From assembly GCA_001244265.2 (NCBI GenBank), contig CDLV01000008.1, positions 868,001 to 932,000 on the forward strand: a stretch of 64,000 nt of DNA. The letters are read 5' to 3'. A model generated the notes under the pieces. The model had not been told where the DNA came from. It ran no database searches and worked only from the letters and a program-made list of their open reading frames with translations. The DNA is from Microbotryum violaceum. Taxonomy: Eukaryota. The stretch's first letter is position 1; each line of letters starts with the position of its first letter. This document shows positions 1-64,000 of the stretch, one piece after another. Both the position numbers and the translations under genes were made by a program.

Positions 1-168
1 GGCCCACTCGGGCGCTAGCATGCGGGTCTGCGACGCCGTTAAACTGCACCGGGTGGAGCAGCTCGTCTAAATCCACCACGTCCATCCTACCCTGCGGCCT
101 TGGCACCTACTCATCCATTTTTTTTGTCCTGGTACCCACCCCCGCACTTCAGAGAGCCCCTCACAAGA

Positions 169-1399
169 ATGAAGTCCACACCTACGCCCGTCATCTTCTG
201 CTCGCATGGATCGACGATGATGCTCGGCGAGGACTCCTCCGCGGGTCGGTACTGGCAAAAGGTCGGCGAGGAGGCGATGGCGCGCAAGATCGAGGGTGTC
301 GTGTTCATGGGAGCGCATTGGGAAGTCAATGGAAATGGGTTCGAGATCGCGAGCAATGCATCGGAGCCCGTCAAGCAGCCGGTCGCATGGGTATCGCCCG
401 ACAAGTATATCGATTACAACGTGAGCTGCGACGATCGTTCTCGGCAATACTGAGCCGACGATGACCCCGAGAGCCTCGCGAGCTGACGTGACGAATTCCC
501 TTCCGAAACTTGGAAATAGATCAACGTCTCGCCCAAGCTGGCAGAACGGGTACATGACTCCTTGACCGCGGCTGGCATCGAGTCCAAGCTCAACCCTAGT
601 GTCGAATGGAGTGAGTCTGTGAAATCGCCCCGAGGACCATACTCTTCTCGGAATTGCCAGCTGACTCTGTGGCTTGGGCTCGCATCACTAGTTCACGACG
701 TGTTCCTTGTCCTGACCTGGATGTTCCCGAAGAAGTCGCCCCCCGTCACCCTCATCTCAACCAACGCTTACTAGTGAGTACCCACGTTTATTTCAGCCTC
801 AAACAGCGGGTGACTGACTATGAGACCGGCGCACAGTGACCCCTATTCGCATGTTGCTGTCGGTGCTGCCCTCCGCCACCTTCGACACGAGAACATCCTC
901 TTGATAGGAACCGGGGTAGGTCATGCTACCAGCACCAGCTTCCAGCACATCGCTGACACCGCAGCGTCTCTGAATTAATAGGGTACCGTGCACAACCTCT
1001 ACCGCAACGCATGGAGCAATATCATCCTGCACCAGGATAACTTTGCCCAGACCAAGCCCCCAGAGCCCTGGGCTATCGCCTTCCGCAACGAGGCTTGTGA
1101 CGCTCTGACCCTTAACTCTGGCCCGGCATTGCGCAAGGCGGCCATGCGGCTCATGCGCAACCCATTGTACCGCGATGCCCACGGAACCGATGATCACTTT
1201 GCGCCCGTGCTCTTCTGCGCCGGCGCGGCGGGCGATGCCGAGGATGAAGGGACAAAGAGCACTGCCACGGCCGAAGTCTGGGAGCTTGAGCAGATGTGCA
1301 ACGTAAGCTTGTTTCTCGCCACTGCTTTCTTCGACGCTTCATCTGACACCCCTGTCCTTTCTCCCGGACCAGACCCAATTCCAGTTCGGCGAGTGGTAG
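169..1399 (+). CDS. Extradiol aromatic ring-opening dioxygenase, DODA/LigB (class III) family; multi-exon
   Basis: Spliced translation has FCSHGS, MGAHW, VHNL and HGTDDHFAP, matching the conserved His motifs of DODA/YgiD-type enzymes. ATG at 169; last exon TQFQFGEW-TAG ends 1399. Confidence 0.85.
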
Positions 1400-1665
1400 A
1401 CGGTCGGTGATTTGGGACTTTTAAAGGCAGTGCAGGGGCAACTTGTCGTTTCATTCTGTATTGCAACTTTTTTTTTTCTTCAACTTGGACTATGCCTCGA
1501 CGTCTCGTTCCTGCGCCCGCCGCGCCACCCTTAGGAAAGTCATTTCCCTGGATATGCGCTAGCGGCCAAACGCTCACTCCGTGCAGACTAGTCCCCGAAA
1601 ATACCATTAAACGACAATGACCCATCTTATTCCACATGATAATTAAACAAAACGGAATGCTTCTT

Positions 1666-3537
1666 TCATGCAAAGTACTTGCGACTGATCCATCGGACAC
1701 CGTGGTACCCAACGAATCCAGTCGCACTTAATAAGACGGAAACGACGAAACCGGCCGTGATGAGTAAACCCTGGGGGAAGAAGGCGCGCAAGAAAGAGTT
1801 TCCAGGTTGGACCCGCTTGACAACCAAGCGCTTTTCGGAGGGTGAGGCTTGGGCAAGAGCCAAGAGCTTAGCCGAGGTGAAGGGGGCGAACGCGATCAAC
1901 TTGGCCAGCTTGGAGCTCGCCAACGTCGTTGGGGTGAAAATTCGGACGGGTCGCGTGAAGCGCGACGGAGCGTAGATTTCCGGGTTGGGAAGATCTTTGA
2001 TTCGGTGACAGACGGAAAGTTGTGAGCTGGTGTCGTGCAAGGAGGCCTGAGTGGTAGCAGCTATGCTGAACTCACACAGTGCTGCCAAAGGAATGTCTCC
2101 CGTGTAGACCGTGGACGCGGCGGACTCGGCAACGAGGAATTTGCAGTCCTGCTCTAGAGCAAACACGTAGAGGTTTGACGTTTTGCTACGAGATGAATCA
2201 AGATAAGCTGCCGAATCAACAAAGGTATTTGAGGGTTTGTGGTTGGAGCTCGCCAGTCACTCACGTCTGCTCCATCGCCGCGAGCACTCCTTCGAAACTC
2301 CTGAAGCTGCGCACGGGGAGAATTGGGCCCGAGCCAGCTTTGGAGAACAGCCCACTGATGAGTGAGCAATTGGACGGTCAGTCATGGGAAAGTCAGACAA
2401 GGTATGGGATTAAAAAAATCGACATACCTGCTCGCATTCTCGATGATGGTCGGGGGGAAGAAGCTGGGCTTGGTGAAGGATCCACCGGCGATGATTTTGC
2501 CGCTTTCGCTCGTCTCGCGCTGAACGGTCTGGTCGAGCTCGGCGCCGAAGGAGGCCTGAGCCAAGCGACCATAGTCGTCGGATCGCGCGGGGTCGGATCC
2601 GAAGCTTTGGCGCACTTCCTCGAGAATGAGCTCCAACAATTGACCAGAAGCCTCCTCATGGACGAAGAGCTGGTCGATGCTGCCAGGGAGCTGACCGAGG
2701 CCGAACCACTTGCCGCGCACGATCAGTTTAGCGATTAAGGCCAATTCCGCTGCCGAGCGATGCTTGTCGACAACGACCGTGTTGGATCCCGAGGAACAAC
2801 TCGCGTCCGCAATCAGGGCTGGTGTGTATCCGCGGACTTCTTGAATGACGTCGCCCTTGGTGTCAGCGGGATCAACGAAAACGAAGCATTGTCGGTCGAG
2901 GGTAGCGAGGCGATCGAGCAATAGCTTGTTCAAAGTCGAGGCTCCAGGGGCAAGAACAGACACCACGGCGTTGCCAGATGCAATAGCCGACGCAAGCGGT
3001 GCGATGACGGAGAGCAGAGCAGCTGTGGAGTTCAAGGAAGTCAAAATCTGAGCGCAATTAGTGCCGAGAAAGTTTCACTCCGGTGCTCGGCGAGACTGTA
3101 ACTAACCCCTTGCATCGCCGACCACAACGACCAAACCAATACCTCGTTGTGTAACACCTTGCGCATAGCCGGTCTTTTGGGCTGCATTGACTTGAGAGTA
3201 CTTAGTCTGGTCGAATTGTGCCTTAACATGTTCTAGCACGATCGTCAACTCGGTCTGTGCTTCGGCCTGGGTGCGACCGAAATCCGCTCGAATGGCGGAG
3301 GCGATGGCTTCGCGTTCGGAAGACGCGGCGCCTGTGAAACATGGAGAGGTACCGAATTATGAGCTCATTGAACCAGAAGAGGGTATATCTGAGCCGCCGA
3401 AGCTTCTGACCATAAAGTCGGGCGAGTTGCTCCTCTCGGAACCGCGGGAAGGCAGCGGTGCCGTCGTCGGCGGCGACCTGAGCTGTTCGCAGCGCCGTCT
3501 TGATGTTCGCAGAGGATGCTCTGAGGTTGGCGACCAT
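1666..3537 (-). CDS. Aldehyde dehydrogenase-fold protein (ALDH3-like) with C-terminal hydrophobic anchor; catalytic residues apparently absent
   Basis: FREEQLARLY, APLASAIASGNAVV and FFPPTII are ALDH-fold segments. GKWFGLGQLPGSID aligns to the GKxxNxGQxC motif with Cys replaced by Pro. C-terminal hydrophobic stretch GLLITAGFVVSVLLSATGFVGY. Confidence 0.75.
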
Positions 3538-3858
3538 GAGGTTTCGGTAGGTAGGTGGATGGGTATGTAGGTACTTGAGGGGTTGCCGGTCAAAGTCAAA
3601 CCATCTCAAAGGTTAGTCTGAGAAACGATGGACGCCGGTCGGCTCGGGTGGGCAGAACCTGGCGCGTGAAGGTGTGTTCCGCTCTAAGTCTGCCATAACT
3701 CGCCGACGCCGACCGCAGCGCCGAGCCCCGGAAAAGTGGGCGCCTGCTACCCGGACACTCCCTAGGCCGAGTGTTCAGAGCGGCTACGGGCTAGACATTC
3801 AACCTCAACGTCCACCCACTCATATCCCATCGCAAATCAAACGTACAAGCATCCGATC

Positions 3859-4478
3859 ATGAGCAACTCGACCTCCAAGACATCAACCACCGAGCACACG
3901 AAGGACTCGGCCGCGACTCCTGAGCCCGTCATCTACCTGCGCGGCCACAGGGACGCGATCGACGCTCACGCGGCACACCAGCAAACCAGCGCGCCCGATG
4001 CCACACCGTTGCGAACAGATCGCAACTATCGAGCCGCTTACGCTGGACCCGCCCCTGGTGAGAAGATGGTGCAGAATGGGTTTGATATGAATTGAAGCGG
4101 CACAGGGTCAGCCTACTGATGTGTATCGAACGAATCACCTCCTATCCTTCGTTCAGATTGGTGGCCTCAAGGGGAAGCGGTACCGAACTACCGACCTGTT
4201 GACCGAACACTTGCGGGACCCGACAGGTCAGTACTTTTTTGGCGGCATAGCATACGACCCGGGGGATTTCAAAGACGAGTAGGAATGCTGATGTGCCTCA
4301 CCCAACGTATCCTCCACTCACGCTCAGGCCCTTCGGAGCGAACACTGGCGAGAACGTGTTCCTCTACGTGATGTTCTCCGGCATTTACACCCTTCACCGG
4401 GTCAATGGGTTGTGGAAGAACACAATCGGACTTTTCACGGACAAGCTTTGGGTGTACCCAGTCGGAGGAGAGTTTTGA
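3859..4478 (+). CDS. Small hypothetical protein (~140 aa, 3 exons)
   Basis: Exons ~3859-4068, ~4157-4227 and ~4329-4478 join in frame through GT-AG introns (GEKM|IGGLKGKRYRTTDLLTEHLRDPT|GPFGANTGENVFLYVMFSG...GGEF*). Confidence 0.6.
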
Positions 4479-5159
4479 TCACCACGATACGTCGGCGCTC
4501 GGCGCTTTGTGCATCCACTGAGGGGAGGGTTTCAACAGTGACCGTCAAGCAGCATCATGACATCGCCGTTCAACTCATCCCCGGGCTCTCATCTTATATT
4601 CCTGTAATATATTGCCGTTCATCTATACTCGTTCAGGAGAAGTACTGCCGCGACTGCGCGCGAAAATTTCACACACGTATAACTACCTACTGCCTCGGCC
4701 ATCACTCGACTCTATGTGACTCAGGTATGATTGGCGGCATGTTCCGGTGATGTATATACATGCAAACTTCCGGTGAATGGCATTGAATTCTCAGAGTAAC
4801 TGCTCATTTGATGGCAGCACGGAACGCGAATCTCGGCGAAGTTGCTTGTAGAATCAGATTACCTACGGCTGATCCTACCTTTCGAGGTACCTCTTCGGCG
4901 ACATGGGCAGACTCACGCAGTTTTTCGATATGGTGACCCAGGCCTCAAACACGCTCCGGGAGTTCGACCTTGAGCAGACCGCCCTCAACCGAGAAAACGT
5001 GACTGATTTCCGTTTCTGTACGACTTTGGATCGCACGTCCTCGCGCGTCCATCCGCAGTTGCGGCCCCCCCGCCGGGCTCCGCCCAGTCCCGCCCACTTT
5101 GCGTAGCCCGATGCCACGGCTCGCACGTCAAACGGACCGTAGAAATCGCAAGCGTCCAA

Positions 5160-8100
5160 ATGGCCGATCAATCTGTCCAGGGGCAATCCCAGTCCGCGGA
5201 ATTGACCAGTGCCCAACCCGCTCGGACCCATGTTGTAAGTGTTCGCAGCCTGCTGCGGGTCACGTGCAGAGCCCCTCCCCCTGCCCGCCCTCCCTGCTCA
5301 CCCGTCCGAATCTGAACGTTGGCTGTAGTGTCAAGCGCCGGGCTGCACTCATTCGTATGCCCGCATAGAACACCTCGGTGAGCCCCTATGCCGGAACCCG
5401 TTCTTCAGGTTCGAGTGGGAATGCGCACGCGTGCTGACGCGGTCTCGGCCTCGCGCAGAGCGTCACGCCCGGATACACGAACCCGGACACAAATATTCGT
5501 GTACTACCGTGGGTCTCGTATCTGCTTTCCCTGTGAGCAAGATCACCGACTGACCCCGCGGATATATCCATAACAGTGCGGCCGCGGCTTTGCTCGAATG
5601 TGAGCGCGCTTTCTCTCTGGCTATGGCTGTGGCTGTTTGCTCCGGCTGGACCCGCAACATGACTTTTTGGGGGCAGTAGCTCATGTCTCTGCCGGTCCGT
5701 ACCTTCGTTATGCAGAGACGTACTCAAGCGACACGAAAAGGTGTGTGCTTCAATTCAGCTTTTTCCATTCGAGGTCTTCTGGATGCCGAACAAACATATG
5801 ATACATTTCTTCATTCAGCTGCATCAACGAGACGCGGAGTCGGGACTTTTACAGACAAACTCGACCGTTCGGAAACAGGCTGCTCTAGAGCGCACTGCAA
5901 GGGGTGAGCCGTGTGAAAAACTTTCACTTCTAACGCCCTTAAGCGGAATGAGATACTACTGACGCCGATGATCCCTCTTCTTTCTTCTAGCCTGTCTGGC
6001 CTGCGCTGCTTCAAAGGTGCGATCTATTTTCTGCTCTTGTCGGGTGGAACCCGACCGAGGGTGGCTAAGCGGTTCAGGTTCCCATCTTGACAGGTCAAGT
6101 GCTCCGGAGTACCCAACTGCGAACGGTGTACCAATTCTGGTCGTGACTGCGTCGCAGCGGTTGAACAAAGTACCGATCGTCAGCCCTCGCGCAAACGAGC
6201 TCGACCCGGGTCCCTGTCAGCCAGCGACATCGTCGAGCCGAGCGACTACCTCGTCGACCCCTCGATCGCTAACACCGAGACCGAAGCGAGGTGCGTGAAC
6301 TATGCGAAACACTCTCCGCCTGCTCCGGCAGAGGTCCACTAACTCCTCGTCCCGACTCTCAGCCTGTCCCTCATCGAGATGGCGCTCCAACCGAGTGACG
6401 GCTTCTCGCTCGACACGGCTCCTACGCGCAACTTCGAAGACGTATCGGGCCACTTTCCATCCGTCCAGACCGATCACAACTCGGACTTCACCCATACTCT
6501 CAACTCGCTATTTCAGCCCATGCTGTCGTTAGGTCCCCTTAGCGCTGATGATTTGGCAGACCCCTTCGACACGATCTTCGGCGTCTCGACCGGACCACTG
6601 CAGCTCAACCAAGATAATACCAACTTTTCGTTCGAATGGCTTGGTAATCAGCAACAAACGCCGCTGTGGAACTCGTTCACGTCACCGCAAGGGGGAAATC
6701 CGCCTTTCGACAGCGGTGCAGATGGTGATGTACCGTCCTCGCAGGGCAAACGGGTTGGGGGACGCGTTACCTTGGCACCAGGCGGGCTGGCAACTCGACA
6801 TGCCTCTCCGGCCGCAGACAACGAGCGCCCTCCCGATCGTCCGTGGCCCATGGTCTGGAATCCGACGGAACATGACAGTCACATCGAGGTCGACGGTACG
6901 ATGCCGGGTGCGTTCGAGAGGGACGAGCTGGCAGACCATGACCCACCGTCGTTTCTTCCGATGGACAACGATGTTCGAATGTGCATCCTGGAGGCGCTAC
7001 AGTTTGCCAAATTGCAAGGCCATGGATACCACGCCGTGTTCAGGACCCTTGCAAATATGTCATTGAAGGTGTACAACCACTTCATCTCCCTCTACTTCAC
7101 CCACGTGCACCGGCGATTGCCGATGCTTCACCTCCCGTCATTCAATCCGCGCAAGACGTTTGGACTCTTGCTCCTTTCCATGACCGCAATAGGAGCGCTG
7201 TATGCGCAGATGCCCCGTGCGCACGCCCTGGGGCGCATCTTGATCAGCGTCGCCAAACTAGCGATTGGCGAGCTGACCGTCGACGACAATCGACATGCGC
7301 GTAGTTTGCCGACCTTGCAGGCGAATCTGCTATGCTCGGTCGCAAAATGGCTCGGCTCGGCTCGGTCTCTCGAGTTGACCGAAGTGTATCGAGGCACCCA
7401 CACGACGGCCCTGCGCCGTTTGGGCATTTTTGAAGACATCGTGCCGGAGATCGCCCCGGATGCGTCCATCCAGTCGCAGTGGGCGCACTTCATCAAGTAC
7501 GAGGAACGAAAGAGGACGGCCGCGGTGTGCTTCCTACTCGAATCAGAGATGACGACGTTGCTACACTTGCCGCCGCACGTGCCCTTCGCTGAGCTCCAAG
7601 TGGCTCTACCGTGCGACGAAGAGCTGTGGAACGCACCCACGGCCGAGAGGTGGAACGAACTGCGACAATCAAGGTCGAACTCGATGCAAACGCAGGCGAT
7701 CGCCAAGCTCATCACCGCCGACACCAACTACTCTCTACCACCCAGCATCGCGATCTCTCCACTAGGCCACGAGGTGCTCGTCAACGGTCTGCACATCATG
7801 ATGTACTCTGCTCGGCAGTTGCAGCAGGTCGGGCTCGAGCATCTGAGCGAACAGGCCGGTGCACACATTCGCAAGGCGCTCAGCCGCCTCAGCAAAGGCT
7901 ATGACGAATTTTCGCCCGTCTTTGGCGACAACAACAATAGCGATGACGACTTCACGCCCGCCTATGTGTCCTATCACATGGCCCACTTGGCGTCGTACCT
8001 TGCCCTCGCCGATTTGGATGCCGTCGCCGGTAGGGGCTCGTCCGCGAAGAGCCGTACAACCACTCAAAACGTAAGTTTCGGTTGTTACCGGCCCCATTTA

Positions 8101-8647
8101 ACGACAAGGGTATTACCTGATCCTTCCTATGTGGATCTCACAGCTCATTGCATGGATGAAGTCAAACCCTGATAAAGCTCGTGCCGTGGCAGTTCACTCC
8201 GGACAAGTGGTTCGACGCATCCGCGATAAGCCCCTGTTCGGCAAGTCATTCACCCTTCTCGCTGTCTGAGACCTCTTCGAGGTCGAGTGCTCACATTTGT
8301 GTCTTCCATCACTGGGTCTTGCAGCGACTTACGAGCCCTCTTCAGTATTTTACGCCGCACTATGCCTTCATCTGTACGCGCTCTCGGTCGATCCGCTGCT
8401 CAGCATCTCGCCCGGACCCATCAGCACCTTCCCGCTCGACCAGGCCCAGCAGGGCGAGCAGGTGATCACATGGGTGGCAATCGGCGGGTCTTTTGCATCA
8501 TTACAAGGGGTCGATTGTCTCGCCGGATCAGCGGCCGCCACACAGGTGTTGATCATGCTCGCAGGTCTGAGCAATTGGTCCGGACGGGCGTGGCGGATAG
8601 GACATGTGCTCAAAGATGTGCTGCAGGCTGTCGCTTCCTCTCTCTGA
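5160..8647 (+). CDS. Transcription factor with two C2H2 fingers, a Zn(II)2Cys6 cluster and a fungal-specific TF domain
   Basis: Short spliced exons give CQAPGCTHSYARIEHLERHARIH and CTTCGRGFARIDVLKRHEKLH, then ACLACAASKVKCSGVPNCERCTNSGRDC (~5990-6150). The large exon has YFTHVHRRLPMLH, EERKRT and LPCDEELWNA. Confidence 0.85.
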
Positions 8648-8743
8648 GATGGCGCTTGTTGTAACACCATATTCTACACAGCTGATATTAAGAATAAAAC
8701 AACCAACGAAACTATGCAAGCAGAGCACGCCGCCTGGAGACAT

Positions 8744-10934
8744 CTAAACCACCTGAGAGCTTTGCTGAGATTTGCTGTCAGAGTATACCGCCGCAGACGC
8801 TCGTTCGGCGGGCGCATCGACCTTGGAAGTCATTTGATCTTTGCTCGATGCAAAAGTCAAGACCGTAATGATGCCCAACGCGGAGAAAGCGACGGCGATG
8901 TACCAAACGAAGGACAGTCCGTACGCCAGCGCGCTCTGCACGCCCTCGATCGCGCCGAGAACGATGCCCGGTTGGATGCCAGGGATCATGAAAGCCTTAG
9001 CGATGATGGCCGGATTTTGCGAAGCGATCAGAGGGATCAATTTGGGCAACACCGTCGACGCTTGCGCCGGCGAGAGCCCACCCTTGAAGGCGCCCGCGGT
9101 GATGCGTGCCGGAATTGCCACCGAAAGCTTGTCGCCCAAAACGGCCGAGTAGACGGCCACGCCGACGGCACCTCCAACCGCACGAGCCGCGACCATCAGA
9201 GCCGAAGCGGATCCGATGAATTTGCCGGGAACAGCGAGTTGGGCCACGGCGAAAAGAAGTGCGATAGGAGCCGCGAAGCCAATACCGGCGAGGGAGCTCA
9301 TCGCCCCTGTAAACGTAACATCGAAGCAAAGCAGGATCAGAATTTTCCGAACTGCGGCGGGCGGCCCGGTGTATCAAAGAGCAACAGGACTTACATCCAA
9401 TTGCGCTATCGTTGCGATCGCTCAACGCGAGACCGATGCAAGCTCCGAGGTATAGCAAGTAGCCGATAACGAGAGGGAGGCGGAACTCCTTGAAGCGGTC
9501 GACGTACCATCCGTTGACGAAGAAGAGCGGAACTGAGGTCAGATAAAAGGGGGCTAGGTAGATGTTTGCTTTGAAAGCATCCTGAGGCGCCCACAACCCC
9601 GCAGCAGCGACGGGAAGGAACGCAAGGATGGAGAAGAAGATGGTGCCTTCGACGAAAGCTGCCACAAGGGCCAAGGGGAAGTTGCGATGGGAGAACATGG
9701 CATGGTGGAAAAGCCCGACCTCCGTCCCCTTCCACTCGTACACGCCAAAGACGACCATCAGTGCGATGCCAGACACGAGAGGTCCGAGTGTTTTCCGAGC
9801 CTTCCATACATTCGTGCCGCCTTGGGTGCAACCGACCAGGAACAAGCACAAAGATGCAATCACGAGGACGTAGCCGATCCAGTCTAGTCGGGCAAGCTTC
9901 TGCCCGAACGGCAGGCTTCGCTCTTCTGTCGGGCGCGGCGGAGGGCGGTAAACGATCAACAACAACAGGAACATCATTGAAAACAGTCCAATCGCAATGT
10001 ACTGCATGTATGGAGAGAGGGAGAAGGTCAGTACCGGTGCCAACGGGCCCTGCGTGCCAGCTGGTATCCAGGCCGGATGGGTGCTCAGCATGCGCCTTAC
10101 GAAGCAGGTGCGCCATCCGTTCAGAGGGTTATTGGCCACCAGTCGGGCAGAAGTAATGACACCCAGTCCTCCTCCAAGAGATGCGGCAAAGTTGGTGGCA
10201 CCTTGGACCTTTCCTCGGTGCTGGCGCGGGAACACTTCGGCGGGGATGGCATATCCAGCCCCGACGGCGGACATGCCGATCGAAACAATGCCTTGACCCA
10301 CAAGTCCCATACCGAAGGAAGTAGCACGCGAAGCAACCACAGAGCCGCTGATATATCGAACAATTCGATTGTGTCAGAGTATATATGCATTGAGGTCGAC
10401 TTTCAATGAGTGACGCGCGACTTACACAACAGCAATGAACGAGACGACAACCAAGATCCATCGACGATCGAACAGATCACTTGCGTACATCAACGGGGGT
10501 CCCACGCATGCTTGGAACGTGCTGACAATATTGATGAGCTATGTGAACGGATTGAAAGGCGTTAGACTGAGTCTGACTGTGATGTAGGTGTCGATAGGTG
10601 CGAGCGAGTCTTACCCAGATTGACTGCGCCGAGTTACCGAGCGCGGCACCCATCGGCGAGCGGAAGATGGACGTCGTAGCGAGATGCCACGAGATAGTGA
10701 AGTAGAACATGCAGCCGATTGCGGCGTAAGCCCATGACCTCCAAGTGATCTGAACACGTGCCAGAAGAGAACGGAGGAATCAGTGGACTGAGAGCCAAAT
10801 TCGTTTCGCATGCGACTCGGCGACTTCCTTCCACTCACCAATGTGTCTAGAGTTTCACACTCTGCTGGGTGAGTGAAGCCCTCGATCCGGTCAATGTGCT
10901 GATCCTCATGTTTTTCCAAGGTGGGTGCAGACAT
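8744..10934 (-). CDS. MFS transporter (14-TM, TRI12/ARN-like)
   Basis: Many hydrophobic helices; AEVFPRQHRG, NGWRTCF, LARLDWIG and RAVGGAVG motifs across spliced exons. Confidence 0.85.
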
Positions 10935-11538
10935 TCTTGCGTCCGTTCCACAAGATGATTTAGAGCAAGGCGAAGGTGTAGAGAAGAGGCAAAAGATATA
11001 CTTACGTTGTATCTGGTGTTGAAGACAATGGTGCCCCAGGAAACCCCGCACCCGTCCTGGCGAGGACGCGGGGGCGGCGCCGACGCGCCCGAGGGGTGGG
11101 CGGAGCGCCGGGGCCCCCATCATGTGATACCGTGGGAATGTCAGCCCAGGCGAGGCACGCGCCGAGTGGGCGATACGATAGAGCTGCTTTTTCCGATCAT
11201 CCGAACGTGGCTCCACTGAGTTTAATCAGATCGTCAAGTCTTGGTGCAGATACCTACTACGTTCCTGAGTAATCTAGACGGGAGATAGATATATCCGGCA
11301 TCTCCCACGAGTCCAGCAGAGCTCATGCTCGTTGACCCCTTGACTCCGTGGCCGAAGCAAGCTCGCTCGCTACAAGGACCGAAGGTTCTCCCATCCGGGT
11401 TGACTATGCCTATACCGAGTAGACTCTTATTTCTGATACAGTACAAGGTTGCGATAGTGCGCCAAATCACGACTGCATTGCCTAAAATATGCAGCCGAGG
11501 ATCTTAACTTGAATTGCTGTGAGACGAGCAGAACAAAA

Positions 11539-13674
11539 TCAAACCACGGGGATCTGCAACCAGTTTTTGTGCTCGGGGCCGAAGTAAAACACGATCTTCC
11601 CAGCGAATGACTCTTCACTACGATCGGTCGGTTCGTCGTGGGTGAAGATACCGCAGCCTTGGGTATCGCCCGTCGCGACCTAAGTAAATTTAAGAGATAA
11701 TCCCTTTGTCAGCTCATTGCGTGTCTGGGCATCGGGTACTTGTAGTCGCTGGCTCACCTCGAACACGAGGGAGCTTCCGGGGCTGAGGACGACCGCTGTG
11801 GGCCATATTTCCACAAGGAGGTTGTAAGGCTTGTCGGCTTCGAGCAGAGACACGTCCTTGCTCGAGTAGTTGCGGTGGGGCAGCCAGTCTCGGTGGCGAG
11901 GACTCTTCTCGTCGATCGCTCGCAGGGAAGCGCGCAGCCAGCCCTTGCACAGAGGGACAGGATCACCGGCAGTACCTGATGGCATAGAAATCCACTCGTC
12001 TCAGCACTAAATACCCCTAAAACCAAATAAGGTGGAACGCTGGACTGACCAGTGTAGAAGATCTGCTTTCCGTTGGCATCAAAGTGGCGGAGCGTGCAGA
12101 AAAGATCGAGGTCGTTCGGCGCAGTGCCGTCCTCGCGACACGCAACACCGACGACAAAGTTCGCGAGCAAATGACCGGCAAGTTCTGTCTCCTTGTCAAA
12201 TACCATCTTAAAGTTCAAGGGGTCCGATCGACCCAAGGCATCAATCGTTAACTTGGAGTCTTGTTGGACAGGCTCGAGCTTCATCGAATGCCCGTTCGGG
12301 TCCGAGCTGGGGTGCAGGTTCAGTCGCTGGTACTTGGTGCGCTCGATTGGCCACGACGTCTCTTCTCGTGACTCAAAAGTGGCATCGGCCTCGAGGGTTC
12401 CGAATCCAGGGTTACCCTTGCGGATCAAAAGGTTCACAGCGGGAACGCCGTTGTTCGGCCCCTTCTGCCATCCTCGGTCGTCCTCGTTCTTGAGCCAGGC
12501 ATCCAAGACTGAAGATAGGGAGAAGTGTTCAATGGCATCCGCAATGAGCCGCCGAGAGAGCACTTCGTTGCCTGGAAGCCCGGGATGATGCTGCTACTCA
12601 CAAGATTTTTGGAGTTGTACATAGTTCGGCAAGAAGAAGGGCAAGTCATGGCGACCGGCGATGAACCAGAGCCACTTGTTTTTCGTTCCGGCCTCGAGGT
12701 AACCGACGACGTTGCCGCGCAAGTGAAGGGTGTTGCCACCGAGGTTGGCAACGGAAAGGGTTGGGACATCGATGTCTCCGAGGTCATAGGTACGGCTGCG
12801 GTAGTACTCTTCGTCCAAGTAACGGTTCTTGCGGTTGTCGATCGTCTGGTCGTGGCGATTAGCTTCTCGCTCCTCATCGCTGAGCTCGCCCTCGATGCAC
12901 TCGGGTCCGAGAGGAGGTCCAGGGGGGCCGAAGGGTCCCCATCCGCGGGGGCGCTTTTCCGGGTTACCGTATTGCATCGTAACGACTTGATTGAACCACC
13001 ACGTCTTGATGAAGCCGTTGGAAAGGATACCACCTTGCCGGCATCGGTCACGGTAATAGTCCGTCATTCCCTCCCAAGGAACGATGCAGACCAGACCCTT
13101 GGGTCGTCGGGCGGCGACTCGCCATTGCGTTCCTCCGAAGTAAGAGATCCCGAGAAGTCCGACCTTGCCAGTGGACCACTCTTGGTCGGCGGCCCATTCG
13201 ATACAGTCGAAGAAATCGATCGACGTTTGAGCCGACATGGTGTCGAGGAAACCTGGGGAAGAGCCGATCCCGCGCTCGTCCACGCGGACGACAACGTAGC
13301 CTTGTCGGACCCAGTACTGCAGAAAAGGAAAACCGAACATATTGGGCTTATGAAAAAGCGACTGCCATCCAGGCGCTAGACGCGAAAACTCACATCGGGG
13401 TGGGGGTTTCCCAAGCTGAAAGCTCGCCCTTTTGCTCGTCAGGGATCTCAGCATAGGAGCGCGTGTGAAACTTGGAGTAAGGTGCATCCTTGCCGTAGGG
13501 TCCCATCGTCATTAAGACGGGGTAGCGGCCTTGCTCATGCGGGCGATACACGTTGGCGCGGCACAGACCGCCGTCCTTCAGAGGAATGTCGACATTCTTG
13601 TCGAAGAGGACGGTCGACGTCTTGGTCGAACTGAGAATGGCGTTGGCGCCGACTTTGGGGAAGGGGATTGGCAT
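11539..13674 (-). CDS. CocE/NonD family alpha/beta hydrolase (peptidase S15-like)
   Basis: ANVYRP, GPYGKD, DERGIGSSPG, nucleophile motif GISYFG, PWEG and GRHDLPF, plus a C-terminal PepX_C-like domain (GWLRASLR, VEIWPT). Confidence 0.9.
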
Positions 13675-13825
13675 GGCGCTACTCGACAAGTCGGGTGCTG
13701 AAGTGAGGAAAGGAGTGCTTGCAAGAGTCAATGGCAACCCTATGGAAAGAAAATGGGATCACTAGCGGCTACTCCAAGCCCGACAGGGTCCGACACTTCC
13801 GTCGGCGCTTTTTACGACTGGAGTT

Positions 13826-13858
13826 GGAACCGAGTGGGCGGTAAGGAACCGAGTGGGC
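13826..13858 (+). promoter_or_regulatory. Direct repeat GGAACCGAGTGGGC x2 in the divergent hydrolase/cupin promoter; candidate cluster-regulator site
   Basis: Exact 14-mer at 13826-13839 and 13845-13858. The core CCGAGTGGGC also occurs at 2-11 (minus strand) and 11162-11171. Confidence 0.55.
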
Positions 13859-14041
13859 CTGGGCGTCAGGCCTTCTTCTTTTCGGAGGCGGCGCTGCGGG
13901 CCAACTTTGCTGCCGAGATTCGGGAAAGGATCCCACCCACTCCGCTACTTTTTCAGGCCGCTATATCACTCAGCAAGGTTGACTCTTTGTCACCGTCCCC
14001 CCAGCTTGCCAAAATCGTCCCGCAAACCAAAACGCAACACC

Positions 14042-14695
14042 ATGTCTGGCATTCCGCAATCCAACCTTCCCCCAGTCCGACGAGTGGTCACGACCCACAG
14101 CGATGACGGCACCGCTAAAGTCTGGATCGACGAGGAAGTGCTCCGAGTATCTCCCCCCGGTTTCACCAGTGGTGTCGCCTTCGCCTTGCCTTGGGTCACC
14201 GAGCACAGTCCCGCCGATTGCCAGACGACCGTTGATGGCAAGACCTTGCCCGTCGGCGAGTTGACCCGCGACGAAGGCTCGGTCGTGCGCTACGTCGAGT
14301 TTGAGCCCGGACACGTCAGCCCGATGCACCGAACGACCTCGTTGGACTACGGCTTTGTCATCTTCGGCAAGCTCGAGGTGCGATAATTCCGAGGCAATTT
14401 TGGGTGCCGAGGACAATCACAAATCAGAAAGCTTTCCCCTTCTTCTAGATGCACCTTCCCGACGGCAGTGTTACGACCGTGAACCCCGGAGACGTCGTCG
14501 TGCAGCGCGGAACGAACCACCAATGGGTCAACCCCTCCAAGACGGAATGGGCGAGTGAGTCAGAATCGAACGATCAATGACGCAGACTTGGCACTGACAT
14601 CCTTCCTTTGCTCACTAGGGATGGTCTACGTCTTATTGCCCTCGAAGCCGGTCGTCATCAATGGAGAAGAGCTGGCCCCTATCTCCATTCATTAA
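14042..14695 (+). CDS. Cupin-2 domain protein
   Basis: RRVVTTH, PMHRTTSLDYG and GDVVVQRGTNHQWVN cupin motifs over three exons. Confidence 0.85.
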
Positions 14696-14932
14696 ATGTC
14701 GATCTATCTACTTGCAATTCAGTATCAAAAATTCACAGCACCTCGAATATTGACTTTCAAATAGAGCTTGCTGTCCACCACAAGGCAATCACAGCTACCT
14801 TCCGTGCCTGTCTCCGTCGGGGCAGAATTTGTTGTCATGTGCTCGCGTGTGCTCAAATCGGCTAGATGACCGCATTCAGGTACTTCCAACCACTAAGTTT
14901 ATGACGATTACGAGAACACTGACGACCCAGAA

Positions 14933-16482
14933 TTAGATCATTTTCAAAGTTTTGGATGGGTTGACCTTGCCCTTAAGGTCGCCAAAGCCAACTTTCGCTC
15001 CGTCAACACCAGCGGAAGCCGTGAAGATAACCTCGTCACCATCGTGGATCCATCGTCGCTCGTACGTTCCGACTTGAAGGGGTCGCTTGCCAGCCTGAGA
15101 GAGCTCGAGCATGCAACCCTGAGCGGCGTCGCCTTCGTTCGAGATCGTGCCCGATCCGAGTAGATCGCCGGTCGAGATACGCGCACCGGCGTAGGTCTGG
15201 TATGCGATCAGTTGGGGGAAAGACCAGAACATCTGGTCGAATTGAGCTCGGGAAACCGGGTGGGCCGTCGAAGGATCCTCGCCAACTGCGCAGCGTGGAG
15301 AAGAAGCAAGGATCAGTAGTGGACCAGCAGCTGGCGAACGGTCACTGTTCTCTCATCTCTGATTTACCTCGAAGGAAGGTTTCGCAGTCGATGCGAAAGT
15401 TGGACTTGGCTCCCGTCGCCTCGGAAAGGTACTCGGGTTGCTCGAATTGCGTGCCCTCCAATCGGGGAGGAAGTTCAGCAGCGAACGGCTTGAGGGCATC
15501 GGGAGTGACGACCCAGGGTGAGATCGTCGTTGCGAAGGATTTGCCGTTGAAAGGACCCAAGGGAACCATCTCGAACGCTTGAATGTCACGAGCGGACCAA
15601 TCGTTGAGGAGAACGTAGCCGAAGATGTGATCTTGTGCCGAACTAGGGCTTAGAGCAGTGCCTTCTTCGGTCGGATTGGCGACGAAGGCACCCTGGGAGT
15701 TCCAGACAAGGGTTTGTAATTGCGTCAGCACTTGGACGTGATCAATGTTCTTCGCGCAACTGTGTGTACCCTCATCCGAAGGCAAGAACCCACAATCTCG
15801 AACTCCCAGTCCAAAGCCTTGCACTCTCCAATCTCGACCTCACGCTGAGCCGAAAAAGCCCTGGTCTGTCCTCGAGGTCGCGTGATCTCTTCTGAGACTG
15901 AGACCGTCCCCGCACGGCCATTGTAAACCATCGGCAAGGCATTGAAAGAAGCGGGAAGCTTGGTATCAGGGCCAAAGATGGCTCGACCGGCGTTCGTGCC
16001 GTGGGCGGGGAAGACGGAATAATCCACAAAATCGGGAATTTGGAAAGGGAGGCAGGGCTTGACGGAGTTGAGGGGGAGTACAACGCTCTTTTGGGCGGCA
16101 GAGTCTTGTTGAAACTTGTTTGAGTCGGATGAGGTTAAAAGTTTTTGGATCGCGGATCGAGTATTGGAGCGGACGGAGGGGAACAAGGTAGCGAAAGCGT
16201 TAAGGGTCGGCTGCGCAAGTCATTCGGGTGACCCATCAATTCCAGCTCAAACCGGATTGCGACACAAGTTGCAGCTTCGGTGTGGCTCACTTGGGAAAAG
16301 ACATCCGAGTCGGATCCTAAAGCATCCGCCAATAAACCCGCTTTCTCAATTTTACTCAAGTCGACAACATTATCGCCGATTCGCGAAGCGCCGACTCGAA
16401 CTCCGTCCGCTCGCTCGACGATGCCGAAGGGGATGTTGGCCAGGGAGAAGTGCGACTCGGGCGAGACTTGAAGCCAAGACAT
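14933..16482 (-). CDS. Fumarylacetoacetase (FAH) family hydrolase
   Basis: [36 protein letters not shown] and [10 protein letters not shown]. Confidence 0.9.
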
Positions 16483-16864
16483 GTTGAACGTGCTGCAAAA
16501 GGTGCTCAGATTGTATCGTCGAAATGCGAGATCGGTCTAGATACGAACGCAGGATGGTAGGCCGCGGTAAGGATGTCGAGGTTGGTCTCGAGTCGAAATC
16601 CGGGGAGGAGTGGCATGGATCGGCTGCCGGGACTAGTGCGAACTGCGGAGGCCGAGTGGAGCCAAAGTGGAGGTGGGCGCCGAGCCAGCCACGTGTCCCG
16701 CTCCGGCACCTTTTCGGCACAGCAACTCGCCTTAGCACGAGGTAAGGTACCAGGTACCTCGAACCCCTATGCGGATGTACGTTTGTACTTGTTACAACAC
16801 GACAACACGATTGAAAGACTTCGGACTACCAGGCTGAAATAGGCAAAAAATCCGCACGGGGCTT

Positions 16865-19800
16865 TCATACCCTCGCTCCGGGCGGCTGGCTCGATGACTC
16901 CATTTCAATCTCCTCATCGTCCCGAGCGCAAAAGCTGTCGTAACTGCACAAGTGCAGAAACATTAAAGTAAGGGCAAGCTCGTACGCTTCTATAAGCCAC
17001 AGTCTTGACACTCCTCACCTCCAATCATCAGGCTGCGACCTCGGCGTCGCCGGCGTAAAAGGCGCCCCTCTCCTATCCAGTCTTGACCTCTGACCAAACT
17101 TGCCCTGCCCGAAGCCCTCCGGAGGCTGCGTCATCAGACTCTCACGATAAAATTTCGCTTGGGAAGACGAATCCTCCACGTCATCATCATGTACGAAGCG
17201 CACGTCGTCCGAATTCTCACTCTCGTATTCCTCCGAAGAAGCTTCGGTTCCTGATGCGGAAGAGTTGACGGCTTCGACATCAAAGAGGTTCGATCGAGCG
17301 GCGGTTTTGACGTTCATCTTGGGGCGTTTGATCTTACGAACCCGAGTGGCAGGGGCTTCTGCGGGGTCGGAGTTGTCGCTGTCGTTGTCGTTGTCGTTGT
17401 CGTTGTCGTCTGACTTGAGGTCGTCGGGTCGAGATCGCACGATCCCACGGCGCAGGCGATTGAGTGGTGCACGGGGTGGATCCGTAGAAACGGGAGCACC
17501 CGAAAAAAATACGTTCGTTGAATTCTTCTTCACGGCAATCCCTCGAGCTCCAGCAAATCCAGGCATGCGAATCGGGGATGACTCGGCAAAGCTATCGAGC
17601 TTGGTCCGATCAACATGGTCGCCGAACTTTTGCACGACGGCGCCTTGCAGCAATGCCGTGTCGGAGAGGATGGCGCAGTCCAGATCGTTGTCATCGAGCA
17701 TGGCTGAAAAGGACGAACTGCTGGGCGGTCGCGGCTGCGGTGGTGGGGTCGGGGCCACAGGTACAGGTGAAGGCGGGGCGGAGGAGATGGTGTTGCACCT
17801 TTTCGTGACGGGCGGCTGGTAAGATTCGGGGACGATCTCGATATCGGATTCGTCTGATGACAGTACGCCATAGAGATCCATGGAGACATAGTGCTGAACC
17901 TCGGCGACTGATTTGGGTGCGATATGGGCCCCAGTCGATCGCTGTGGAGGTGGCTCGAATTGTCCTGATTGCAACGGAGGAGGCGTGGGCCGCCTTTCGA
18001 TGGCGACAGGCGGCGAGTCGGGCATAACAACCGGAGACATTTGACGAGGCGTGAGCGACTTGGCACGTGCTGCTGCAAAAGAAGATTCGAGCGATAAATT
18101 GGGTAGGTCGGGTAGGTCAGGCCATTCTGGAGACGTAAGCAGTAACGGAGACGACGACGTGGGGGGTCGTTGGTCTTGCAAGACGGCCGACGAAAGGATC
18201 GGAATGTCGACCTCTGACAGTGGCAGTGGCTCGTGCCGGAACCGAAGGGGTGTTTGCCCTGGTCTACGTGCGGGTGGCACCCAAGGCTCGATGTAATTGG
18301 GGTTGTACGCCTCCGACATTTCGGCATGCCATCTATCGAGCGCCTCGGGTTGCGAATCATCGATCGAGGCTGTGGTTCGCAGAATCGACTGCAGTATTTC
18401 GTGTCGAGCACCATGACGAGGGAATTTGTGAGCGTTGGCGTTGGCGATTCGCTCGAGGGGGAACTTGTCCAGGTTTAGTGGACTTGGAATTATGGCCTGA
18501 CCACCATGAGGGTACCATCGCGTGCTCATGTATTGTTCCTCCGATTCGGTGAGCAAAGCGGCTTGCTTGCGCTCGCGCAGCGCTCGACCCGGTGAGTAAG
18601 GTGTCTGTGCTTTCTTCTGTTCTCCCGCGGTTCGGAAACCCTCGAAAGCACCTTTGGGTATGTTTCGCTTGGCGTCCTTGACGGGGCGGGGGACACGCTC
18701 CTTCATACCCAGAGCCCTACGATGGTCATTGGCTGACATGAGCAGCCCATCCAAATCAAGCGGCTTGGCCTCGATTGATACCTTGTCGACAATCGGCTTG
18801 ATGTCGCTCGGAACCAGTCGTTCACCATCGGCATAGACCTCAAAGACTCGATTCGAGATCAAAGCGTTTTGCACCTCATCGTACTGCTCCTTCGCCTTGT
18901 CCCAATTCTTTTCCTCGCGTCCTTCGGTCATGAGGACGATGATGTGGCCATCTCGTGCGCGACCAGTTCGTCCGACACGCTGCAGCATGCGGATGGGCGA
19001 CTTGTTGGCTTCGTAGCACACGATGAGATCGATCTCGCCAATATCGAGACCCTCCTCGCCGATCGACGACGCGACGAGCACGTTGTACACGCCGTCTTTG
19101 AATTTACGGATGGCCTACGGTGGTGGACTACTTAAGTCATAGCTTACAGCGACTGCCAACAAGTCCAGGACCGACGACACTCACCTCATTCTGATCCTTC
19201 TGGGTCATCCCTTTGCCACCTTTAGCCGCGGCCTGACCGACGAACCGCGTAGCTTTGATCGTCGGAGCATGCTTGTTCAAGCACATGACGATCTCCTCGA
19301 CGACAGCGCGATAGTTGCAAAAGACCATGACTCGCGTCTGCCGAGGCTGGCCCGTCAAGGGGTCGATTTCATTCTCCGCAGCCTTGAAATGGTCCCAGCA
19401 CATCGAACGCAGTCGTTCCATCTTGGGATGACCGACGTACCCCGACCTCGCCGTCAGCGCTTTGACGTCGGCCACGATCTTCCTGAAGTCGGGTTTGGCC
19501 GCCAACGTCTTGAACGTATGTTGCATGTCCAAGAGTTTCTCCTCGAATTGTGTCACGCTCTGAATGATGAGGTGTTCCATCGCTGAACTCATGTAGGAGA
19601 GCGTTTTGATCATGGGGTAGAAACGAGCGTTGGCGCCTGTGCCGCCAGGTAGACTGTTGATCTTGCCCCGTGCGAGATTACATCCAAACGCCGTGATGTA
19701 TTCCGGTCTCGTCTCGAAGAGCAACCTCGCTTGGGCCAGTGGCACGATGAAAGGTTGCATCAAAGCAGCCCACCGATCTCGGATGGAGGAGAGTTGAGGT

Positions 19801-21106
19801 CCGAGTGGCATGATGGTGAGGTCGTACGACTTGTGGTAGATATATTGCTTGATATCGAACGATTGATCGGTTCGGACTTGGATGTTGCAGATCTGTTCCA
19901 GGAGGTACATGGTCAGTCATCGATTGGCTCAGGTGTGCTTCGAGTTGGCAAACTCACATGCAAATTGTCAATGACCTCTTGCACGGCCTCTCCTTTGGAC
20001 CCTGGTGTGGCCGTCAACGCCAAGATCCGAAAGTGCGGATTCCGGCACATCAAATACCGCACCACACCACAATACGCATAGTCACCACTCGCTCGATGCG
20101 CCTCATCCACGACCAAACACGTGATATCCCTCGGATCGACGCGACCTTTCCTCAGATCGTTCTCGACTGTTTGTGGGGTACTGTAGATGACTCGTTTTGT
20201 TGCCCATCCGATCGATCGTAGCTTGGGGGTCGTCGAGCCTGTCAACTCGACGCAGTGCTCTTGAGGTATTCCGGTTGCGAAGTGGCACGCGGTAATCTGT
20301 TGACGCACGAGCGGTCGTGATGGAGCCAGGAAAACGATTTTGCCCCGTGGGAACCAGCGATAAAAATTGAGCCTGATAAGTTGAGAGGTCGAGAGGTCAG
20401 ATCACAATCTTCATAGGTCCGAGTGAGAGGAGTTCGCGAGCGAGACCCACATGACACAAGCGGCGATGAAGGTTTTGCCCAAACCAGTCGGTAAACTAAC
20501 GAGCGTGTTGTTGAGCAAAGCGACGTAGACGATGTCGTACTGGTACTTGCGCAGTGGCTTGTCGACTTGCACGGGGTAGACCCACGTCTTGATCGCTTCT
20601 CGATCCGGCTCGCACTTCATCGGCAAGGGTGGCGCATGAGGGTCGTAGGTCGTATTGACGAAGAATGTCGGCTGATTAGGATCATCTTCGTCGTCGTCGT
20701 CTTCCAGCACTGACTCGTCGTCGTCGTCACCCCATCCATTGTACTCTGTCGCCTTTCCTTTACCCTTCCCTTTGGTCTTGTAACCAGCCGCTTTCCGAGC
20801 CACAGCAGCATTCTTCTTACTCCATCCATGCTTGGCAAACATCTCCCTATCCCACACCTTGACCGGCTTGACCTTGGCCGCATCGAACGCGCCTTGCCGA
20901 GTCGTCGAAGCATGCTGGGGTCGAAGATTCTTTTGCGCGGCCGGAGGAGCAGCAACGATGGGTTCTCCAAAGAGGTTGCGTTGGGTCAAAGCTGAGGCGT
21001 TGACGCTTGTTTTGGGCGGAAGTTTGAGTCCAGTTGCGTAGGCGATCTCGAGCTGGTCCAGTTCGTCCAGGCCATCGTCATCAAAGTCGAAGCTGTCGGA
21101 CGACAT
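16865..21106 (-). CDS. MPH1: FANCM/Mph1 DEAH-box DNA helicase
   Basis: [42 protein letters not shown] and QRVGRTGR helicase motifs. Confidence 0.93.
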
Positions 21107-21820
21107 CCAAGCTGGGGCGAAAGAGAGGAGACCAATCGGGGGCGATCGTTGCAAGAGAGAGAGAGAAGTGCCGAACGAACCAGCCCAAGGCTGACGGAGG
21201 TTGAGCCTGATTGAGGGGAGTGGTATCCAAATCGTCTTGAAACCACAAGACAAGTCAATCCCAGCACCGAGGGTGAGCTCCGAGGGGGGAATCAATGTCA
21301 ACCAACGAAGCTCGACTAGGGGAGTATCCGCCCAGGGGCCGATTAGCGTGTGTAGAAGATGACGCTGTAGCAGGTCAATGACGTACGTCTGGCAGTATGA
21401 TGGATGACCGACAGCGAACGCAGCCGCAGCTACATCAAGACCGCGGGCGGTGGCGAGAAGGAAAGGTTGGGAAACGGTGCGACGTGCAGTCACGTCCTCG
21501 TCACGTCGAGCGATGACCTGCGACGACAGGCGATGACTTGGCCGACCCGCAGTGCGCGCGCACGGACCGGCTTTCTCGGCAAAGTCGCGCCTCGATCTTC
21601 TGGACGAGGGTGATGGCCATGTCTTTTCCAGTGGCGGGTGGATTTATAAGGCCGAGATGACCGCTCTCTGACAGTCTGACCCCAAGCTGCAACAAGCTAA
21701 GCTGGCTTGCCAACTCCAAGTCACAAGCTGGGAAAATGATATTGAGGTGTAGTCGCCCTCAGGCACATCGGTATCACCTATACGTAGGTCGCCCTCTGCA
21801 TGCATTACAACAGCACCTCC

Positions 21821-22516
21821 TCAAACGAATCTTAACGAATCGGCCTGTATCCGGTATCCAGGATCACGCGGCACAGCAGGATCGCCGATCGGGTCCCAAA
21901 CGAGGATGAGCGCTTGCGAGAACACGCGCGGTAACCAATCGTAGTCCTTCGAGTGAGGTGTCGCTGTGTTGGGTGGGTTGGTTCCGTGGGTCACCTGGTG
22001 TGTAGAAGAGGGCAGTCAGTAGTGAGTGCATCGTGGGTTCGTGCCTTCTGTCTCGAATACTGACCTGACCCGTTACGGAAAGAACGAGAGAAGGGGGTCC
22101 CATCGATGTAGAGCCTGCAGGGGGAGGATAACACCGGAGAATCAGCACATGCGTTTTGAATGTACCAGTCCCACGCACGCACGCACCAGCAACAGGTTGA
22201 CAATCGAACGACTGCACCTCGTGCTTGCTGACGGGTAACCTCGTCGCGAAAGCGGCCAGGTCACTCGCCGGTATCGGGTTCCCGTTCCATGTGATCCTCG
22301 CTGTTGGGTGGTAGAGCTTGCACACCGCTTCGGGCCGTTTGGTAGGATCGAGGTCTTGGGCGGAGTAGTAAGCCTATGCGAGAGGAGACTGTCTCGAATT
22401 AGTTGAGGCTCGCATCTAAGCCGACCGAACAATAGACTGACCTTGACGAATTCTTCCGCCACGCCCGCAGCAGCTTGGATCGCTTCCCCGGCCGATGTCG
22501 ACGCGTTGGCTTGCAT
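21821..22516 (-). CDS. NXT1: NTF2-related export protein (Nxt1/p15-like)
   Basis: AEEFVK|AYY, ITWNGNP, LPVSKHEVQSFDCQPV, LVLSVTGQV, RVFSQALIL and the terminal IQADSLRFV*. Confidence 0.8.
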
Positions 22517-22660
22517 TGAAGGCAGGTGTCGGTGGGTGAGCCCTCGAGCTGCCGAAAGATGGAGGAGAGAGGGCTGTGCTGACGAGCCTCCGTCGACGAT
22601 CATTCACGGCGCGCACGCTCCGCCGAAATCGGAATTAGGTTAATCCCGCGAATAGCAGGG

Positions 22661-22840
22661 CACTTTGGTTCCGAAAATGGCGACTCTGGTCCCGCACCGG
22701 AGGCGACTCTGGTCCCACATCGGAGGCGACTTTGGGATCACATCGGAGCGGACTTTGGGATCACATCGATGCGGACTTTGGGATCACATCCGAGGTCATT
22801 CTTGTACCACGTTCATAGGAACTTTGGTACCACATAGTGT
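22661..22840 (+). repeat. Subterminal tandem array, ~8 units of ~23 bp (GACTYTGGKAYCACATCGGAGGC-like)
   Basis: Units start at about 22661, 22682, 22705, 22728, 22751, 22774, 22797 and 22820. Confidence 0.9.
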
Positions 22841-23454
22841 AGAGGCCTGTATCTCTTGCAATATGTAATGTATCACTCTGGGGAATGTAGTATGATGTAT
22901 GTACAGGTCTATAGTACTTCTGGCGGGTGAGACGAGGCGGACAATGCAGTAGTTGCTACATCGGGGTTCTTCCCCGCTGTGCCGCTCCGCGCCCGTGTCA
23001 GCGGTTAAACCTTACGCCGATCGTCACGAGGCAGCAAGCGTAGCTTGCAATAAATATCATAGGGTGGAGCAAACGTTTTTTTTTTCTTTCTTGCTGACTA
23101 GAATACTTATGCGGTAATGACATAATCACTACATGGGTGAGCTGTAGTGTTCCTTAGGCCTGCAATCGTTAGCACCCTTATTCGAGAAAATTCAAATATT
23201 CGGCGAAAGCCCTGGGGCCGCGCCAAAACTCGCAGGCGCTCGTCGTTTGACGGGCTACACCGGCAAACTCACGAATGCCCCTGAAAGCAGCTCCTTTCCT
23301 CAGAGCTTCACACGCTCACTGGTCTTTCCCCCCACTCTCTCTTTCTCACTACACATAAAGTCCTCACGTAAACACTCCTCCCTATCTTAGTCGCGCGGAA
23401 ATACTGTGCATCTACCCCAAACGACGCCCAGTGAGGGGTTTACCTTCAAGGTAG

Positions 23455-25341
23455 ATGGCGCCGGTCGCACTCATCATGTCGACAGGAGAAATGAGCCAAC
23501 TGCTCCAAAACAAAGGGGACCGACCACCCATCGCGTTGCAGGAACAAAGCTCCCCAGAGGGATACGCATCGGAAGTTGACTCGGAAGTGGATGAGGATGA
23601 GGACAGTCTGCAAGTCTTGGCAGCTTTGGTCCCGGTTCCCTCAAAGTCCTCGATATCTAGCCCCTCCGCAGTCTCGGGGCTTTTAATCTCTCCAAAGAGC
23701 CGTTCGAGAGACTCCGACGAGGATTCGGCAGACGAGGGTTACTACGGAGTCGACGACGACAATTCGGACGAGAAATTAATTGACAACATCTTCTCGGCAC
23801 TACTCCTGGCTCGGAACGACAAGAAGATCCTTGACCGGCACACGTACGAGCCCTCTCGACAGGACAAAGAGTTATCGAACACGACGCGCGAGGCAATTTT
23901 CTCAAACATGATCCTCACGACTGCAGAGCACAACGAGCTCCGTCTCAGGCCGCTTGTTCTCAATTGTCGCAAGCCGAGGTCCGGATGGGAATTTGTACGC
24001 AAACTTCCTGTCCTGGAGCTCCCAAAGTTTATGGCTACAGAGGTATGTTGAAGCTGCATGCTGCGCTGCGTTTTGTTTCGTCCTGTGAACGACCTAAATT
24101 CCATTGGTGCGATCTATTAACAGAAGCATGACTGGGCTCCACGCAAATATGAACGCTGTCTCGCTGTCGTCGAGCGATCTTACGGTGACGCGCCCTCGTC
24201 TACTGATCATCAACATCCGTCGGAGGTGGCGGTGGGGATCGAATGGCGTCCGGAAGTGCCTATCACCCTTCGAGAAGCTTGGAGTCAACCCGGCGAAGGT
24301 CGACCTGTTGCGGAGGTTCTACGGATTACACATCGTTGCTCGGGGGCCTGTAAAAGAGTTCGGGTCAAGGATGGCAAACTTGTGTACAAGAAACGAGACA
24401 ATGACAAGGACCCCGGGAAAACATGCTCTACTCAACTCAAGGTGATCATCCCGGATAGGAAATCAAAGGAGCTTGGGTTGGGTGGCTGATAAGACTCTCT
24501 GTTGCCTTCTTCGTCCCTTGTGTAGATCCTCGTTCAGGCCGACGATCTTTCATCGGCGCTGGTGTACACCCTCGGCAACCAGGAAGGACGCCAACCACCG
24601 CCGAGCGTCCGACGTCCAGCCCCTTTCATTCGTGCGTTGGCGCATCAGGAAGTCTTTCGGCAGGCCAACACGCCCACGCTTGCATTTCAAAGTGAGTGTG
24701 TGCTCCAAGTTTGCACAAGAAGTTTTCACTTCTCAAGACTGACCATCAGTTCCTTTCTCGATGATGGACTCGATCATTTTACAGATATGAACCAGCGGAT
24801 GTCGTGTTTGGGAGAAACAGAACGAGATCATTCTCCCGCAGTACAGGAAAGTCGACGCAAAGCAGCTGCGCAATATGTTCAGGGCAAAAGGTCGACAGAA
24901 CGCGCAGCATGGATCCTCCTTGTACTCGCTAGCTCGCACGGCTGAGCTGAGACCGTTCACCCTTCAAAATGCAACGGAGCCCGAGACACGCGGAGTGGCC
25001 TAGTGAGTGATCAAGATCTAAGCTGCTTGCCGAGCTGATGAGCTAACAAGCGGCGGAGGTATTTACCCTTGTCAGCTTTCAACCTTTTAATGAGAAAACG
25101 AAGCAGCCGTTGATCTGCGTCCTTGCCTCCCTCCACTCCATCGACGTGTTGATTTCCTTCGCCACAGTTGGGAACGATTCAGGCGATTGGTCGCGGTTTG
25201 TTGGACTTGACTCAAGCTGGCGATACCTGAACGAGAACCGCGCCCCCTCACCGCCCTCGTCGCAACTGGCTTGAAAGACAAACTTGCGCTAGGTGAGAGC
25301 CCGGGAAGCACTTGAAAGGAAGGTCCGGACGAGTAAGACTC
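23455..25341 (+). pseudogene. Truncated duplicate of the transposase 5' region (N-terminal exons up to the first catalytic Asp) inside the left arm
   Basis: Same exons as the minus-strand gene in the right arm; breaks off shortly after GLDSSWRYLNENR. Confidence 0.75.
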
Positions 25342-25577
25342 CTTACAAGGATCGCGGCGCGCTCCTCGACCAGCCTCTTTACCGTGTCCAAGTAGATGAC
25401 GAGAGTATCTGCCTTCACATCACTGGAGAGAAGCATAGGATCTGAAGAAGACAATACATAAGCGATGAAATGAGTCTTTGTACTCGTCCGGACCTTCCTT
25501 TCAAGTGCTTCCCGGGCTCTCACCTAGCGCAAGTTTGTCTTTCAAGCCAGTCGCGACGAGGGCGGTGAGGGGGGCGC
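25340..25577 (+). repeat. 238-bp direct copy of 29927-30164, forming a local hairpin with the end of the left arm
   Basis: TCCTTACAAGG...GGGGGGCGC is present at both places with one mismatch seen. About 25473-25577 is the reverse complement of about 25240-25341. Confidence 0.9.
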
Positions 25578-25784
25578 AGTTCCGTATTCACATGTAAAAA
25601 CTTGGCTCGCTTTACCTCTCCTTTTCTTAGTGCAGCTGCACAAAGTGAACAAACCATTTGTCAGCTCTTTCTTGGTATGATGAAATACTAGACTGTACCT
25701 ACTTCGAGCATGGATGACCTAGATCACACTTCAACTTTCGGTCTCGACATTGCGAGCAAGCTTTCCGCCGACTGGAGCTCGGGG

Positions 25785-28700
25785 TCACGCTTTCCGCTTC
25801 CGAATGACGCCGTTTGCTGGGAGTAACAACAGCGGAAGGGCTACTCTCTTGAGGAACCGCAGAGTGCTTGCATTTTTTGGTAGGTGTTCGAGATCGCGCG
25901 TGGCGAATACTGGCGAAAATGAAGGAAAGGCGAGTGTTGGTCGGTTCAGGGGCGAATCGGATTGGTCCGATGCAAGACGAGTTCGTGCTGTCGACATGCT
26001 GTTTCCTTGTACAGATCCCACGTGTGACAAACCGCCAGGTTGTGGGTGCTGGATAATGACTGTGTCAGCAGAGGACGAAACATTCCTTGCAAGTCTCGAC
26101 CCCTCGAAGGTTACGGATCTCGTAGACACACGGGTGGAAACTAGAGCGGCGCAGACACAAAGAGAGGAAGGATCATTGAGTGACAATCGGGAATCAAGGG
26201 CACGAGCAAAGCCAAGAAGTTGCTTTTTCTGTCCTGGAACTTACTGTGATGTTGTGAGACTTCTTCCGCGTCGTCACTGCTGTAGCCTGCGCACGAAACA
26301 ATGGCCGGGTGATGAGATCAGGGGTGAGTCATTCCGAAACAACAAGGGACATGAGGAGGAGAAGAGCAGAGCTCCATAGGACAATAGAGCATGCAGGAGC
26401 TTCAATATCCTATTCGAACTCACCGACATGATCTCCAGGCTGTGTATTGCCATGAGGCTTCCTGCTATCCATCGCGTTGTCTGGATCACGAGTAGCACAC
26501 GAGACGGTTGGAGACTCCGGCGAGCCCGAAAACCAAGACGAGCTCATGTCGCATCGTAGACGAGAGTGCAGGGTGACATCCAACATATAGTCTCGAAGCT
26601 CCGAATAAAATCTTCCCGGCTCAACCTGTGGGCCCCAGCTCCAATCGGGTTCCATTTTGGCGACTGCTGCGCATACCAGGGTTTCCATCGCTCGGCACAC
26701 GAACGCCCCACACGCGTTGCCATCAGTCTGTTGAGGATATCTATCCGGTTGAGGCTGATCGCCGGCCTTCGCCGCTTTGACAATCAATCGCTTCCAATTT
26801 CTGTACGGGACCGTCGGTCGATCGATGCCTCCAGTGATGCGCTCTATCGGTTCCTCTGCACGAGTTTCCAAGAAAGTGATGATTGACTGGCAGGCAGAAA
26901 GGGCGAATGACGTCAGCAGCTGCGCAGAGTTTGAGCGCCTTTGAAAGTGCTTTGTGATGGTCATGGGGATGAACTCACATCGAGACTTTCGTTTGCCTCC
27001 TTGCGCATGTTCTCCCTGCCAAAAAGAGAGTCGTACACCCGAAATGTACAATCCGAAAGGCGTGCCTCGACAAGTATCCAATGATTGGTGACATGAGTTG
27101 GGAAGAGTAGAACTGGTGTTCGAGAAAGGATAATCTGGTAAAGGGGCAGCGCAAACAAAGAGGCAGGCCTCCTGTCAATAATGATAGAAAGATATGCTCG
27201 CGAACTCCCATCCGAACTCACCCCCTGCTGCCGCTCGGTTGGTCGAGTGCCTCCAATTCCCTTGGCGCATTTTCCTCCCTCGAGATAGAATGCGTAGCAT
27301 GTTGTTTCAAGGTCATGAACCTCTTCTGACCGACCATTGAAAAACAATTGGCCTTGGAACCGATTAATAGCGCTGCTGAAAGCATCGATGTGCGAAGCCC
27401 TCAACCACAAATTGGCGTTGGCCATCTCGCGCAAGGAGCTCAAGTTCAGACCTGGTGCGTGGTCGCCGGCGTGAATGTCCAGGAATACGTCCCAATCAAC
27501 CTTCTGAACCTCGTTGGGAATGCGCTCGATAATGTCCTTAACGGCGGAAACATTGCTTCGGCGCTCCTCCGGCTGAACTGTATCGTAGATGTCGAGTGGA
27601 AGACGTCCTTCTTGTAACGGCGCGAGCTGGCATGGTGGCCTCTCGTCGTCGCTCAGTTCTTCGATGTCTATGACCTCGGAAATGGCCGCCATTCGCTTGG
27701 CAGCCGCGTAATCTTTGGTCGAGGATAAGCTGTTGGAAAATTTCGTCTCACGTGGGCGTCCACGGGTCTTCCCAAACTGAGTGGTTCCGTTCTCAAAGAT
27801 GGTGTGTTTGGAAGTTTTTGGACGAAGTTGATCAGGATTGAGCTTGTCGCGTATCAAACGTCTAATTGCTGCCGTTGCTTTGCCATCGACTCTCCCCGAG
27901 TGCTCGAGCGTGACCCCTGAATTTGACTCCGATTTTGAGAGTTTCGGTTTGGCTGTCTTCTTGCTACGATGGGGTTGCAATGGCCGATTCCTGGCTGATC
28001 TGCCTGTGTGACAGAACAAGACCAGATTGGAAGGGAAGTCTCCGTTCCGGCAAGGCGTTCAGACATTGCTCACCTTTGACAGTTGAGCAAATTGGCTGAA
28101 ATTCAGCAACATCGGCTATATCGGCAGCGCGTTGGTCCTCGTCCTCGGCGTCCGAATCCACCTCGTCGCGTTCGTCGAGTTCGTCCTCTGACAAGGGCTC
28201 GTCTGGCTCGTTGTCTTCCTCCAAAGCCGATCGCATTTTAAAGTCCAATACTTTGTCGACCAAGGCTTCGACGGAGGCGTCGTGGAGCTTGCTTGATTTT
28301 GTTCCGTCCCGCATGTCCGACATTGCTTTTGCCGCTGCTGCTGCTGCCATGATGCGGTCTGCAAGAGAAATCCCACACCAATTGTCAGATTGTAGGCTTG
28401 TGAAGCCGCTACGATGGTGATCAAAGCTTTCGGACGCACTCATCGCTGTGTGGTAGTCGCCATTGTGAACCAGCAGATCGCACGCCCAAAGATGAGCGCA
28501 TTTATTTCTTGTTTGCTTGAATGCGCGACAAGGACAATAAGGCGCGCGAGTATCGAGAGTGATTGATGAATCCATGGATCTGAGTTTGAAATCAGAAGCA
28601 TTCTCGCGTCAGTAAGGGTTTGGTAGCCAAGGCACTGGTAGCCGTAAAACCTCACCGTAAACTAAGCACCCACTGGCCCTCCTTTTCGGTAGGGCGGAAC

Positions 28701-31700
28701 TGTCCAAGCTCCCAGATGTCCATCGAATTTACCAGAGTATCTCGAAGAATATGATCCGGTTTTGCATCCGATACGTCCTTCCAAATGTCATAAACTAGAG
28801 CATTGTCTAGTAAGACCACAACGAGATTGTCGATCCTAGCAGGTGCAGAGCGCAAGCAGAATTGTCAGCTCTTCCGTCGAGATTCGCTCCTTGAGTCCGG
28901 TGCTACGCAATACCTCTTGTTGGCTCGGCCGTGGAGATGCTCTTGCTGGATGGTCTTGAAGGCTCGTTCAGTCACGTTGTTGGTGTTGATGGTTTCCCGT
29001 GAAACGCCAAGGGGTAAACCATCATCTGTGTATGTTTCTTCAGAATTGTGGAAATGCGTGAGCCAAAAAAACTGTGAGAGAACACGTAAAGAAGGAATAA
29101 GTAAGACTCACCGATCCACTCTTGTACGAACCAGTTGACATTGAAATACGCCCGAAAGTTATCCTTCTTTGCTTGTAATTGTTCTTCTTCTCGGCTGTTG
29201 CAACCCAGTTCCGACTTCTTGGTGACGTCTGATTTGTTTGCTGCTGGCTTGCGACGACTTCGGAACTCTTTGTCGAGCCATGCGTCCGATTTTTCAAAGA
29301 ACGCCCGCTTCTTCTCTTCGAATTCAGCCGAGCGCCGAGCTGTCGCCTCGGCATCTGTTTCATGCTCGGTGCGTATAAAACGAAAGCGCTGGATGATGGA
29401 TCGAAATTCGTACAAAATGTTGATCAACGTCTTGCGAGCAATCCGAGAAGGCTTGACGGTGTTGCCCCTTTCGCCGTCATTCCTGTCACTCGACCACCGA
29501 ATAATGGCCTGAACCACGTGGAATTGGCAAAGGCGTATGTGAAAGTTGAGGTTGTGCTTTTCTTTCCCTATAGTAACGTAGATGCAGAAGACAATGATCA
29601 TCAGGAATTCAAAATCGTGAGAGCAGTCTGCACATCTCATATAGTAGCCCTAGCAAGCAGCGGCGCTTACAGAGTGTCAAGGCGTTGAGCTCAGTCCGAC
29701 ATTTGTCGATCATGAAATTCGGTAGTTGCCACTGATTTTCCAAGATGAATTCGGCATTTTGGAGAAGATTTGGCAACCTGGGGGCAGAGCCGGGTAGGTT
29801 GGGCCCATTCTCACGAGCTTCTGAAGTACGCATGCAAATCGTCGACGGTACAGAAGGGCGTGAGCGACTCCTCCCAAAACTGTCGTGACGCGCAGCACAC
29901 CCTGGTCAACCCATCTTACAACGCAGTCCTTACAAGGATCGCGGCGCGCTCCTCGACCAGCCTCTTTACCGTGTCCAAGTAGATGACGAGAGTATCTGCC
30001 TTCACATCACTGGAGAGAAGCATAGGACCTGAAGAAGACAATACATAAGCGATGAAATGAGTCTTTGTACTCGTCCGGACCTTCCTTTCAAGTGCTTCCC
30101 GGGCTCTCACCTAGCGCAAGTTTGTCTTTCAAGCCAGTCGCGACGAGGGCGGTGAGGGGGGCGCGGTTCTCGTTCAGGTATCGCCAGCTTGAGTCAAGTC
30201 CAACAAACCGCGACCAATCGCCTGAATCGTTCCCAACTGTGGCGAAGGAAATCAACACGTCGATGGAGTGGAGGGAGGCAAGGACGCAGATCAACGGCTG
30301 CTTCGTTTTCTCATTAAAAGGTTGAAAGCTGACAAGGGTAAATACCTCCGCCGCTTGTTAGCTCATCAGCTCGGCAAGCAGCTTAGATCTTGATCACTCA
30401 CTAGGCCACTCCGCGTGTCTCGGGCTCCGTTGCATTTTGAAGGGTGAACGGTCTCAGCTCAGCCGTGCGAGCTAGCGAGTACAAGGAGGATCCATGCTGC
30501 GCGTTCTGTCGACCTTTTGCCCTGAACATATTGCGCAGCTGCTTTGCGTCGACTTTCCTGTACTGCGGGAGAATGATCTCGTTCTGTTTCTCCCAAACAC
30601 GACATCCGCTGGTTCATATCTGTAAAATGATCGAGTCCATCATCGAGAAAGGAACTAATGGTCAGTCTTGAGAAGTGAAAACTTCTTGTGCAAACTTGGA
30701 GCACACACTCACTTTGAAATGCAAGCGTGGGCGTGTTGGCCTGCCGAAAGACTTCCTGATGCGCCAACGCACGAATGAAAGGGGCTGGACGTCGGACGCT
30801 CGGCGGTGGTTGGCGTCCTTCCTGGTTGCCGAGGGTGTACACCAGCGCCGATGAAAGATCGTCGGCCTGAACGAGGATCTACACAAGGGACGAAGAAGGC
30901 AACAGAGAGTCTTATCAGCCACCCAACCCAAGCTCCTTTGATTTCCTATCCGGGATGATCACCTTGAGTTGAGTAGAGCATGTTTTCCCGGGTCCTTGTC
31001 ATTGTCTCGTTTCTTGTACACAAGTTTGCCATCCTTGACCCGAACTCTTTTACAGGCCCCGAGCAACGATGTGTAATCCGTAGAACCTCCGCAACAGGTC
31101 GACCTTCGCCGGGTTGACTCCAAGCTTCTCGAAGGGTGATAGGCACTTCCGGACGCCATTCGATCCCCACCGCCACCTCCGACGGATGTTGATGATCAGT
31201 AGACGAGGGCGCGTCACCGTAAGATCGCTCGACGACAGCGAGACAGCGTTCATATTTGCGTGGAGCCCAGTCATGCTTCTGTTAATAGATCGCACCAATG
31301 GAATTTAGGTCGTTCACAGGACGAAACAAAACGCAGCGCAGCATGCAGCTTCAACATACCTCTGTAGCCATAAACTTTGGGAGCTCCAGGACAGGAAGTT
31401 TGCGTACAAATTCCCATCCGGACCTCGGCTTGCGACAATTGAGAACAAGCGGCCTGAGACGGAGCTCGTTGTGCTCTGCAGTCGTGAGGATCATGTTTGA
31501 GAAAATTGCCTCGCGCGTCGTGTTCGATAACTCTTTGTCCTGTCGAGAGGGCTCGTACGTGTGCCGGTCAAGGATCTTGTCGTTCCGAGCCAGGAGTAGT
31601 GCCGAGAAGATGTTGTCAATTAATTTCTCGTCCGAATTGTCGTCGTCGACTCCGTAGTAACCCTCGTCTGCCGAATCCTCGTCGGAGTCTCTCGAACGGC

Positions 31701-31943
31701 TCTTTGGAGAGATTAAAAGCCCGAGACTGCGGAGGGGCTAGATATCGAGGACTTTGAGGGAACCGGGACCAAAGCTGCCAAGACTTGCAGACTGTCCTCA
31801 TCCTCATCCACTTCCGAGTCAACTTCCGATGCGTATCCCTCTGGGGAGCTTTGTTCCTGCAACGCGATGGGTGGTCGGTCCCCTTTGTTTTGGAGCAGTT
31901 GGCTCATTTCTCCTGTCGACATGATGAGTGCGACCGGCGCCAT
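25785..31943 (-). CDS. MULE transposase-SWIM-Ulp1 (peptidase C48) fusion, multi-exon; 5' exons show frameshifts in this copy; 3' end approximate
   Basis: D1 GLDSSWRYLNENRAPL (~30200), D2 FMIDKCRTELNAL (~29710), CxxH IRLCQFH (~29525), E TNNVTERAF (~28970), SWIM CPCRAFKQTRNKCAH (~28510), Ulp1 NHWIL...VYDSL and QQTDGNACG. Confidence 0.82.
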
Positions 31944-32813
31944 CTACCTTGAAGGTAAACCCCTCACTGGGCGTCGTTTGGGGTAGATGCACAGTATTTC
32001 CGCGCGACTAAGATAGGGAGGAGTGTTTACGTGAGGACTTTATGTGTAGTGAGAAAGAGAGAGTGGGGGAAAGACCAGTGAGCGTGTGAAGCTCTGAGGA
32101 AAGGAGCTGCTTTCAGGGGCATTCGTGAGTTTGCCGGTGTAGCCCGTCAAACGACGAGCGCCTGCGAGTTTTGGCGCGGCCCCAGGGCTTTCGCCGAATA
32201 TTTGAATTTTCTCGAATAAGGGTGCTAACGATTGCAGGCCTAAGGAACACTACAGCTCACCCATGTAGTGATTATGTCATTACCGCATAAGTATTCTAGT
32301 CAGCAAGAAAGAAAAAAAAAACGTTTGCTCCACCCTATGATATTTATTGCAAGCTACGCTTGCTGCCTCGTGACGATCGGCGTAAGGTTTAACCGCTGAC
32401 ACGGGCGCGGAGCGGCACAGCGGGGAAGAACCCCGATGTAGCAACTACTGCATTGTCCGCCTCGTCTCACCCGCCAGAAGTACTATAGACCTGTACATAC
32501 ATCATACTACATTCCCCAGAGTGATACATTACATATTGCAAGAGATACAGGCCTCTACACTATGTGGTACCAAAGTTCCTATGAACGTGGTACAAGAATG
32601 ACCTCGGATGTGATCCCAAAGTCCGCATCGATGTGATCCCAAAGTCCGCTCCGATGTGATCCCAAAGTCGCCTCCGATGTGGGACCAGAGTCGCCTCCGA
32701 TGTGGGACCAGAGTGCCTCCGACGTGGGACCAGAGTGCCTCCGACGTGGGCCCCAAAGCCGACCTTATGTGAGCCCAAAGTGACAAGCGAGTAGAGCGGT
32801 TATGTGTGCGTGC
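30060..32813 (-). repeat. Right inverted arm (long TIR)
   Basis: Reverse complement of 22630-25341. Confidence 0.95.
32557..32782 (-). repeat. Subterminal tandem array, ~10 units of 22-23 bp
   Basis: Same unit as the left array, inverted; outermost unit ends CCAAAGTG at 32782. Confidence 0.9.
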
Positions 32814-33237
32814 CGCCGAAATGGTCCGTGCGAGCGCACCGGCGTAGTGCCAGCATCATGCCATTCGATGAATATTCACCTGTCTACGCGTTTTCTTCTT
32901 CTTCCAGTCGAGTCAGGCAAAAGGGGCTTCACTGGACATGAATCGACTAGTAATTTCAAGGGGTGGGGTCCGAGCTCAAGACGCGAAATGTAATCAGTCA
33001 TCATGCGGGTAAGCGGACAACGCGCTTGCGATGACGATGAGATGCGCGAGCTCTCGCGAGCTCAACCGCCGGGAGCTCCTGGAACGTCGAGCCCACACGA
33101 CCGGCCGATTGCGCTCTTGCACCAGCGCCTTCGCCTTTCGCACCTGCACAGACAACCTCCCTCGACGTGGTACAAAGTGTCGATTGGCTCTACACGTCTC
33201 TCGCTTTTCGTCGAACCTGCACAGACGCTGCTAAGGC

Positions 33238-36200
33238 ATGCTGTCCCGACTGAGGCGGCGGTCCGCGTCGGGCACCACGCCCGAGCGCCAACAGATGTCG
33301 TCGTCGAATGGTGCTACGTCGTCGAATGGCACGGGCTCCGGCGCCTCACCGTTACTGGGACCGCCGCGCTACGAAGACGACGAAAGCCTTTACAGTCCAA
33401 CTTGGAACGAGGAACAGTCGATGTCGTCGAGCTCGTTGTCCTCGCCGACCACGTCATTACGACGACCGAAACACTTGAACGTCAGTCACCTCGGCGGCAC
33501 CGATCACTCGCCGAGCGGTGCTGCCAGCCCCGGCGCGCCCGGCGGCCCCCACTCGAGCACCACCAGCCCCGACAGCAGCTCGGCTTCGATGCTGGCGAGA
33601 TCCCCGTCCTCAGCCTCGTCGACGCGGGGCAAGTACTCGCTGCCGTCAGCCGGCCCATCGCCACCATCGCCGAACATGCCCCGTCGCAAGTCACGCAGTG
33701 GGTCCGTCTCGTCCTACGTCGAAGGAGGCAACCCATCGCCCGTCGCGTCCAGTTCGGCAGCGGCAGCGGCCTCTCAACAGGGTCGCTCGACCTCGCGCAC
33801 CTTTGTACCGGGCAAAACCAAGGGAGCGTCCAACCGATACTTCGTCGTCAACAAGACTACCGCCGTCGACGAGAGCCTCGCCAACTTCGGGTCCGGTAGT
33901 CTCTCCCTCGACCATTTGACCGGCGGCGCGTCAGACCCAGCCGCCCTCGCAACCGGCGGCGCGACCTGGGTCGCTCGAGCCCCCGAACTAATCAGCCTCG
34001 ACGTCGGAGCCAACCCTGGCGCGCCCGGCGATCCGTCCCGACTATCCCAATCGTCAAGCGAGGACAACATCAGGACACCCATGCCTGGCGATGGTCCGAC
34101 GAGTCAGCCCGATGCTTACTTTGGCGTCGCTGCACCCGTCGAACAGAGGCCCCAGTCGGTGCCGAGTTCGGCCACTGCCTCACCCGTCGTACTCTCCAAA
34201 GGCGGCGCTCCCTTCAACCTTGACAGGCTACTACCACTCCCTGCGAGTGGACACAGCTTCCTGCCTCCCGCCGAACGTGGTGGGAGGGCAAGATCCCACA
34301 CCACCTCCGAGGCACCCCCACCTTTCGCGAATCGGCCTTCGACCGGCATCGACACCAATCTCACCCACGGTTTACCTCTCCCGTCCCTCTCGGCTCGACC
34401 CAACATGGAGACAACACCGAGAAACTTTGTCATGGTGCCCAACCCCGTTCCCGCAGCCGATCAGGCGGCAGCCGCAATTGAGAAACGACCGACCAGTCGA
34501 AGTTCCTCCGTGACTTCGAGCGATACTTCCAGCCCTGCCCTGCTGCGACCGCCACTGCAATCTTCTCCCACCTCTTCGATCAAGTTGAAGCGACAAAAGT
34601 CGGCCCAGGGGATTGCAGGGGCTATTGCAGTTTCGGGGATGGCACTCGCTGCCACGGGGACAGGTTTCCGACAAGCGGGGTCGCTTTCTCGCACCTCAAC
34701 CCGCACCTCCTTCGAGGAAAGAGGTTCGGGCGCAGAATCGGACGGTGGCGTGTCGAATGGGGGTGGGGATCAGTATGCGAATGGCTTCAGTCTGGGCGAT
34801 TATGAGGATGCGATGACGAGCTTGGGCACGGGATATGCAGTGGCGAGTTCGAAGCGTAATGCCGAGTTCCACCAGCTCTTCAAGAATATACCCGATGACG
34901 ACTATTTGATCGAAGGTGAGTGCTGGGAAGGAACGAAACTCTTTTGCCTGACGAGGATGCTGACTTGTGCCCTCTTTGCAGACTACGGCTGTGCCCTCCA
35001 ACGCGAGATCTTGATCCAGGGTCGTCTCTACATCTCGGAACACCACATCTCCTTCAACGCCAACATATTCGGCTGGGTCACCTCGCACACCCTCCCGTTT
35101 GCCGAAATTGTAAGCATCGAAAAACGAACGACGGCGTACGTCATCCCGAACGCAATCCAGATCGTAACCCTGCACGCTCGACATACATTCGCTTCGTTCC
35201 TCTCCCGTGACTCGACCTATGATCTCATCTGCAACATCTGGCGTATGATCCATCCCGTAGTCCCTCCTTCGGCGGCCTTGCCCGATTCTGCGGATCGAGC
35301 GGGCTCCGTTCATCATGACTCCGACGAGGACGAGGTCGACGATGATGGATCACAACCTACCAAGAAGAGTGGCAAGCGAAGGCTAAGGGGATTGAGGAGA
35401 CGTGGAGGAACGAACGAAGAGAGGAAAGGTGATGCGGTCGCTTCGACGAACTCCGGTGTGACCTCGACGCACGTGAACGGATCAACCAGTCGGATGGTCA
35501 ACCCTTCTTCTTCGAGTCTGGGAGGACCTGGCGGACCTTCCAAACCGGCTGCGGTGTTGCATGCTGTGACGGCGGACAGGTGTCCTACGCACAAGGACTT
35601 GAAGGAGGTTTGCATGGACGTTGTGTTCCCGTCTGCGCCGGAGAAGATCTACAACCTCATGTTCACGAGCGGCTTCATGAGGACATTCTGGACGGAGAAC
35701 CAAAAGTTGATGGGTAAGAGAGAGTTTTACCCTGATGTCTGTCCAGTACGTCATTGACTCGCTGCTGTTCGCATCTTACGCAGACCTACATATCTCCGAT
35801 TGGGCCCCCGAAAAATCTGATTCGAACCTCCTCGCCCGCAACCTATCCTACATCAAACCCCTATCAGCCCCAATCGGTCCCAAGCAAACGAAATGCATGA
35901 TCCTCGACGAGACGGCGCACGTCGATTTCGATGATTACGTCTGCGTCATCACGACGACGAGGACGCCGGACGTGCCGAGTGGTGGATCTTTTGCGGTCAA
36001 GACGAGGACGAGCATGACGTGGGCGAGGAATAACTCGTGTAGGGTCGTTGTGACGACGGGCGTGGTGTGGACGGGTAGGAGTATGCTCAAAGGTACGTCT
36101 GGCTCCTCTACTCACTAATGAGGCCGTCAGGCGCAGTCTCTGACCCTCGACGATACCCTTTCTTTCTACGATAGGCATCATCGAGCGATCTTGCATCGAA

Positions 36201-36914
36201 GGTCAAAAAACGTATCACGTCGATCTAGAGAACGCAATGCGCGCCTACATCCAACTACACCGCTCCGAGTTCCTCGAAGAAGGCCAAGAACCCATCTCGT
36301 CCTTGGTGACGGAAAATGAAAACAACGACGCCCAGCGGATGGACCAAGATGAGAGTGACAAAGGCGACGACGCGAATGAAAAGATCGGCTCGGTTCATCG
36401 TCGGAAATCGAGGGCTGCTCCGATGGGTGGGGTTTGGGGCATCATTACCGATGCGTTCTCGGACTTGACTGGTGGAGGAGCACGATCATCTGGGGGCGGT
36501 CTCTCACCTACGCCGCTCATTCTCGCGTTAGTGATCCTCATTCTCGTCCTTTCGAACCTATGGACCCTCTCTAGTCGACCCCAATCGACGTCCCCCTCCC
36601 TTTCCCCCGGCTCCCGAAGAAGTTCCGCCCGTTCCTCCCCTTCAACAGGCCACGACCAAACCCCCGACCAAATCGCCGATGCCATACGTGACGTATTACG
36701 AGACTATCTCGCCTCTCTACCCAGTCGCGAATATGCCCCTAACGATGCGACGACTTTACCCGTGTCGGAGGAGGACTCGTCGAAGGAGGATGGTATCGAG
36801 GCTCCTTCGAAAACGGATAAGGCTTGTACGCCGAGGGAGACGGCGGATATTGGGCAGATATTGGATGGGTTGCAGGTGAGGTTAGATGAGATGAAGTTGA
36901 AGTTGAAGGGGTAG
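33238..36914 (+). CDS. GRAM-domain / VASt (StART-like) lipid transfer protein (Ysp2/Lam family)
   Basis: KRNAEFHQLFKNIPDDDYLIE|DYGCALQREILIQGRLYISEHH (GRAM), TPDVPSGGSF (VASt) and a C-terminal TM LILALVILILVLSNLW. Confidence 0.9.
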
Positions 36915-37373
36915 GTCGAGGGGAAGTTCTCGTGTTTTTTTATTTACGGATCGGCGGAGTAATGGTCGCGCAGCAGTGTTTCTCTTAAGTTCGCATCCTC
37001 TATTCTATATCCCCACGTTTTACGACTCTTAAAAAGCATTCCTCTGAATTGATCCGTTTCTTCGTCGAGGGAGTCCTCACCGCAGACTGCTGTGTTTGGC
37101 TCTGGGAGGGCTTTTCGAGATGACTCATGAAATTTGTCAAGCGCACTTTGTAGAAGGATGTTTCGCGCAGCCTGAAGAAGAGCACACTCGTCGACCAGAG
37201 GAAGCCCCCAAAGTCTGAGGCATACTTGGATCGCAGAACGCTGAAGCGATTAGCCAAAGAACAAGGTATGATTACACTACATACACACTGGTCGGGGGGA
37301 CCTATGAAAAGATTGCGTAGACAGAGCGAAAAGTACGGGTTCGCCCAATGGTAAGAGTAGGTTTCGTCCGGGT

Positions 37374-37968
37374 CTAAAGCGGCTTGGCGGGGAGTTGGGT
37401 GAGGAGACTGTGGGAGGACGAGATGGGATCGGTCAGAGTCATTCTTGGAGGCGGAATGTAAAGAGAAGACATGGCTTACATTCCGACTGTGGTTGTCACG
37501 ACGCCAGGCCAAGAGGAGAGGGGAAACGACAGGAAGAGAATCGTCAGTTACGGTCTCTCATGCACATCGATCACGGCCATGCCGGCTCAAAAACTGACAG
37601 CGCCTCTTGATCGTAACGCGATGCCTCGAGAACTTGTCGTCGGGCGAGAAACGGGCTGTAGGGGGTGTGGGAAGGCATCATTGTCAGCGCCCGTTCCAGG
37701 ACGGAAGCTGGGCCCGATCCGATTAATCGTTCGGGGAGACGTACCAGGGTGAGCGGACTTTGTCATCTTGCCATCTGCTGTTGTCTTTTTCAGCGAGTAG
37801 AGCCGTGTGCCATCGGCGTTGAGCGAGTACATGAGATGCACTGCAGAGAGGGGCGAGGGCGACAACGCGCAGAGGCCGGGCAAGGGAGGGGAGCGTCAGC
37901 GAGAGCAAGAGCGAGCACTTCCCCTAAAGCAGACAGAGTGTTCGAACTGGGTTTATGCAGTACTCACT
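37374..37968 (-). CDS. NOP10: H/ACA snoRNP subunit Nop10
   Basis: Spliced: [64 protein letters not shown]. Confidence 0.92.
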
Positions 37969-38238
37969 GGCTGATGTAGGTCAAGACGACTAGAGGTGGG
38001 ACGGGAGGCGTAAGCAGCGGCAAAGAGCCCCCCGACCGCGGCGGAGGCTGGCCGCGCGCCGCATTGCGAAGATGACTCCGCGCTGGCGGGATTTTTGAGC
38101 TCGGACCTCTTGAGGCGGGCAATGCGCATTACTAATCTGCTATTCGCTGCTCACCAACGTTGGAGTGAGCCCCTCCCTGTCCCCTTCTCTCACACATACC
38201 CACCAGACTCGTTCCTGTGCTCTCCCCAAGTTAACGAT

Positions 38239-39151
38239 ATGGCACCTACTTACGGAGCAGATCGGTACGTCCTCATCCCCTCAAGCTCCATGATGGCGAA
38301 TAGGGCCTGAGCTCCACATGAGCGTATGCTGCCAATCCTTTCTTTCGGGTGCATCCGGTGTGTTAGCTTTCAACGTGAGATCAAGCTCAAGACGAGATCC
38401 AAAGGGTGAGTAATCCCAGAAAAAACCTTCCACGCGACCTACCCCTTTTGGTCGCCACTTCACAGACTGTCGGACCCCACTGCACTCGGACTAGTAGCAC
38501 GATGATGACGTCGTCACTCGTGCGTACCGTTCTTTTCACCCATAGCTGCCACCTCGTCACGAACGAAATCATGGCACAAATCGAAGAAGGCGTCAAGAAT
38601 ACCAAAGTGAGTATCATATCTCCGCAACAAAGTTTTGCATCCCCTTGCCATTCGAAGCTCCGGCAAACCCGTCCCTCAATTCCTGGCACAGGTCGGCATC
38701 CTCCACCTCTTCCTGCAACACACTTCCGCCGCGCTTTCCTTGAACGAGAATGCAAGTCAATCTACTAAACTCAAACAACCCAGATATCCCAGAAACTAAA
38801 CACCTGCTGACCCTCTTCCCCGTAGTGCGACCCCGACGTGCGAACGGACATGGACATGTGTCTCGACAAGATCGTGCCCGAATCTCTGCCCTGGGACCAC
38901 GTCGATGAAGGACCGGACGATTCCGTCTCCCATTCGAAATCCTCCCTCATAGGTGCGAGCGTACAGATCCCGATCATGAATGGGAGACTGGCGTTAGGGA
39001 CGTGGCAGGTCAGTTATGAGAGTGTTTCTGAAAAGGGTGGTGGGCCGGCGAAGAGCTGATCGGGAAATTTTGTGTACGCTTTCAGGGCATCTACTTACTC
39101 GAGTTTAGGAAGTTGCCTCATTCGAGGAGGATCGTCGCGACCGTTCTTTGA
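38239..39151 (+). CDS. YjbQ/UPF0047 family protein
   Basis: [50 protein letters not shown]. Confidence 0.9.
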
Positions 39152-39692
39152 GGCCCCCTTTTTTTTTGAATCTCCAGCACCGTACATGATCATGAGCACC
39201 TAAAATTGACAATCATCTAAATCCCTTCTTCTGTGAGGGTTCAGAGGCCCACAGCAAACGTAAAGCTGCTCGGTGTTAGTCTCGGTCTTCCTCACTGCAT
39301 CTCACTCAAATCGAAGCAAGCACCAGTGTCATGAACGAAAGAAGGGAACCATTGGGGTAACTGCTAGGCGAGAATCATGAAAAGAAAATGAAGAAACGAC
39401 GAGTAGAAGAGTCAGAGTTGCAATTTGCGACGGAAACGGGAAAATTGGGACTGAAAAAGAACGATACAGGTTCAGGACGAAGAGAAGAAAAAGAAAAGAA
39501 CAGCAAAAAGAAGGAAATGTATGCGAATGGAACAGACGACTTTTGAGAAACGAAAACCACCCGATGACGCTTTTGAGAGAAGAAACCCTTAAACCCGAGA
39601 AGACGAAGGCTAGAAAGGTGGTAGATGAGAGTAAGTCGGTTATTGATACAATCTGAAAGACGGAGATGATATGGAGATGGAGGAGGTTTGAT

Positions 39693-42600
39693 CTAGCAGA
39701 GGAACCTCTCGTTGAGAGAAGCAACCGAGGAGCACAAATACGACCATGCGACCCGGTTCGAGCGTTTCAGGCCGGCACGACCGAGATGTTGATCGCTATC
39801 ATCGTCGGGCGCGATCTCGCGACGAGCGATGCGTCCATCCTTGTCCGCGAGTAGGTCGGCCTCAAAGGTGTGCAACGTCGCGAAGAAGGGCAAGTTGGGT
39901 TGAATGAGGATGTTGAGTCGACGCGAGCGCGTGAGCAAGTACGCCGAAGCGAGATCGAGCTCGATGTGCTTCATGAGATAAGCGATGACGATCGACGCGC
40001 TGCGCGAGACGCCGACGCGGCAATGGACCAAGACCTTGCCGCCGGTCCAACGCGCTTGGTCAATGAACTCGAGTGCTTGGTCAATGTAAGGACGGATCGA
40101 ATCGATGCCGTCATCGGCGACGTTCTTCATGTCCAGCACGCTGATGTTGCCGAGTCTTTCTTCGAGCCACAGCGAATTCGTGTGCGTCTCGTTGGAACCG
40201 GCGGCTCCAACTGGTGGCGGACGAGGGGGCGTGAGCGCCGATTCGCCCATCGAGACTACGTGGGTGATACCGAGTTCTTTGAGCATCAAGGCGTTATTGG
40301 CATGGTTCAGGTTGCCAAGGTACTGCGGAAGTGACGAGAGGGGTCAGCTTCAAGTCTCAGGACACGGAGATCGCTGCGCGCGCTCTAGGCTGTGTACTCA
40401 CAAGGAAAGGCAGAATCCGGCTAGGAAAGTGGCCATCGAACATTGGGGCGTAGAACCACGGGCTGTTCGAGGCGTTCGAAGGCCGAGGCTTGGAAGAGAA
40501 CCATTGCTGTGCCAGTTCGGCGTCGGGTGAAGGGGACCGAGGTCTCATTTCGGCGTCGTCACAACTGTTACTGCTGCTGGAAGAGAGCGCTCCTCGCACG
40601 GCCTGCACGAATTTGGAGGTCTTGGTTGGTGTGCTCGAGTTGGAGACGTAGCCCGAGTCACTGCGCTCCATGCCGGTGCTGGTGGGCTCCTCTCCAACGC
40701 CATTGATCGACGATACCGAAGAGGACCTTGACGGCGCCATGGGAGAGGCCGTCAATTGCCACGACATACTCTTGCGCGTCGCAAGCCACTCCTGCTCCTC
40801 TCGGCACAAAACATCGATGACGCGGCGCTCGATCATCGGCAAGAGCTGGTAGTCCTGGGGATAGATGTAGAAGCTGCGCTGGGCCGACTCTTGGAGGTAA
40901 AGGTAAGCCTCGGCGGCGTTGCGACCCCCACCGGCGACCATGACGTAGGTCACTGCCAGAAGCGAGCTTTCGGTGTAGCCATCGCCGCAGTGCAGCAAAA
41001 TCCTTCGAGGCAAGCGCGACGTGTCATCGGGGCAAGCTTGGCGGCGCATCCAAACCGCGAGCTCCACGAGCGCGTTGACAAATTGCGTCTGCGCTCGCTT
41101 CGTTGTGTGGCTGGACGAGTTGGGCGCGACGCAGTTGGTGCTCGTTGAGGGGCATTCCAAGTGCACGAGGTCGTGAACGTGGGGTCGGAGGATCTTGACG
41201 CGCTCCTCACCGAGTTGAGAAGCCGTTGTATCGATCTCGTCGTCGAGCAACTGGCGGACCTCTTCGTAGGCCTGACCCTGCGCTTCGAGATCGTTGAGAT
41301 TGCGGTCCGCGTCGCGCAAGATTGCGGCGGAGACGTTGGCGGCTTGGTCGTGCGCTTCGATACAAATCGAGAAGGAGAGTGGGTTGCCGTCGTCAAGCAA
41401 AGATGAGCTCGAGTCGTTCGATAAGGCCTGGGCGTACGGTGCTTGGGGAACATCCTGAGCATTGCCGAGCCAGATGTTGTGCAAAATCTCGCTCGCCTGG
41501 GTGAGGACGCGCATCTCCTCTCGCTCGCGCTCGAAGAAGTTGAGCTTGTTCCTCACAAAGCCGTTCGAGTCGATGCCGACGATTGTCGGGTAACGTTGCT
41601 CAAATGTGACGAAGGGATCGACAATGATGTAGACGTTGTACTGAATCGCACCGGCGGCGTCCCCGCCTCGACGACGACGTTCACGCTCCTGAGCCTCGGC
41701 GACTCGCGCCGCCGCATCGATGACGTGGGACTCGGCGCCATTCTCTCCATAGACGACGATATCACTGATGGTCGCGTACTTGGCCGCTTGCAGCGCAAAA
41801 TGGCGCAGGTTGACGGTCTGGAAAGTTTCCGGTGCGGGCAGAGCGAACGAGTTTGTCGATGCAGAGATAATCGAAGATAGGGGCAAGGAAGAGACGAGGC
41901 GGCAGGTGGGCGTTGCAGAGTGGAGCGAGGGCGAAGGAGAGGCCGATGCCGAGGACGAGGACGAGTCTTCGCTCGAGGTAGAGGAGACCGAGGATGAAGA
42001 CGAGTGCGTCGACGAGTTGGTGGACCACGAGGCGAAAGAAGAAATGAGCCCTCGTCGGCGAGAAGGTACTGAAGTCGAGCACGGCGTCACTGGCGGGGGG
42101 CAGTGGACGGTCGTCAATCCGCGGTAGCTATCCGGAGGCGAAGAGGAAAAATGCGAAATCAGCGAGTGGACCACAAGGTCTGGGCGAACAGGATCATGGG
42201 TTGGATCTATCCGATGCTACAGCTGCGAGAGTCTGGTGGTGACAGTCATGGGGCATGCGTCGCGCGTCGGTCCCCTTTCATCAAATTGGAGGCGAAGGCG
42301 CCGCGACTCAGGCACGGCGCGTCGGACAAGTCGAACGATTTAACGCCGGCGAGTTACGCGCAGCGAGCGCGGGTAGGAGGGACGCGCGCGCAACCGCCGG
42401 CGTCGGCGACGACGACGGACCACAAAGCACCTCGAAAGGGAAAAGCCATGTCGAGAAGAAAACTTCAAGTGCTCCGAGCGAACGAAATCAAAGAGAGAAG
42501 GGACTGACCTGGGTGCTCGAGCGGCGGTGCCCTTGGCGAAGCCAAAATACTGACTCGCTGCCGAGTGGGGGATATCAGCGCTGCCGTGCGACCAAGGGAA

Positions 42601-43044
42601 CAGCACGTCCTCGGGCAGACGTTGCTTCGAGTAGGTCGCTTGCAGGCGTGCATAATCATCAGCAGTGAGGACTCGGATTGGAGGGACGTTGTTGCGAGTC
42701 GACAGAAGGGGAAAGTGGGTAGCATCGATTTGTAGGCCATGGCGAGGGGTGACGACGGGTGCGACGTTGGCACCGCCGGTAGAGTTGGACGACGACGACG
42801 AAGACGACTTTGCGGCGCGCAGCGATGAGTGTCGGATCGGCGACGAGGCAGGTCGAGTAGTCATCTTGACGTTTGAAGGGGGATGAGCACTCTTGGTCGG
42901 GGCGTTCGTGCCGTTCTCAATCAGGGTCTCGATATGAGGGAAGAGCGGGGTGGCCAGGATCGCGTCGCGCTCCTCTTGAGCCGCAGCCGCAGCGTGACCA
43001 GGCTTGGACCTCTGTGCGACCGGGTGCAACTTGACTTCGACCAT
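39693..43044 (-). CDS. PPS1: Dual-specificity protein phosphatase, Pps1-like
   Basis: LFPWSHG, degenerate HCGDGYTESS domain, GHFPSRILPFLYLGNL and catalytic VHCRVGVSRS. Confidence 0.82.
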
Positions 43045-44052
43045 ACTAGCTGATGGGGGAAGAGGACGGATGAACGGATCGAAAAGTTGGTCGGTGAGAG
43101 AGATCAAGTCCGAGATGAGACCCGGGGGTGAACCGGGGAAGGGGAGGTGGAGACGCGGAAGAAAAGAGAGCGTGAAAGCGCAGAGGAGACCTTTCAACGA
43201 GCACGAACCGCCGCTCAACTGACGCGAGGCTGCCACACCGGGCGCGTGTCGCAGGCTTTTTGGCCGAGGCCCGAGAGCACGGTTCGTCTTCCTGCGCCAC
43301 TAAAATGCGCTTTTAAAATACACCGCTTGGCTGATGGCATGATGGCATGCTAGCACGGACTTACTCAAAATTCAACCACATACCTCTCTAGTCCACCACC
43401 ACCAACATGATAAGACTCTTGTATTTTGTGACGATCTTCACTTCCAAAGTCGACGAGCTCGGTGATTTTGTAATCTCGCCAAGACGACCCCTGAAAAAAC
43501 AGAGGTCATGTTCCCCGCCTGCTTGTCTCACAATGCTTCTCCTATTTGTCTCGTATATCCTACACCAACAGCTTCATCATCACACTCTCTTCGACCTACC
43601 CTGGCAACCTCTTGTAATCCTCTGACTCCCACAAAGAAAGTGTCTCACATTGCCAGTGACCGTGATCGTCACGTCGAGCCAGCTCGCGCAACCCCACACA
43701 GAGCAGGATCTGGCGTCTGACGCGTCCATAAGTGATCGGACGCGCTCGTCGTCGCGTGTCTCACAAAAGCTTTTTAGGCTCAATCAACCAATGCAACGGT
43801 CCTTCGCGGAACCTGTCGGGGCCGTGGTACCCGGTCGGTCGATGTGACATCGAGAATCTCAAACTGCCAAGATTGCCCAGTAGTGCCCGCCACACCCTCT
43901 GCCCCGATATGTTTGATCGACAACGGTGACGCCGCCCGCAAAGAAGTAAATCACGTGCACAGACTTTCTTCACTTCACGACGCCACTGAGCGCGATCGCG
44001 ATAAGAGTCATCTCACTACAATCGCAGTGACACAAGAGCTAGCGCCCATCCC

Positions 44053-47000
44053 TCAAGGATGCTTCCCTTGATTCTGATACATCTCCGCGAGCTGCTCGGT
44101 CGTCGTGGCCTGTTCGATCGATTTGTCCTCGCGTACCTTGATGAACCGTGGGAAGCGCACCGACACTCCTGAGAGGCGGTAGATCGAATGCGCGTTAGCC
44201 TGCCTCGCCGGAGCACGAGTGTCCTCAAGCTCTGATCATATGTCAAAGAGCCTTACCTCGTTCACCCAGGATGTGTTGAGCAGCGGGGTAGACCGGTGAT
44301 AGGGTGAAACTGCGCAGGAAAAAAAAAAGGGTCAGTAACGCTGCTACGCCACCGAGCACTTCCATCCTCCACCTCAAGGTACTCACTCGGCCCCTCGCAT
44401 CTCCCATACTTCATTGGGTTTGAACCAAATAGAAGGGCGCAAACCAGCGGCCTCTATCTCGGAAGGTTTCGAGCGGCTCGTGAAGTCCCCGTCCGGTGCA
44501 TACTTGACGTTTAGACCTAGTAGGAGAATCCCAATTAGTCCCTTCAGTAGCCATCTTATCGCGCGCGAGATAAGGCCTGATGCGAATGCTCACCTTTATA
44601 AAAGTCATCTGTGAACCCCGACATGCATTTACACACAGCTTGGATCTGCCCCGACTCGGAATCATACACACCAAGGAGGATCGGACTCCACCACTGCGCT
44701 TTCCGGCCGTTGCCATGCCAAGCGCCTATGGGTATGAGGTCAAGCGAATCCCCCAGGTCATTCAAGTAGTCCTTCTTGACCTTGAGCCATGAATCGGCTC
44801 GCTTGTCGGGCTCGTAAGTCGCAGGTAGAATCTTTCGTCGACGACCTTGGTCTTTGACCGGCGAGTGGGTAGAGCTCGCTTTGGTTGTCGATAGTGGAGT
44901 CGAGGGCGGCGGTGAGTCGAGCTCACTCTTCTCTCTAGCTTCTCCTTCATCCGAATAGTCCCCAAGATCTGGGTCCACTTCATTTTCCGGGTCTTCTTCC
45001 AGCTCGGCTTCGTCCAACAGCTGCAGTGTAGGAGAGCGATCAGCAGGCCTGCGTACCCTCATCAAACCGGCCAAGGCCTACCTTGATCATTATACCTTCG
45101 GCCCTCATTTTCAACGCTTCTTGGAAGAAAGCTTGGACTTTGACGTTGTCGTTGTCCATACAGGAGGGGACGAGCTCCCACTTGGCGTAACGTGGATCGG
45201 TGGGCCGAAGCGGGGAGAAGCGCTCGTACAGGAGATGGCGACGTTGGCGGAACGACTTATTGAGGAGGGACTGTGGGTTCGATCAAGGTGTCCGCATGAG
45301 ATCAGGAGGACGCTTCACGTGACCTCGATTCGACCCACTTCTCCATTGAGAAACATCAAGTCGAAGCCTAAGAAATGGTTGAAGGCAAGTCAGCGCTCAT
45401 TTCGTTCAAAGGTCCTTAAACTCGTGAGCTCGGATACGCACCAAAGATACCGACCCGGACCTTGATGTCGCCCATCTGCACGTCCTTTTTGGATCGATAT
45501 GAAAGTGCCTGGAACGTCTTGAACTCTGAAGTCTGTGGATCAATAGCGACAATCTCACAATCGAGAATGAAATTCTCCAGAGGAAGTCCACGCGCCGTCT
45601 CTCGGTAGACGAGCGAAGCAAGCGTTGGAGCGATGTCGGGGTACTTGTCGCTCATGTCCTCAAGATGACGACTGAAGCATCGAATCCAGATGCGCGTCTG
45701 GTCCGCGTTAGCTTCGGGTGGATCGTACCATTTTCCTCGACTGTTGTCACTCAGCCCGCTTGGTTCGACCGTAGAGACGTGGATCTGACCACGCTGCCCA
45801 TCGAGTTTGGCTTCGCTGACGAACGGTCGCGATCCCAATCGGCTGTAGATCTCGGACAGGCCGCGGGTGATGGACCCGAGCATCGGTTCCAGAGGCGTTC
45901 CAACGGCTATGGGAACGCGTAGTTCTAGCAGTGCAATACCATGATCGAGCAACGCCGCCACAACATGCCCATAATCGGGATGCCTCGCCCACACCTTCCT
46001 CACGATGGCCTCGGCTCGATCGAGTCGTTCCTCCAGCAAGCGCTCCTTGTCGCCCTTGATCTTTTCTTTCGTCTTGCCCGATCCTTTCTTCGCATCGACC
46101 TCATCTGTCACGTCTTGGCGCTCTCTCTTGAAGATGTAGAAATCGTCCGATACTGATGGTTCCCCCCCTTTGCGCGAAAGACAAAACGCCTTGGCGAGCG
46201 CAGTGATGATGGTCAACCGCACGGCGCCGATCCTCAAGTTGCCGACGAGTGTTCGGATGAGGTATCGCACTTCTTCGCCCTGGGCCGAGACGAGAAGTCT
46301 CTTCACGATCGAAGTCTTCCTCTCGAGCGATCCGGATCCTTTCAGCCGAGCGATAATGTGGAGCTGCGCAAACAACGAATGACAGACCAGTGGTGGAGGC
46401 GGGACGAGTAGTCGGACCGATTTTTTCATTTCGTATGCCACATCGCCTGTTCGCGAAACATGACTTATCAGATTCAAAGGCAAGGCATGGGTGAGGAGCT
46501 CTCCTTTAAGTCACCAGGATCTCCGAGCTTGTTGAGCTGTCGTAAAGCTTGAGGAGTCAAGCCCGACACCTCCTTGAACGCCTTGCTAAGCACCTGGGGG
46601 CCGACCCCCAGCTCCAGATCACGCTCATGGGCGGGTCCAATTCGATTTGAGCACAGGTAGACGACATTCTCGAGCGACTCTGGGTCGAGCTCGATGGCGA
46701 CCCGGAACAGATTGGTCAAGACGCGGGAGATGAAGAGGCGAGATTTGGTGGTCGAGATAAGAGCGAACGCGGCGGCCAAGTACGAGTAGGGCATCCTGCC
46801 CGCGGGCCAGGATGATGTGTCGACATGAGAGGAGGGTTCAAACGTAAAAAGGGAGGTGTCGAGTGGGAGAAGTGCGCCGGTCGACCCGGTGGAAGCTCCT
46901 AACAGGGTCTTTGACGACGAGGCTAAAGCTTTGCCGGGCGACGCAAGAAACGACAACGCGTCCGGTTTGGAGGTCAATGAAGTGACTGAGTTTTTATCTT

Positions 47001-47628
47001 CATCTTTGACTTTGCCCAGGGCCACGGCTGACTTTTTGGTCGGCGATTGGAAGACAGGCGCGAGCGGGGTCGAGAGTGACTTCGCAGACATGTTAGAGGT
47101 TGAGGCTGGCGCATACCCAGTGATGACGATGTCGTCGTCGTCCTCTCCTTCTTCGCCATCATCGTCGTCTTCGTCAACCAAACTGATCGTTTCGGTCTCG
47201 CTCTTGGCCGAGACGGTCCTCTGACGAGGCAGGCGCGACGATGACGGTTCCCCGGCCGTGCTCAATGTGGAGCTCACTCCACTGGTGTCGCCCATCCGAG
47301 TGGCGTTGCCGACACCAGCTGCTGCTGCTGCTGCTGCTCTGAAAGCCTTGCCAAAGTGGCGCTCATGGAACTTGACGGTATCCAATGAAGTGCCTTCACT
47401 CCGCGCCAGCTTCCTCGCGAGCTCTGCATCGGCTTGCTCCTGCTGAACCCGTCGCTGCCGTTCGAGATCGAGCGTGACGTCGTCATTGTCGTCATCGTTG
47501 TCGACGTCGTCGGATGCCAGGTCCAGGGACAGAGGTGCAGCCACACAAGGAGAAGGGGTGCCGAACTTGAGCTTCTTCTGTATCGGTGCAGCGCCCGTCG
47601 TGGCACCGCTATCCGTACACTTGGGCAT
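44053..47628 (-). CDS. ATP-dependent DNA ligase, LIG1/Cdc9 family (probably the second paralog)
   Basis: [12 protein letters not shown] (KxDG), [32 protein letters not shown] and LRFPRF. Confidence 0.88.
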
Positions 47629-47867
47629 CGAGACAGTCGATGGTCGGAAAGAAATATGAAGCCAACGCTCGATCGCGTGAAGTCAAAATGGCCGCTCGGG
47701 CGATCGGCGCCTCCGCCTTACCGGCTGGCTGACGGGGACTTGGGTGGTCCGTGCGAGCTCATCGGGACGGCAGGCCAGGCGGGAGCATCTTCCCCCTCAT
47801 CTCCGCCAGTGCCCATCTCGCTTCATCGAGCACCTCGGAAACAACACCCGCCCGACCTACTCTGACC

Positions 47868-49832
47868 ATGGCACCGGCAACGATTCAAGAATTGACCAAG
47901 CTGCTCGCTGACGACACCAAGGTGCAGGTGTGCGCCGTCGACGCGGACGGCGTGTTGAGGGGCAAGATCATGGCCAAGGACAAGTTCCTCTCCGCCGCGG
48001 TCGATGGTTTCGGTTTCTGCTCCGTCGTCATGGGCTGGGACATGCATGACCAGGCCTACGCCAAGGAGCTCAAGATCTCCAACCTCGCCAACGGGTACCG
48101 CGATCTGATCGCTCGCATCGACCTCGACACTTATCGCCGTACCCCGACCACGCCTTCGTTGCCCTTCTTCCTCGTTACCTTCATCGAACCGACCACGAAT
48201 GAGACCCTTTGTGCGTGCCCTCGAGGCCTGTTGCAACGCATCAACGATCAGATTGAAGCCGAGGGCTATTCCGCCTATGCCGGTGCAGAGGTCGGTCATC
48301 CCTCGTCATCTGCGGTCGGTCGGTCGGTCACGAGACCGGCGCCGTTATCGTCCCACGAACGAGTTTCAAAACTGACCGATAGCAAACCTGCTCGGCTCGT
48401 CCGCAACTGTTTCTTGCATCGATCTCAACCCCTGCCAGTACGAGTACTTCCAATTCAGAGAAACACCCGTAGTAAGTAGACCAAACCGGATCTTACCAGA
48501 TTTTTGAACTGTCCCCATCGCTGACGTCCCACCCACCTTCACCCCACGTCCCTCATCCCTTTCCCCCACGCGCGCGCAGTCGGTCGCAGCAAAGGACTTC
48601 AAGAACCTCGAACCCCTGACCTGCGGCATGCATGGCTACTCGATGCTCCGCCCCGAACTCAACAGCGAGTACTTCCATGACATCTGGGACAACTGCGCCA
48701 AGTTTGGCATTCCCATCGAAGGTGAACTTCCTCAGGGCTGCTGTTGATGGTTTTGGCGAATTCTTCTCACTGATGTCCACTATAACTACTCAAAGGGCAC
48801 CACACCGAGACAGGTAGGTGCCGCTACAGCGCAGATTGGTCCAGAAAAGAATACGAATATTGAGACTTTTCATCTTAAAGGTCCCGGTGTATTCGAGTCG
48901 GCCTTGGCGTACCAACCTGCGCTGCGCATGGCCGACAACGCGACTCTCTTCAAATGGGTTGCCAAGACGACCGGTCTCAAGTACGGCATCATGCCCACCT
49001 TCATGGCCAAGCCGTACGCTGACCAACCGGGATGCTCCGGTCATGTCCACATCTCGTTGCGTGACAAGTCGGGCAAGAACGTCTTTGCTGTCGAAGAGAG
49101 CGAGCTCAAGGACGGGAGGGCGGATGCCAAGTTTGAGGATACGAAGCGTATCAGCAAGACGGCTGAGCATTTCTTGGCCGGCGTGCTTTTGGGTTTACCC
49201 GATATTGTGAGTCGAGTGCTCCAAGGGTTATAAAGGAGGAAAGACACCCGCTAAAATACTGGTCTCTCCGCCCATAGATGCCCCTCCTCGTCCCAACCGT
49301 GAACGGCTACAAGCGCCTCGTCGAATCCTTCTGGGCCCCTACGCGCGTCATGTACGCCTACGAGAACCGCATCGCCTCCGTGCGCATCATTTCCCCTCCT
49401 CTCGCTTCCCCTTCGGCAACGCGTCTCGAGATCCGCGTCCCAGGAGCGGATATGAACCCTCACTTGACCTTCTCCGCCATCCTTGCGCTAGGTCTGCACG
49501 GTATCAGGGAGAAACTCGAATTGAGGATTCCTCCCATCAATACGAGTAAAGGTGGGGCAGCGTCGATTCAGAGCTTCGCGAGGTTGCCGAGCAGTTTGGC
49601 GAGTGCGACGGAGAATATGAAGGCGACGGATTCGATGGCGAGGAAGGTGTTGGGGGATGACTTTGTGGACCATTTTGCTGGGACGAGGGTGAGTTGGTCT
49701 TGAATTAAACGGCTGTTGTGATAAGAGCTCTACTGACCCATATCTGAGTTGTCCTTGTAGGAAAACGAGACGGATCTGTTCAACGCCACTGTGACGGATT
49801 GGGAGCTGAAGCGCTACTTCGAGTTGGCTTAG
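47868..49832 (+). CDS. Glutamine synthetase-like (gamma-glutamylamide synthetase type) protein
   Basis: DADGVLRGK, GWDMHD, HTETGPGVFE, PTFMAKP, GCSGHVHISL, YENRIASVR and RLEIRVPGAD. Confidence 0.88.
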
Positions 49833-50001
49833 TTCTCTTCGTGTAACCTTATCACCGATGGCGCTTAAATACCATGTGCGCAAAAATCGATTTCCTTGAA
49901 GGACAAAAAGCTGTATTACATCACTCTCCGAGAAGAATTCAATGCCCCCCCCCCCATGATCACGGAAACCACATTCCATCACCGTGTATGACCCAAACCG
50001 C

Positions 50002-51757
50002 TCAGTAGTCACCAATCATCATCTTGATGATCATTTTGCCATCTGAATGGAAAATTAACCAGGTGTGGTGTCAGCGTCACCACCCCGTAGAACTACTCTT
50101 AACCACGGTCCCCAGACTAACCCTTATCAACGCCATTGATGAGTTCCTCGAACGCCTGATTCACAGCGCTCAACTTGTGTCTTGTCGTCACAAGCTTCTC
50201 CACACCGGGTAACCGACCCGCACCGAACAACGCAAGCGCATCGGGGTAAGTATTGACGTAACGGAAGACGCCGAGGAGATCGACTTCTCGGAAGGCGGCG
50301 GCGGAAACGGGGAGGGTCGCGTTGGGGGTTCCCATGCCGATGTAGACGACTTTGCCTCCCGGTCGGGCAGCCTGGAACGGTCGAAATAATGTCAATGGTC
50401 AGCGCTGCGCTTTTCATGAATCACGACTTGCTAGATTCTCACGTGAACGGCGGCTTGCATGCACGTCTCGACACCGGTGCATTCGAGCACAACATCGAAT
50501 CCATCCGAATCAGGGACCGAGTACTTTGCCAACACATCATCAGCCATCGTCTTGGCTTGTTCCAAAGACTGCGTCGAGTTTTCCGGTCGAGCCGTTCGAG
50601 GCAAAATGTGACCGGCGTTAGCGAATCCTTCTTGAACGGAGAAGTTAACGCGGGCTTCGTTGATGTCGACGACGACAAGGTGGGTCGCACCGTGGGCCTT
50701 TGCGACGGCGAGAGCAAGGATACCGACGGCTCCAGCACCGAGGACGAGAACGCTCTGGCCGGCGGAGATGTTGGCCCTTCGGGAGGCGTGAAGAACCACT
50801 GAAAGAGGCTCAACCAAGGCAGCGGCCTCGTAAGAGCACGCGTCGGGGAGCTTGTGGAGGTTCCTCGCGGGATGGTTGAGAAAAGTCTGAAGGGATCCGT
50901 CGGCGTGAGGGTAGACCTTAGCGGAAGAATTAAAGCGCACTTTGGAGAGAAGATATGCGGACGAAGTCAGCTCGGTCTTCGATATTCAGTGCACATGTTT
51001 AGTCACAAGACTCACTCCTACCGCAGAGGTTGTATCGTCCACTCTTGCAAAGCCTGCATTGACCGCAGTAAACACCGGCCTCGATCGCCACTCGGTCACC
51101 GACAGCCACCGACGTTACGCCCTCACCGACAGCGGTCTAAAAGGAGTTTGGACAGGATTCAAGAACTGTAAATAATCCTTCTAAGTCTCTTACTGTCGCG
51201 AAAATCTGAAACCAACTTACGACGACACCAGCAGACTCGTGACCGAGCGCCATGGGGTGACTGGATGAGTTGATCAGGCCGTCGAACCGTGTCAGCGAAA
51301 GTCCGAAACGTGGGGGGGCTTGGAAGGCTCTGCCGAAGGTAGTTCCAGTGACGCACCGAAGCTTGAAGTCACCGACGGCACCATGAATGTAGTAGTGCAT
51401 ATCTGTACAAGAGTGCAGAGAAAGGACCCGATGAGAGCGCCAAGAATTGAGGCTCAGCTTCCGGGCGAGATCCTCAACCACATTTGAACCATTGCCCTAG
51501 CCATCTATGCTGACCTGATCCACAGAGACCGGTGGCCTTGACGGCGACCTGTGCTTCTCCAGCAACGGGCGCAACGACCTCACGCTTGGTCTGTTAGACA
51601 ACGATATGCGGAGTGAGCGCTTCGGTTCCGGAAGTGGCCCCTCGGCGACGTGGGGCAGATCGACCGGGCGAAAGCAGTCGAACGAGACCAAACGTACAAG
51701 GCGCAGATCCTTAGGGCCATGCAAGACAGCAGCGTAATTGACTGGTGCGGAAGACAT
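50002..51757 (-). CDS. Zn-dependent polyol dehydrogenase (sorbitol/xylitol dehydrogenase family)
   Basis: GLCGS|DMHYY, LGHESAG, EPLSV, GAGAVG, ECTGVE and GVFRY. Confidence 0.9.
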
Positions 51758-52018
51758 GGCTGACTTCGTATGGATTCGCGAAGCGGTGATATGGTGGGAA
51801 AGGGCAGGAGAGCGAGAGCGAGAGCGACGAGAGGTCCGGCGCGCGGGGGTGGTGCATTAAGTTCCGCGAGGTGGAAAAGCGGGCCGCTTTTGCCGCCGCG
51901 GGGTGAGACATCACGTGACTCTCAGCTACCGGCGGATTCGGAGTGGGAGTCGAGTGCGTTGCGCCGGGGATTCGCAGAATGGTTTACAACACGTGGTCTA
52001 GAATACAAGTAAAGCCGA

Positions 52019-52848
52019 TCATTCAAATCGGGCGCCTCGCATCAAAATCAACTCGGTCCCATTCTGCACCAACTGCGAGAGCCTTTCCGATGTCGGCAGA
52101 CACGTGTCATCGTTTATCGAGCTGGCCAGCGTGAGCCGCTTCTTGCCATCGGTCGTAGTATTGTTGAAATTCGCCACATCGAAAATCCGTGCCATTTGAT
52201 CGATTGCTTTGCCGCCGGTGCTTTCCTTGCCCAGCCAGACTTCCTTAGTCGATGCGACTGTTCGCTCCTCGCCTTCGCAGAACCGCACGGTGAGGTAGAG
52301 CCTATCCTCCATCTTGAGTCGCTTGGCGGTGGCATCGATGGGCTGAGCCCGTTGCTTAAGTTTCATCAGTGCGATGACAGGTGATAAGGGCTTGGTATGT
52401 GCCGACTTGACAGCAGCTGGTAACTTCGTCGGTGGCGCCGTTAACATGGAGGAGACCTGACGAAGCGCACAGCCACGAATAATCAGTAGTCCATCGGGTG
52501 TCTCTTTCAATCATCGCTCGAGGGTTGAATGTGACTCGCCCCAAAGTTGCGCTCAATTGTCTCCTTAGCTAGTGTCGACCGGGCGTGTTGGTCTTGCTTC
52601 ATCTGATCGCGTTCAAACGCGTGACGTTGCGGAGCCGGCAGAAGATCCTCAAACTTGTCCGCGAAACGTTTTCCGTCCTGCACGTTGTCCGTAGTTGCCC
52701 TGGCGATGTCTGAGCACCCATGCTGGGCAGGTGGGGCATGCGGCCCGCAGAAGACGAGGGTGCAGCCTGCGCACCGGATAGGGAGGAGGTCGAGCGTGCG
52801 ACATGCCTCGAGGGAGCAATGCACTTCGATGGCGTATGAGTCGGGCAT
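52019..52848 (-). CDS. AN1-type zinc finger protein (ZFAND1/Cuz1-like) with C-terminal ubiquitin-like region
   Basis: HCSLEACRTLDLLPIRCAGCTLVFCGPH...HGC; IALMKLKQRA...EDRLYL; GKAIDQMA. Confidence 0.8.
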
Positions 52849-54789
52849 GCTGCCCCGTGGTGCATCGGAGGGTTTCCAAAGTTTGGCCTTTGGCAGCGAT
52901 GTGAGCCGACGCGGATGATGTTGCGAAGCACACTACTGCGACGGTGCGGATATGGGGGCGAAATGGGCGTGCCGGACCTCTGCACATCGCCGTAAGTGCC
53001 TGCACTTCGGTACACTACCGCTTTGTATGCTTTCGACGACCAGACTTGGTTCCGTCCCGCCGTTACTCTTGGCAGGTGTTCTCTGACTCGACAGATTTCG
53101 CTATAGCTCGGTTACAAATAGGGGCTACACGGGCAACCCTCTGAACCGTACGGAATCCATGTGGCTATAATCCGCAACGGGCCATAATCCTAACCACCTG
53201 AAAGCTCGAGGTTTTCCTGCTGGATTACCTGATGCAAGATATTTCAACATCAACTTGTCAGAAATGGCCAGGGATGACAATGTATGGGGCAGAACCGCTG
53301 ACCATGCGCGAATTGAAGGGTCGAAGCGCACTCGCGAGTCCATAATTGTACCATCTTCACCCCACATGTCATATTCTGGATACATTGCCATCCCTGGTAA
53401 TTTTTGGCAAGTTGATGTTAAAATATCTTGCATCGCATAGGGAATCTAGCCGGAAAACATCGAACTTTTGCAGATGATCACCGTTGCGGATATTCCGTGC
53501 GGCTGAGGGTTGCCCGTGTAATCCATGTTATCGGGGCGGCAATCGGGGCAAACCTTATGCGAGAGAATTGGAGAATCGTCACTCGGGGCACGTCTTAGCC
53601 GAACCTCGTCGAGATCGAGATCAGGGTCAGGATCAGGACTCGGATCAGGCTCAGATCAGAGCCTGCCGATCGAGGAGGCATCTCAAGAAGTACGGTCCGT
53701 GTATTTGATCTAGATCCAGGATCGTATCTTCACTTGATCGATCGAACAGGGTAAGCGCTCCGAGACCTTCGACCGCGAAGTCCGTCTCGATCCAGCCGCG
53801 GACTCGGCAGGGCGACGGGCTGGCGACTAACATTTCCGCACTACTTGCTAGTGCTTCAACACCGATAAGACAGTTATCCTTCCTCGAGTGAGACATCTGT
53901 GATCCCCGTAGATGACATCACTCGATCGTTGAAGTCCATACCTCCGTGCGCCAGCGGGCAGCCACGGGCGTCCACCGCCGTCCCAATCCCGCCACTCCCC
54001 AAGTCCTGAAAAGCACTTGCATGGCGGGTAAGTCCCTGTTGAGGACGGTTGACGACATCTCCAAGACTTTCATTCGCCCCAGGGCTATGGCGCTTCAGTG
54101 CTGCATGTCTTGTCCATGCAGACGCTCTACGACGGAGCAGCAATTCATACGGTCTGACAAGCCTTTTCCGGCGGTGTCACGGGTAGTCGATCGGGGGTGG
54201 CGCCCCTGTCGCCCCACCGGGGCAGGGGCGCGCAACCCGGATCCGAAGCGCAAGCGGCACGTGCGATCGATCTTAGCGAGAGCAACTTCAGGCCGGCTAT
54301 TCAAGTGCGCCTAATCTCAGTCCTTTCTCGCCAGCCCTCTTTTTATTCAGACGATTCCCGCCCTCTACCGATCGTGTCGGCTGTTCCACATCACGGTTCC
54401 AAAGACAGGCAGGCAGTCTCAGAGCAGTCAATTGTTATCCACGTCGTCGACTCGACCGGGACCAGAATTGCGGGCCCGTAAAAGTCCAAACATCTGTCCA
54501 TCAAACGGATCACATGATTAATTTGAGCCCTCCAGAGTCCACAGTACCCGGCGAAATTCGGGATCGTGATGAACTCCACGCTCGAGGTTCGGAAATCCTG
54601 AGCGTCGGGTCGAACGGGCCTCGTCCAAGTGTTGGGCTGGTACCTGCTCGCATAACGATATACCCCCGAAAAAAATTAACTCAATTTCAAATGCTTTCGA
54701 CTACCTAAAGTGGACGTCCCCTGAATTCCAGTTGCTCATTTTCCCTTCTTCCTCCACTTGCAACCTGCGAAACATCGAAATTCGTGAAG

Positions 54790-56602
54790 ATGTTCCACTC
54801 ACAAAAAGTACTCGCTCAAACTTCTCGTCGACTTCTTCACACCCAGGTCGGACAAGATCCACTGCCCCGCATCGTAGGAGTCGTCGGCACCACTGGTGTG
54901 GGCAAGACCAAGCTTGGGGTCGAGCTTGCGAGGGCTGTGCCCTCCCTAGCTGCGCACCCTGGTCCTGGACGTTCCGCCCCTGACTCGCGGCTGGCCCCCA
55001 TTGCGGAGGTTATCAATTCCGACTCGATGCAATTCTACAAAGGCTTCGACATCATGACGAACAAGACGACTCCTCGAGAAATGCAAGGCGTTAAGCACCA
55101 CCTTTTCAACATTCTCGAACCCGACCAGAGTTATTCGGTCCAAGATTTCGAATCAGACGGGCTTAAATTGGTGAATCAAAACTGAATGAGCCTCAAGGAT
55201 CTTAGTAACGGTCTCACTCATTCAATGTCTCACCGCGAGCTTAGATCCGAGACCTGTGGCAGCGGTCGGCCGTCCCCATTTTTGTGGGGGGATCCGACTA
55301 CTTCCTTAGACATCTGATTTTTGGCCACGGATCCACTGGCAAGCCGGTGTCTTCGTGGGGCAGCATGGGGCAGCGTCAGGAGCAGGCGCCGAGGCAAGTC
55401 GAACCGAAGGAAACTAACTCATCCGGTACGCACCGGTCACCTCCCTAGTGCTCGAGCTTACGTCATGTGCAAACGTGATGTCTTGATTCCACAGATACAC
55501 TACCCTCATTTTCTGGCCTTACGCTGAGACCAGCGTGCTGAACAAGAACCTGGACGATCGTGTCGACAAGATGGTCGAGGTCAGTCGAGTCTCACTAAGC
55601 GATGACAGGGGCCATGGCGACCACAGCGAGCGGTCAGCTGACTGACACCGGCCATATGTTCTCACGGCTTCATGGCTCATTATATGTCATAGCTTGGCCT
55701 TCTGGAGGAGGTTGAGCAGATGTGGGCCTTGCAAGGCCGAAACCTCGAGACCGCCGATTGGTCGAAAGGGGTCTTTCAGTCGATCGGTTCGCCACATCTC
55801 ACTCGTGACCCGTGATTACTCTAGATTGGTAGTGAGCTGAACTTATAAAACCCTTATCGACCAAATAGGCTACAAGCAACTGCTTCCCTATATCTCAAGT
55901 CGCCACGGCTCTTCGATCTTGCCTCAGCTCCTACTGGAAGCCGGCATCGAGCGCACCAAGACCGCAACCCGTCGGTACGCGCAACTTCAGATCGATCGGC
56001 TCAAGAACGCGCTCTTGCCGACGGTCAAAGGGCTTCAAGATCCTGCCAAAGTGACTGTGGTGATGCTTGATGCGACGGGTGAGTCTGAGCCCATGACAAA
56101 TCCACAGTGCTGCGGGGCCAAGACAATGGTCGTCCTCCACATTGGACATAGGCGGCAGCTACTGACGGAACCGTGGTCGGATCCCTCTTCCACGTGGCTA
56201 GACCTCACCCGGTGGGAGGAAAACGTTCGACAACCGGCTCAAGCATACCTGCGTGGTGAGTCCTCGTTGGAGCGGACCACACGTGCTCGAACTCACGGAT
56301 CTCTCTCTCTTTCCGTCCCGAGCCGAAGCTAACGCTTGATCTCTTGTTCTCAGCGTTCCTGGCGAACGAGCCACTCCCCGATCCGACTTCTCTATCTCCT
56401 CTCGCCGAGCGCCATCTTTCTGGGATCCCGTTGCAGTGAGTACACTTTCGCCCAGTCGGTCCCTCGAGAGCTTTTTACTCATGCCAACCGAGATTGGTGA
56501 ATCGGCCACAGTCAACCTGGAAGTGAGCGCATGGTCGACCCCAGTGCTTCGGTCGCTGACCTGCTTGCGTTTGATCACGCGACGCGTAACTTCAAGCAAT
56601 GA
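54790..56602 (+). CDS. Short isopentenyltransferase paralog lacking the tRNA-binding insertion and zinc finger; stop at 56439 or, with one more intron, 56602
   Basis: GTTGVGKT, NSDSMQFYKG, TNK, VGGSDYF, LDDRVDKM, QSIGYKQ and TRRYAQLQ. Intron positions match the neighbouring MOD5, with one GC-AG intron at 55394-55494. Confidence 0.8.
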
Positions 56603-57093
56603 TCGCGACTTATGGGTGGAAAGGGTGCGGGGACAACAGTCATTACACAATGCCTTGCCCCGAGCCACCAATGTTTGTAGGTCTGCGGACTAAGATGTGT
56701 GTGCGTCTGTGTTTGTTGAGAAGACCTTTCGGCGTACGTGGATCATTTATTGCGGCTGGATTCCGGCAATGAGATGAGCTTCATTCAGTTTTCGTTGACG
56801 TGACAAGCAAGGCGGCGAAAGTGGAGGGAGAGAAGCACCAAGCAAGCGGTCATATAGACGTTGAGCCTGTGTGGCCGGCATCTGGTCCATTCACTTTCAG
56901 TGCCAGGGGAGCGACTCTGCAAATATGATTTCTAAAGCCGGGATCAACCTACGCACACGACGGTGATCAGTCGAAGCCGCCTCTAGTACTTGGATCCTTG
57001 CCCAGCTCCACCGTGTGGTCCTCACTCCAACGCCACCAACGATGCGGTGAACCACGCTTTCACGACTTTCAAGTACTGGAACTCGCACACCGC

Positions 57094-59213
57094 ATGATCT
57101 CTAGAGTAGCTCGATCCGGAACTCTGCAGCTCAGATCACGTGCTTCGTCCGTCGCCCCGACGCAGCGCGTCCGGCAGACCGTTCTGCGCACGATGAGCAC
57201 GCTGCCTGTACAGCGCCCCCATGTCGTCGCCGTCGTAGGAACAACAGGTGTAGGCAAGACCAAGCTCGGAGTCGAACTGGCTCAAGCTGTCGCGTCCATG
57301 GCTCTTTCGTCGTCGTCGAACTCGGGAGCTGAAGTGATCAACTCGGACTCGATGCAAGTGTACAAAGGGCTTGATCTCATCACCAATAAAGCAACCGTGG
57401 AGGAGATGCAAGGTATCAAGCATCACTTGATGGCCTTTCTTGAACCGGGTCAAGAATATAGCATCAATGAATTCCAGGCGGATGCGCTTCGTTTGGTCGG
57501 TCCCTTCCGTCGATACAGACGTTGGAAGGATGACACTGACCTATACAGCGGAGGGATTCGCACAGATCGATGATATGCGAAATCGGGATACACTACCCAT
57601 TCTCGTTGGAGGCACCACGTATTATCTCCAGCACCTTGTCTTCCCGAACCAGCTCGTTTCGGATACCCCGGCCATTTCAGTCCCAAGGACGACTCCCACC
57701 GAACCCCTACCTATCTCAGCAACGCACCACTTCCCTCCCAAACTAGTCGAACATATCCATGCGTTGCCACACGAACTACTGCAGTTATTCCTCGCCCTCC
57801 CATGCCTACCACAAACCTCGACCCCGGATTCGTTCCCTCCGAATTTCCCTCTTGGGCTCGTCCCCGAACCTTATCGATCCCCATCGGACTTTGCTCCAGC
57901 TCTCTACGACCTCTTGGACCGGCTCGATTCGCGTAGTGCAGAACGATGGCATTGGAGGGATATTCGGAAAGTCCGGCGAGCGCTCGAGATTGTTTGGGAG
58001 GGAAGGCAATGGGATGATGTCATGCAGGAACAGAATCAAAAGGGACGAGGACAGGCAAGGTCAGGGATTGCTCTCAAAACGCTATCAGGAAATCTACCAA
58101 GGAATGAGAGCTGATACACTTGTTTTCCTTGAGGCTAGGTTCCCGACTTTGATCTTTTGGCCTTATGCTGAGCCCGAGTTGCTTTCGAAACGACTGGACG
58201 AGCGGGTCGATCGCATGCTTCAAGTGAGGCAACGCTCCACCCCACTCAGGCAATGTACGTGTACTAATACAGTCGTTCGGTACAGTTGGGTCTCTTGGAA
58301 GAGATCGAGCAACTGTGGGCTCTTGCACACCGGAAAGGAGGCGAGGGTTCCGACGAAACCGATTTCTCTAAAGGGGTCTATCAAGCAATCGGTGAGCAGC
58401 CGAGCTGTACCGGCGCCGAGCTAGACTCAGCGCCGTGCAGAATCTGAACCCTCTCGCTCCCCACAGGCTATAAAGAATTTTCGCCCTACCTCGCCTCCAA
58501 GAATGACTCTTCCATCGATTCAAAATCCCTCTTCGATGCAGCTGTAGAAAGGATGAAGATCTCGACGCGCCAATATGCGAAGAAACAAGTCAAATGGATC
58601 AAAAGCAAGTTGTTGCCCGCGATCAAGGAGTTGGAGACCCATGCGGTGACGATCGTTTTGCTTGATGTGACAGGTGAGATTCAGTCGTGGCAAAGACTTT
58701 GGCGACCGTGCCGCGGCGCTGATTCGTGATAGGTGAACAGATTTGGAGAAATGGGAGGAAAACGTTCATAAACCCGCCATCGAGTATCTACGAGGTCAGT
58801 AGAAATGGTTAAATATGTTCTACTCTCGATCACCATCTAATCTTGTGCTATTGAAATTGTACAGCTTTCCTCAATGACGAGCCCATCACCGACCCGGCCC
58901 TACTATCTCCCGTCGCTCAAGAACATCTCTCCGTCAGCAATACAGGGTCAGGACACCTCCTCTAACAAGCCACTACCCATAATCACGTCCTCTGATGATC
59001 CCTCATTCTTCCAACAGCTCCCCCGCCCGTCCAAAACGAGCTTGTCCGATATGCACCGACGATCCCTCTCGCCCTTTCTTCGTTGAGTACCATCTCTGGG
59101 ATTCTCACTCTCGCACCAAAACGCACAGACGACGATTGCGGGAAGTCGGAACACGTGGTCGAAGACCGCCTCAGCGGGAAGAGCGCGAAGAACGGGAAGA
59201 ACGTACAAAATGA
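57094..59213 (+). CDS. MOD5: tRNA dimethylallyltransferase (tRNA-IPT), full length
   Basis: GTTGVGKT, DSMQVYKGLD, VGGTTYY, WHWRDIRKVRRALE, QAIGYKEF, TRQYAKKQ and a C-terminal zinc finger CPIC...WDSHSRTKTH. Confidence 0.92.
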
Positions 59214-59381
59214 AGGGAGTAATATTATGCGGTACACAATTGCAATCAGACGCAGCGCTACAGACAGAAGAAGCATCTGGTAATGAAAGGAGATGAGACG
59301 AGACGCCGACGAGCGGCGCGTCGGATAGTTGAAGAACCAAAATAAAATAAAAATGCACGACGTCTACTATGCTAATCCAAG

Positions 59382-60965
59382 CTAGGCGATAGGTTCGACG
59401 GCTCTAGCTACTGCGGATTGGGAAGCAAGTGGGGCGTCGACGAAAGGCGCGGACTTGATAGGCTCTAGCACCTCCCCCAACTCGGTCGGCTCCGTCGAAG
59501 CAGGTGCAAGCGTCCCGTCCACGCTTTGTGGTGTCGAAGACACGGCCAACTTGTCGACACCATTACTGAGGCCCTTGATCGACGCGTCGTCCTTCATCGT
59601 CGTCGTGGCACTAACTGAGCTTTCATCGACTTCCACCTTGCTCTCGACGTCTTTCTCTTCTGCCCCCTCAGGGACCTGAGCTCCCCGAATAATCAATTCA
59701 CTAATCCCGCACAACCCTTTCCCGTGCTTCCTCCATCGGTCCAAGTTCGCCGCCCGCCGTTCTTCGCACATTTTGGTCCAGGCGGGGAAGAACGCCTCGT
59801 GGTTGTATTCGAGGTTGACTTCACCTCCGAACATGGATTGCAATTGAGAGGCGGGGATGAGATCCGTCGCGTCGGCCTCGCTGAGGAATCGGATCTTGTC
59901 CTTGGTTCGGGGATCGACGAAGGGTTTGACGAGCGTGTAGAATGGCCAGAAGAAGCTGGGGTGGCGCGTGGATTCGGGATATCGAGATTAGTCCATGCAA
60001 CTTCGACTCTGAAAATCGCCAAGACTCCTCACCCTGGTACATCGACACAGATAGCTCGCCCCAATCGCTCGCAGTAGTAGGTCTGCAAGATCTTGAGCAC
60101 CTCCTTGGCCGTCCCCGGAGAGGTCGGTGGTGTCTTGACGTTGCGACTGGCGCCAAAGTCGATGCACAAGCACAACATCTCGGTCGGGGGGTTCGTTGCG
60201 GGCGCGAGGTCGAGCGTGCGTTCGAGACACCAGACAACGAACTCGATTTGGCGATGCGAGGTTTTAGTATTTTGTCGATACGGGTGCATGTACAAGATGG
60301 GTCTTGAAGCAAAGTCGTAGCCAAACTAGAGGAAGGAAGAAGCCAGAGTCAGACGCCGCTTCAAGATAAAATCTGGATACCACATCGTGGGTGGCACCCC
60401 AAAAAACGACACGAAGCATCGAACCAACACTCACCGAAAGCTCCTTGCCCGTCTCTCCTTCATGCGACACCTGCTCAGCGGTCATGGAATCGATGCCGAA
60501 TTCTCGTCGCCAAACCAATATTTCCTCGGCGCGTTTGATCGCGGCGGGATAATCCCACTTGACGGCCCTCGCAACGCGTTGGAACTGTTCCCACGACCAA
60601 TAGCATTTTTCCACATCCGAAAGCGGGACCGATTCGTTCGCGGACGAGGTCGAACTTGCTGAACTTGAAGTGGAAGTGGAAGTGGAAGTGGAACTTTGCT
60701 TTTCTCCTCCTCCGCCAAAGGATCCGAACCATCCACGCGAGGGAGGTCTCCAAGCTTTGAGCGTGGTCGGAAGCCCAAAGCCGGGTTCATTGAAGCGCGC
60801 GATAAGCTTGTGGACGAACTCGGTCTGTTCCGATGTGAGCTTGTGAGGTGTGGGTGGCTTGGCATCTGGGTGAGGGTGGGCGATGGGAAGAATCGGTCCA
60901 TCGGAAGGAGGGGATCCGGGAGCCGCCGAGTCGGACGGCTGAGATGGGGCTGACTCGGTCATCAT
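59382..60965 (-). CDS. CRAL-TRIO (Sec14-like) lipid transfer protein, Pdr16/17-like
   Basis: RAVKWD...WRREFG, EGETGKE, LQTYYCERLGRA and FGGEVNLEYNHEAF. Confidence 0.88.
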
Positions 60966-61368
60966 CGCTGGGAGTCAGTTATCGGCAAGCCGGCACGGAA
61001 AGAGAGCGGAGCGCGAGCGCGAGCGCGGGTGGGTGTGGCAGGTACTAGTAGGAAGATCACGGAAATGTAAAGAAAACAGGAGAGGGAAGCTTGAGACGTA
61101 GAATCGACTGGAAGCTGAGACGGAAGGTAGCAGGCAGCGAAACAAGTCGAGTCGATGCCGAGCCTCCCCCCGATTGACGACAACGACGTGATGCATCGCG
61201 AGATGACGGCTGCGAGATCGCGAGCCGACGCCAACCTTCGCAGCGGCCGAGCCGAGGGGCATCGTCGCCTCGTCATATTGCTTGGTAATCCGCCGGTCTG
61301 GGGCTCGGGCACGGCGCGCGGGCAGTGCCGGCAGTGAGCCGTCTCCGACACTGAGGGCCGTAGAGAGC

Positions 61369-61750
61369 GGGGAATTCCACCCTCGGAGGGGAATACCCGA
61401 GGTCTCGTCTGGTATTTACAAAAGCCCGCTTGGGTAATACCCGACAGCCTGGTATTTCCAGGGCGCCTGGTTTTACCACGCGCCTGGTATTACCCAGACG
61501 CCTGGGTATTTCTAGGGCGCAGGGTGTTATTTCCACGCGCGCGCTGATTTTACCCAAGCACGTGGTAATTCCAGCCGTCACTTGGAAATACCAGGCCGTC
61601 GAGTATTACCCAGACGCCTGGGTATTGCCAGGTCGCAAGGTGATATCGCCCCGGCCGAATGAGATTCTGTCCAGGCGCGTGGTAATACCAGCCGGCACCA
61701 TTATCACCCTCGCCCGGTGGTATTCCCAGCCAGGTATGGTATTGTCCACT
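61369..61750. repeat. Array of ~17-20 degenerate palindromic TGGTAWTWCCA motifs at ~19-20 bp spacing
   Basis: Examples at 61450 TGGTATTTCCA, 61468, 61485, 61563, 61583 TGGAAATACCA, 61680 TGGTAATACCA and 61718. An exact 24-mer repeats at 61487 and 61603. Confidence 0.85.
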
Positions 61751-63814
61751 TATATATTGGATCTAGATCCTAGTCATACCGCTACTCTCAGCTGTCTCAG
61801 CATGAGCCAAATGACTTCTAGCCTAGCAGATGGAAAACAGCTGGGAATGGATTACAAGCTCAAGAAATTGGGCCGAGCTTCGTCCTCCAATCGGTCACAG
61901 ATATACTCGCGAGGCTCCTCTCGAGTCTCGACCCACCCTCCGATAGATGCGACCAGCTGAGCCTAAGATGCAGCGCAGATCTATAATCTCGATCGCTCCC
62001 AGAGTTCCTTGACCTCGAGTGAAAAACAAGTTTTGGTGCCTCTGCGCACTGACAACAAAAGCAGCCTTTCTTTTTGCCGCCTTTGCGCTGGCTTGGCCAC
62101 CGGAGTCCGCTCGATAGCGTCGACGGCTTCCAATCGACTTAGATTAAGAGACCTGACTTTCCCTACCAGGAAAGTCTGTGGAGTGAGAGGCACAAATTAG
62201 CGTTTGTACGTGAGGAGTCGTCGTCGTCGTCGTCGTCGTCGAATGGGAGCGAGCTGGAGCTGGAGCGGTCCTCGTATTCCAGGTCAGGAGACACCATTCC
62301 CCAATCAAATGCCGCGTCAAACTGTTGTGTCTCGCGAAAATTTTCTTCGTCCAATCCTAGCGCTTGGTCCTTACTTGACCCCATTGATCCCCCGACCGAA
62401 GAAGCTCGAGTCCGGCAGGCCATCCGGGACATTAGGGCTACAGTAATGCGCAATACGAGCAGCGCTTAGGCAGATTTGATTATGTGCGCTGAAGAATGGC
62501 GCCATGCGTCCGCGCGCTTCTTTCCTTCTTTCGCCTTCGATCCACTTGTGCCCGCGTCGAAGCTCAACCCTCCCCGCCTACGTCTTCCTACCATGACACG
62601 AACATCGCCAACCACGGCAAGACGTACAACAAGGATGGACAAGTCGAACAAACCACCGCATGAATGACGTCCACGTGTGTACAGAAAGCTGAAATTTTCG
62701 CGGTCTGCGTCTGCACCGCCACAGTTGAGGGAATTTGCTGACGTGTTCTTTTTCAACCGCGCCGCCGTCCTTCACCATCGGCCCACTGCGGCTACCTGTC
62801 TTCTTGTTTCTTCCAGCCAGAAAATACGTTGAAAAGACAAGGGTTCTATGAGCCTGCGCGAGTATACTATGATTGGGTTGCGTGAGTACCGGCGGCTCAA
62901 CGATCGGGGCGCGACGCCATCTCGTCGATCTGACTCCTCAGTGCTCACCATCTGTGTGATGTCCTTCGACCCGTCGGTTGTACGGGATGCACTAGTAAAG
63001 GCAGGAATCACCACACCTGACCCCATCAACTTTTATGGTCGGCATGTGGACTCCAGACTACCACACGCCTAAGGAGTTCAACCTCAAGGACGCGTTCAGG
63101 CTCCTTCAAGCCAAAACGCAAAGCAACACTACTGTGTGGGGATGTCTTGGACCTGCAAAACAACAAGATATCGTCAAATATGTGAGTTGCGCGGAATGTA
63201 CGGAACGTGCGCTTGCTCAGGCACTCACTCGTCATCCTCTTTCAGATTCGTGAGCGCACGGCTTTCTGAGGGTCACATCGGGCGACTGGCTCTATGAAGA
63301 GCTATGCGTTGGCGAATATCCTGAGCCGCGTATAGACTGCAGTACGACCGTGAGACCTGTCGGTTGGCGGGAATCATGGGACGGCTTTCCAGGGCGGACA
63401 TCACAAGATTGCGCAACGAGCTAGGCGTAGGATCGCTCTGAAGGTTAGTCACTACTCTCGATTGAACAAGAGGCCCGGGTCAGTCCAAATCGACGGAGGA
63501 GGCGAACGCTAAACAATCTTCTCGCATTACCCAGAAGACCATTACCAGGCGGGTCCGCCGCAGAGAAGAAAGCGAGGAAGAGCAGTCTCGGGTAGAGGAA
63601 GAGGAGGAAGAATAATTAGAGCCGACTAAAGGGTATAAGAAACGGGCAAGAGGAGCGGCAGCCGGAGCTTCGGGCGGTTTCATCTTGATCAATCTGACAA
63701 TCCAGACAAATGGGAGGAGCCTGTGACGGACGTGGACCTCAGTTTGCTGCTTTGTATTGTACCTATACCATAATACAGTAGAAAACCCTGCATTGAAAAA
63801 CTACATTTTGGATG

Positions 63815-63897
63815 TGAGCATTAGTAAATTCCAACATGAGCATTAGTAAGTTCGAATACAAGTTTTAGTAAATTCGAATATGAGCAGAGCATTAGTA
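63815..63897 (+). repeat. 22-bp tandem repeat, ~3.5 copies (TGAGCATTAGTAAATTCGAATA-like)
   Basis: Units at 63815, 63837 and 63859, with a partial unit at 63881. Confidence 0.85.
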
Positions 63898-64000
63898 CTA
63901 CAAAGGTGACACCCATCACAAAAAACCTAATGCTAATTGCGCTCGGTCGTGCTCCGCACAGAGCCCCTATTGAGACTTTTCGGGTGGAAATACCAGCTGA

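Follow-up and report, generated by a model that had tools for sequence, protein, structure and literature searches.

In maize, the natural locus Mu killer (Muk) is described as duplicating part of MuDR in inverted orientation and as able to form a kilobase-long hairpin RNA (PMC3440606). For Ac/Ds, also of maize, alternative transposition has been reported to generate composite insertions with inverted duplications, leading to dsRNA and family silencing (bioRxiv 10.1101/2020.01.07.897926). In a survey of 1,631 autonomous Mutator-like elements (MULEs), the terminal inverted repeats (TIRs) measured 14–500 bp, and those of the fungal sub-groups Hop and Mutyl 22–99 bp (PMC6446971). Mutator elements bearing Ulp1 are listed from hydra, lancelet, Arabidopsis, maize, rice, and melon, a list on which no fungi appear (PMC2836005).

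The window analyzed here is a 64,000-nucleotide stretch of DNA from the anther-smut fungus Microbotryum. It contains a single copy of a MULE-type DNA transposon with a palindromic rearrangement inside (Table 1), one member of a multi-copy, cut-and-paste MULE of Microbotryum. Its closest analogue is Mu killer, in which a Mutator element end and the 5' part of its transposase gene are likewise duplicated in inverted orientation. However, Muk, as described, carries the same TIR twice and is missing the remainder of the element, whereas the window copy has a left-type left terminus and the full core attached. The reported Muk hairpin RNA comes from read-through of a flanking gene, and the window resembles Muk in its DNA anatomy; the hosts are a plant and a basidiomycete, respectively. 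The Ac/Ds composite insertions are also attributed to aberrant transposition or replication yielding inverted duplications of transposon sequence, but they involve the hAT superfamily, two nearby elements, and re-replication, whereas template switching within one element would account for the window. Like canonical MULEs, including Hop and Mutyl, the copy combines a target-site duplication (TSD) of 9–11 bp, a DDE domain with CxxH plus SWIM, and a promoter near the element end. It differs from them in its arms, which are 2.65 kb long and coding, in outermost 30 bp that are not inverted repeats, and in a far longer protein with Ulp1 and Zn2Cys6, for which the Pfam MULE match is reached by relatives only. 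It shares an element-encoded Ulp1 (Peptidase_C48) with the ULP1-carrying Mutator elements (the plant KI-MULE/VANDAL types and the hydra/lancelet MuDR type), but here, according to gene models, Ulp1 lies in one frame behind DDE and SWIM and is followed by a fungal Zn2Cys6. Large genomic palindromes have near-identical inverted arms kept alike by gene conversion, as is suggested for the window; these are multi-gene and chromosomal, whereas the window palindrome is a 10-kb transposon copy.

Table 1. Features of the element and its surroundings, in window coordinates.
Feature	Position	Strand	Description or basis
Whole element	22630..32812	-	10,183 bp, MULE-type copy
Left TSD copy	22620..22629	.	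10-bp CCGCCGAAAT; repeat search and break points of other copies
Right TSD copy	32813..32822	.	10-bp CCGCCGAAAT; loose contig ends behind 32814 (X9)
Left-type terminus	22630..22682	+	53 bp; does not mirror the right terminus; common to contigs of other copies
Right-type terminus	32715..32812	-	98 bp, extra subterminal repeats; alignment and repeat arrays
Left subterminal array	22661..22835	+	22–23-bp repeats, ACTYTGGKNYCACRT core; repeat and motif search
Right subterminal array, whole span	32562..32782	-	Repeat and motif search
Left arm	22683..25335	+	Inverted duplicate of 30068–32714; second promoter side and exons for residues 1–534
Right arm, native 5' part of gene	30068..32714	-	Start codon 31943; first catalytic Asp inside
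Fold-back junction	25336..25341	.	Arm passes into direct copy of 29927 onward; AGACTC/TC microhomology
Left copy, 243-bp direct duplication	25340..25582	-	Equals 29927–30169, 99% identical
Right (native) copy, 243-bp direct duplication	29927..30169	-	Repeat search
Transposase gene	25584..31943	-	Several introns; gene models of relatives 1,493–1,707 aa
First catalytic Asp motif, GLDSSWRY	30157–30201	-	Right arm
Single-copy core	25583..29926	-	Coding motifs located
Second catalytic Asp	29678–29716	-	Core
CxxH	29503–29538	-	Core
Catalytic Glu motif	28955–28972	-	Core
SWIM, CxC...CxH	28483–28536	-	Core
Ulp1 His	27057–27083	-	Core
Ulp1 Cys	26695–26721	-	Core
Zn2Cys6	25705–25761	-	Core
Last coding residues, ...FTCEY	25584–25616	-	Core
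Flanking GRAM/VASt-domain gene	33238..36911	+	Exons 2 and 3 100% identical to MVLG_06606

The ends of the element were determined from a direct repeat and from the break points of other copies. CGCCGAAAT occurs three times in the window (0.82 expected), and two of the three copies lie at 22621–22629 and 32814–32822, where a preceding C extends the repeat to 10 bp. Counted outward from CACTTTGG, the TSD lies at a distance of 31 bp on the left and 30 bp on the right, matching the symmetric 9–10-bp direct repeat that a sequence-only reading of the window had placed 30–31 bp outside the arrays. By chance, a match of at least 10 bp between the two 100-bp flanking windows appeared in 17 of 2000 shuffles, and 31 of 3000 real window pairs contained one. 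Contigs of other copies pass into differing flanks at 22626–22629 on the left (six contigs in X1, two in X6, and three in X9) and at 32814 on the right (two contigs in X9). The TSD abuts ends defined independently by other copies, whose break points confirm the ends of the element, and its length at both ends falls within the 9–11 bp of MULEs. The right end lies 426 bp upstream of the start of the GRAM/VASt gene.

The outermost 53 bp on the left and 98 bp on the right are dissimilar, and the outermost 30–31 bp are not inverted repeats. Flank contigs enter the left-type terminus as far as 22656 in all four runs. Inverted similarity of the ends starts at CACTTTGG, with arrays of 22–23-bp repeats, and all 13 window matches of the subterminal motif lie at the two ends (0.29 expected); these repeats are probably transposase binding sites. 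A Foldback (FB-type) element was rejected, as the tandem repeats occupy only ~200 bp per end and the arms otherwise consist of unique coding sequence. FB-type elements have long inverted arms composed mainly of short tandem repeats, which are usually non-coding.

The transposase is ~1,650 aa long. It begins with an N-terminal region, followed by a MULE-type DDE domain carrying CxxH, a SWIM finger, an Ulp1-type cysteine protease, and, at the C-terminus, a fungal Zn2Cys6. The gene frame is broken by single-base deletions in the window assembly, one of them (25875) in comparison with contigs of all four runs. Gene models of Microbotryum relatives are 82–97% identical, and 177 library proteins match at E ≤ 1e-3. 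Among 55 scanned relatives found with the DDE–SWIM region, 32 match Pfam MULE (PF10551; best E 2.4e-14), 14 match SWIM (PF04434), and three match Peptidase_C48; P0008 scores 35.7 bits on MULE (cut-off 27.6). The proteins of the window's own family (P0001, P0002, and P0005) gave no match to Pfam MULE, SWIM, or KDZ at E ≤ 1. The MULE domain is thus assigned by linked homology only, because the more distant relatives match and the window's family itself does not. The consensus motifs of the relatives (DSSWR..., MIDK..., CQFH, and NTNN..E) were all located in the window, and SWIM behind the catalytic domain is indicated by the window motif and the PF04434 matches. Peptidase_C48 (PF02902) was detected in P0001, P0002, and P0005 (29.7, 31, and 24.1 bits; cut-off 20.7), as well as in the relatives P0009 and P0035, and Zn_clus in P0001 and P0002 (up to 27.1 bits). 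P0004 is named a SWIM-type protein by one source, and MULE clusters rank first (0.94) in the Atlas search. The reading of the copy as a fungal MULE, flanked by a TSD of 10 bp, is borne out by the Pfam matches of the relatives and the break points of other copies. A Kyakuja-Dileera-Zisupton (KDZ) element was rejected, since no KDZ/CxC family was detected at E ≤ 1 in P0001, P0002, or P0005, or among the five families of the 55 relatives. SWIM and Ulp1 occur in Zisupton as well.

The two arms are collinear in the repeat search, and the inverted repeat makes up more than half of the element, in agreement with the ~2.7-kb arms noticed from the sequence alone. The promoter side and 5' exons of the transposase gene do lie within the arm, as had been claimed: residues 1–534 of the relatives map to 31943–30109. 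In the left arm, the corresponding start codon is at 23455, and its unspliced reading finishes ...LALGESPGST at 25312. Global alignment revealed two substitutions (24747 and 25264), five 1-bp indels, and one 3-bp indel over the ~2,650 bp of the arm body, with two further substitutions at the outer edge (22694 and 22697). Each of the five 1-bp indels falls within a homopolymer of G or C, and the 3-bp indel reflects slippage by a repeat unit; the indels may therefore be long-read consensus errors. Compared with the left arm, the right arm lacks a single base in each of four homopolymers, and three of these deletions fall in exons.

At its inner end, the left arm stops at a fold-back junction with 2–6 bp of microhomology, inside an intron of the transposase gene. 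The adjoining 243-bp direct duplication runs from the last part of one exon through an intron to the exon PMLLSS...ILVR, and its left copy forms, with 25243–25335, a 93-bp stem with a 145-nt loop. At 25583, the duplication abuts the last codons of the transposase gene. Contigs of other copies depart from the window sequence exactly at this position in all four public runs. The departing sequence, read together with the window, gives ...E-Y-V-stop, the C-terminus of P0002, P0006, P0171, P0200, and P0201; it was not found anywhere in the window. The canonical ...FTCEYV stop is thus present in five gene models of relatives.

We surveyed the gene models of the sister species M. silenes-dioicae, in which nine models bear the core (on C002, C004, C005, C007 twice, C008, C010, C012, and C020). 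A second N-terminal fragment lies near only one of the nine, C007g04693, and no further N-terminal fragments of at least 90% identity were found in this species beyond this one and a pair on C001. The C007 fragment, C007g04690, consists of residues 1–173 followed by retroelement-like sequence, is three gene numbers away, and shows no difference from C007g04693 over these residues in the variable-column table. The C007 locus could be a second two-arm copy. In P0001, which is encoded on contig C008 and not on C001, ...QVFTC is followed by a second copy of the exon PMLLSS...ILVR at the end. This protein seems to share the 3' duplication although its locus is not orthologous to that of the window copy; some part of the rearrangement, at least, would then not have arisen at the window locus. 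Its last residues (SAL-stop), however, match the native intron context and not the fold-back junction of the window. Diagnostic residues unite the window copy with P0001, P0173, and P0174 and set them apart from the canonical-end copies; P0006 has the C-terminal diagnostic residues of the window copy, yet a canonical end.

The orthologue of the flanking gene in M. silenes-dioicae is BQ5605_C001g00522. It is followed by C001g00523 (526 aa) and C001g00524 (527 aa), each of which models an N-terminal fragment of the transposase. Going by these gene models, M. silenes-dioicae has a two-arm structure beside the orthologue of the flanking gene. No core is annotated at this locus, so its internal structure is unlike that of the window, and one arm model has a tail, MKGTRSLSSLTGDLS, without a match in the window. 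Before their tails, the two C001 models differ by one residue and have in common six private substitutions and a private 18-aa insertion. Similarly, the three private N-terminal substitutions of the window are present in both of its arms, as the arms differ at only two body sites. The flank protein differs between the two species at 12 of 1,071 residues, a divergence at which about 10 or more arm-to-arm differences would be expected without conversion. Because lineage-specific changes occur in both arms in each species, the comparison points to homogenization by arm-to-arm gene conversion. The sequence-only reading had offered recent origin or ongoing conversion for the near-identical arms, and the orthologous locus favors the latter.

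We lean toward the view that this is a MULE copy whose arms arose secondarily, by inverted duplication of its front end, and have been kept alike by conversion, and are not native TIRs. In this view, the 2.65 kb at the right (promoter side and exons for residues 1–534), copied in inverted orientation, would have taken the place of the interior beside the left end; the copy begins inside the homologous subterminal repeats at 22683, stops at the microhomology junction, and is followed by the 243-bp direct duplication. Such an anatomy is what template switching, or priming from a fold-back, would leave behind when DNA is repaired or replicated. The junction, the 243-bp duplication, the unlike termini, the exit of other copies at 25583, and the canonical stops all argue against native TIRs, and with them against an undescribed family of coding-TIR MULEs, the native form suggested earlier. 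It is possible, though we give it distinctly less weight, that a small MULE lineage has the palindrome as its normal, transposition-competent state, with kilobase-long arms, promoter, and 5' exons moving at each jump; this would be the sequence-only reading narrowed to a sub-lineage. One TSD surrounds the whole unit with both termini intact, and it would then record a 10-kb insertion; however, a TSD would be expected around the element whether or not the arms moved with it. The apparent 3' duplication of P0001 on C008, the two N-termini within four gene models on C007, and the residues uniting the window copy with P0001, P0173, and P0174 favor such a lineage. Against it stand the single core-bearing model of nine with a neighboring N-terminal-only model, the native-context tail of P0001, the canonical end of P0006, and the exit at 25583 in all four runs, points drawn from gene models and short contigs.

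Two separate insertions, with a second, truncated copy lying head-to-head inside or beside the first, are very unlikely. Nested and adjacent transposon copies are common, and retroelement-like sequence is fused to the N-terminal fragment on C007; but the left arm lacks a terminus of its own at its inner end, where the junction lies in a gene intron with microhomology, and there is no second TSD around either arm. Moreover, the outer 53 bp are left-type, the sequence next to them is identical to the right arm, starting within the repeat array, and insertion does not explain the 243-bp direct duplication. Still less probable is an assembly artefact, in which the left arm would be a fold-back chimera of long reads and the true locus an ordinary copy. 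The near-identity of the arms, with mostly homopolymer-indel differences typical of long-read consensus, would fit a chimera, and none of the short-read contigs listed bridges the fold-back or the 25582/25583 junction. The independent assembly of the sister species, with two adjacent N-terminal fragments beside the orthologous flanking gene, speaks against this. The structure is also internal to the window with unique flanks, and flank contigs reach the left-type terminus in all four runs and the right-type terminus in X1 and X9, the runs with right-flank pieces listed. The flank contigs of X6 show no differences from the window. As a weak hint, X6 contigs stop at 25335 and 29954, where a de Bruijn graph would branch given a real fold-back junction and a second 243-bp copy.

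For a secondary inverted copy of the front end, consequences for expression can be envisaged. Transcripts from the right-arm promoter could run into the antisense left arm, because the native 3' region is gone, and form a long hairpin; the left-arm promoter could give rise to antisense transcripts of the core or to a shortened, N-terminal protein. If so, the locus would act against its own family by supplying double-stranded RNA or an inhibitor, and would in this resemble maize Mu killer. M. lychnidis-dioicae is reported to possess and express an RdRP, two Argonautes, and Dicer (PMC4469406). By analogy, the palindrome might be a retained fungal "transposon killer", present at the same site in two Microbotryum species, with arms held identical by conversion, and acting through dsRNA and RNAi, or might mark a self-limiting MULE lineage that carries it; we consider this improbable at present. 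As a transposon killer, it would produce kilobase-long dsRNA from read-through or convergent transcripts, and RNAi would hold down the whole family. The C001 locus, with its two N-terminal fragments and no annotated core, resembles Mu killer even more closely than the window does.

A repeat search of 21000-34500 paired 22683-25335 with 30068-32714 as collinear inverted blocks. Over ~2,650 bp, a global alignment of the two arms showed two substitutions in the body (24747 and 25264), two further substitutions at the outer edge (22694 and 22697), five single-base indels and one 3-bp indel. Each of the five single-base indels fell within a homopolymer of G or C, and a slipped AAG unit accounted for the 3-bp indel. 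Errors in long-read consensus typically look like this, so the arms may be more alike than the assembly shows. Together with the repeat positions, these results confirmed the observation, made in the sequence-only reading, of inverted arms with a flanking direct repeat.

The window contains three occurrences of the nonamer CGCCGAAAT (0.82 expected), two of which flank the element. Counting the preceding C, the direct repeat (CCGCCGAAAT) is 10 bp long, stands at 22620-22629 and 32813-32822, and lies outside the first CACTTTGG by 31 bp on the left and 30 bp on the right. A 10-bp match between two 100-bp windows is not very rare by itself (17 of 2000 shuffles; 31 of 3000 real window pairs). We accepted the repeat as a target-site duplication (TSD) because it abuts ends that are independently defined by other copies, and on this basis the element spans 22630-32812, a length of 10,183 bp.

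Logan contigs from four public sequencing runs with four organism labels (X1, X5, X6, and X9) were placed on 20600-34800. In every run, one contig led from the unique left flank into the element up to 22656; right-flank contigs beginning at 32785 were found in X1 and X9, among the contigs listed. The X6 flanks showed no differences from the window, and those of the other runs had 3-8 differing positions per 2 kb. As flank contigs enter the element in all four runs, the insertion is occupied at the same site in each of them. The empty-site joint of 22629 to 32813 was absent among the contigs listed for the four runs, to which 423 further pieces did not belong. Contigs of other copies diverged into mutually different flanks at 22626-22629 (six contigs in X1, two in X6, three in X9) and into different flanks at 32814 (two in X9), and these break points fix the termini to within 1-3 bp of the TSD. 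Mean word depth was 6-58 for flank contigs and 37-700 for core contigs, values that represent neither copy number nor local depth; in bins along the arms it rose towards the ends, which is likewise not a measure of copy number. The X1 and X9 flank contigs carried a 3-bp insertion, TGG, at 32821, just inside the right TSD copy.

The two extremities, 53 bp long on the left and 98 bp on the right, show no inverted relationship to each other; inverted similarity between the ends begins with 22-23-bp subterminal repeats. All 13 window matches of the subterminal core motif lay within ~250 bp of the two ends (0.29 expected). In functional terms, the element tips appear asymmetric, carrying subterminal repeat arrays in inverted orientation in place of true terminal inverted repeats (TIRs). 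The outermost 30-31 bp (22630-22660 and 32783-32812) are unrelated sequences, yet common to other copies. In some contigs, the match was confined to the outer 370-390 bp of the ends and gave way to other sequence, leaving loose ends at 22997 and 32427 that would fit non-autonomous relatives or a canonical left end.

Minus-strand stop-to-stop frames gave only weak Pfam matches, to Peptidase_C48 and Zn_clus. Used as a query, a 225-aa frame (28975-29649) matched six proteins labeled as Microbotryum silenes-dioicae, M. lychnidis-dioicae, and M. saponariae. Four were 82-97% identical and 1,493-1,700 aa long; the remaining two were a 432-aa fragment (95% identical) and a 1,268-aa model (49% identical). 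Back-mapping by tblastn placed the protein on the minus strand, with its start codon at 31943 and its other end at 25584. It follows from this span and the motif positions (Table) that the right arm encodes residues 1-534 and, with them, the first catalytic Asp; this bears out the claim that the transposase gene begins inside an arm. The left arm holds a second copy of the 5' part of the gene on the plus strand, with its start at 23455. The family protein is ~1,650 aa long and combines MULE DDE, SWIM, Ulp1, and Zn2Cys6 domains; a narrow literature search found no description of such a protein family.

Table. Locations in the window of the motifs of the transposase.
Motif	Position	Strand
First Asp motif, GLDSSWRY	30157-30201	-
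Second Asp, MIDK	29678-29716	-
CxxH, LCQFH	29503-29538	-
Glu motif	28955-28972	-
SWIM CxC...CxH	28483-28536	-
Ulp1 His	27057-27083	-
Ulp1 Cys	26695-26721	-
Zn2Cys6	25705-25761	-

The right arm lacks four single bases that are present in the left arm, three of them exonic, and the left arm lacks one that is present in the right arm. At 25875, the window lacks a base found in contigs of all four runs, and the frame shifts before the Zn2Cys6 domain. The missing bases, including that at 25875, could be consensus errors, and because this applies to every frame interruption, we do not call the transposase gene dead.

Three related gene-model proteins, P0001, P0002, and P0005, scored 29.7, 31, and 24.1 bits against Peptidase_C48 (cut-off 20.7). 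Zn_clus was their only other Pfam match, and the MULE, SWIM, and KDZ models gave none at E<=1. When the DDE-SWIM region of P0001 (473 aa) was used in a full HMMER scan, 177 proteins passed E<=1e-3, of which 88 also passed E<=1e-10. We took 55 shorter relatives, chosen by length, for a Pfam scan and scanned seven others singly, giving a total of 62. MULE was matched by 32 of the 55 (best E 2.4e-14), SWIM by 14, and Peptidase_C48 by three; among the seven, P0008 was above the MULE cut-off, and P0009 and P0035 matched Peptidase_C48. A language-model Atlas ranked MULE clusters first (0.94, 169 shared features), which serves as a lead only. Based on the MULE matches of the relatives and the 10-bp TSD, the element is assigned by linked homology to the Mutator superfamily. 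It is a multi-copy family, with nine core-bearing gene models on eight M. silenes-dioicae contigs. Because Zn_clus was absent from the match lists of all 62 more distant relatives scanned, the Zn2Cys6 tail seems particular to the Microbotryum lineage. This fungal domain lies C-terminal to Ulp1 at 25584-25761 and in the related proteins P0002, P0006, P0171, P0200, and P0201, and resembles an addition made within this lineage or an exon captured from the host.

Read on the plus strand from the left, the terminus is followed by an inverted copy of 32714 down to ~30065, and then by a junction at 25336-25341 with AGACTC / TC microhomology. The segment 25340-25582 is a direct copy of 29927-30169 (243 bp, 99% identical), and the unique core starts at 25583. 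Within this structure, the direct copy can pair with the inner 93 bp of the arm to give a stem and a 145-nt loop, the anatomy expected from fold-back priming or serial template switching. The duplicated 243 bp comprises an exon end, an intron, and the next exon, and adjoins the last codons of the gene, where the protein encoded in the window would end in ...FTCEY plus 13 extra residues. In all four runs, contigs of other copies departed from the window at exactly 25583 into different sequence, which was looked for in the window and is absent from it. Read together with the window, the departing sequence gives E-Y-V-stop, the C-terminus of P0002, P0006, P0171, P0200, and P0201. The departure point and these C-termini indicate that canonical relatives carry another 3' region in place of the duplication and the left arm.

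The inner junction anatomy argues against the arms being native TIRs. In a survey of 1,631 autonomous MULEs, the reported TIRs span 14-500 bp (PMC6446971). An undescribed family of coding-TIR MULEs, as had been proposed, is thus unsupported as stated, in view of the microhomology fold-back junction, the 243-bp duplication, and the canonical 3' ends elsewhere. We lean, by a modest degree, towards the palindrome being a rearranged derivative and not the normal form of the family.

The less probable alternative, though still a serious one, is that a small lineage carries the palindrome along on transposing. The M. silenes-dioicae protein P0001, on contig C008, ends in ...QVFTC followed by a second PMLLSS...ILVR exon, as fits a ~150-nt intron across the core-to-duplication junction (donor inside TGT-GAA, native acceptor); however, its last residues match the native intron and not the fold-back. 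The N-terminal fragment BQ5605_C007g04690 (P0180), in which residues 1-173 are followed by retroelement-like sequence, is separated by three gene numbers from the core-bearing C007g04693, but a second N-terminal fragment was nearby for only this one of the nine core-bearing models. By diagnostic residues, the window copy groups with P0001, P0173, and P0174; P0006 combines the canonical end with C-terminal diagnostic residues that also occur in the window copy. Beyond residue 173, P0180 carries sequence with a retropepsin-like DSGA motif, which suggests an LTR retrotransposon nested in, or fused to, this copy.

Loose ends at 24364 (X5 and X6) had been considered as a canonical 1.73-kb TIR, which was dropped after comparison with the sequence before 25583: the first 19 letters of their reverse complement are the canonical sequence before 25583. 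They may represent an internally deleted derivative, as yet unproven, in which the canonical 3' region is joined to ~31040. A metagenome match to the 19-nt canonical-3'-region motif (L001, 1,060 bp, AT-rich, unrelated) was a chance match. Joints of 24804 with 30595 or 30598 on opposite strands (X5 and X9) were a placement effect of the identical arms and define no new junction. Other joints were 23474/23572 on opposite strands (X5, X6, and X9), 23683 to 31880 (X5 and X9), and 23828 to 23890 within arm sequence. Some contigs with further arm joints (X5, X6, and X9) were ~91% identical to the window, and these joints suggest other rearranged or internally deleted family copies elsewhere in these genomes.

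The gene in the right flank encodes a GRAM/VASt protein and matches MVLG_06606 of M. lychnidis-dioicae at 100% identity over exons 2 and 3. In the sister species M. silenes-dioicae, the corresponding protein is BQ5605_C001g00522, with differences at 12 of 1,071 aligned residues. P0001 was rejected as an orthologue of the window locus, as the flank-gene orthologue is on contig C001 and P0001 on C008. The next two models on C001, C001g00523 (526 aa) and C001g00524 (527 aa), are N-terminal transposase fragments extending to ~residue 511-520. One ends in ...LALGESPGST, an unspliced reading of the inner end of the arm (25283-25312 in the window), and a 15-residue tail of one fragment had no match anywhere in the window. 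Since none of the nine core-bearing models is on C001, this locus seems, from gene models alone, to consist of two arms with no annotated core.

In a table of variable columns, six substitutions and an insertion of 18 residues were shared by the two C001 fragments and by them only; the fragments differed from each other at one residue before their tails. Apart from these fragments, the Asp in ...KVDAKQL occurs only in the window copy, which itself has three private substitutions; given the near-identity of its arms, these are present in both. Changes that post-date the species split are thus found in both arms in each species, for which arm-to-arm gene conversion is the simplest reading. Absent conversion, the between-species divergence of at least 0.4% predicts ~10 or more arm-to-arm differences, and two were seen. 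The earlier suggestion of ongoing conversion is supported by the comparison with this orthologous locus.

With the native 3' region replaced, transcription starting at the right-arm promoter may continue into the left arm in antisense and give RNA that folds back on itself over 2.65 kb. The promoter in the left arm would face the core in the antisense direction and could also yield a ~527-aa N-terminal protein, as annotated in M. silenes-dioicae. The RNAi genes described for M. lychnidis-dioicae comprise one RdRP, two Argonautes, and one Dicer, all reported as expressed (PMC4469406). The closest precedent is maize Mu killer, a locus described as carrying two TIRA copies and an inverted, partial duplication of mudrA; a ~4-kb hairpin RNA was proposed for it (PMC3440606). 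Ac/Ds composite insertions offer a second precedent (bioRxiv 10.1101/2020.01.07.897926). If the rearrangement reading holds, the locus would be a fungal counterpart of Mu killer, an inverted duplication of a Mutator 5' end in two species, and the onset of DNA-transposon silencing would be testable in a basidiomycete that expresses Dicer, Argonaute, and RdRP. A "TIR" of 2.65 kb that contains coding exons could then be a secondary inverted duplication, and declaring a new transposon family would first need junction anatomy and a comparison of sibling copies. Through the private changes common to both arms, the locus would also offer a small case of arm-to-arm conversion in a fungal palindrome, one that can be dated.

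Elsewhere in the window, an 87-bp direct repeat (54865-54951 and 57217-57303; 72% identity, spacing 2,352 bp) codes for a glycine-rich P-loop-like motif and probably marks two adjacent paralogous genes.

What the first reader, a model, noticed from the sequence alone, without database searches (positions are those of the whole stretch)
54790..59213. Tandem MOD5 duplicate stripped of its tRNA-binding modules: candidate independently evolved adenylate IPT (cytokinin synthase)
Seen: two adjacent, co-oriented IPT genes share intron positions. The downstream copy is a complete tRNA-IPT. The upstream copy reads open across all exons and keeps the P-loop GTTGVGKT, DSMQ, TNK and the LDDRV arginine. 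However, the ~139-aa segment between HLVF and the next intron, which includes WHWRDIRKVRRALE, is replaced by 24 aa. The C-terminal zinc finger is gone, GGTxYY has become GGSDYF, and YAKKQ has become YAQLQ. Established: the insertion domain and zinc finger of Mod5/TRIT1 contact tRNA. Plant adenylate IPTs lack these parts and carry GGS at this position. The fungal de novo cytokinin enzymes I know of are IPT-LOG fusions in Claviceps/Fusarium. Inference: this paralog may prenylate free AMP/ADP/ATP or another small acceptor, a convergent route to cytokinin synthesis in a basidiomycete yeast.
Basis: partly seen in the sequence, partly recalled or inferred. Interest (0 to 1): 0.85.

Follow-up and report, generated by a model that had tools for sequence, protein, structure and literature searches.

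The report
Truncated Mod5 duplicate in anther smut
The anther-smut fungus Microbotryum carries, next to its normal tRNA-modifying isopentenyltransferase gene, an expressed and conserved copy that has lost the parts that hold tRNA but kept the catalytic site, so it may make free cytokinin-type molecules, though this has not been tested at the bench.

Summary
The window is Microbotryum lychnidis-dioicae. Gene A (MVLG_06598, 54790-56602) and gene B (MVLG_06597, 57094-59213) are tandem IPT paralogues that share 7 of 7 intron positions and phases. B is a complete Mod5-type tRNA-IPT. A lacks the tRNA-clamping insertion domain, which is replaced by 24 aa, and lacks the zinc finger.

New evidence:
- Spliced contigs from two public runs remove all seven A introns, including the GC-AG intron. 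The real protein is 381 aa, not the annotated 395.
- A is intact and next to B in four Microbotryum species and appears nowhere else in the two protein libraries searched.
- The A stem branch is long (0.86 against 0.15 for B). Since then A has changed no faster than B (83% against 80% identity to M. intermedium).
- Every catalytic and DMAPP-binding residue is kept. Of four tRNA-binding residues mapped in MiaA, two are deleted and one is Lys to Gln/Glu, the same position and change as the TRIT1 Arg323Gln disease mutation.
- Mod5 Trp299 is Arg in A; hop adenylate IPT has Lys275 there.

Best reading (about 0.5): a neofunctionalised IPT acting on free adenine nucleotides. No acceptor has been tested and no cytokinin data exist. 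This is a new variant of a known kind; interest 0.75.

The parts
54790..56602 (+). Gene A = MVLG_06598, the truncated IPT paralogue. It has 8 exons: 54790-55170, 55245-55393, 55495-55579, 55693-55786, 55869-56078, 56202-56255, 56354-56435, 56512-56602. The product is 381 aa, with the stop codon at 56600-56602.
   Evidence: ORF and splice reconstruction. All 7 joints appear in spliced contigs of run X10. The annotated protein P0027 is identical to the translation that uses the alternative donor at 55436. Pfam IPPT 1e-43.
54886..54909 (+). P-loop GTTGVGKT (residues 33-40), the DMAPP diphosphate-binding site. It holds the equivalents of E. coli MiaA Thr19, Lys23 and Thr24.
   Evidence: Residue roles are taken from PMC8234997 passages and the Results of PMC2836551.
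55021..55032 (+). DSMQ (residues 78-81). The Asp is the general base, equivalent to Mod5 Asp46, hop Asp62 and MiaA Asp42.
   Evidence: PMC2836551.
55287..55304 (+). GGSDYF (residues 142-147). Thr is replaced by Ser and the second Tyr by Phe, as in hop adenylate IPT (GGSNSF). The first Tyr, equivalent to Mod5 Tyr114 that stacks on A36, is kept.
   Evidence: PMC2836551.
55320..55393 (+). A 24-aa linker (GHGSTGKPVSSWGSMGQRQEQAPR; the last codon is completed by base 55495). It stands where B has the roughly 139-aa insertion-domain segment. In the structure model it is disordered.
   Evidence: In the AF2 model, 10-residue blocks 151-190 average pLDDT 44-73, with residues 171-181 below 50. Mod5 chain positions 109-181 have no counterpart in A.
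55394..55494 (+). Intron 2, a GC-AG intron with donor GCAAGT. The annotated gene models did not use it.
   Evidence: Joint 55391 to 55493 (the cut can shift by up to 2 bases) in contigs of runs X10 and X2. Donor and acceptor were read.
55547..55561 (+). NLDDR. The Asn (55547-55549) replaces an Arg that is conserved in 98% of the 118 other IPTs in the alignment; hop adenylate IPT has Tyr there. The Arg at 55559-55561 is the catalytic Arg, equivalent to Mod5 Arg220, MiaA Arg217 and hop Arg184.
   Evidence: PMC2836551.
55787..55868 (+). Intron 4, with an unusual donor GTTCGC that is nevertheless used.
   Evidence: Joint 55785 to 55868 (cut +1) in X10.
55976..55999 (+). YAQLQIDR on the long helix that is basic in tRNA-IPTs. 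The Gln at 55982-55984 replaces the Lys/Arg equivalent to MiaA Lys280, Mod5 Lys294 and TRIT1 Arg323. The Arg at 55997-55999 replaces Mod5 Trp299 (hop Lys275).
   Evidence: PMC4046958 passages; PMC2836551.
56512..56602 (+). Exon 8 of A. It encodes a novel 30-aa C-terminal tail in place of the zinc finger, and this tail is conserved among the A orthologues. The 3' UTR runs to at least 56779.
   Evidence: Joint 56435 to 56512 in X10, whose contig reaches 56779. Orthologue alignment.
57094..59213 (+). Gene B = MVLG_06597, a complete Mod5/TRIT1-type tRNA isopentenyltransferase of 541 aa. It has 8 exons: 57094-57495, 57566-58059, 58139-58223, 58286-58391, 58467-58673, 58741-58794, 58865-58946, 59018-59213. 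There are two in-frame ATGs (Met1 and Met34).
   Evidence: The translation is identical to P0029. All 7 introns are spliced in an X2 contig. Pfam IPPT 1.5e-61. Alignments to Mod5 and MiaA.
57644..58059 (+). Insertion-domain segment of B (about residues 161-298). It includes WHWRDIRKVRRALE, which holds the equivalents of MiaA tRNA-binding residues Arg167 and Arg170. The segment is absent from A.
   Evidence: PMC8234997.
59043..59126 (+). C2H2 zinc finger of B (Cys486 to His513). It is absent from A.
   Evidence: The profile also hits the zinc-finger protein 1zu1.

Best explanation
Gene A (MVLG_06598) arose by tandem duplication of the Mod5-type tRNA isopentenyltransferase gene. The duplication happened after the Microbotryum lineage split from Rhodotorula and before M. 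intermedium diverged.

Shown:
- After a burst of change, A lost the five-helix insertion domain and the zinc finger, the modules that hold the tRNA anticodon arm.
- Key tRNA-contact residues were neutralised.
- The whole DMAPP-binding and catalytic apparatus and the adenine pocket were kept.
- Since then A has been held under purifying selection as strong as that on B.
- A is transcribed and correctly spliced.

Inferred mechanism: DMAPP binds the P-loop side of the channel as in all IPTs. The acceptor side, no longer covered by a clamp domain, takes a free adenine nucleotide (AMP, ADP or ATP). The new Arg at the Trp299 position helps to bind its phosphates. Asp78 deprotonates N6 and the isopentenyl group is transferred, giving isopentenyladenine nucleotides, which are cytokinin precursors. 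The donor-side residues are the DMAPP type (Ile250, Tyr287, Thr284), not the Tzs type. The predicted product is therefore iP-type, not trans-zeatin-type.
For: 1. Expression and splicing. Run X10 matches the window with 0 differences. Its contigs join A exons across 7 of 7 introns at the exact boundaries, including GC-AG intron 2 and the GTTCGC donor of intron 4. Run X2, a relative about 5% diverged, shows introns 1, 2, 3 and 6 as joints, intron 7 with 6 letters between, and loose ends that fit introns 4 and 5. DNA run X6 keeps the introns.

2. Conservation. A-type proteins occur in 4 of 4 annotated Microbotryum genomes, each with a locus tag adjacent to B.
- Identity to M. intermedium on the same 335 columns: A 278, B 268.
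- Identity to M. saponariae on 371 columns: A 356, B 356.
- Tree: A and B are sister clades (SH-aLRT 97) inside Microbotryum with Rhodotorula outside. A stem 0.86 against B stem 0.15; crown paths 0.204 against 0.22.
- Codon periodicity is kept: GC1/2/3 0.64/0.43/0.64, introns 0.53.

3. Catalytic residues are all kept in the 3 A orthologues aligned: the equivalents of MiaA Thr19, Lys23, Thr24, Asp42, Tyr47, His67 and Arg217 (roles).

4. tRNA determinants are lost.
- The insertion domain is gone. Between GGxxYY and the next core strand, A-type proteins have 33-47 residues. One other sequence has 50 and the remaining 152 of 157 have 81 or more (median 114).
- The zinc finger is gone.
- MiaA Arg167 and Arg170 are deleted.
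- MiaA Lys280 = Mod5 Lys294 = TRIT1 Arg323 is Gln (Glu in M. intermedium). TRIT1 Arg323Gln has negligible activity in the standard assay and very low activity at higher enzyme and RNA concentrations.
- The Arg that is 98% conserved (MiaA Arg213) is Asn.
- Mod5 Trp299, which stacks on A36, is Arg.

5. Parallels with hop adenylate IPT: GGS, the second Tyr to Phe, Gln to a basic residue, loss of the Arg213-equivalent, and a basic residue at Trp299 (Lys275, which binds the ATP beta and gamma phosphates).

6. Structure. The AF2 model has pLDDT 83.5 and pTM 0.83. It superposes on hop adenylate IPT over 263 of its 289 residues at 2.2 A (Z 30.4) and on Mod5 at Z 34.7.

7. Language-model features place A nearest to plant adenylate IPT clusters (0.95). 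The control, B, falls nearest to fungal tRNA-IPT clusters.
Against: - No enzymatic, metabolite or genetic data exist. The papers searched hold nothing on cytokinins made by Microbotryum or on this gene.
- Three of the four positions that Chu et al. single out as distinguishing hop adenylate IPT from Mod5 remain tRNA-IPT-like in A: Tyr114, Ser47 and Gln256.
- The overlap with hop substitutions is 5 of A's 10 fixed changes among 71 conserved core columns, where about 2.5 would be expected. Fisher one-sided p = 0.067, not significant, and the hop states were read by eye.
- In tRNA-IPTs DMAPP binds only after tRNA (PMC8234997 passage), so a core alone need not be active.
- The atlas similarity may reflect only length and architecture.
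- No LOG, P450, CKX or transporter gene lies in the 24 kb examined. The rest of the genome could not be searched.
- The conserved linker and novel C-terminal tail are unexplained and may point to a partner or a different substrate.
- Codon-level dN/dS could not be computed because no orthologue DNA was available.
Confidence: 0.5

Rival explanations
1. A is still an RNA-modifying enzyme. It isopentenylates adenosine in tRNA or another RNA, perhaps in mitochondria, using a different RNA-binding mode or a partner protein that replaces the lost clamp and zinc finger.
For: - A keeps Tyr114, Ser47 and Gln256 in their tRNA-IPT states, and MiaA Lys56.
- The N-terminal 26 residues carry 3 basic and 1 acidic residue and form an amphipathic helix (muH 0.66, the same as the presequence-like N-terminus of B). 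This would fit organelle targeting.
- The conserved novel tail and linker could be interaction surfaces.
Against: - Both RNA-holding modules are absent.
- Two of the four mutagenesis-defined tRNA-binding residues are deleted and a third is Gln/Glu, the very change that almost abolishes TRIT1 activity.
- Trp299 and the 98%-conserved Arg are lost.
- B keeps two start codons and can presumably serve both compartments, as MOD5 does (recalled).
- No organelle-targeting predictor was available, so the presequence reading is untested.
Confidence: 0.15
2. A uses, or merely binds, something other than an adenine nucleotide. It could be a prenyltransferase for a different small acceptor, or a non-catalytic DMAPP or nucleotide-binding regulator, for example of B or of isoprenoid flux.
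For: - The 0.86 stem branch shows extensive remodelling.
- Several changes sit next to the acceptor pocket (GYKQL for GxKEF, Gln149Arg).
- The novel conserved tail has unknown function.
- No cytokinin pathway genes lie nearby.
Against: - The general base Asp, the transition-state Thr and Tyr, and the catalytic Arg are strictly conserved in all aligned A orthologues. A mere binder would not need this.
- The residues that contact adenine in the hop enzyme (the Asp, the Met of DSMQ, the Ile of QSIG) are unchanged, which argues for an adenine acceptor.
Confidence: 0.25
3. A is a decaying, functionless duplicate that merely happens to remain open.
For: - A lacks two domains.
- It has two weak splice donors (GCAAGT, GTTCGC).
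- One X2 contig joins exon 3 directly to exon 5, which would shift the frame (loose end at 55867).
Against: - The frame is open in 4 species, including the early-branching M. intermedium.
- Amino-acid divergence is no greater than in B.
- All 7 introns are spliced in two runs.
- Coding periodicity is retained.
- The catalytic residues are invariant.
Confidence: 0.03

Closest known systems
Mod5 / TRIT1 / MiaA tRNA isopentenyltransferases (EC 2.5.1.75; PDB 3EPH, 2ZM5/3FOZ)
   Same: A is their direct descendant. It is sister to Microbotryum Mod5 in the tree, 48% identical to B (177 of 371 columns), and shares all 7 introns. It has the same Pfam family, the same core fold (Z 34.7), and the same P-loop, Asp, Arg, Thr, Tyr and His residues.
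   Different: A has no insertion domain and no zinc finger. Lys294/Arg323 is Gln or Glu, Trp299 is Arg, the 98%-conserved Arg is Asn, and GGT is GGS. Among the 150 best representatives and all 90%-identity clusters found, no other protein combines these losses.
Plant adenylate isopentenyltransferases (hop HlAIPT, PDB 3A8T; Arabidopsis IPT1, 3-8)
   Same: The architecture is core-only: Chu et al. state that the tRNA-IPT extra domain does not exist in HlAIPT. Shared residue states are GGS, Phe after it, no Arg at the MiaA-Arg213 position, and a basic residue where Mod5 has Trp299. The model superposes on 263 of 289 residues at 2.2 A. A is nearest to these clusters by language-model features. Chu et al. 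regard plant AIPTs as having diverged from tRNA-IPTs, so the evolutionary route would be parallel.
   Different: The origin is independent: A branches inside fungal Mod5, not with plant enzymes. The hop residues Lys63, Lys220 and Ser131 that bind ATP phosphates are Ser, Gln and Tyr in A. A has a 24-aa linker and a novel 30-aa tail. Its activity is unknown.
Agrobacterium Tzs/Tmr (PDB 2ZE5) and Dictyostelium IptA, the AMP-using adenylate IPTs
   Same: They are small, clamp-less IPTs with the same catalytic Asp, Thr and Arg. IptA shows that a non-plant eukaryote can make cytokinin de novo, and there it controls sporulation and spore dormancy (PMC7316887 passages).
   Different: They are much more distant from A (Tzs Z 17.3, 15% identity). 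Pfam IPT PF01745 is not hit by A. Tzs has Asp171 and Asp221 where A has Gln and Arg, and Asp173 and His214 on the donor side where A has Ile and Tyr.
Fungal IPT-LOG fusion enzymes of Claviceps purpurea and Fusarium (de novo cytokinin synthesis)
   Same: They are the only de novo cytokinin route described in fungi that I could find cited. The listing and passages of PMC5521058 cite Hinsch et al. 2015. The details of the fusion are recalled.
   Different: A has no LOG domain (Pfam finds only IPPT). It is a basidiomycete Mod5 derivative rather than a fusion protein. Other fungi examined in that paper carry a single tRNA-IPT.

Membership tests
IPP transferase superfamily (Pfam PF01715 IPPT) | Profile match above the curated cut-off | tested here: met
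   150.2 bits against a cut-off of 23.6, in two stretches split by the missing insertion domain.
IPP transferase superfamily (Pfam PF01715 IPPT) | P-loop plus the catalytic Asp, Arg and Thr that Chu et al. describe as conserved in all IPTs | tested here: met
   GTTGVGKT, DSMQ and LDDRV are present in the 3 A orthologues aligned (PMC2836551).
IPP transferase superfamily (Pfam PF01715 IPPT) | Kinase-like core fold with a reaction channel | tested here: met
   AF2 model pTM 0.83. Z 34.7 to Mod5, 30.4 to hop AIPT and 27-29 to MiaA structures. The next unrelated kinases score 12.4 or less. The channel itself was not inspected because no coordinates were available.
tRNA isopentenyltransferase (Mod5/TRIT1/MiaA, EC 2.5.1.75) | Helical insertion domain that clamps the anticodon stem-loop | tested here: not met
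   It is replaced by a 24-aa linker predicted to be disordered. MiaA Arg167 and Arg170 lie in the deleted segment.
tRNA isopentenyltransferase (Mod5/TRIT1/MiaA, EC 2.5.1.75) | C-terminal C2H2 zinc finger (eukaryotic enzymes) | tested here: not met
   The Cys/Cys/His columns, conserved in 87-90% of the family, hold Val, Ser and Asp in the window's A protein. The last exon encodes an unrelated tail.
tRNA isopentenyltransferase (Mod5/TRIT1/MiaA, EC 2.5.1.75) | Basic residue at MiaA Lys280 / Mod5 Lys294 / TRIT1 Arg323, which contacts the anticodon-stem backbone | tested here: not met
   Gln in three species and Glu in M. intermedium. For the role of the residue.
tRNA isopentenyltransferase (Mod5/TRIT1/MiaA, EC 2.5.1.75) | Tyr114 and Trp299, the pair that stacks on A36 | tested here: inconclusive
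   Tyr is kept; Trp (96% conserved) is Arg in all A orthologues.
tRNA isopentenyltransferase (Mod5/TRIT1/MiaA, EC 2.5.1.75) | Formation of i6A37 on tRNA | not testable with these tools
   This needs an enzyme assay or complementation of a mod5 deletion.
Adenylate isopentenyltransferase (EC 2.5.1.27 / 2.5.1.112) | Core-only architecture with no tRNA-binding domain | tested here: met
   Chu et al. Figure 2 legend.
Adenylate isopentenyltransferase (EC 2.5.1.27 / 2.5.1.112) | Phosphate-binding residues of the hop enzyme (Ser129, Ser131, Lys63, Lys220, Lys275) | tested here: inconclusive
   Two of five match in kind: Ser at the Ser129 position and Arg at the Lys275 position. At the other three A has Tyr, Ser and Gln.
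Adenylate isopentenyltransferase (EC 2.5.1.27 / 2.5.1.112) | Descent from the plant AIPT clade or the bacterial IPT family (PF01745) | tested here: not met
   A is sister to Microbotryum Mod5. PF01745 is not matched. If A works like an adenylate IPT, it does so by convergence.
Adenylate isopentenyltransferase (EC 2.5.1.27 / 2.5.1.112) | Prenylation of free AMP, ADP or ATP | not testable with these tools
   This needs a recombinant enzyme assay.
Fungal IPT-LOG cytokinin synthase | A LOG (phosphoribohydrolase) domain fused to the IPT domain | tested here: not met
   IPPT is the only Pfam family that passes its cut-off in A.

The most novel reading that the evidence does not exclude
Anther-smut fungi invented their own cytokinin synthase by stripping a duplicated Mod5 of its tRNA-holding modules. 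This would be a further independent origin of an adenylate IPT from a tRNA-IPT, and the first in Basidiomycota. The fungus would use its product either to reprogramme host flowers (sink formation in anthers, stamen development in female Silene) or, as in Dictyostelium, to control its own mass sporulation and spore dormancy.
Probability: 0.35. Interest if true: 0.9.

Novelty: new variant of a known kind. Interest (0 to 1): 0.75.

Why it matters
Microbotryum is the textbook case of a parasite that castrates its host and makes genetically female Silene flowers grow stamens. The molecules behind this are unknown. The genome paper looked for hormone-synthesis genes and, in the passage I read, did not mention an IPT.

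Fungi are generally thought to have a single tRNA-IPT and to make cytokinins from tRNA turnover, with the ascomycete IPT-LOG fusions as the exception. This gene is genus-specific, expressed and selected. It has an intact active site and no tRNA-holding modules, so it is a concrete candidate that can be knocked out.

If it prenylates free nucleotides, two things follow. It would show the route from tRNA-IPT to adenylate IPT being taken again, independently of plants. It would also define the minimal changes needed: domain loss plus a few residues such as Trp299 to a basic residue.

If it does something else, it is a new activity in a well-studied enzyme family.

Tried and rejected
- The whole genome of the window is not held. 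I could not look for LOG, CKX, P450 or further IPT genes elsewhere in the genome.
- The look-up of sequencing runs listed no holder on record as RNA. The splicing evidence comes from contigs of runs whose kind is unrecorded or guessed. They skip introns that the DNA run keeps.
- Contig depths cannot rank the two genes and are not used as evidence (A 15.8 and B 3-3.4 in X10; A 2.6-5.1 and B 172.8 in X2).
- Run X1 gave only unspliced pieces and no joints. It is probably low-coverage DNA.
- dN/dS: read laying listed only 40 of 107 differences for X2, all of them in B. Codon-level counts for A were therefore impossible. I used amino-acid divergence of A against B instead.
- My first model of intron 2 (GT donor at 55436, identical to the public annotation) was rejected by the RNA joints.
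- An alternative intron-4 donor 18 nt downstream (GTGACC) was considered. It is not the one seen in X10.
- P0030 (1106 aa, Microbotryomycetes sp.) was checked as a possible fused tandem pair. It has one IPPT domain plus an EME1/MUS81 C-terminal piece.
- The short Pisolithus (P0184) and Lactarius (P0063) models were checked as possible further clamp-less IPTs. They keep GGT, Trp, the Arg and (Lactarius) the zinc finger, so they look like ordinary tRNA-IPTs with part of the domain missing from the gene model.
- The Zhou and Huang 2008 Mod5-tRNA paper is not held. Residue roles come from Chu 2010, Yarham 2014 and two reviews.
- The structure model is of the annotated 395-aa protein, not the 381-aa RNA-supported form. 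The 14 extra residues lie in the disordered linker.
- No coordinates were available for inspecting the channel or electrostatics.
- Supplementary tables were closed. These include Additional file 23 of Perlin 2015, which lists hormone-pathway candidates, and the expression tables. They may list this gene.

Full report
**What is in the sequence**

Reading 54000-60500 and reconstructing splice sites gives two co-oriented genes on the + strand.

- Gene B, 57094-59213, has 8 exons and encodes 541 aa. It carries a P-loop, DSMQ, TNK, GGTTYY, a long insertion segment with WHWRDIRKVRRALE, LDERV, YAKKQVKW and a CxxC...HxxxxxH zinc finger.
- Gene A, 54790-56602, also has 8 exons. Its 7 introns lie at the same alignment positions and in the same phases as those of B.
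- A keeps GTTGVGKT, DSMQ, TNK and LDDRV. It has GGSDYF and YAQLQIDR, a short linker where B has the insertion segment, and a last exon with no zinc-finger motif.
- The translations are letter-for-letter the database proteins MVLG_06598 (A, annotated form) and MVLG_06597 (B) of Microbotryum lychnidis-dioicae p1A1 Lamole.

**Expression and true structure**

One call laid Logan contigs of four public runs on 54500-59400.

- Run X6 holds the whole stretch unspliced and identical. It is DNA and may be the source of the window.
- Run X10 shows 0 differences. A 943-nt contig plus a second contig join A's exons across all 7 introns: 55170/55245, 55393/55495, 55579/55693, 55786/55869, 56078/56202, 56255/56354 and 56435/56512.
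The annotation uses a GT at 55436 instead. The real product is therefore 381 aa and the linker is exactly 24 aa.
- The odd donor GTTCGC of intron 4 is also used.
- Run X2 comes from a relative about 5% diverged (30 of 579 nt differ in A pieces, 89 of 1672 in B pieces). It shows the same GC-AG joint, introns 1, 3 and 6, intron 7 with six letters between, and loose ends that fit introns 4 and 5. It also shows all 7 introns of B.
- One X2 contig appears to join exon 3 straight to exon 5, which would be a frame-shifting minor form.
- Depths cannot rank the genes.

**Distribution**

- A search of 5.8 billion proteins with exon 1 of A and with the full protein found only two A-type clusters at 90% identity. 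They hold four proteins from M. lychnidis-dioicae, M. silenes-dioicae, M. saponariae and M. intermedium. In each genome the locus tag is adjacent to that of the B orthologue.
- A profile-free scan of 1.84 billion representatives gave 12,724 IPT hits. Only one is an A-type representative (608 bits). The next hit drops to 221 bits and 45% identity and is an ordinary Mod5.
- I measured the residues between the GGxxYY motif and the next core strand in 157 sequences: 153 stored proteins (the 149 other listed representatives and four cluster members) plus P0001-P0004. The four A-type proteins have 33-47. One Lactarius model has 50 but keeps its zinc finger. The other 152 have 81 or more (median 114).
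- The Lactarius model and a short Pisolithus model keep all tRNA-type residues. They look like gene-model artefacts.

**Evolution**

- I built a maximum-likelihood tree of 49 rows: 7 Microbotryum proteins plus 42 of the 45 representatives P0030-P0074. Three models over 700 aa were left out, and so were P0026 and the duplicates.
- The tree places the A clade (SH-aLRT 100) and the B clade (92) as sisters (97), with Rhodotorula taiwanensis outside (99).
- The duplication is therefore local and post-dates the split from Sporidiobolales, consistent with the tandem position and shared introns.
- The A stem is 0.86 substitutions per column against 0.15 for B. Within the crown, the path from M. lychnidis-dioicae to M. 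intermedium is 0.204 for A and 0.22 for B.
- Direct counts agree. On the same 335 columns A is identical at 278 and B at 268. Against M. saponariae, both are identical at 356 of 371.
- A keeps coding periodicity: GC1/2/3 of 0.64/0.43/0.64, against 0.53 in its introns.
- This pattern is a burst of change followed by purifying selection as strong as on the housekeeping paralogue. It is not decay.
- A codon-level dN/dS could not be run for lack of orthologue DNA.

**What was kept and what was lost**

Residue roles come from four sources:
- Chu et al. 2010 (PMC2836551, Results read in full).
- Yarham et al. 2014 (PMC4046958, passages).
- A review that summarises the MiaA mutagenesis (PMC8234997, passages).
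- A review that describes the Mod5 domains (PMC9917222, passages).

Numbering was tied to the alignments.
- The E. coli chain index equals the literature numbering (Thr19, Lys23, Thr24, Asp42, Tyr47, Lys56, His67, Arg167, Arg170, Arg217 and Lys280 all fall on the expected letters).
- The Mod5 chain index plus 12 reproduces Asp46, Ser47, Tyr114, Gln256 and Trp299.

Kept in all aligned A orthologues: every DMAPP-binding, transition-state and catalytic residue (MiaA Thr19, Lys23, Thr24, Asp42, Tyr47, His67, Arg217), and the invariant Gln that binds the alpha-phosphate in the hop enzyme.

Lost:
- The whole insertion domain, with MiaA Arg167 and Arg170.
- The zinc finger.
- MiaA Lys280 = Mod5 Lys294 = TRIT1 Arg323, now Gln (Glu in M. 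intermedium). This is the position and change of the human disease mutation. That mutation gave negligible TRIT1 activity in the standard assay and very low activity at higher enzyme and RNA concentrations.
- The Arg four residues before the catalytic Arg (98% conserved), now Asn.
- Trp299 (96% conserved), which with Tyr114 stacks on A36, now Arg.

The helix around YAQLQ carries net charge +3 to +4 in A against +5 to +6 in B. Kept from the tRNA-type state are Lys56, Tyr114, Ser47 and Gln256.

**Comparison with adenylate IPTs**

- Hop adenylate IPT has no clamp domain. [quoted passage not shown]
- I audited 71 core columns that are at least 75% conserved among the 118 non-A sequences of alignment A1. 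A has 10 changes fixed in all three aligned orthologues. By eye, the hop enzyme differs at 18 columns. Five coincide: Thr to Ser, Tyr to Phe, Gln to Arg/His, Arg to Asn/Tyr, and Trp to Arg/Lys. About 2.5 would be expected by chance. Fisher one-sided p = 0.067, so this is suggestive only.
- On the donor side A has the DMAPP-type residues Ile, Thr and Tyr rather than the Tzs-type Asp and His that admit the hydroxylated donor. This predicts iP-type products.

**Structure**

- The annotated 395-aa protein was folded with a 121-sequence alignment. It gives pLDDT 83.5 and pTM 0.83, with 259 residues at pLDDT 90 or more. Confidence is low at residues 1-20, through most of the linker (10-residue blocks 151-190 average 44-73) and in the tail.
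- Foldseek and VIA rank only IPTs at the top.

| Match | Z | rmsd (A) | Aligned |
|---|---|---|---|
| Mod5 | 34.7 | 3.8 | 308 residues |
| Hop adenylate IPT | 30.4 | 2.2 | 263 of its 289 residues |
| MiaA structures | 27-29 | 2.2-3.6 | 235-259 residues |
| Tzs | 17.3 | 3.4-3.5 | 212-213 residues |

- In the ESM Atlas, A's three nearest clusters are plant adenylate IPTs (0.95). B, the control, falls with basidiomycete and ascomycete tRNA-IPT clusters (0.97). This may partly reflect architecture.

**Context**

- The neighbouring genes are a dual-specificity phosphatase, DNA ligase, a glutamine-synthetase-like gene, an alcohol/sorbitol dehydrogenase, an AN1 zinc-finger gene and a Sec14-like gene. 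They form no hormone cluster (functions judged from the translations, not searched).
- Full-text searches for Microbotryum with cytokinin (17 papers), Microbotryum with isopentenyl (5 papers) and the two locus tags (0 papers) found nothing on this gene.
- In the passage read, the genome paper discusses hormone-like genes without naming an IPT. Its supplementary list could not be opened.
- Reviews state that adenylate IPTs are known from few organisms outside plants and that other fungi examined carry a single tRNA-IPT.

**Verdict**

A is a functional, genus-specific, neofunctionalised Mod5 paralogue that can hardly bind tRNA in the canonical way; this part I hold at about 0.85. That its acceptor is a free adenine nucleotide, making it a convergent cytokinin synthase, is the best single mechanism but rests on inference, and I put it at about 0.5. 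The rivals are a different acceptor or a regulatory role (0.25), RNA modification through a partner (0.15) and decay (0.03). This is a new variant of a known kind; interest 0.75.

Noticed in passing
window 55394-55494 and 55436; proteins P0027, P0001, P0026, P0002: All four public gene models of A seem to be wrong around non-canonical splice sites. MVLG_06598 and the M. saponariae model carry 14 extra residues because the GC-AG intron was not used. The M. silenes-dioicae model (406 aa) has an 11-aa insertion at intron 4. The M. intermedium model (363 aa) lacks the core strand YTTLIFWPYAE.
   Followed up: partly
window 55579/55869 (run X2, loose end at 55867): One contig of run X2 appears to join exon 3 of A directly to exon 5, skipping the 94-nt exon 4. 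This would shift the frame. It is either a minor isoform or an assembly artefact.
   Followed up: no
window 57094-57195: B has two in-frame start codons (Met1 and Met34). Between them lies a Ser/Arg-rich segment with no acidic residues. This recalls the two-start arrangement that sends yeast Mod5 to both mitochondria and cytosol (recalled). A has a single start followed by a 26-aa basic amphipathic N-terminus.
   Followed up: partly
proteins P0184 (Pisolithus microcarpus, 366 aa) and P0063 (Lactarius tabidus, 397 aa): These are two agaricomycete IPT models with much of the insertion domain missing but with tRNA-type residues intact. They are probably gene-model artefacts, but it would be worth checking whether they are real short forms.
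   Followed up: partly
proteins P0038 (1248 aa) and P0077 (1080 aa): Two representatives combine a complete leukotriene-A4-hydrolase/peptidase M1 region with a C-terminal IPPT domain. They are either fused gene models or a recurrent fusion. Their organisms were not looked up.
   Followed up: no
window 55376-55405 against 58040-58070: A's GC donor (AG|GCAAGT) sits where B has exonic ...AGGCAAG|GT. A seems to lack one G relative to B. That loss would destroy the ancestral GT donor, and the splice site has moved 5 nt upstream while keeping phase 2.
   Followed up: partly
window 39693-53100 and 59382-60974: The neighbours of the pair, judged from ORF translations only, are a dual-specificity phosphatase, DNA ligase I, a glutamine-synthetase-like protein, a zinc-type alcohol/sorbitol dehydrogenase, an AN1-type zinc-finger protein and a Sec14/CRAL-TRIO protein. 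None is related to cytokinin metabolism.
   Followed up: no
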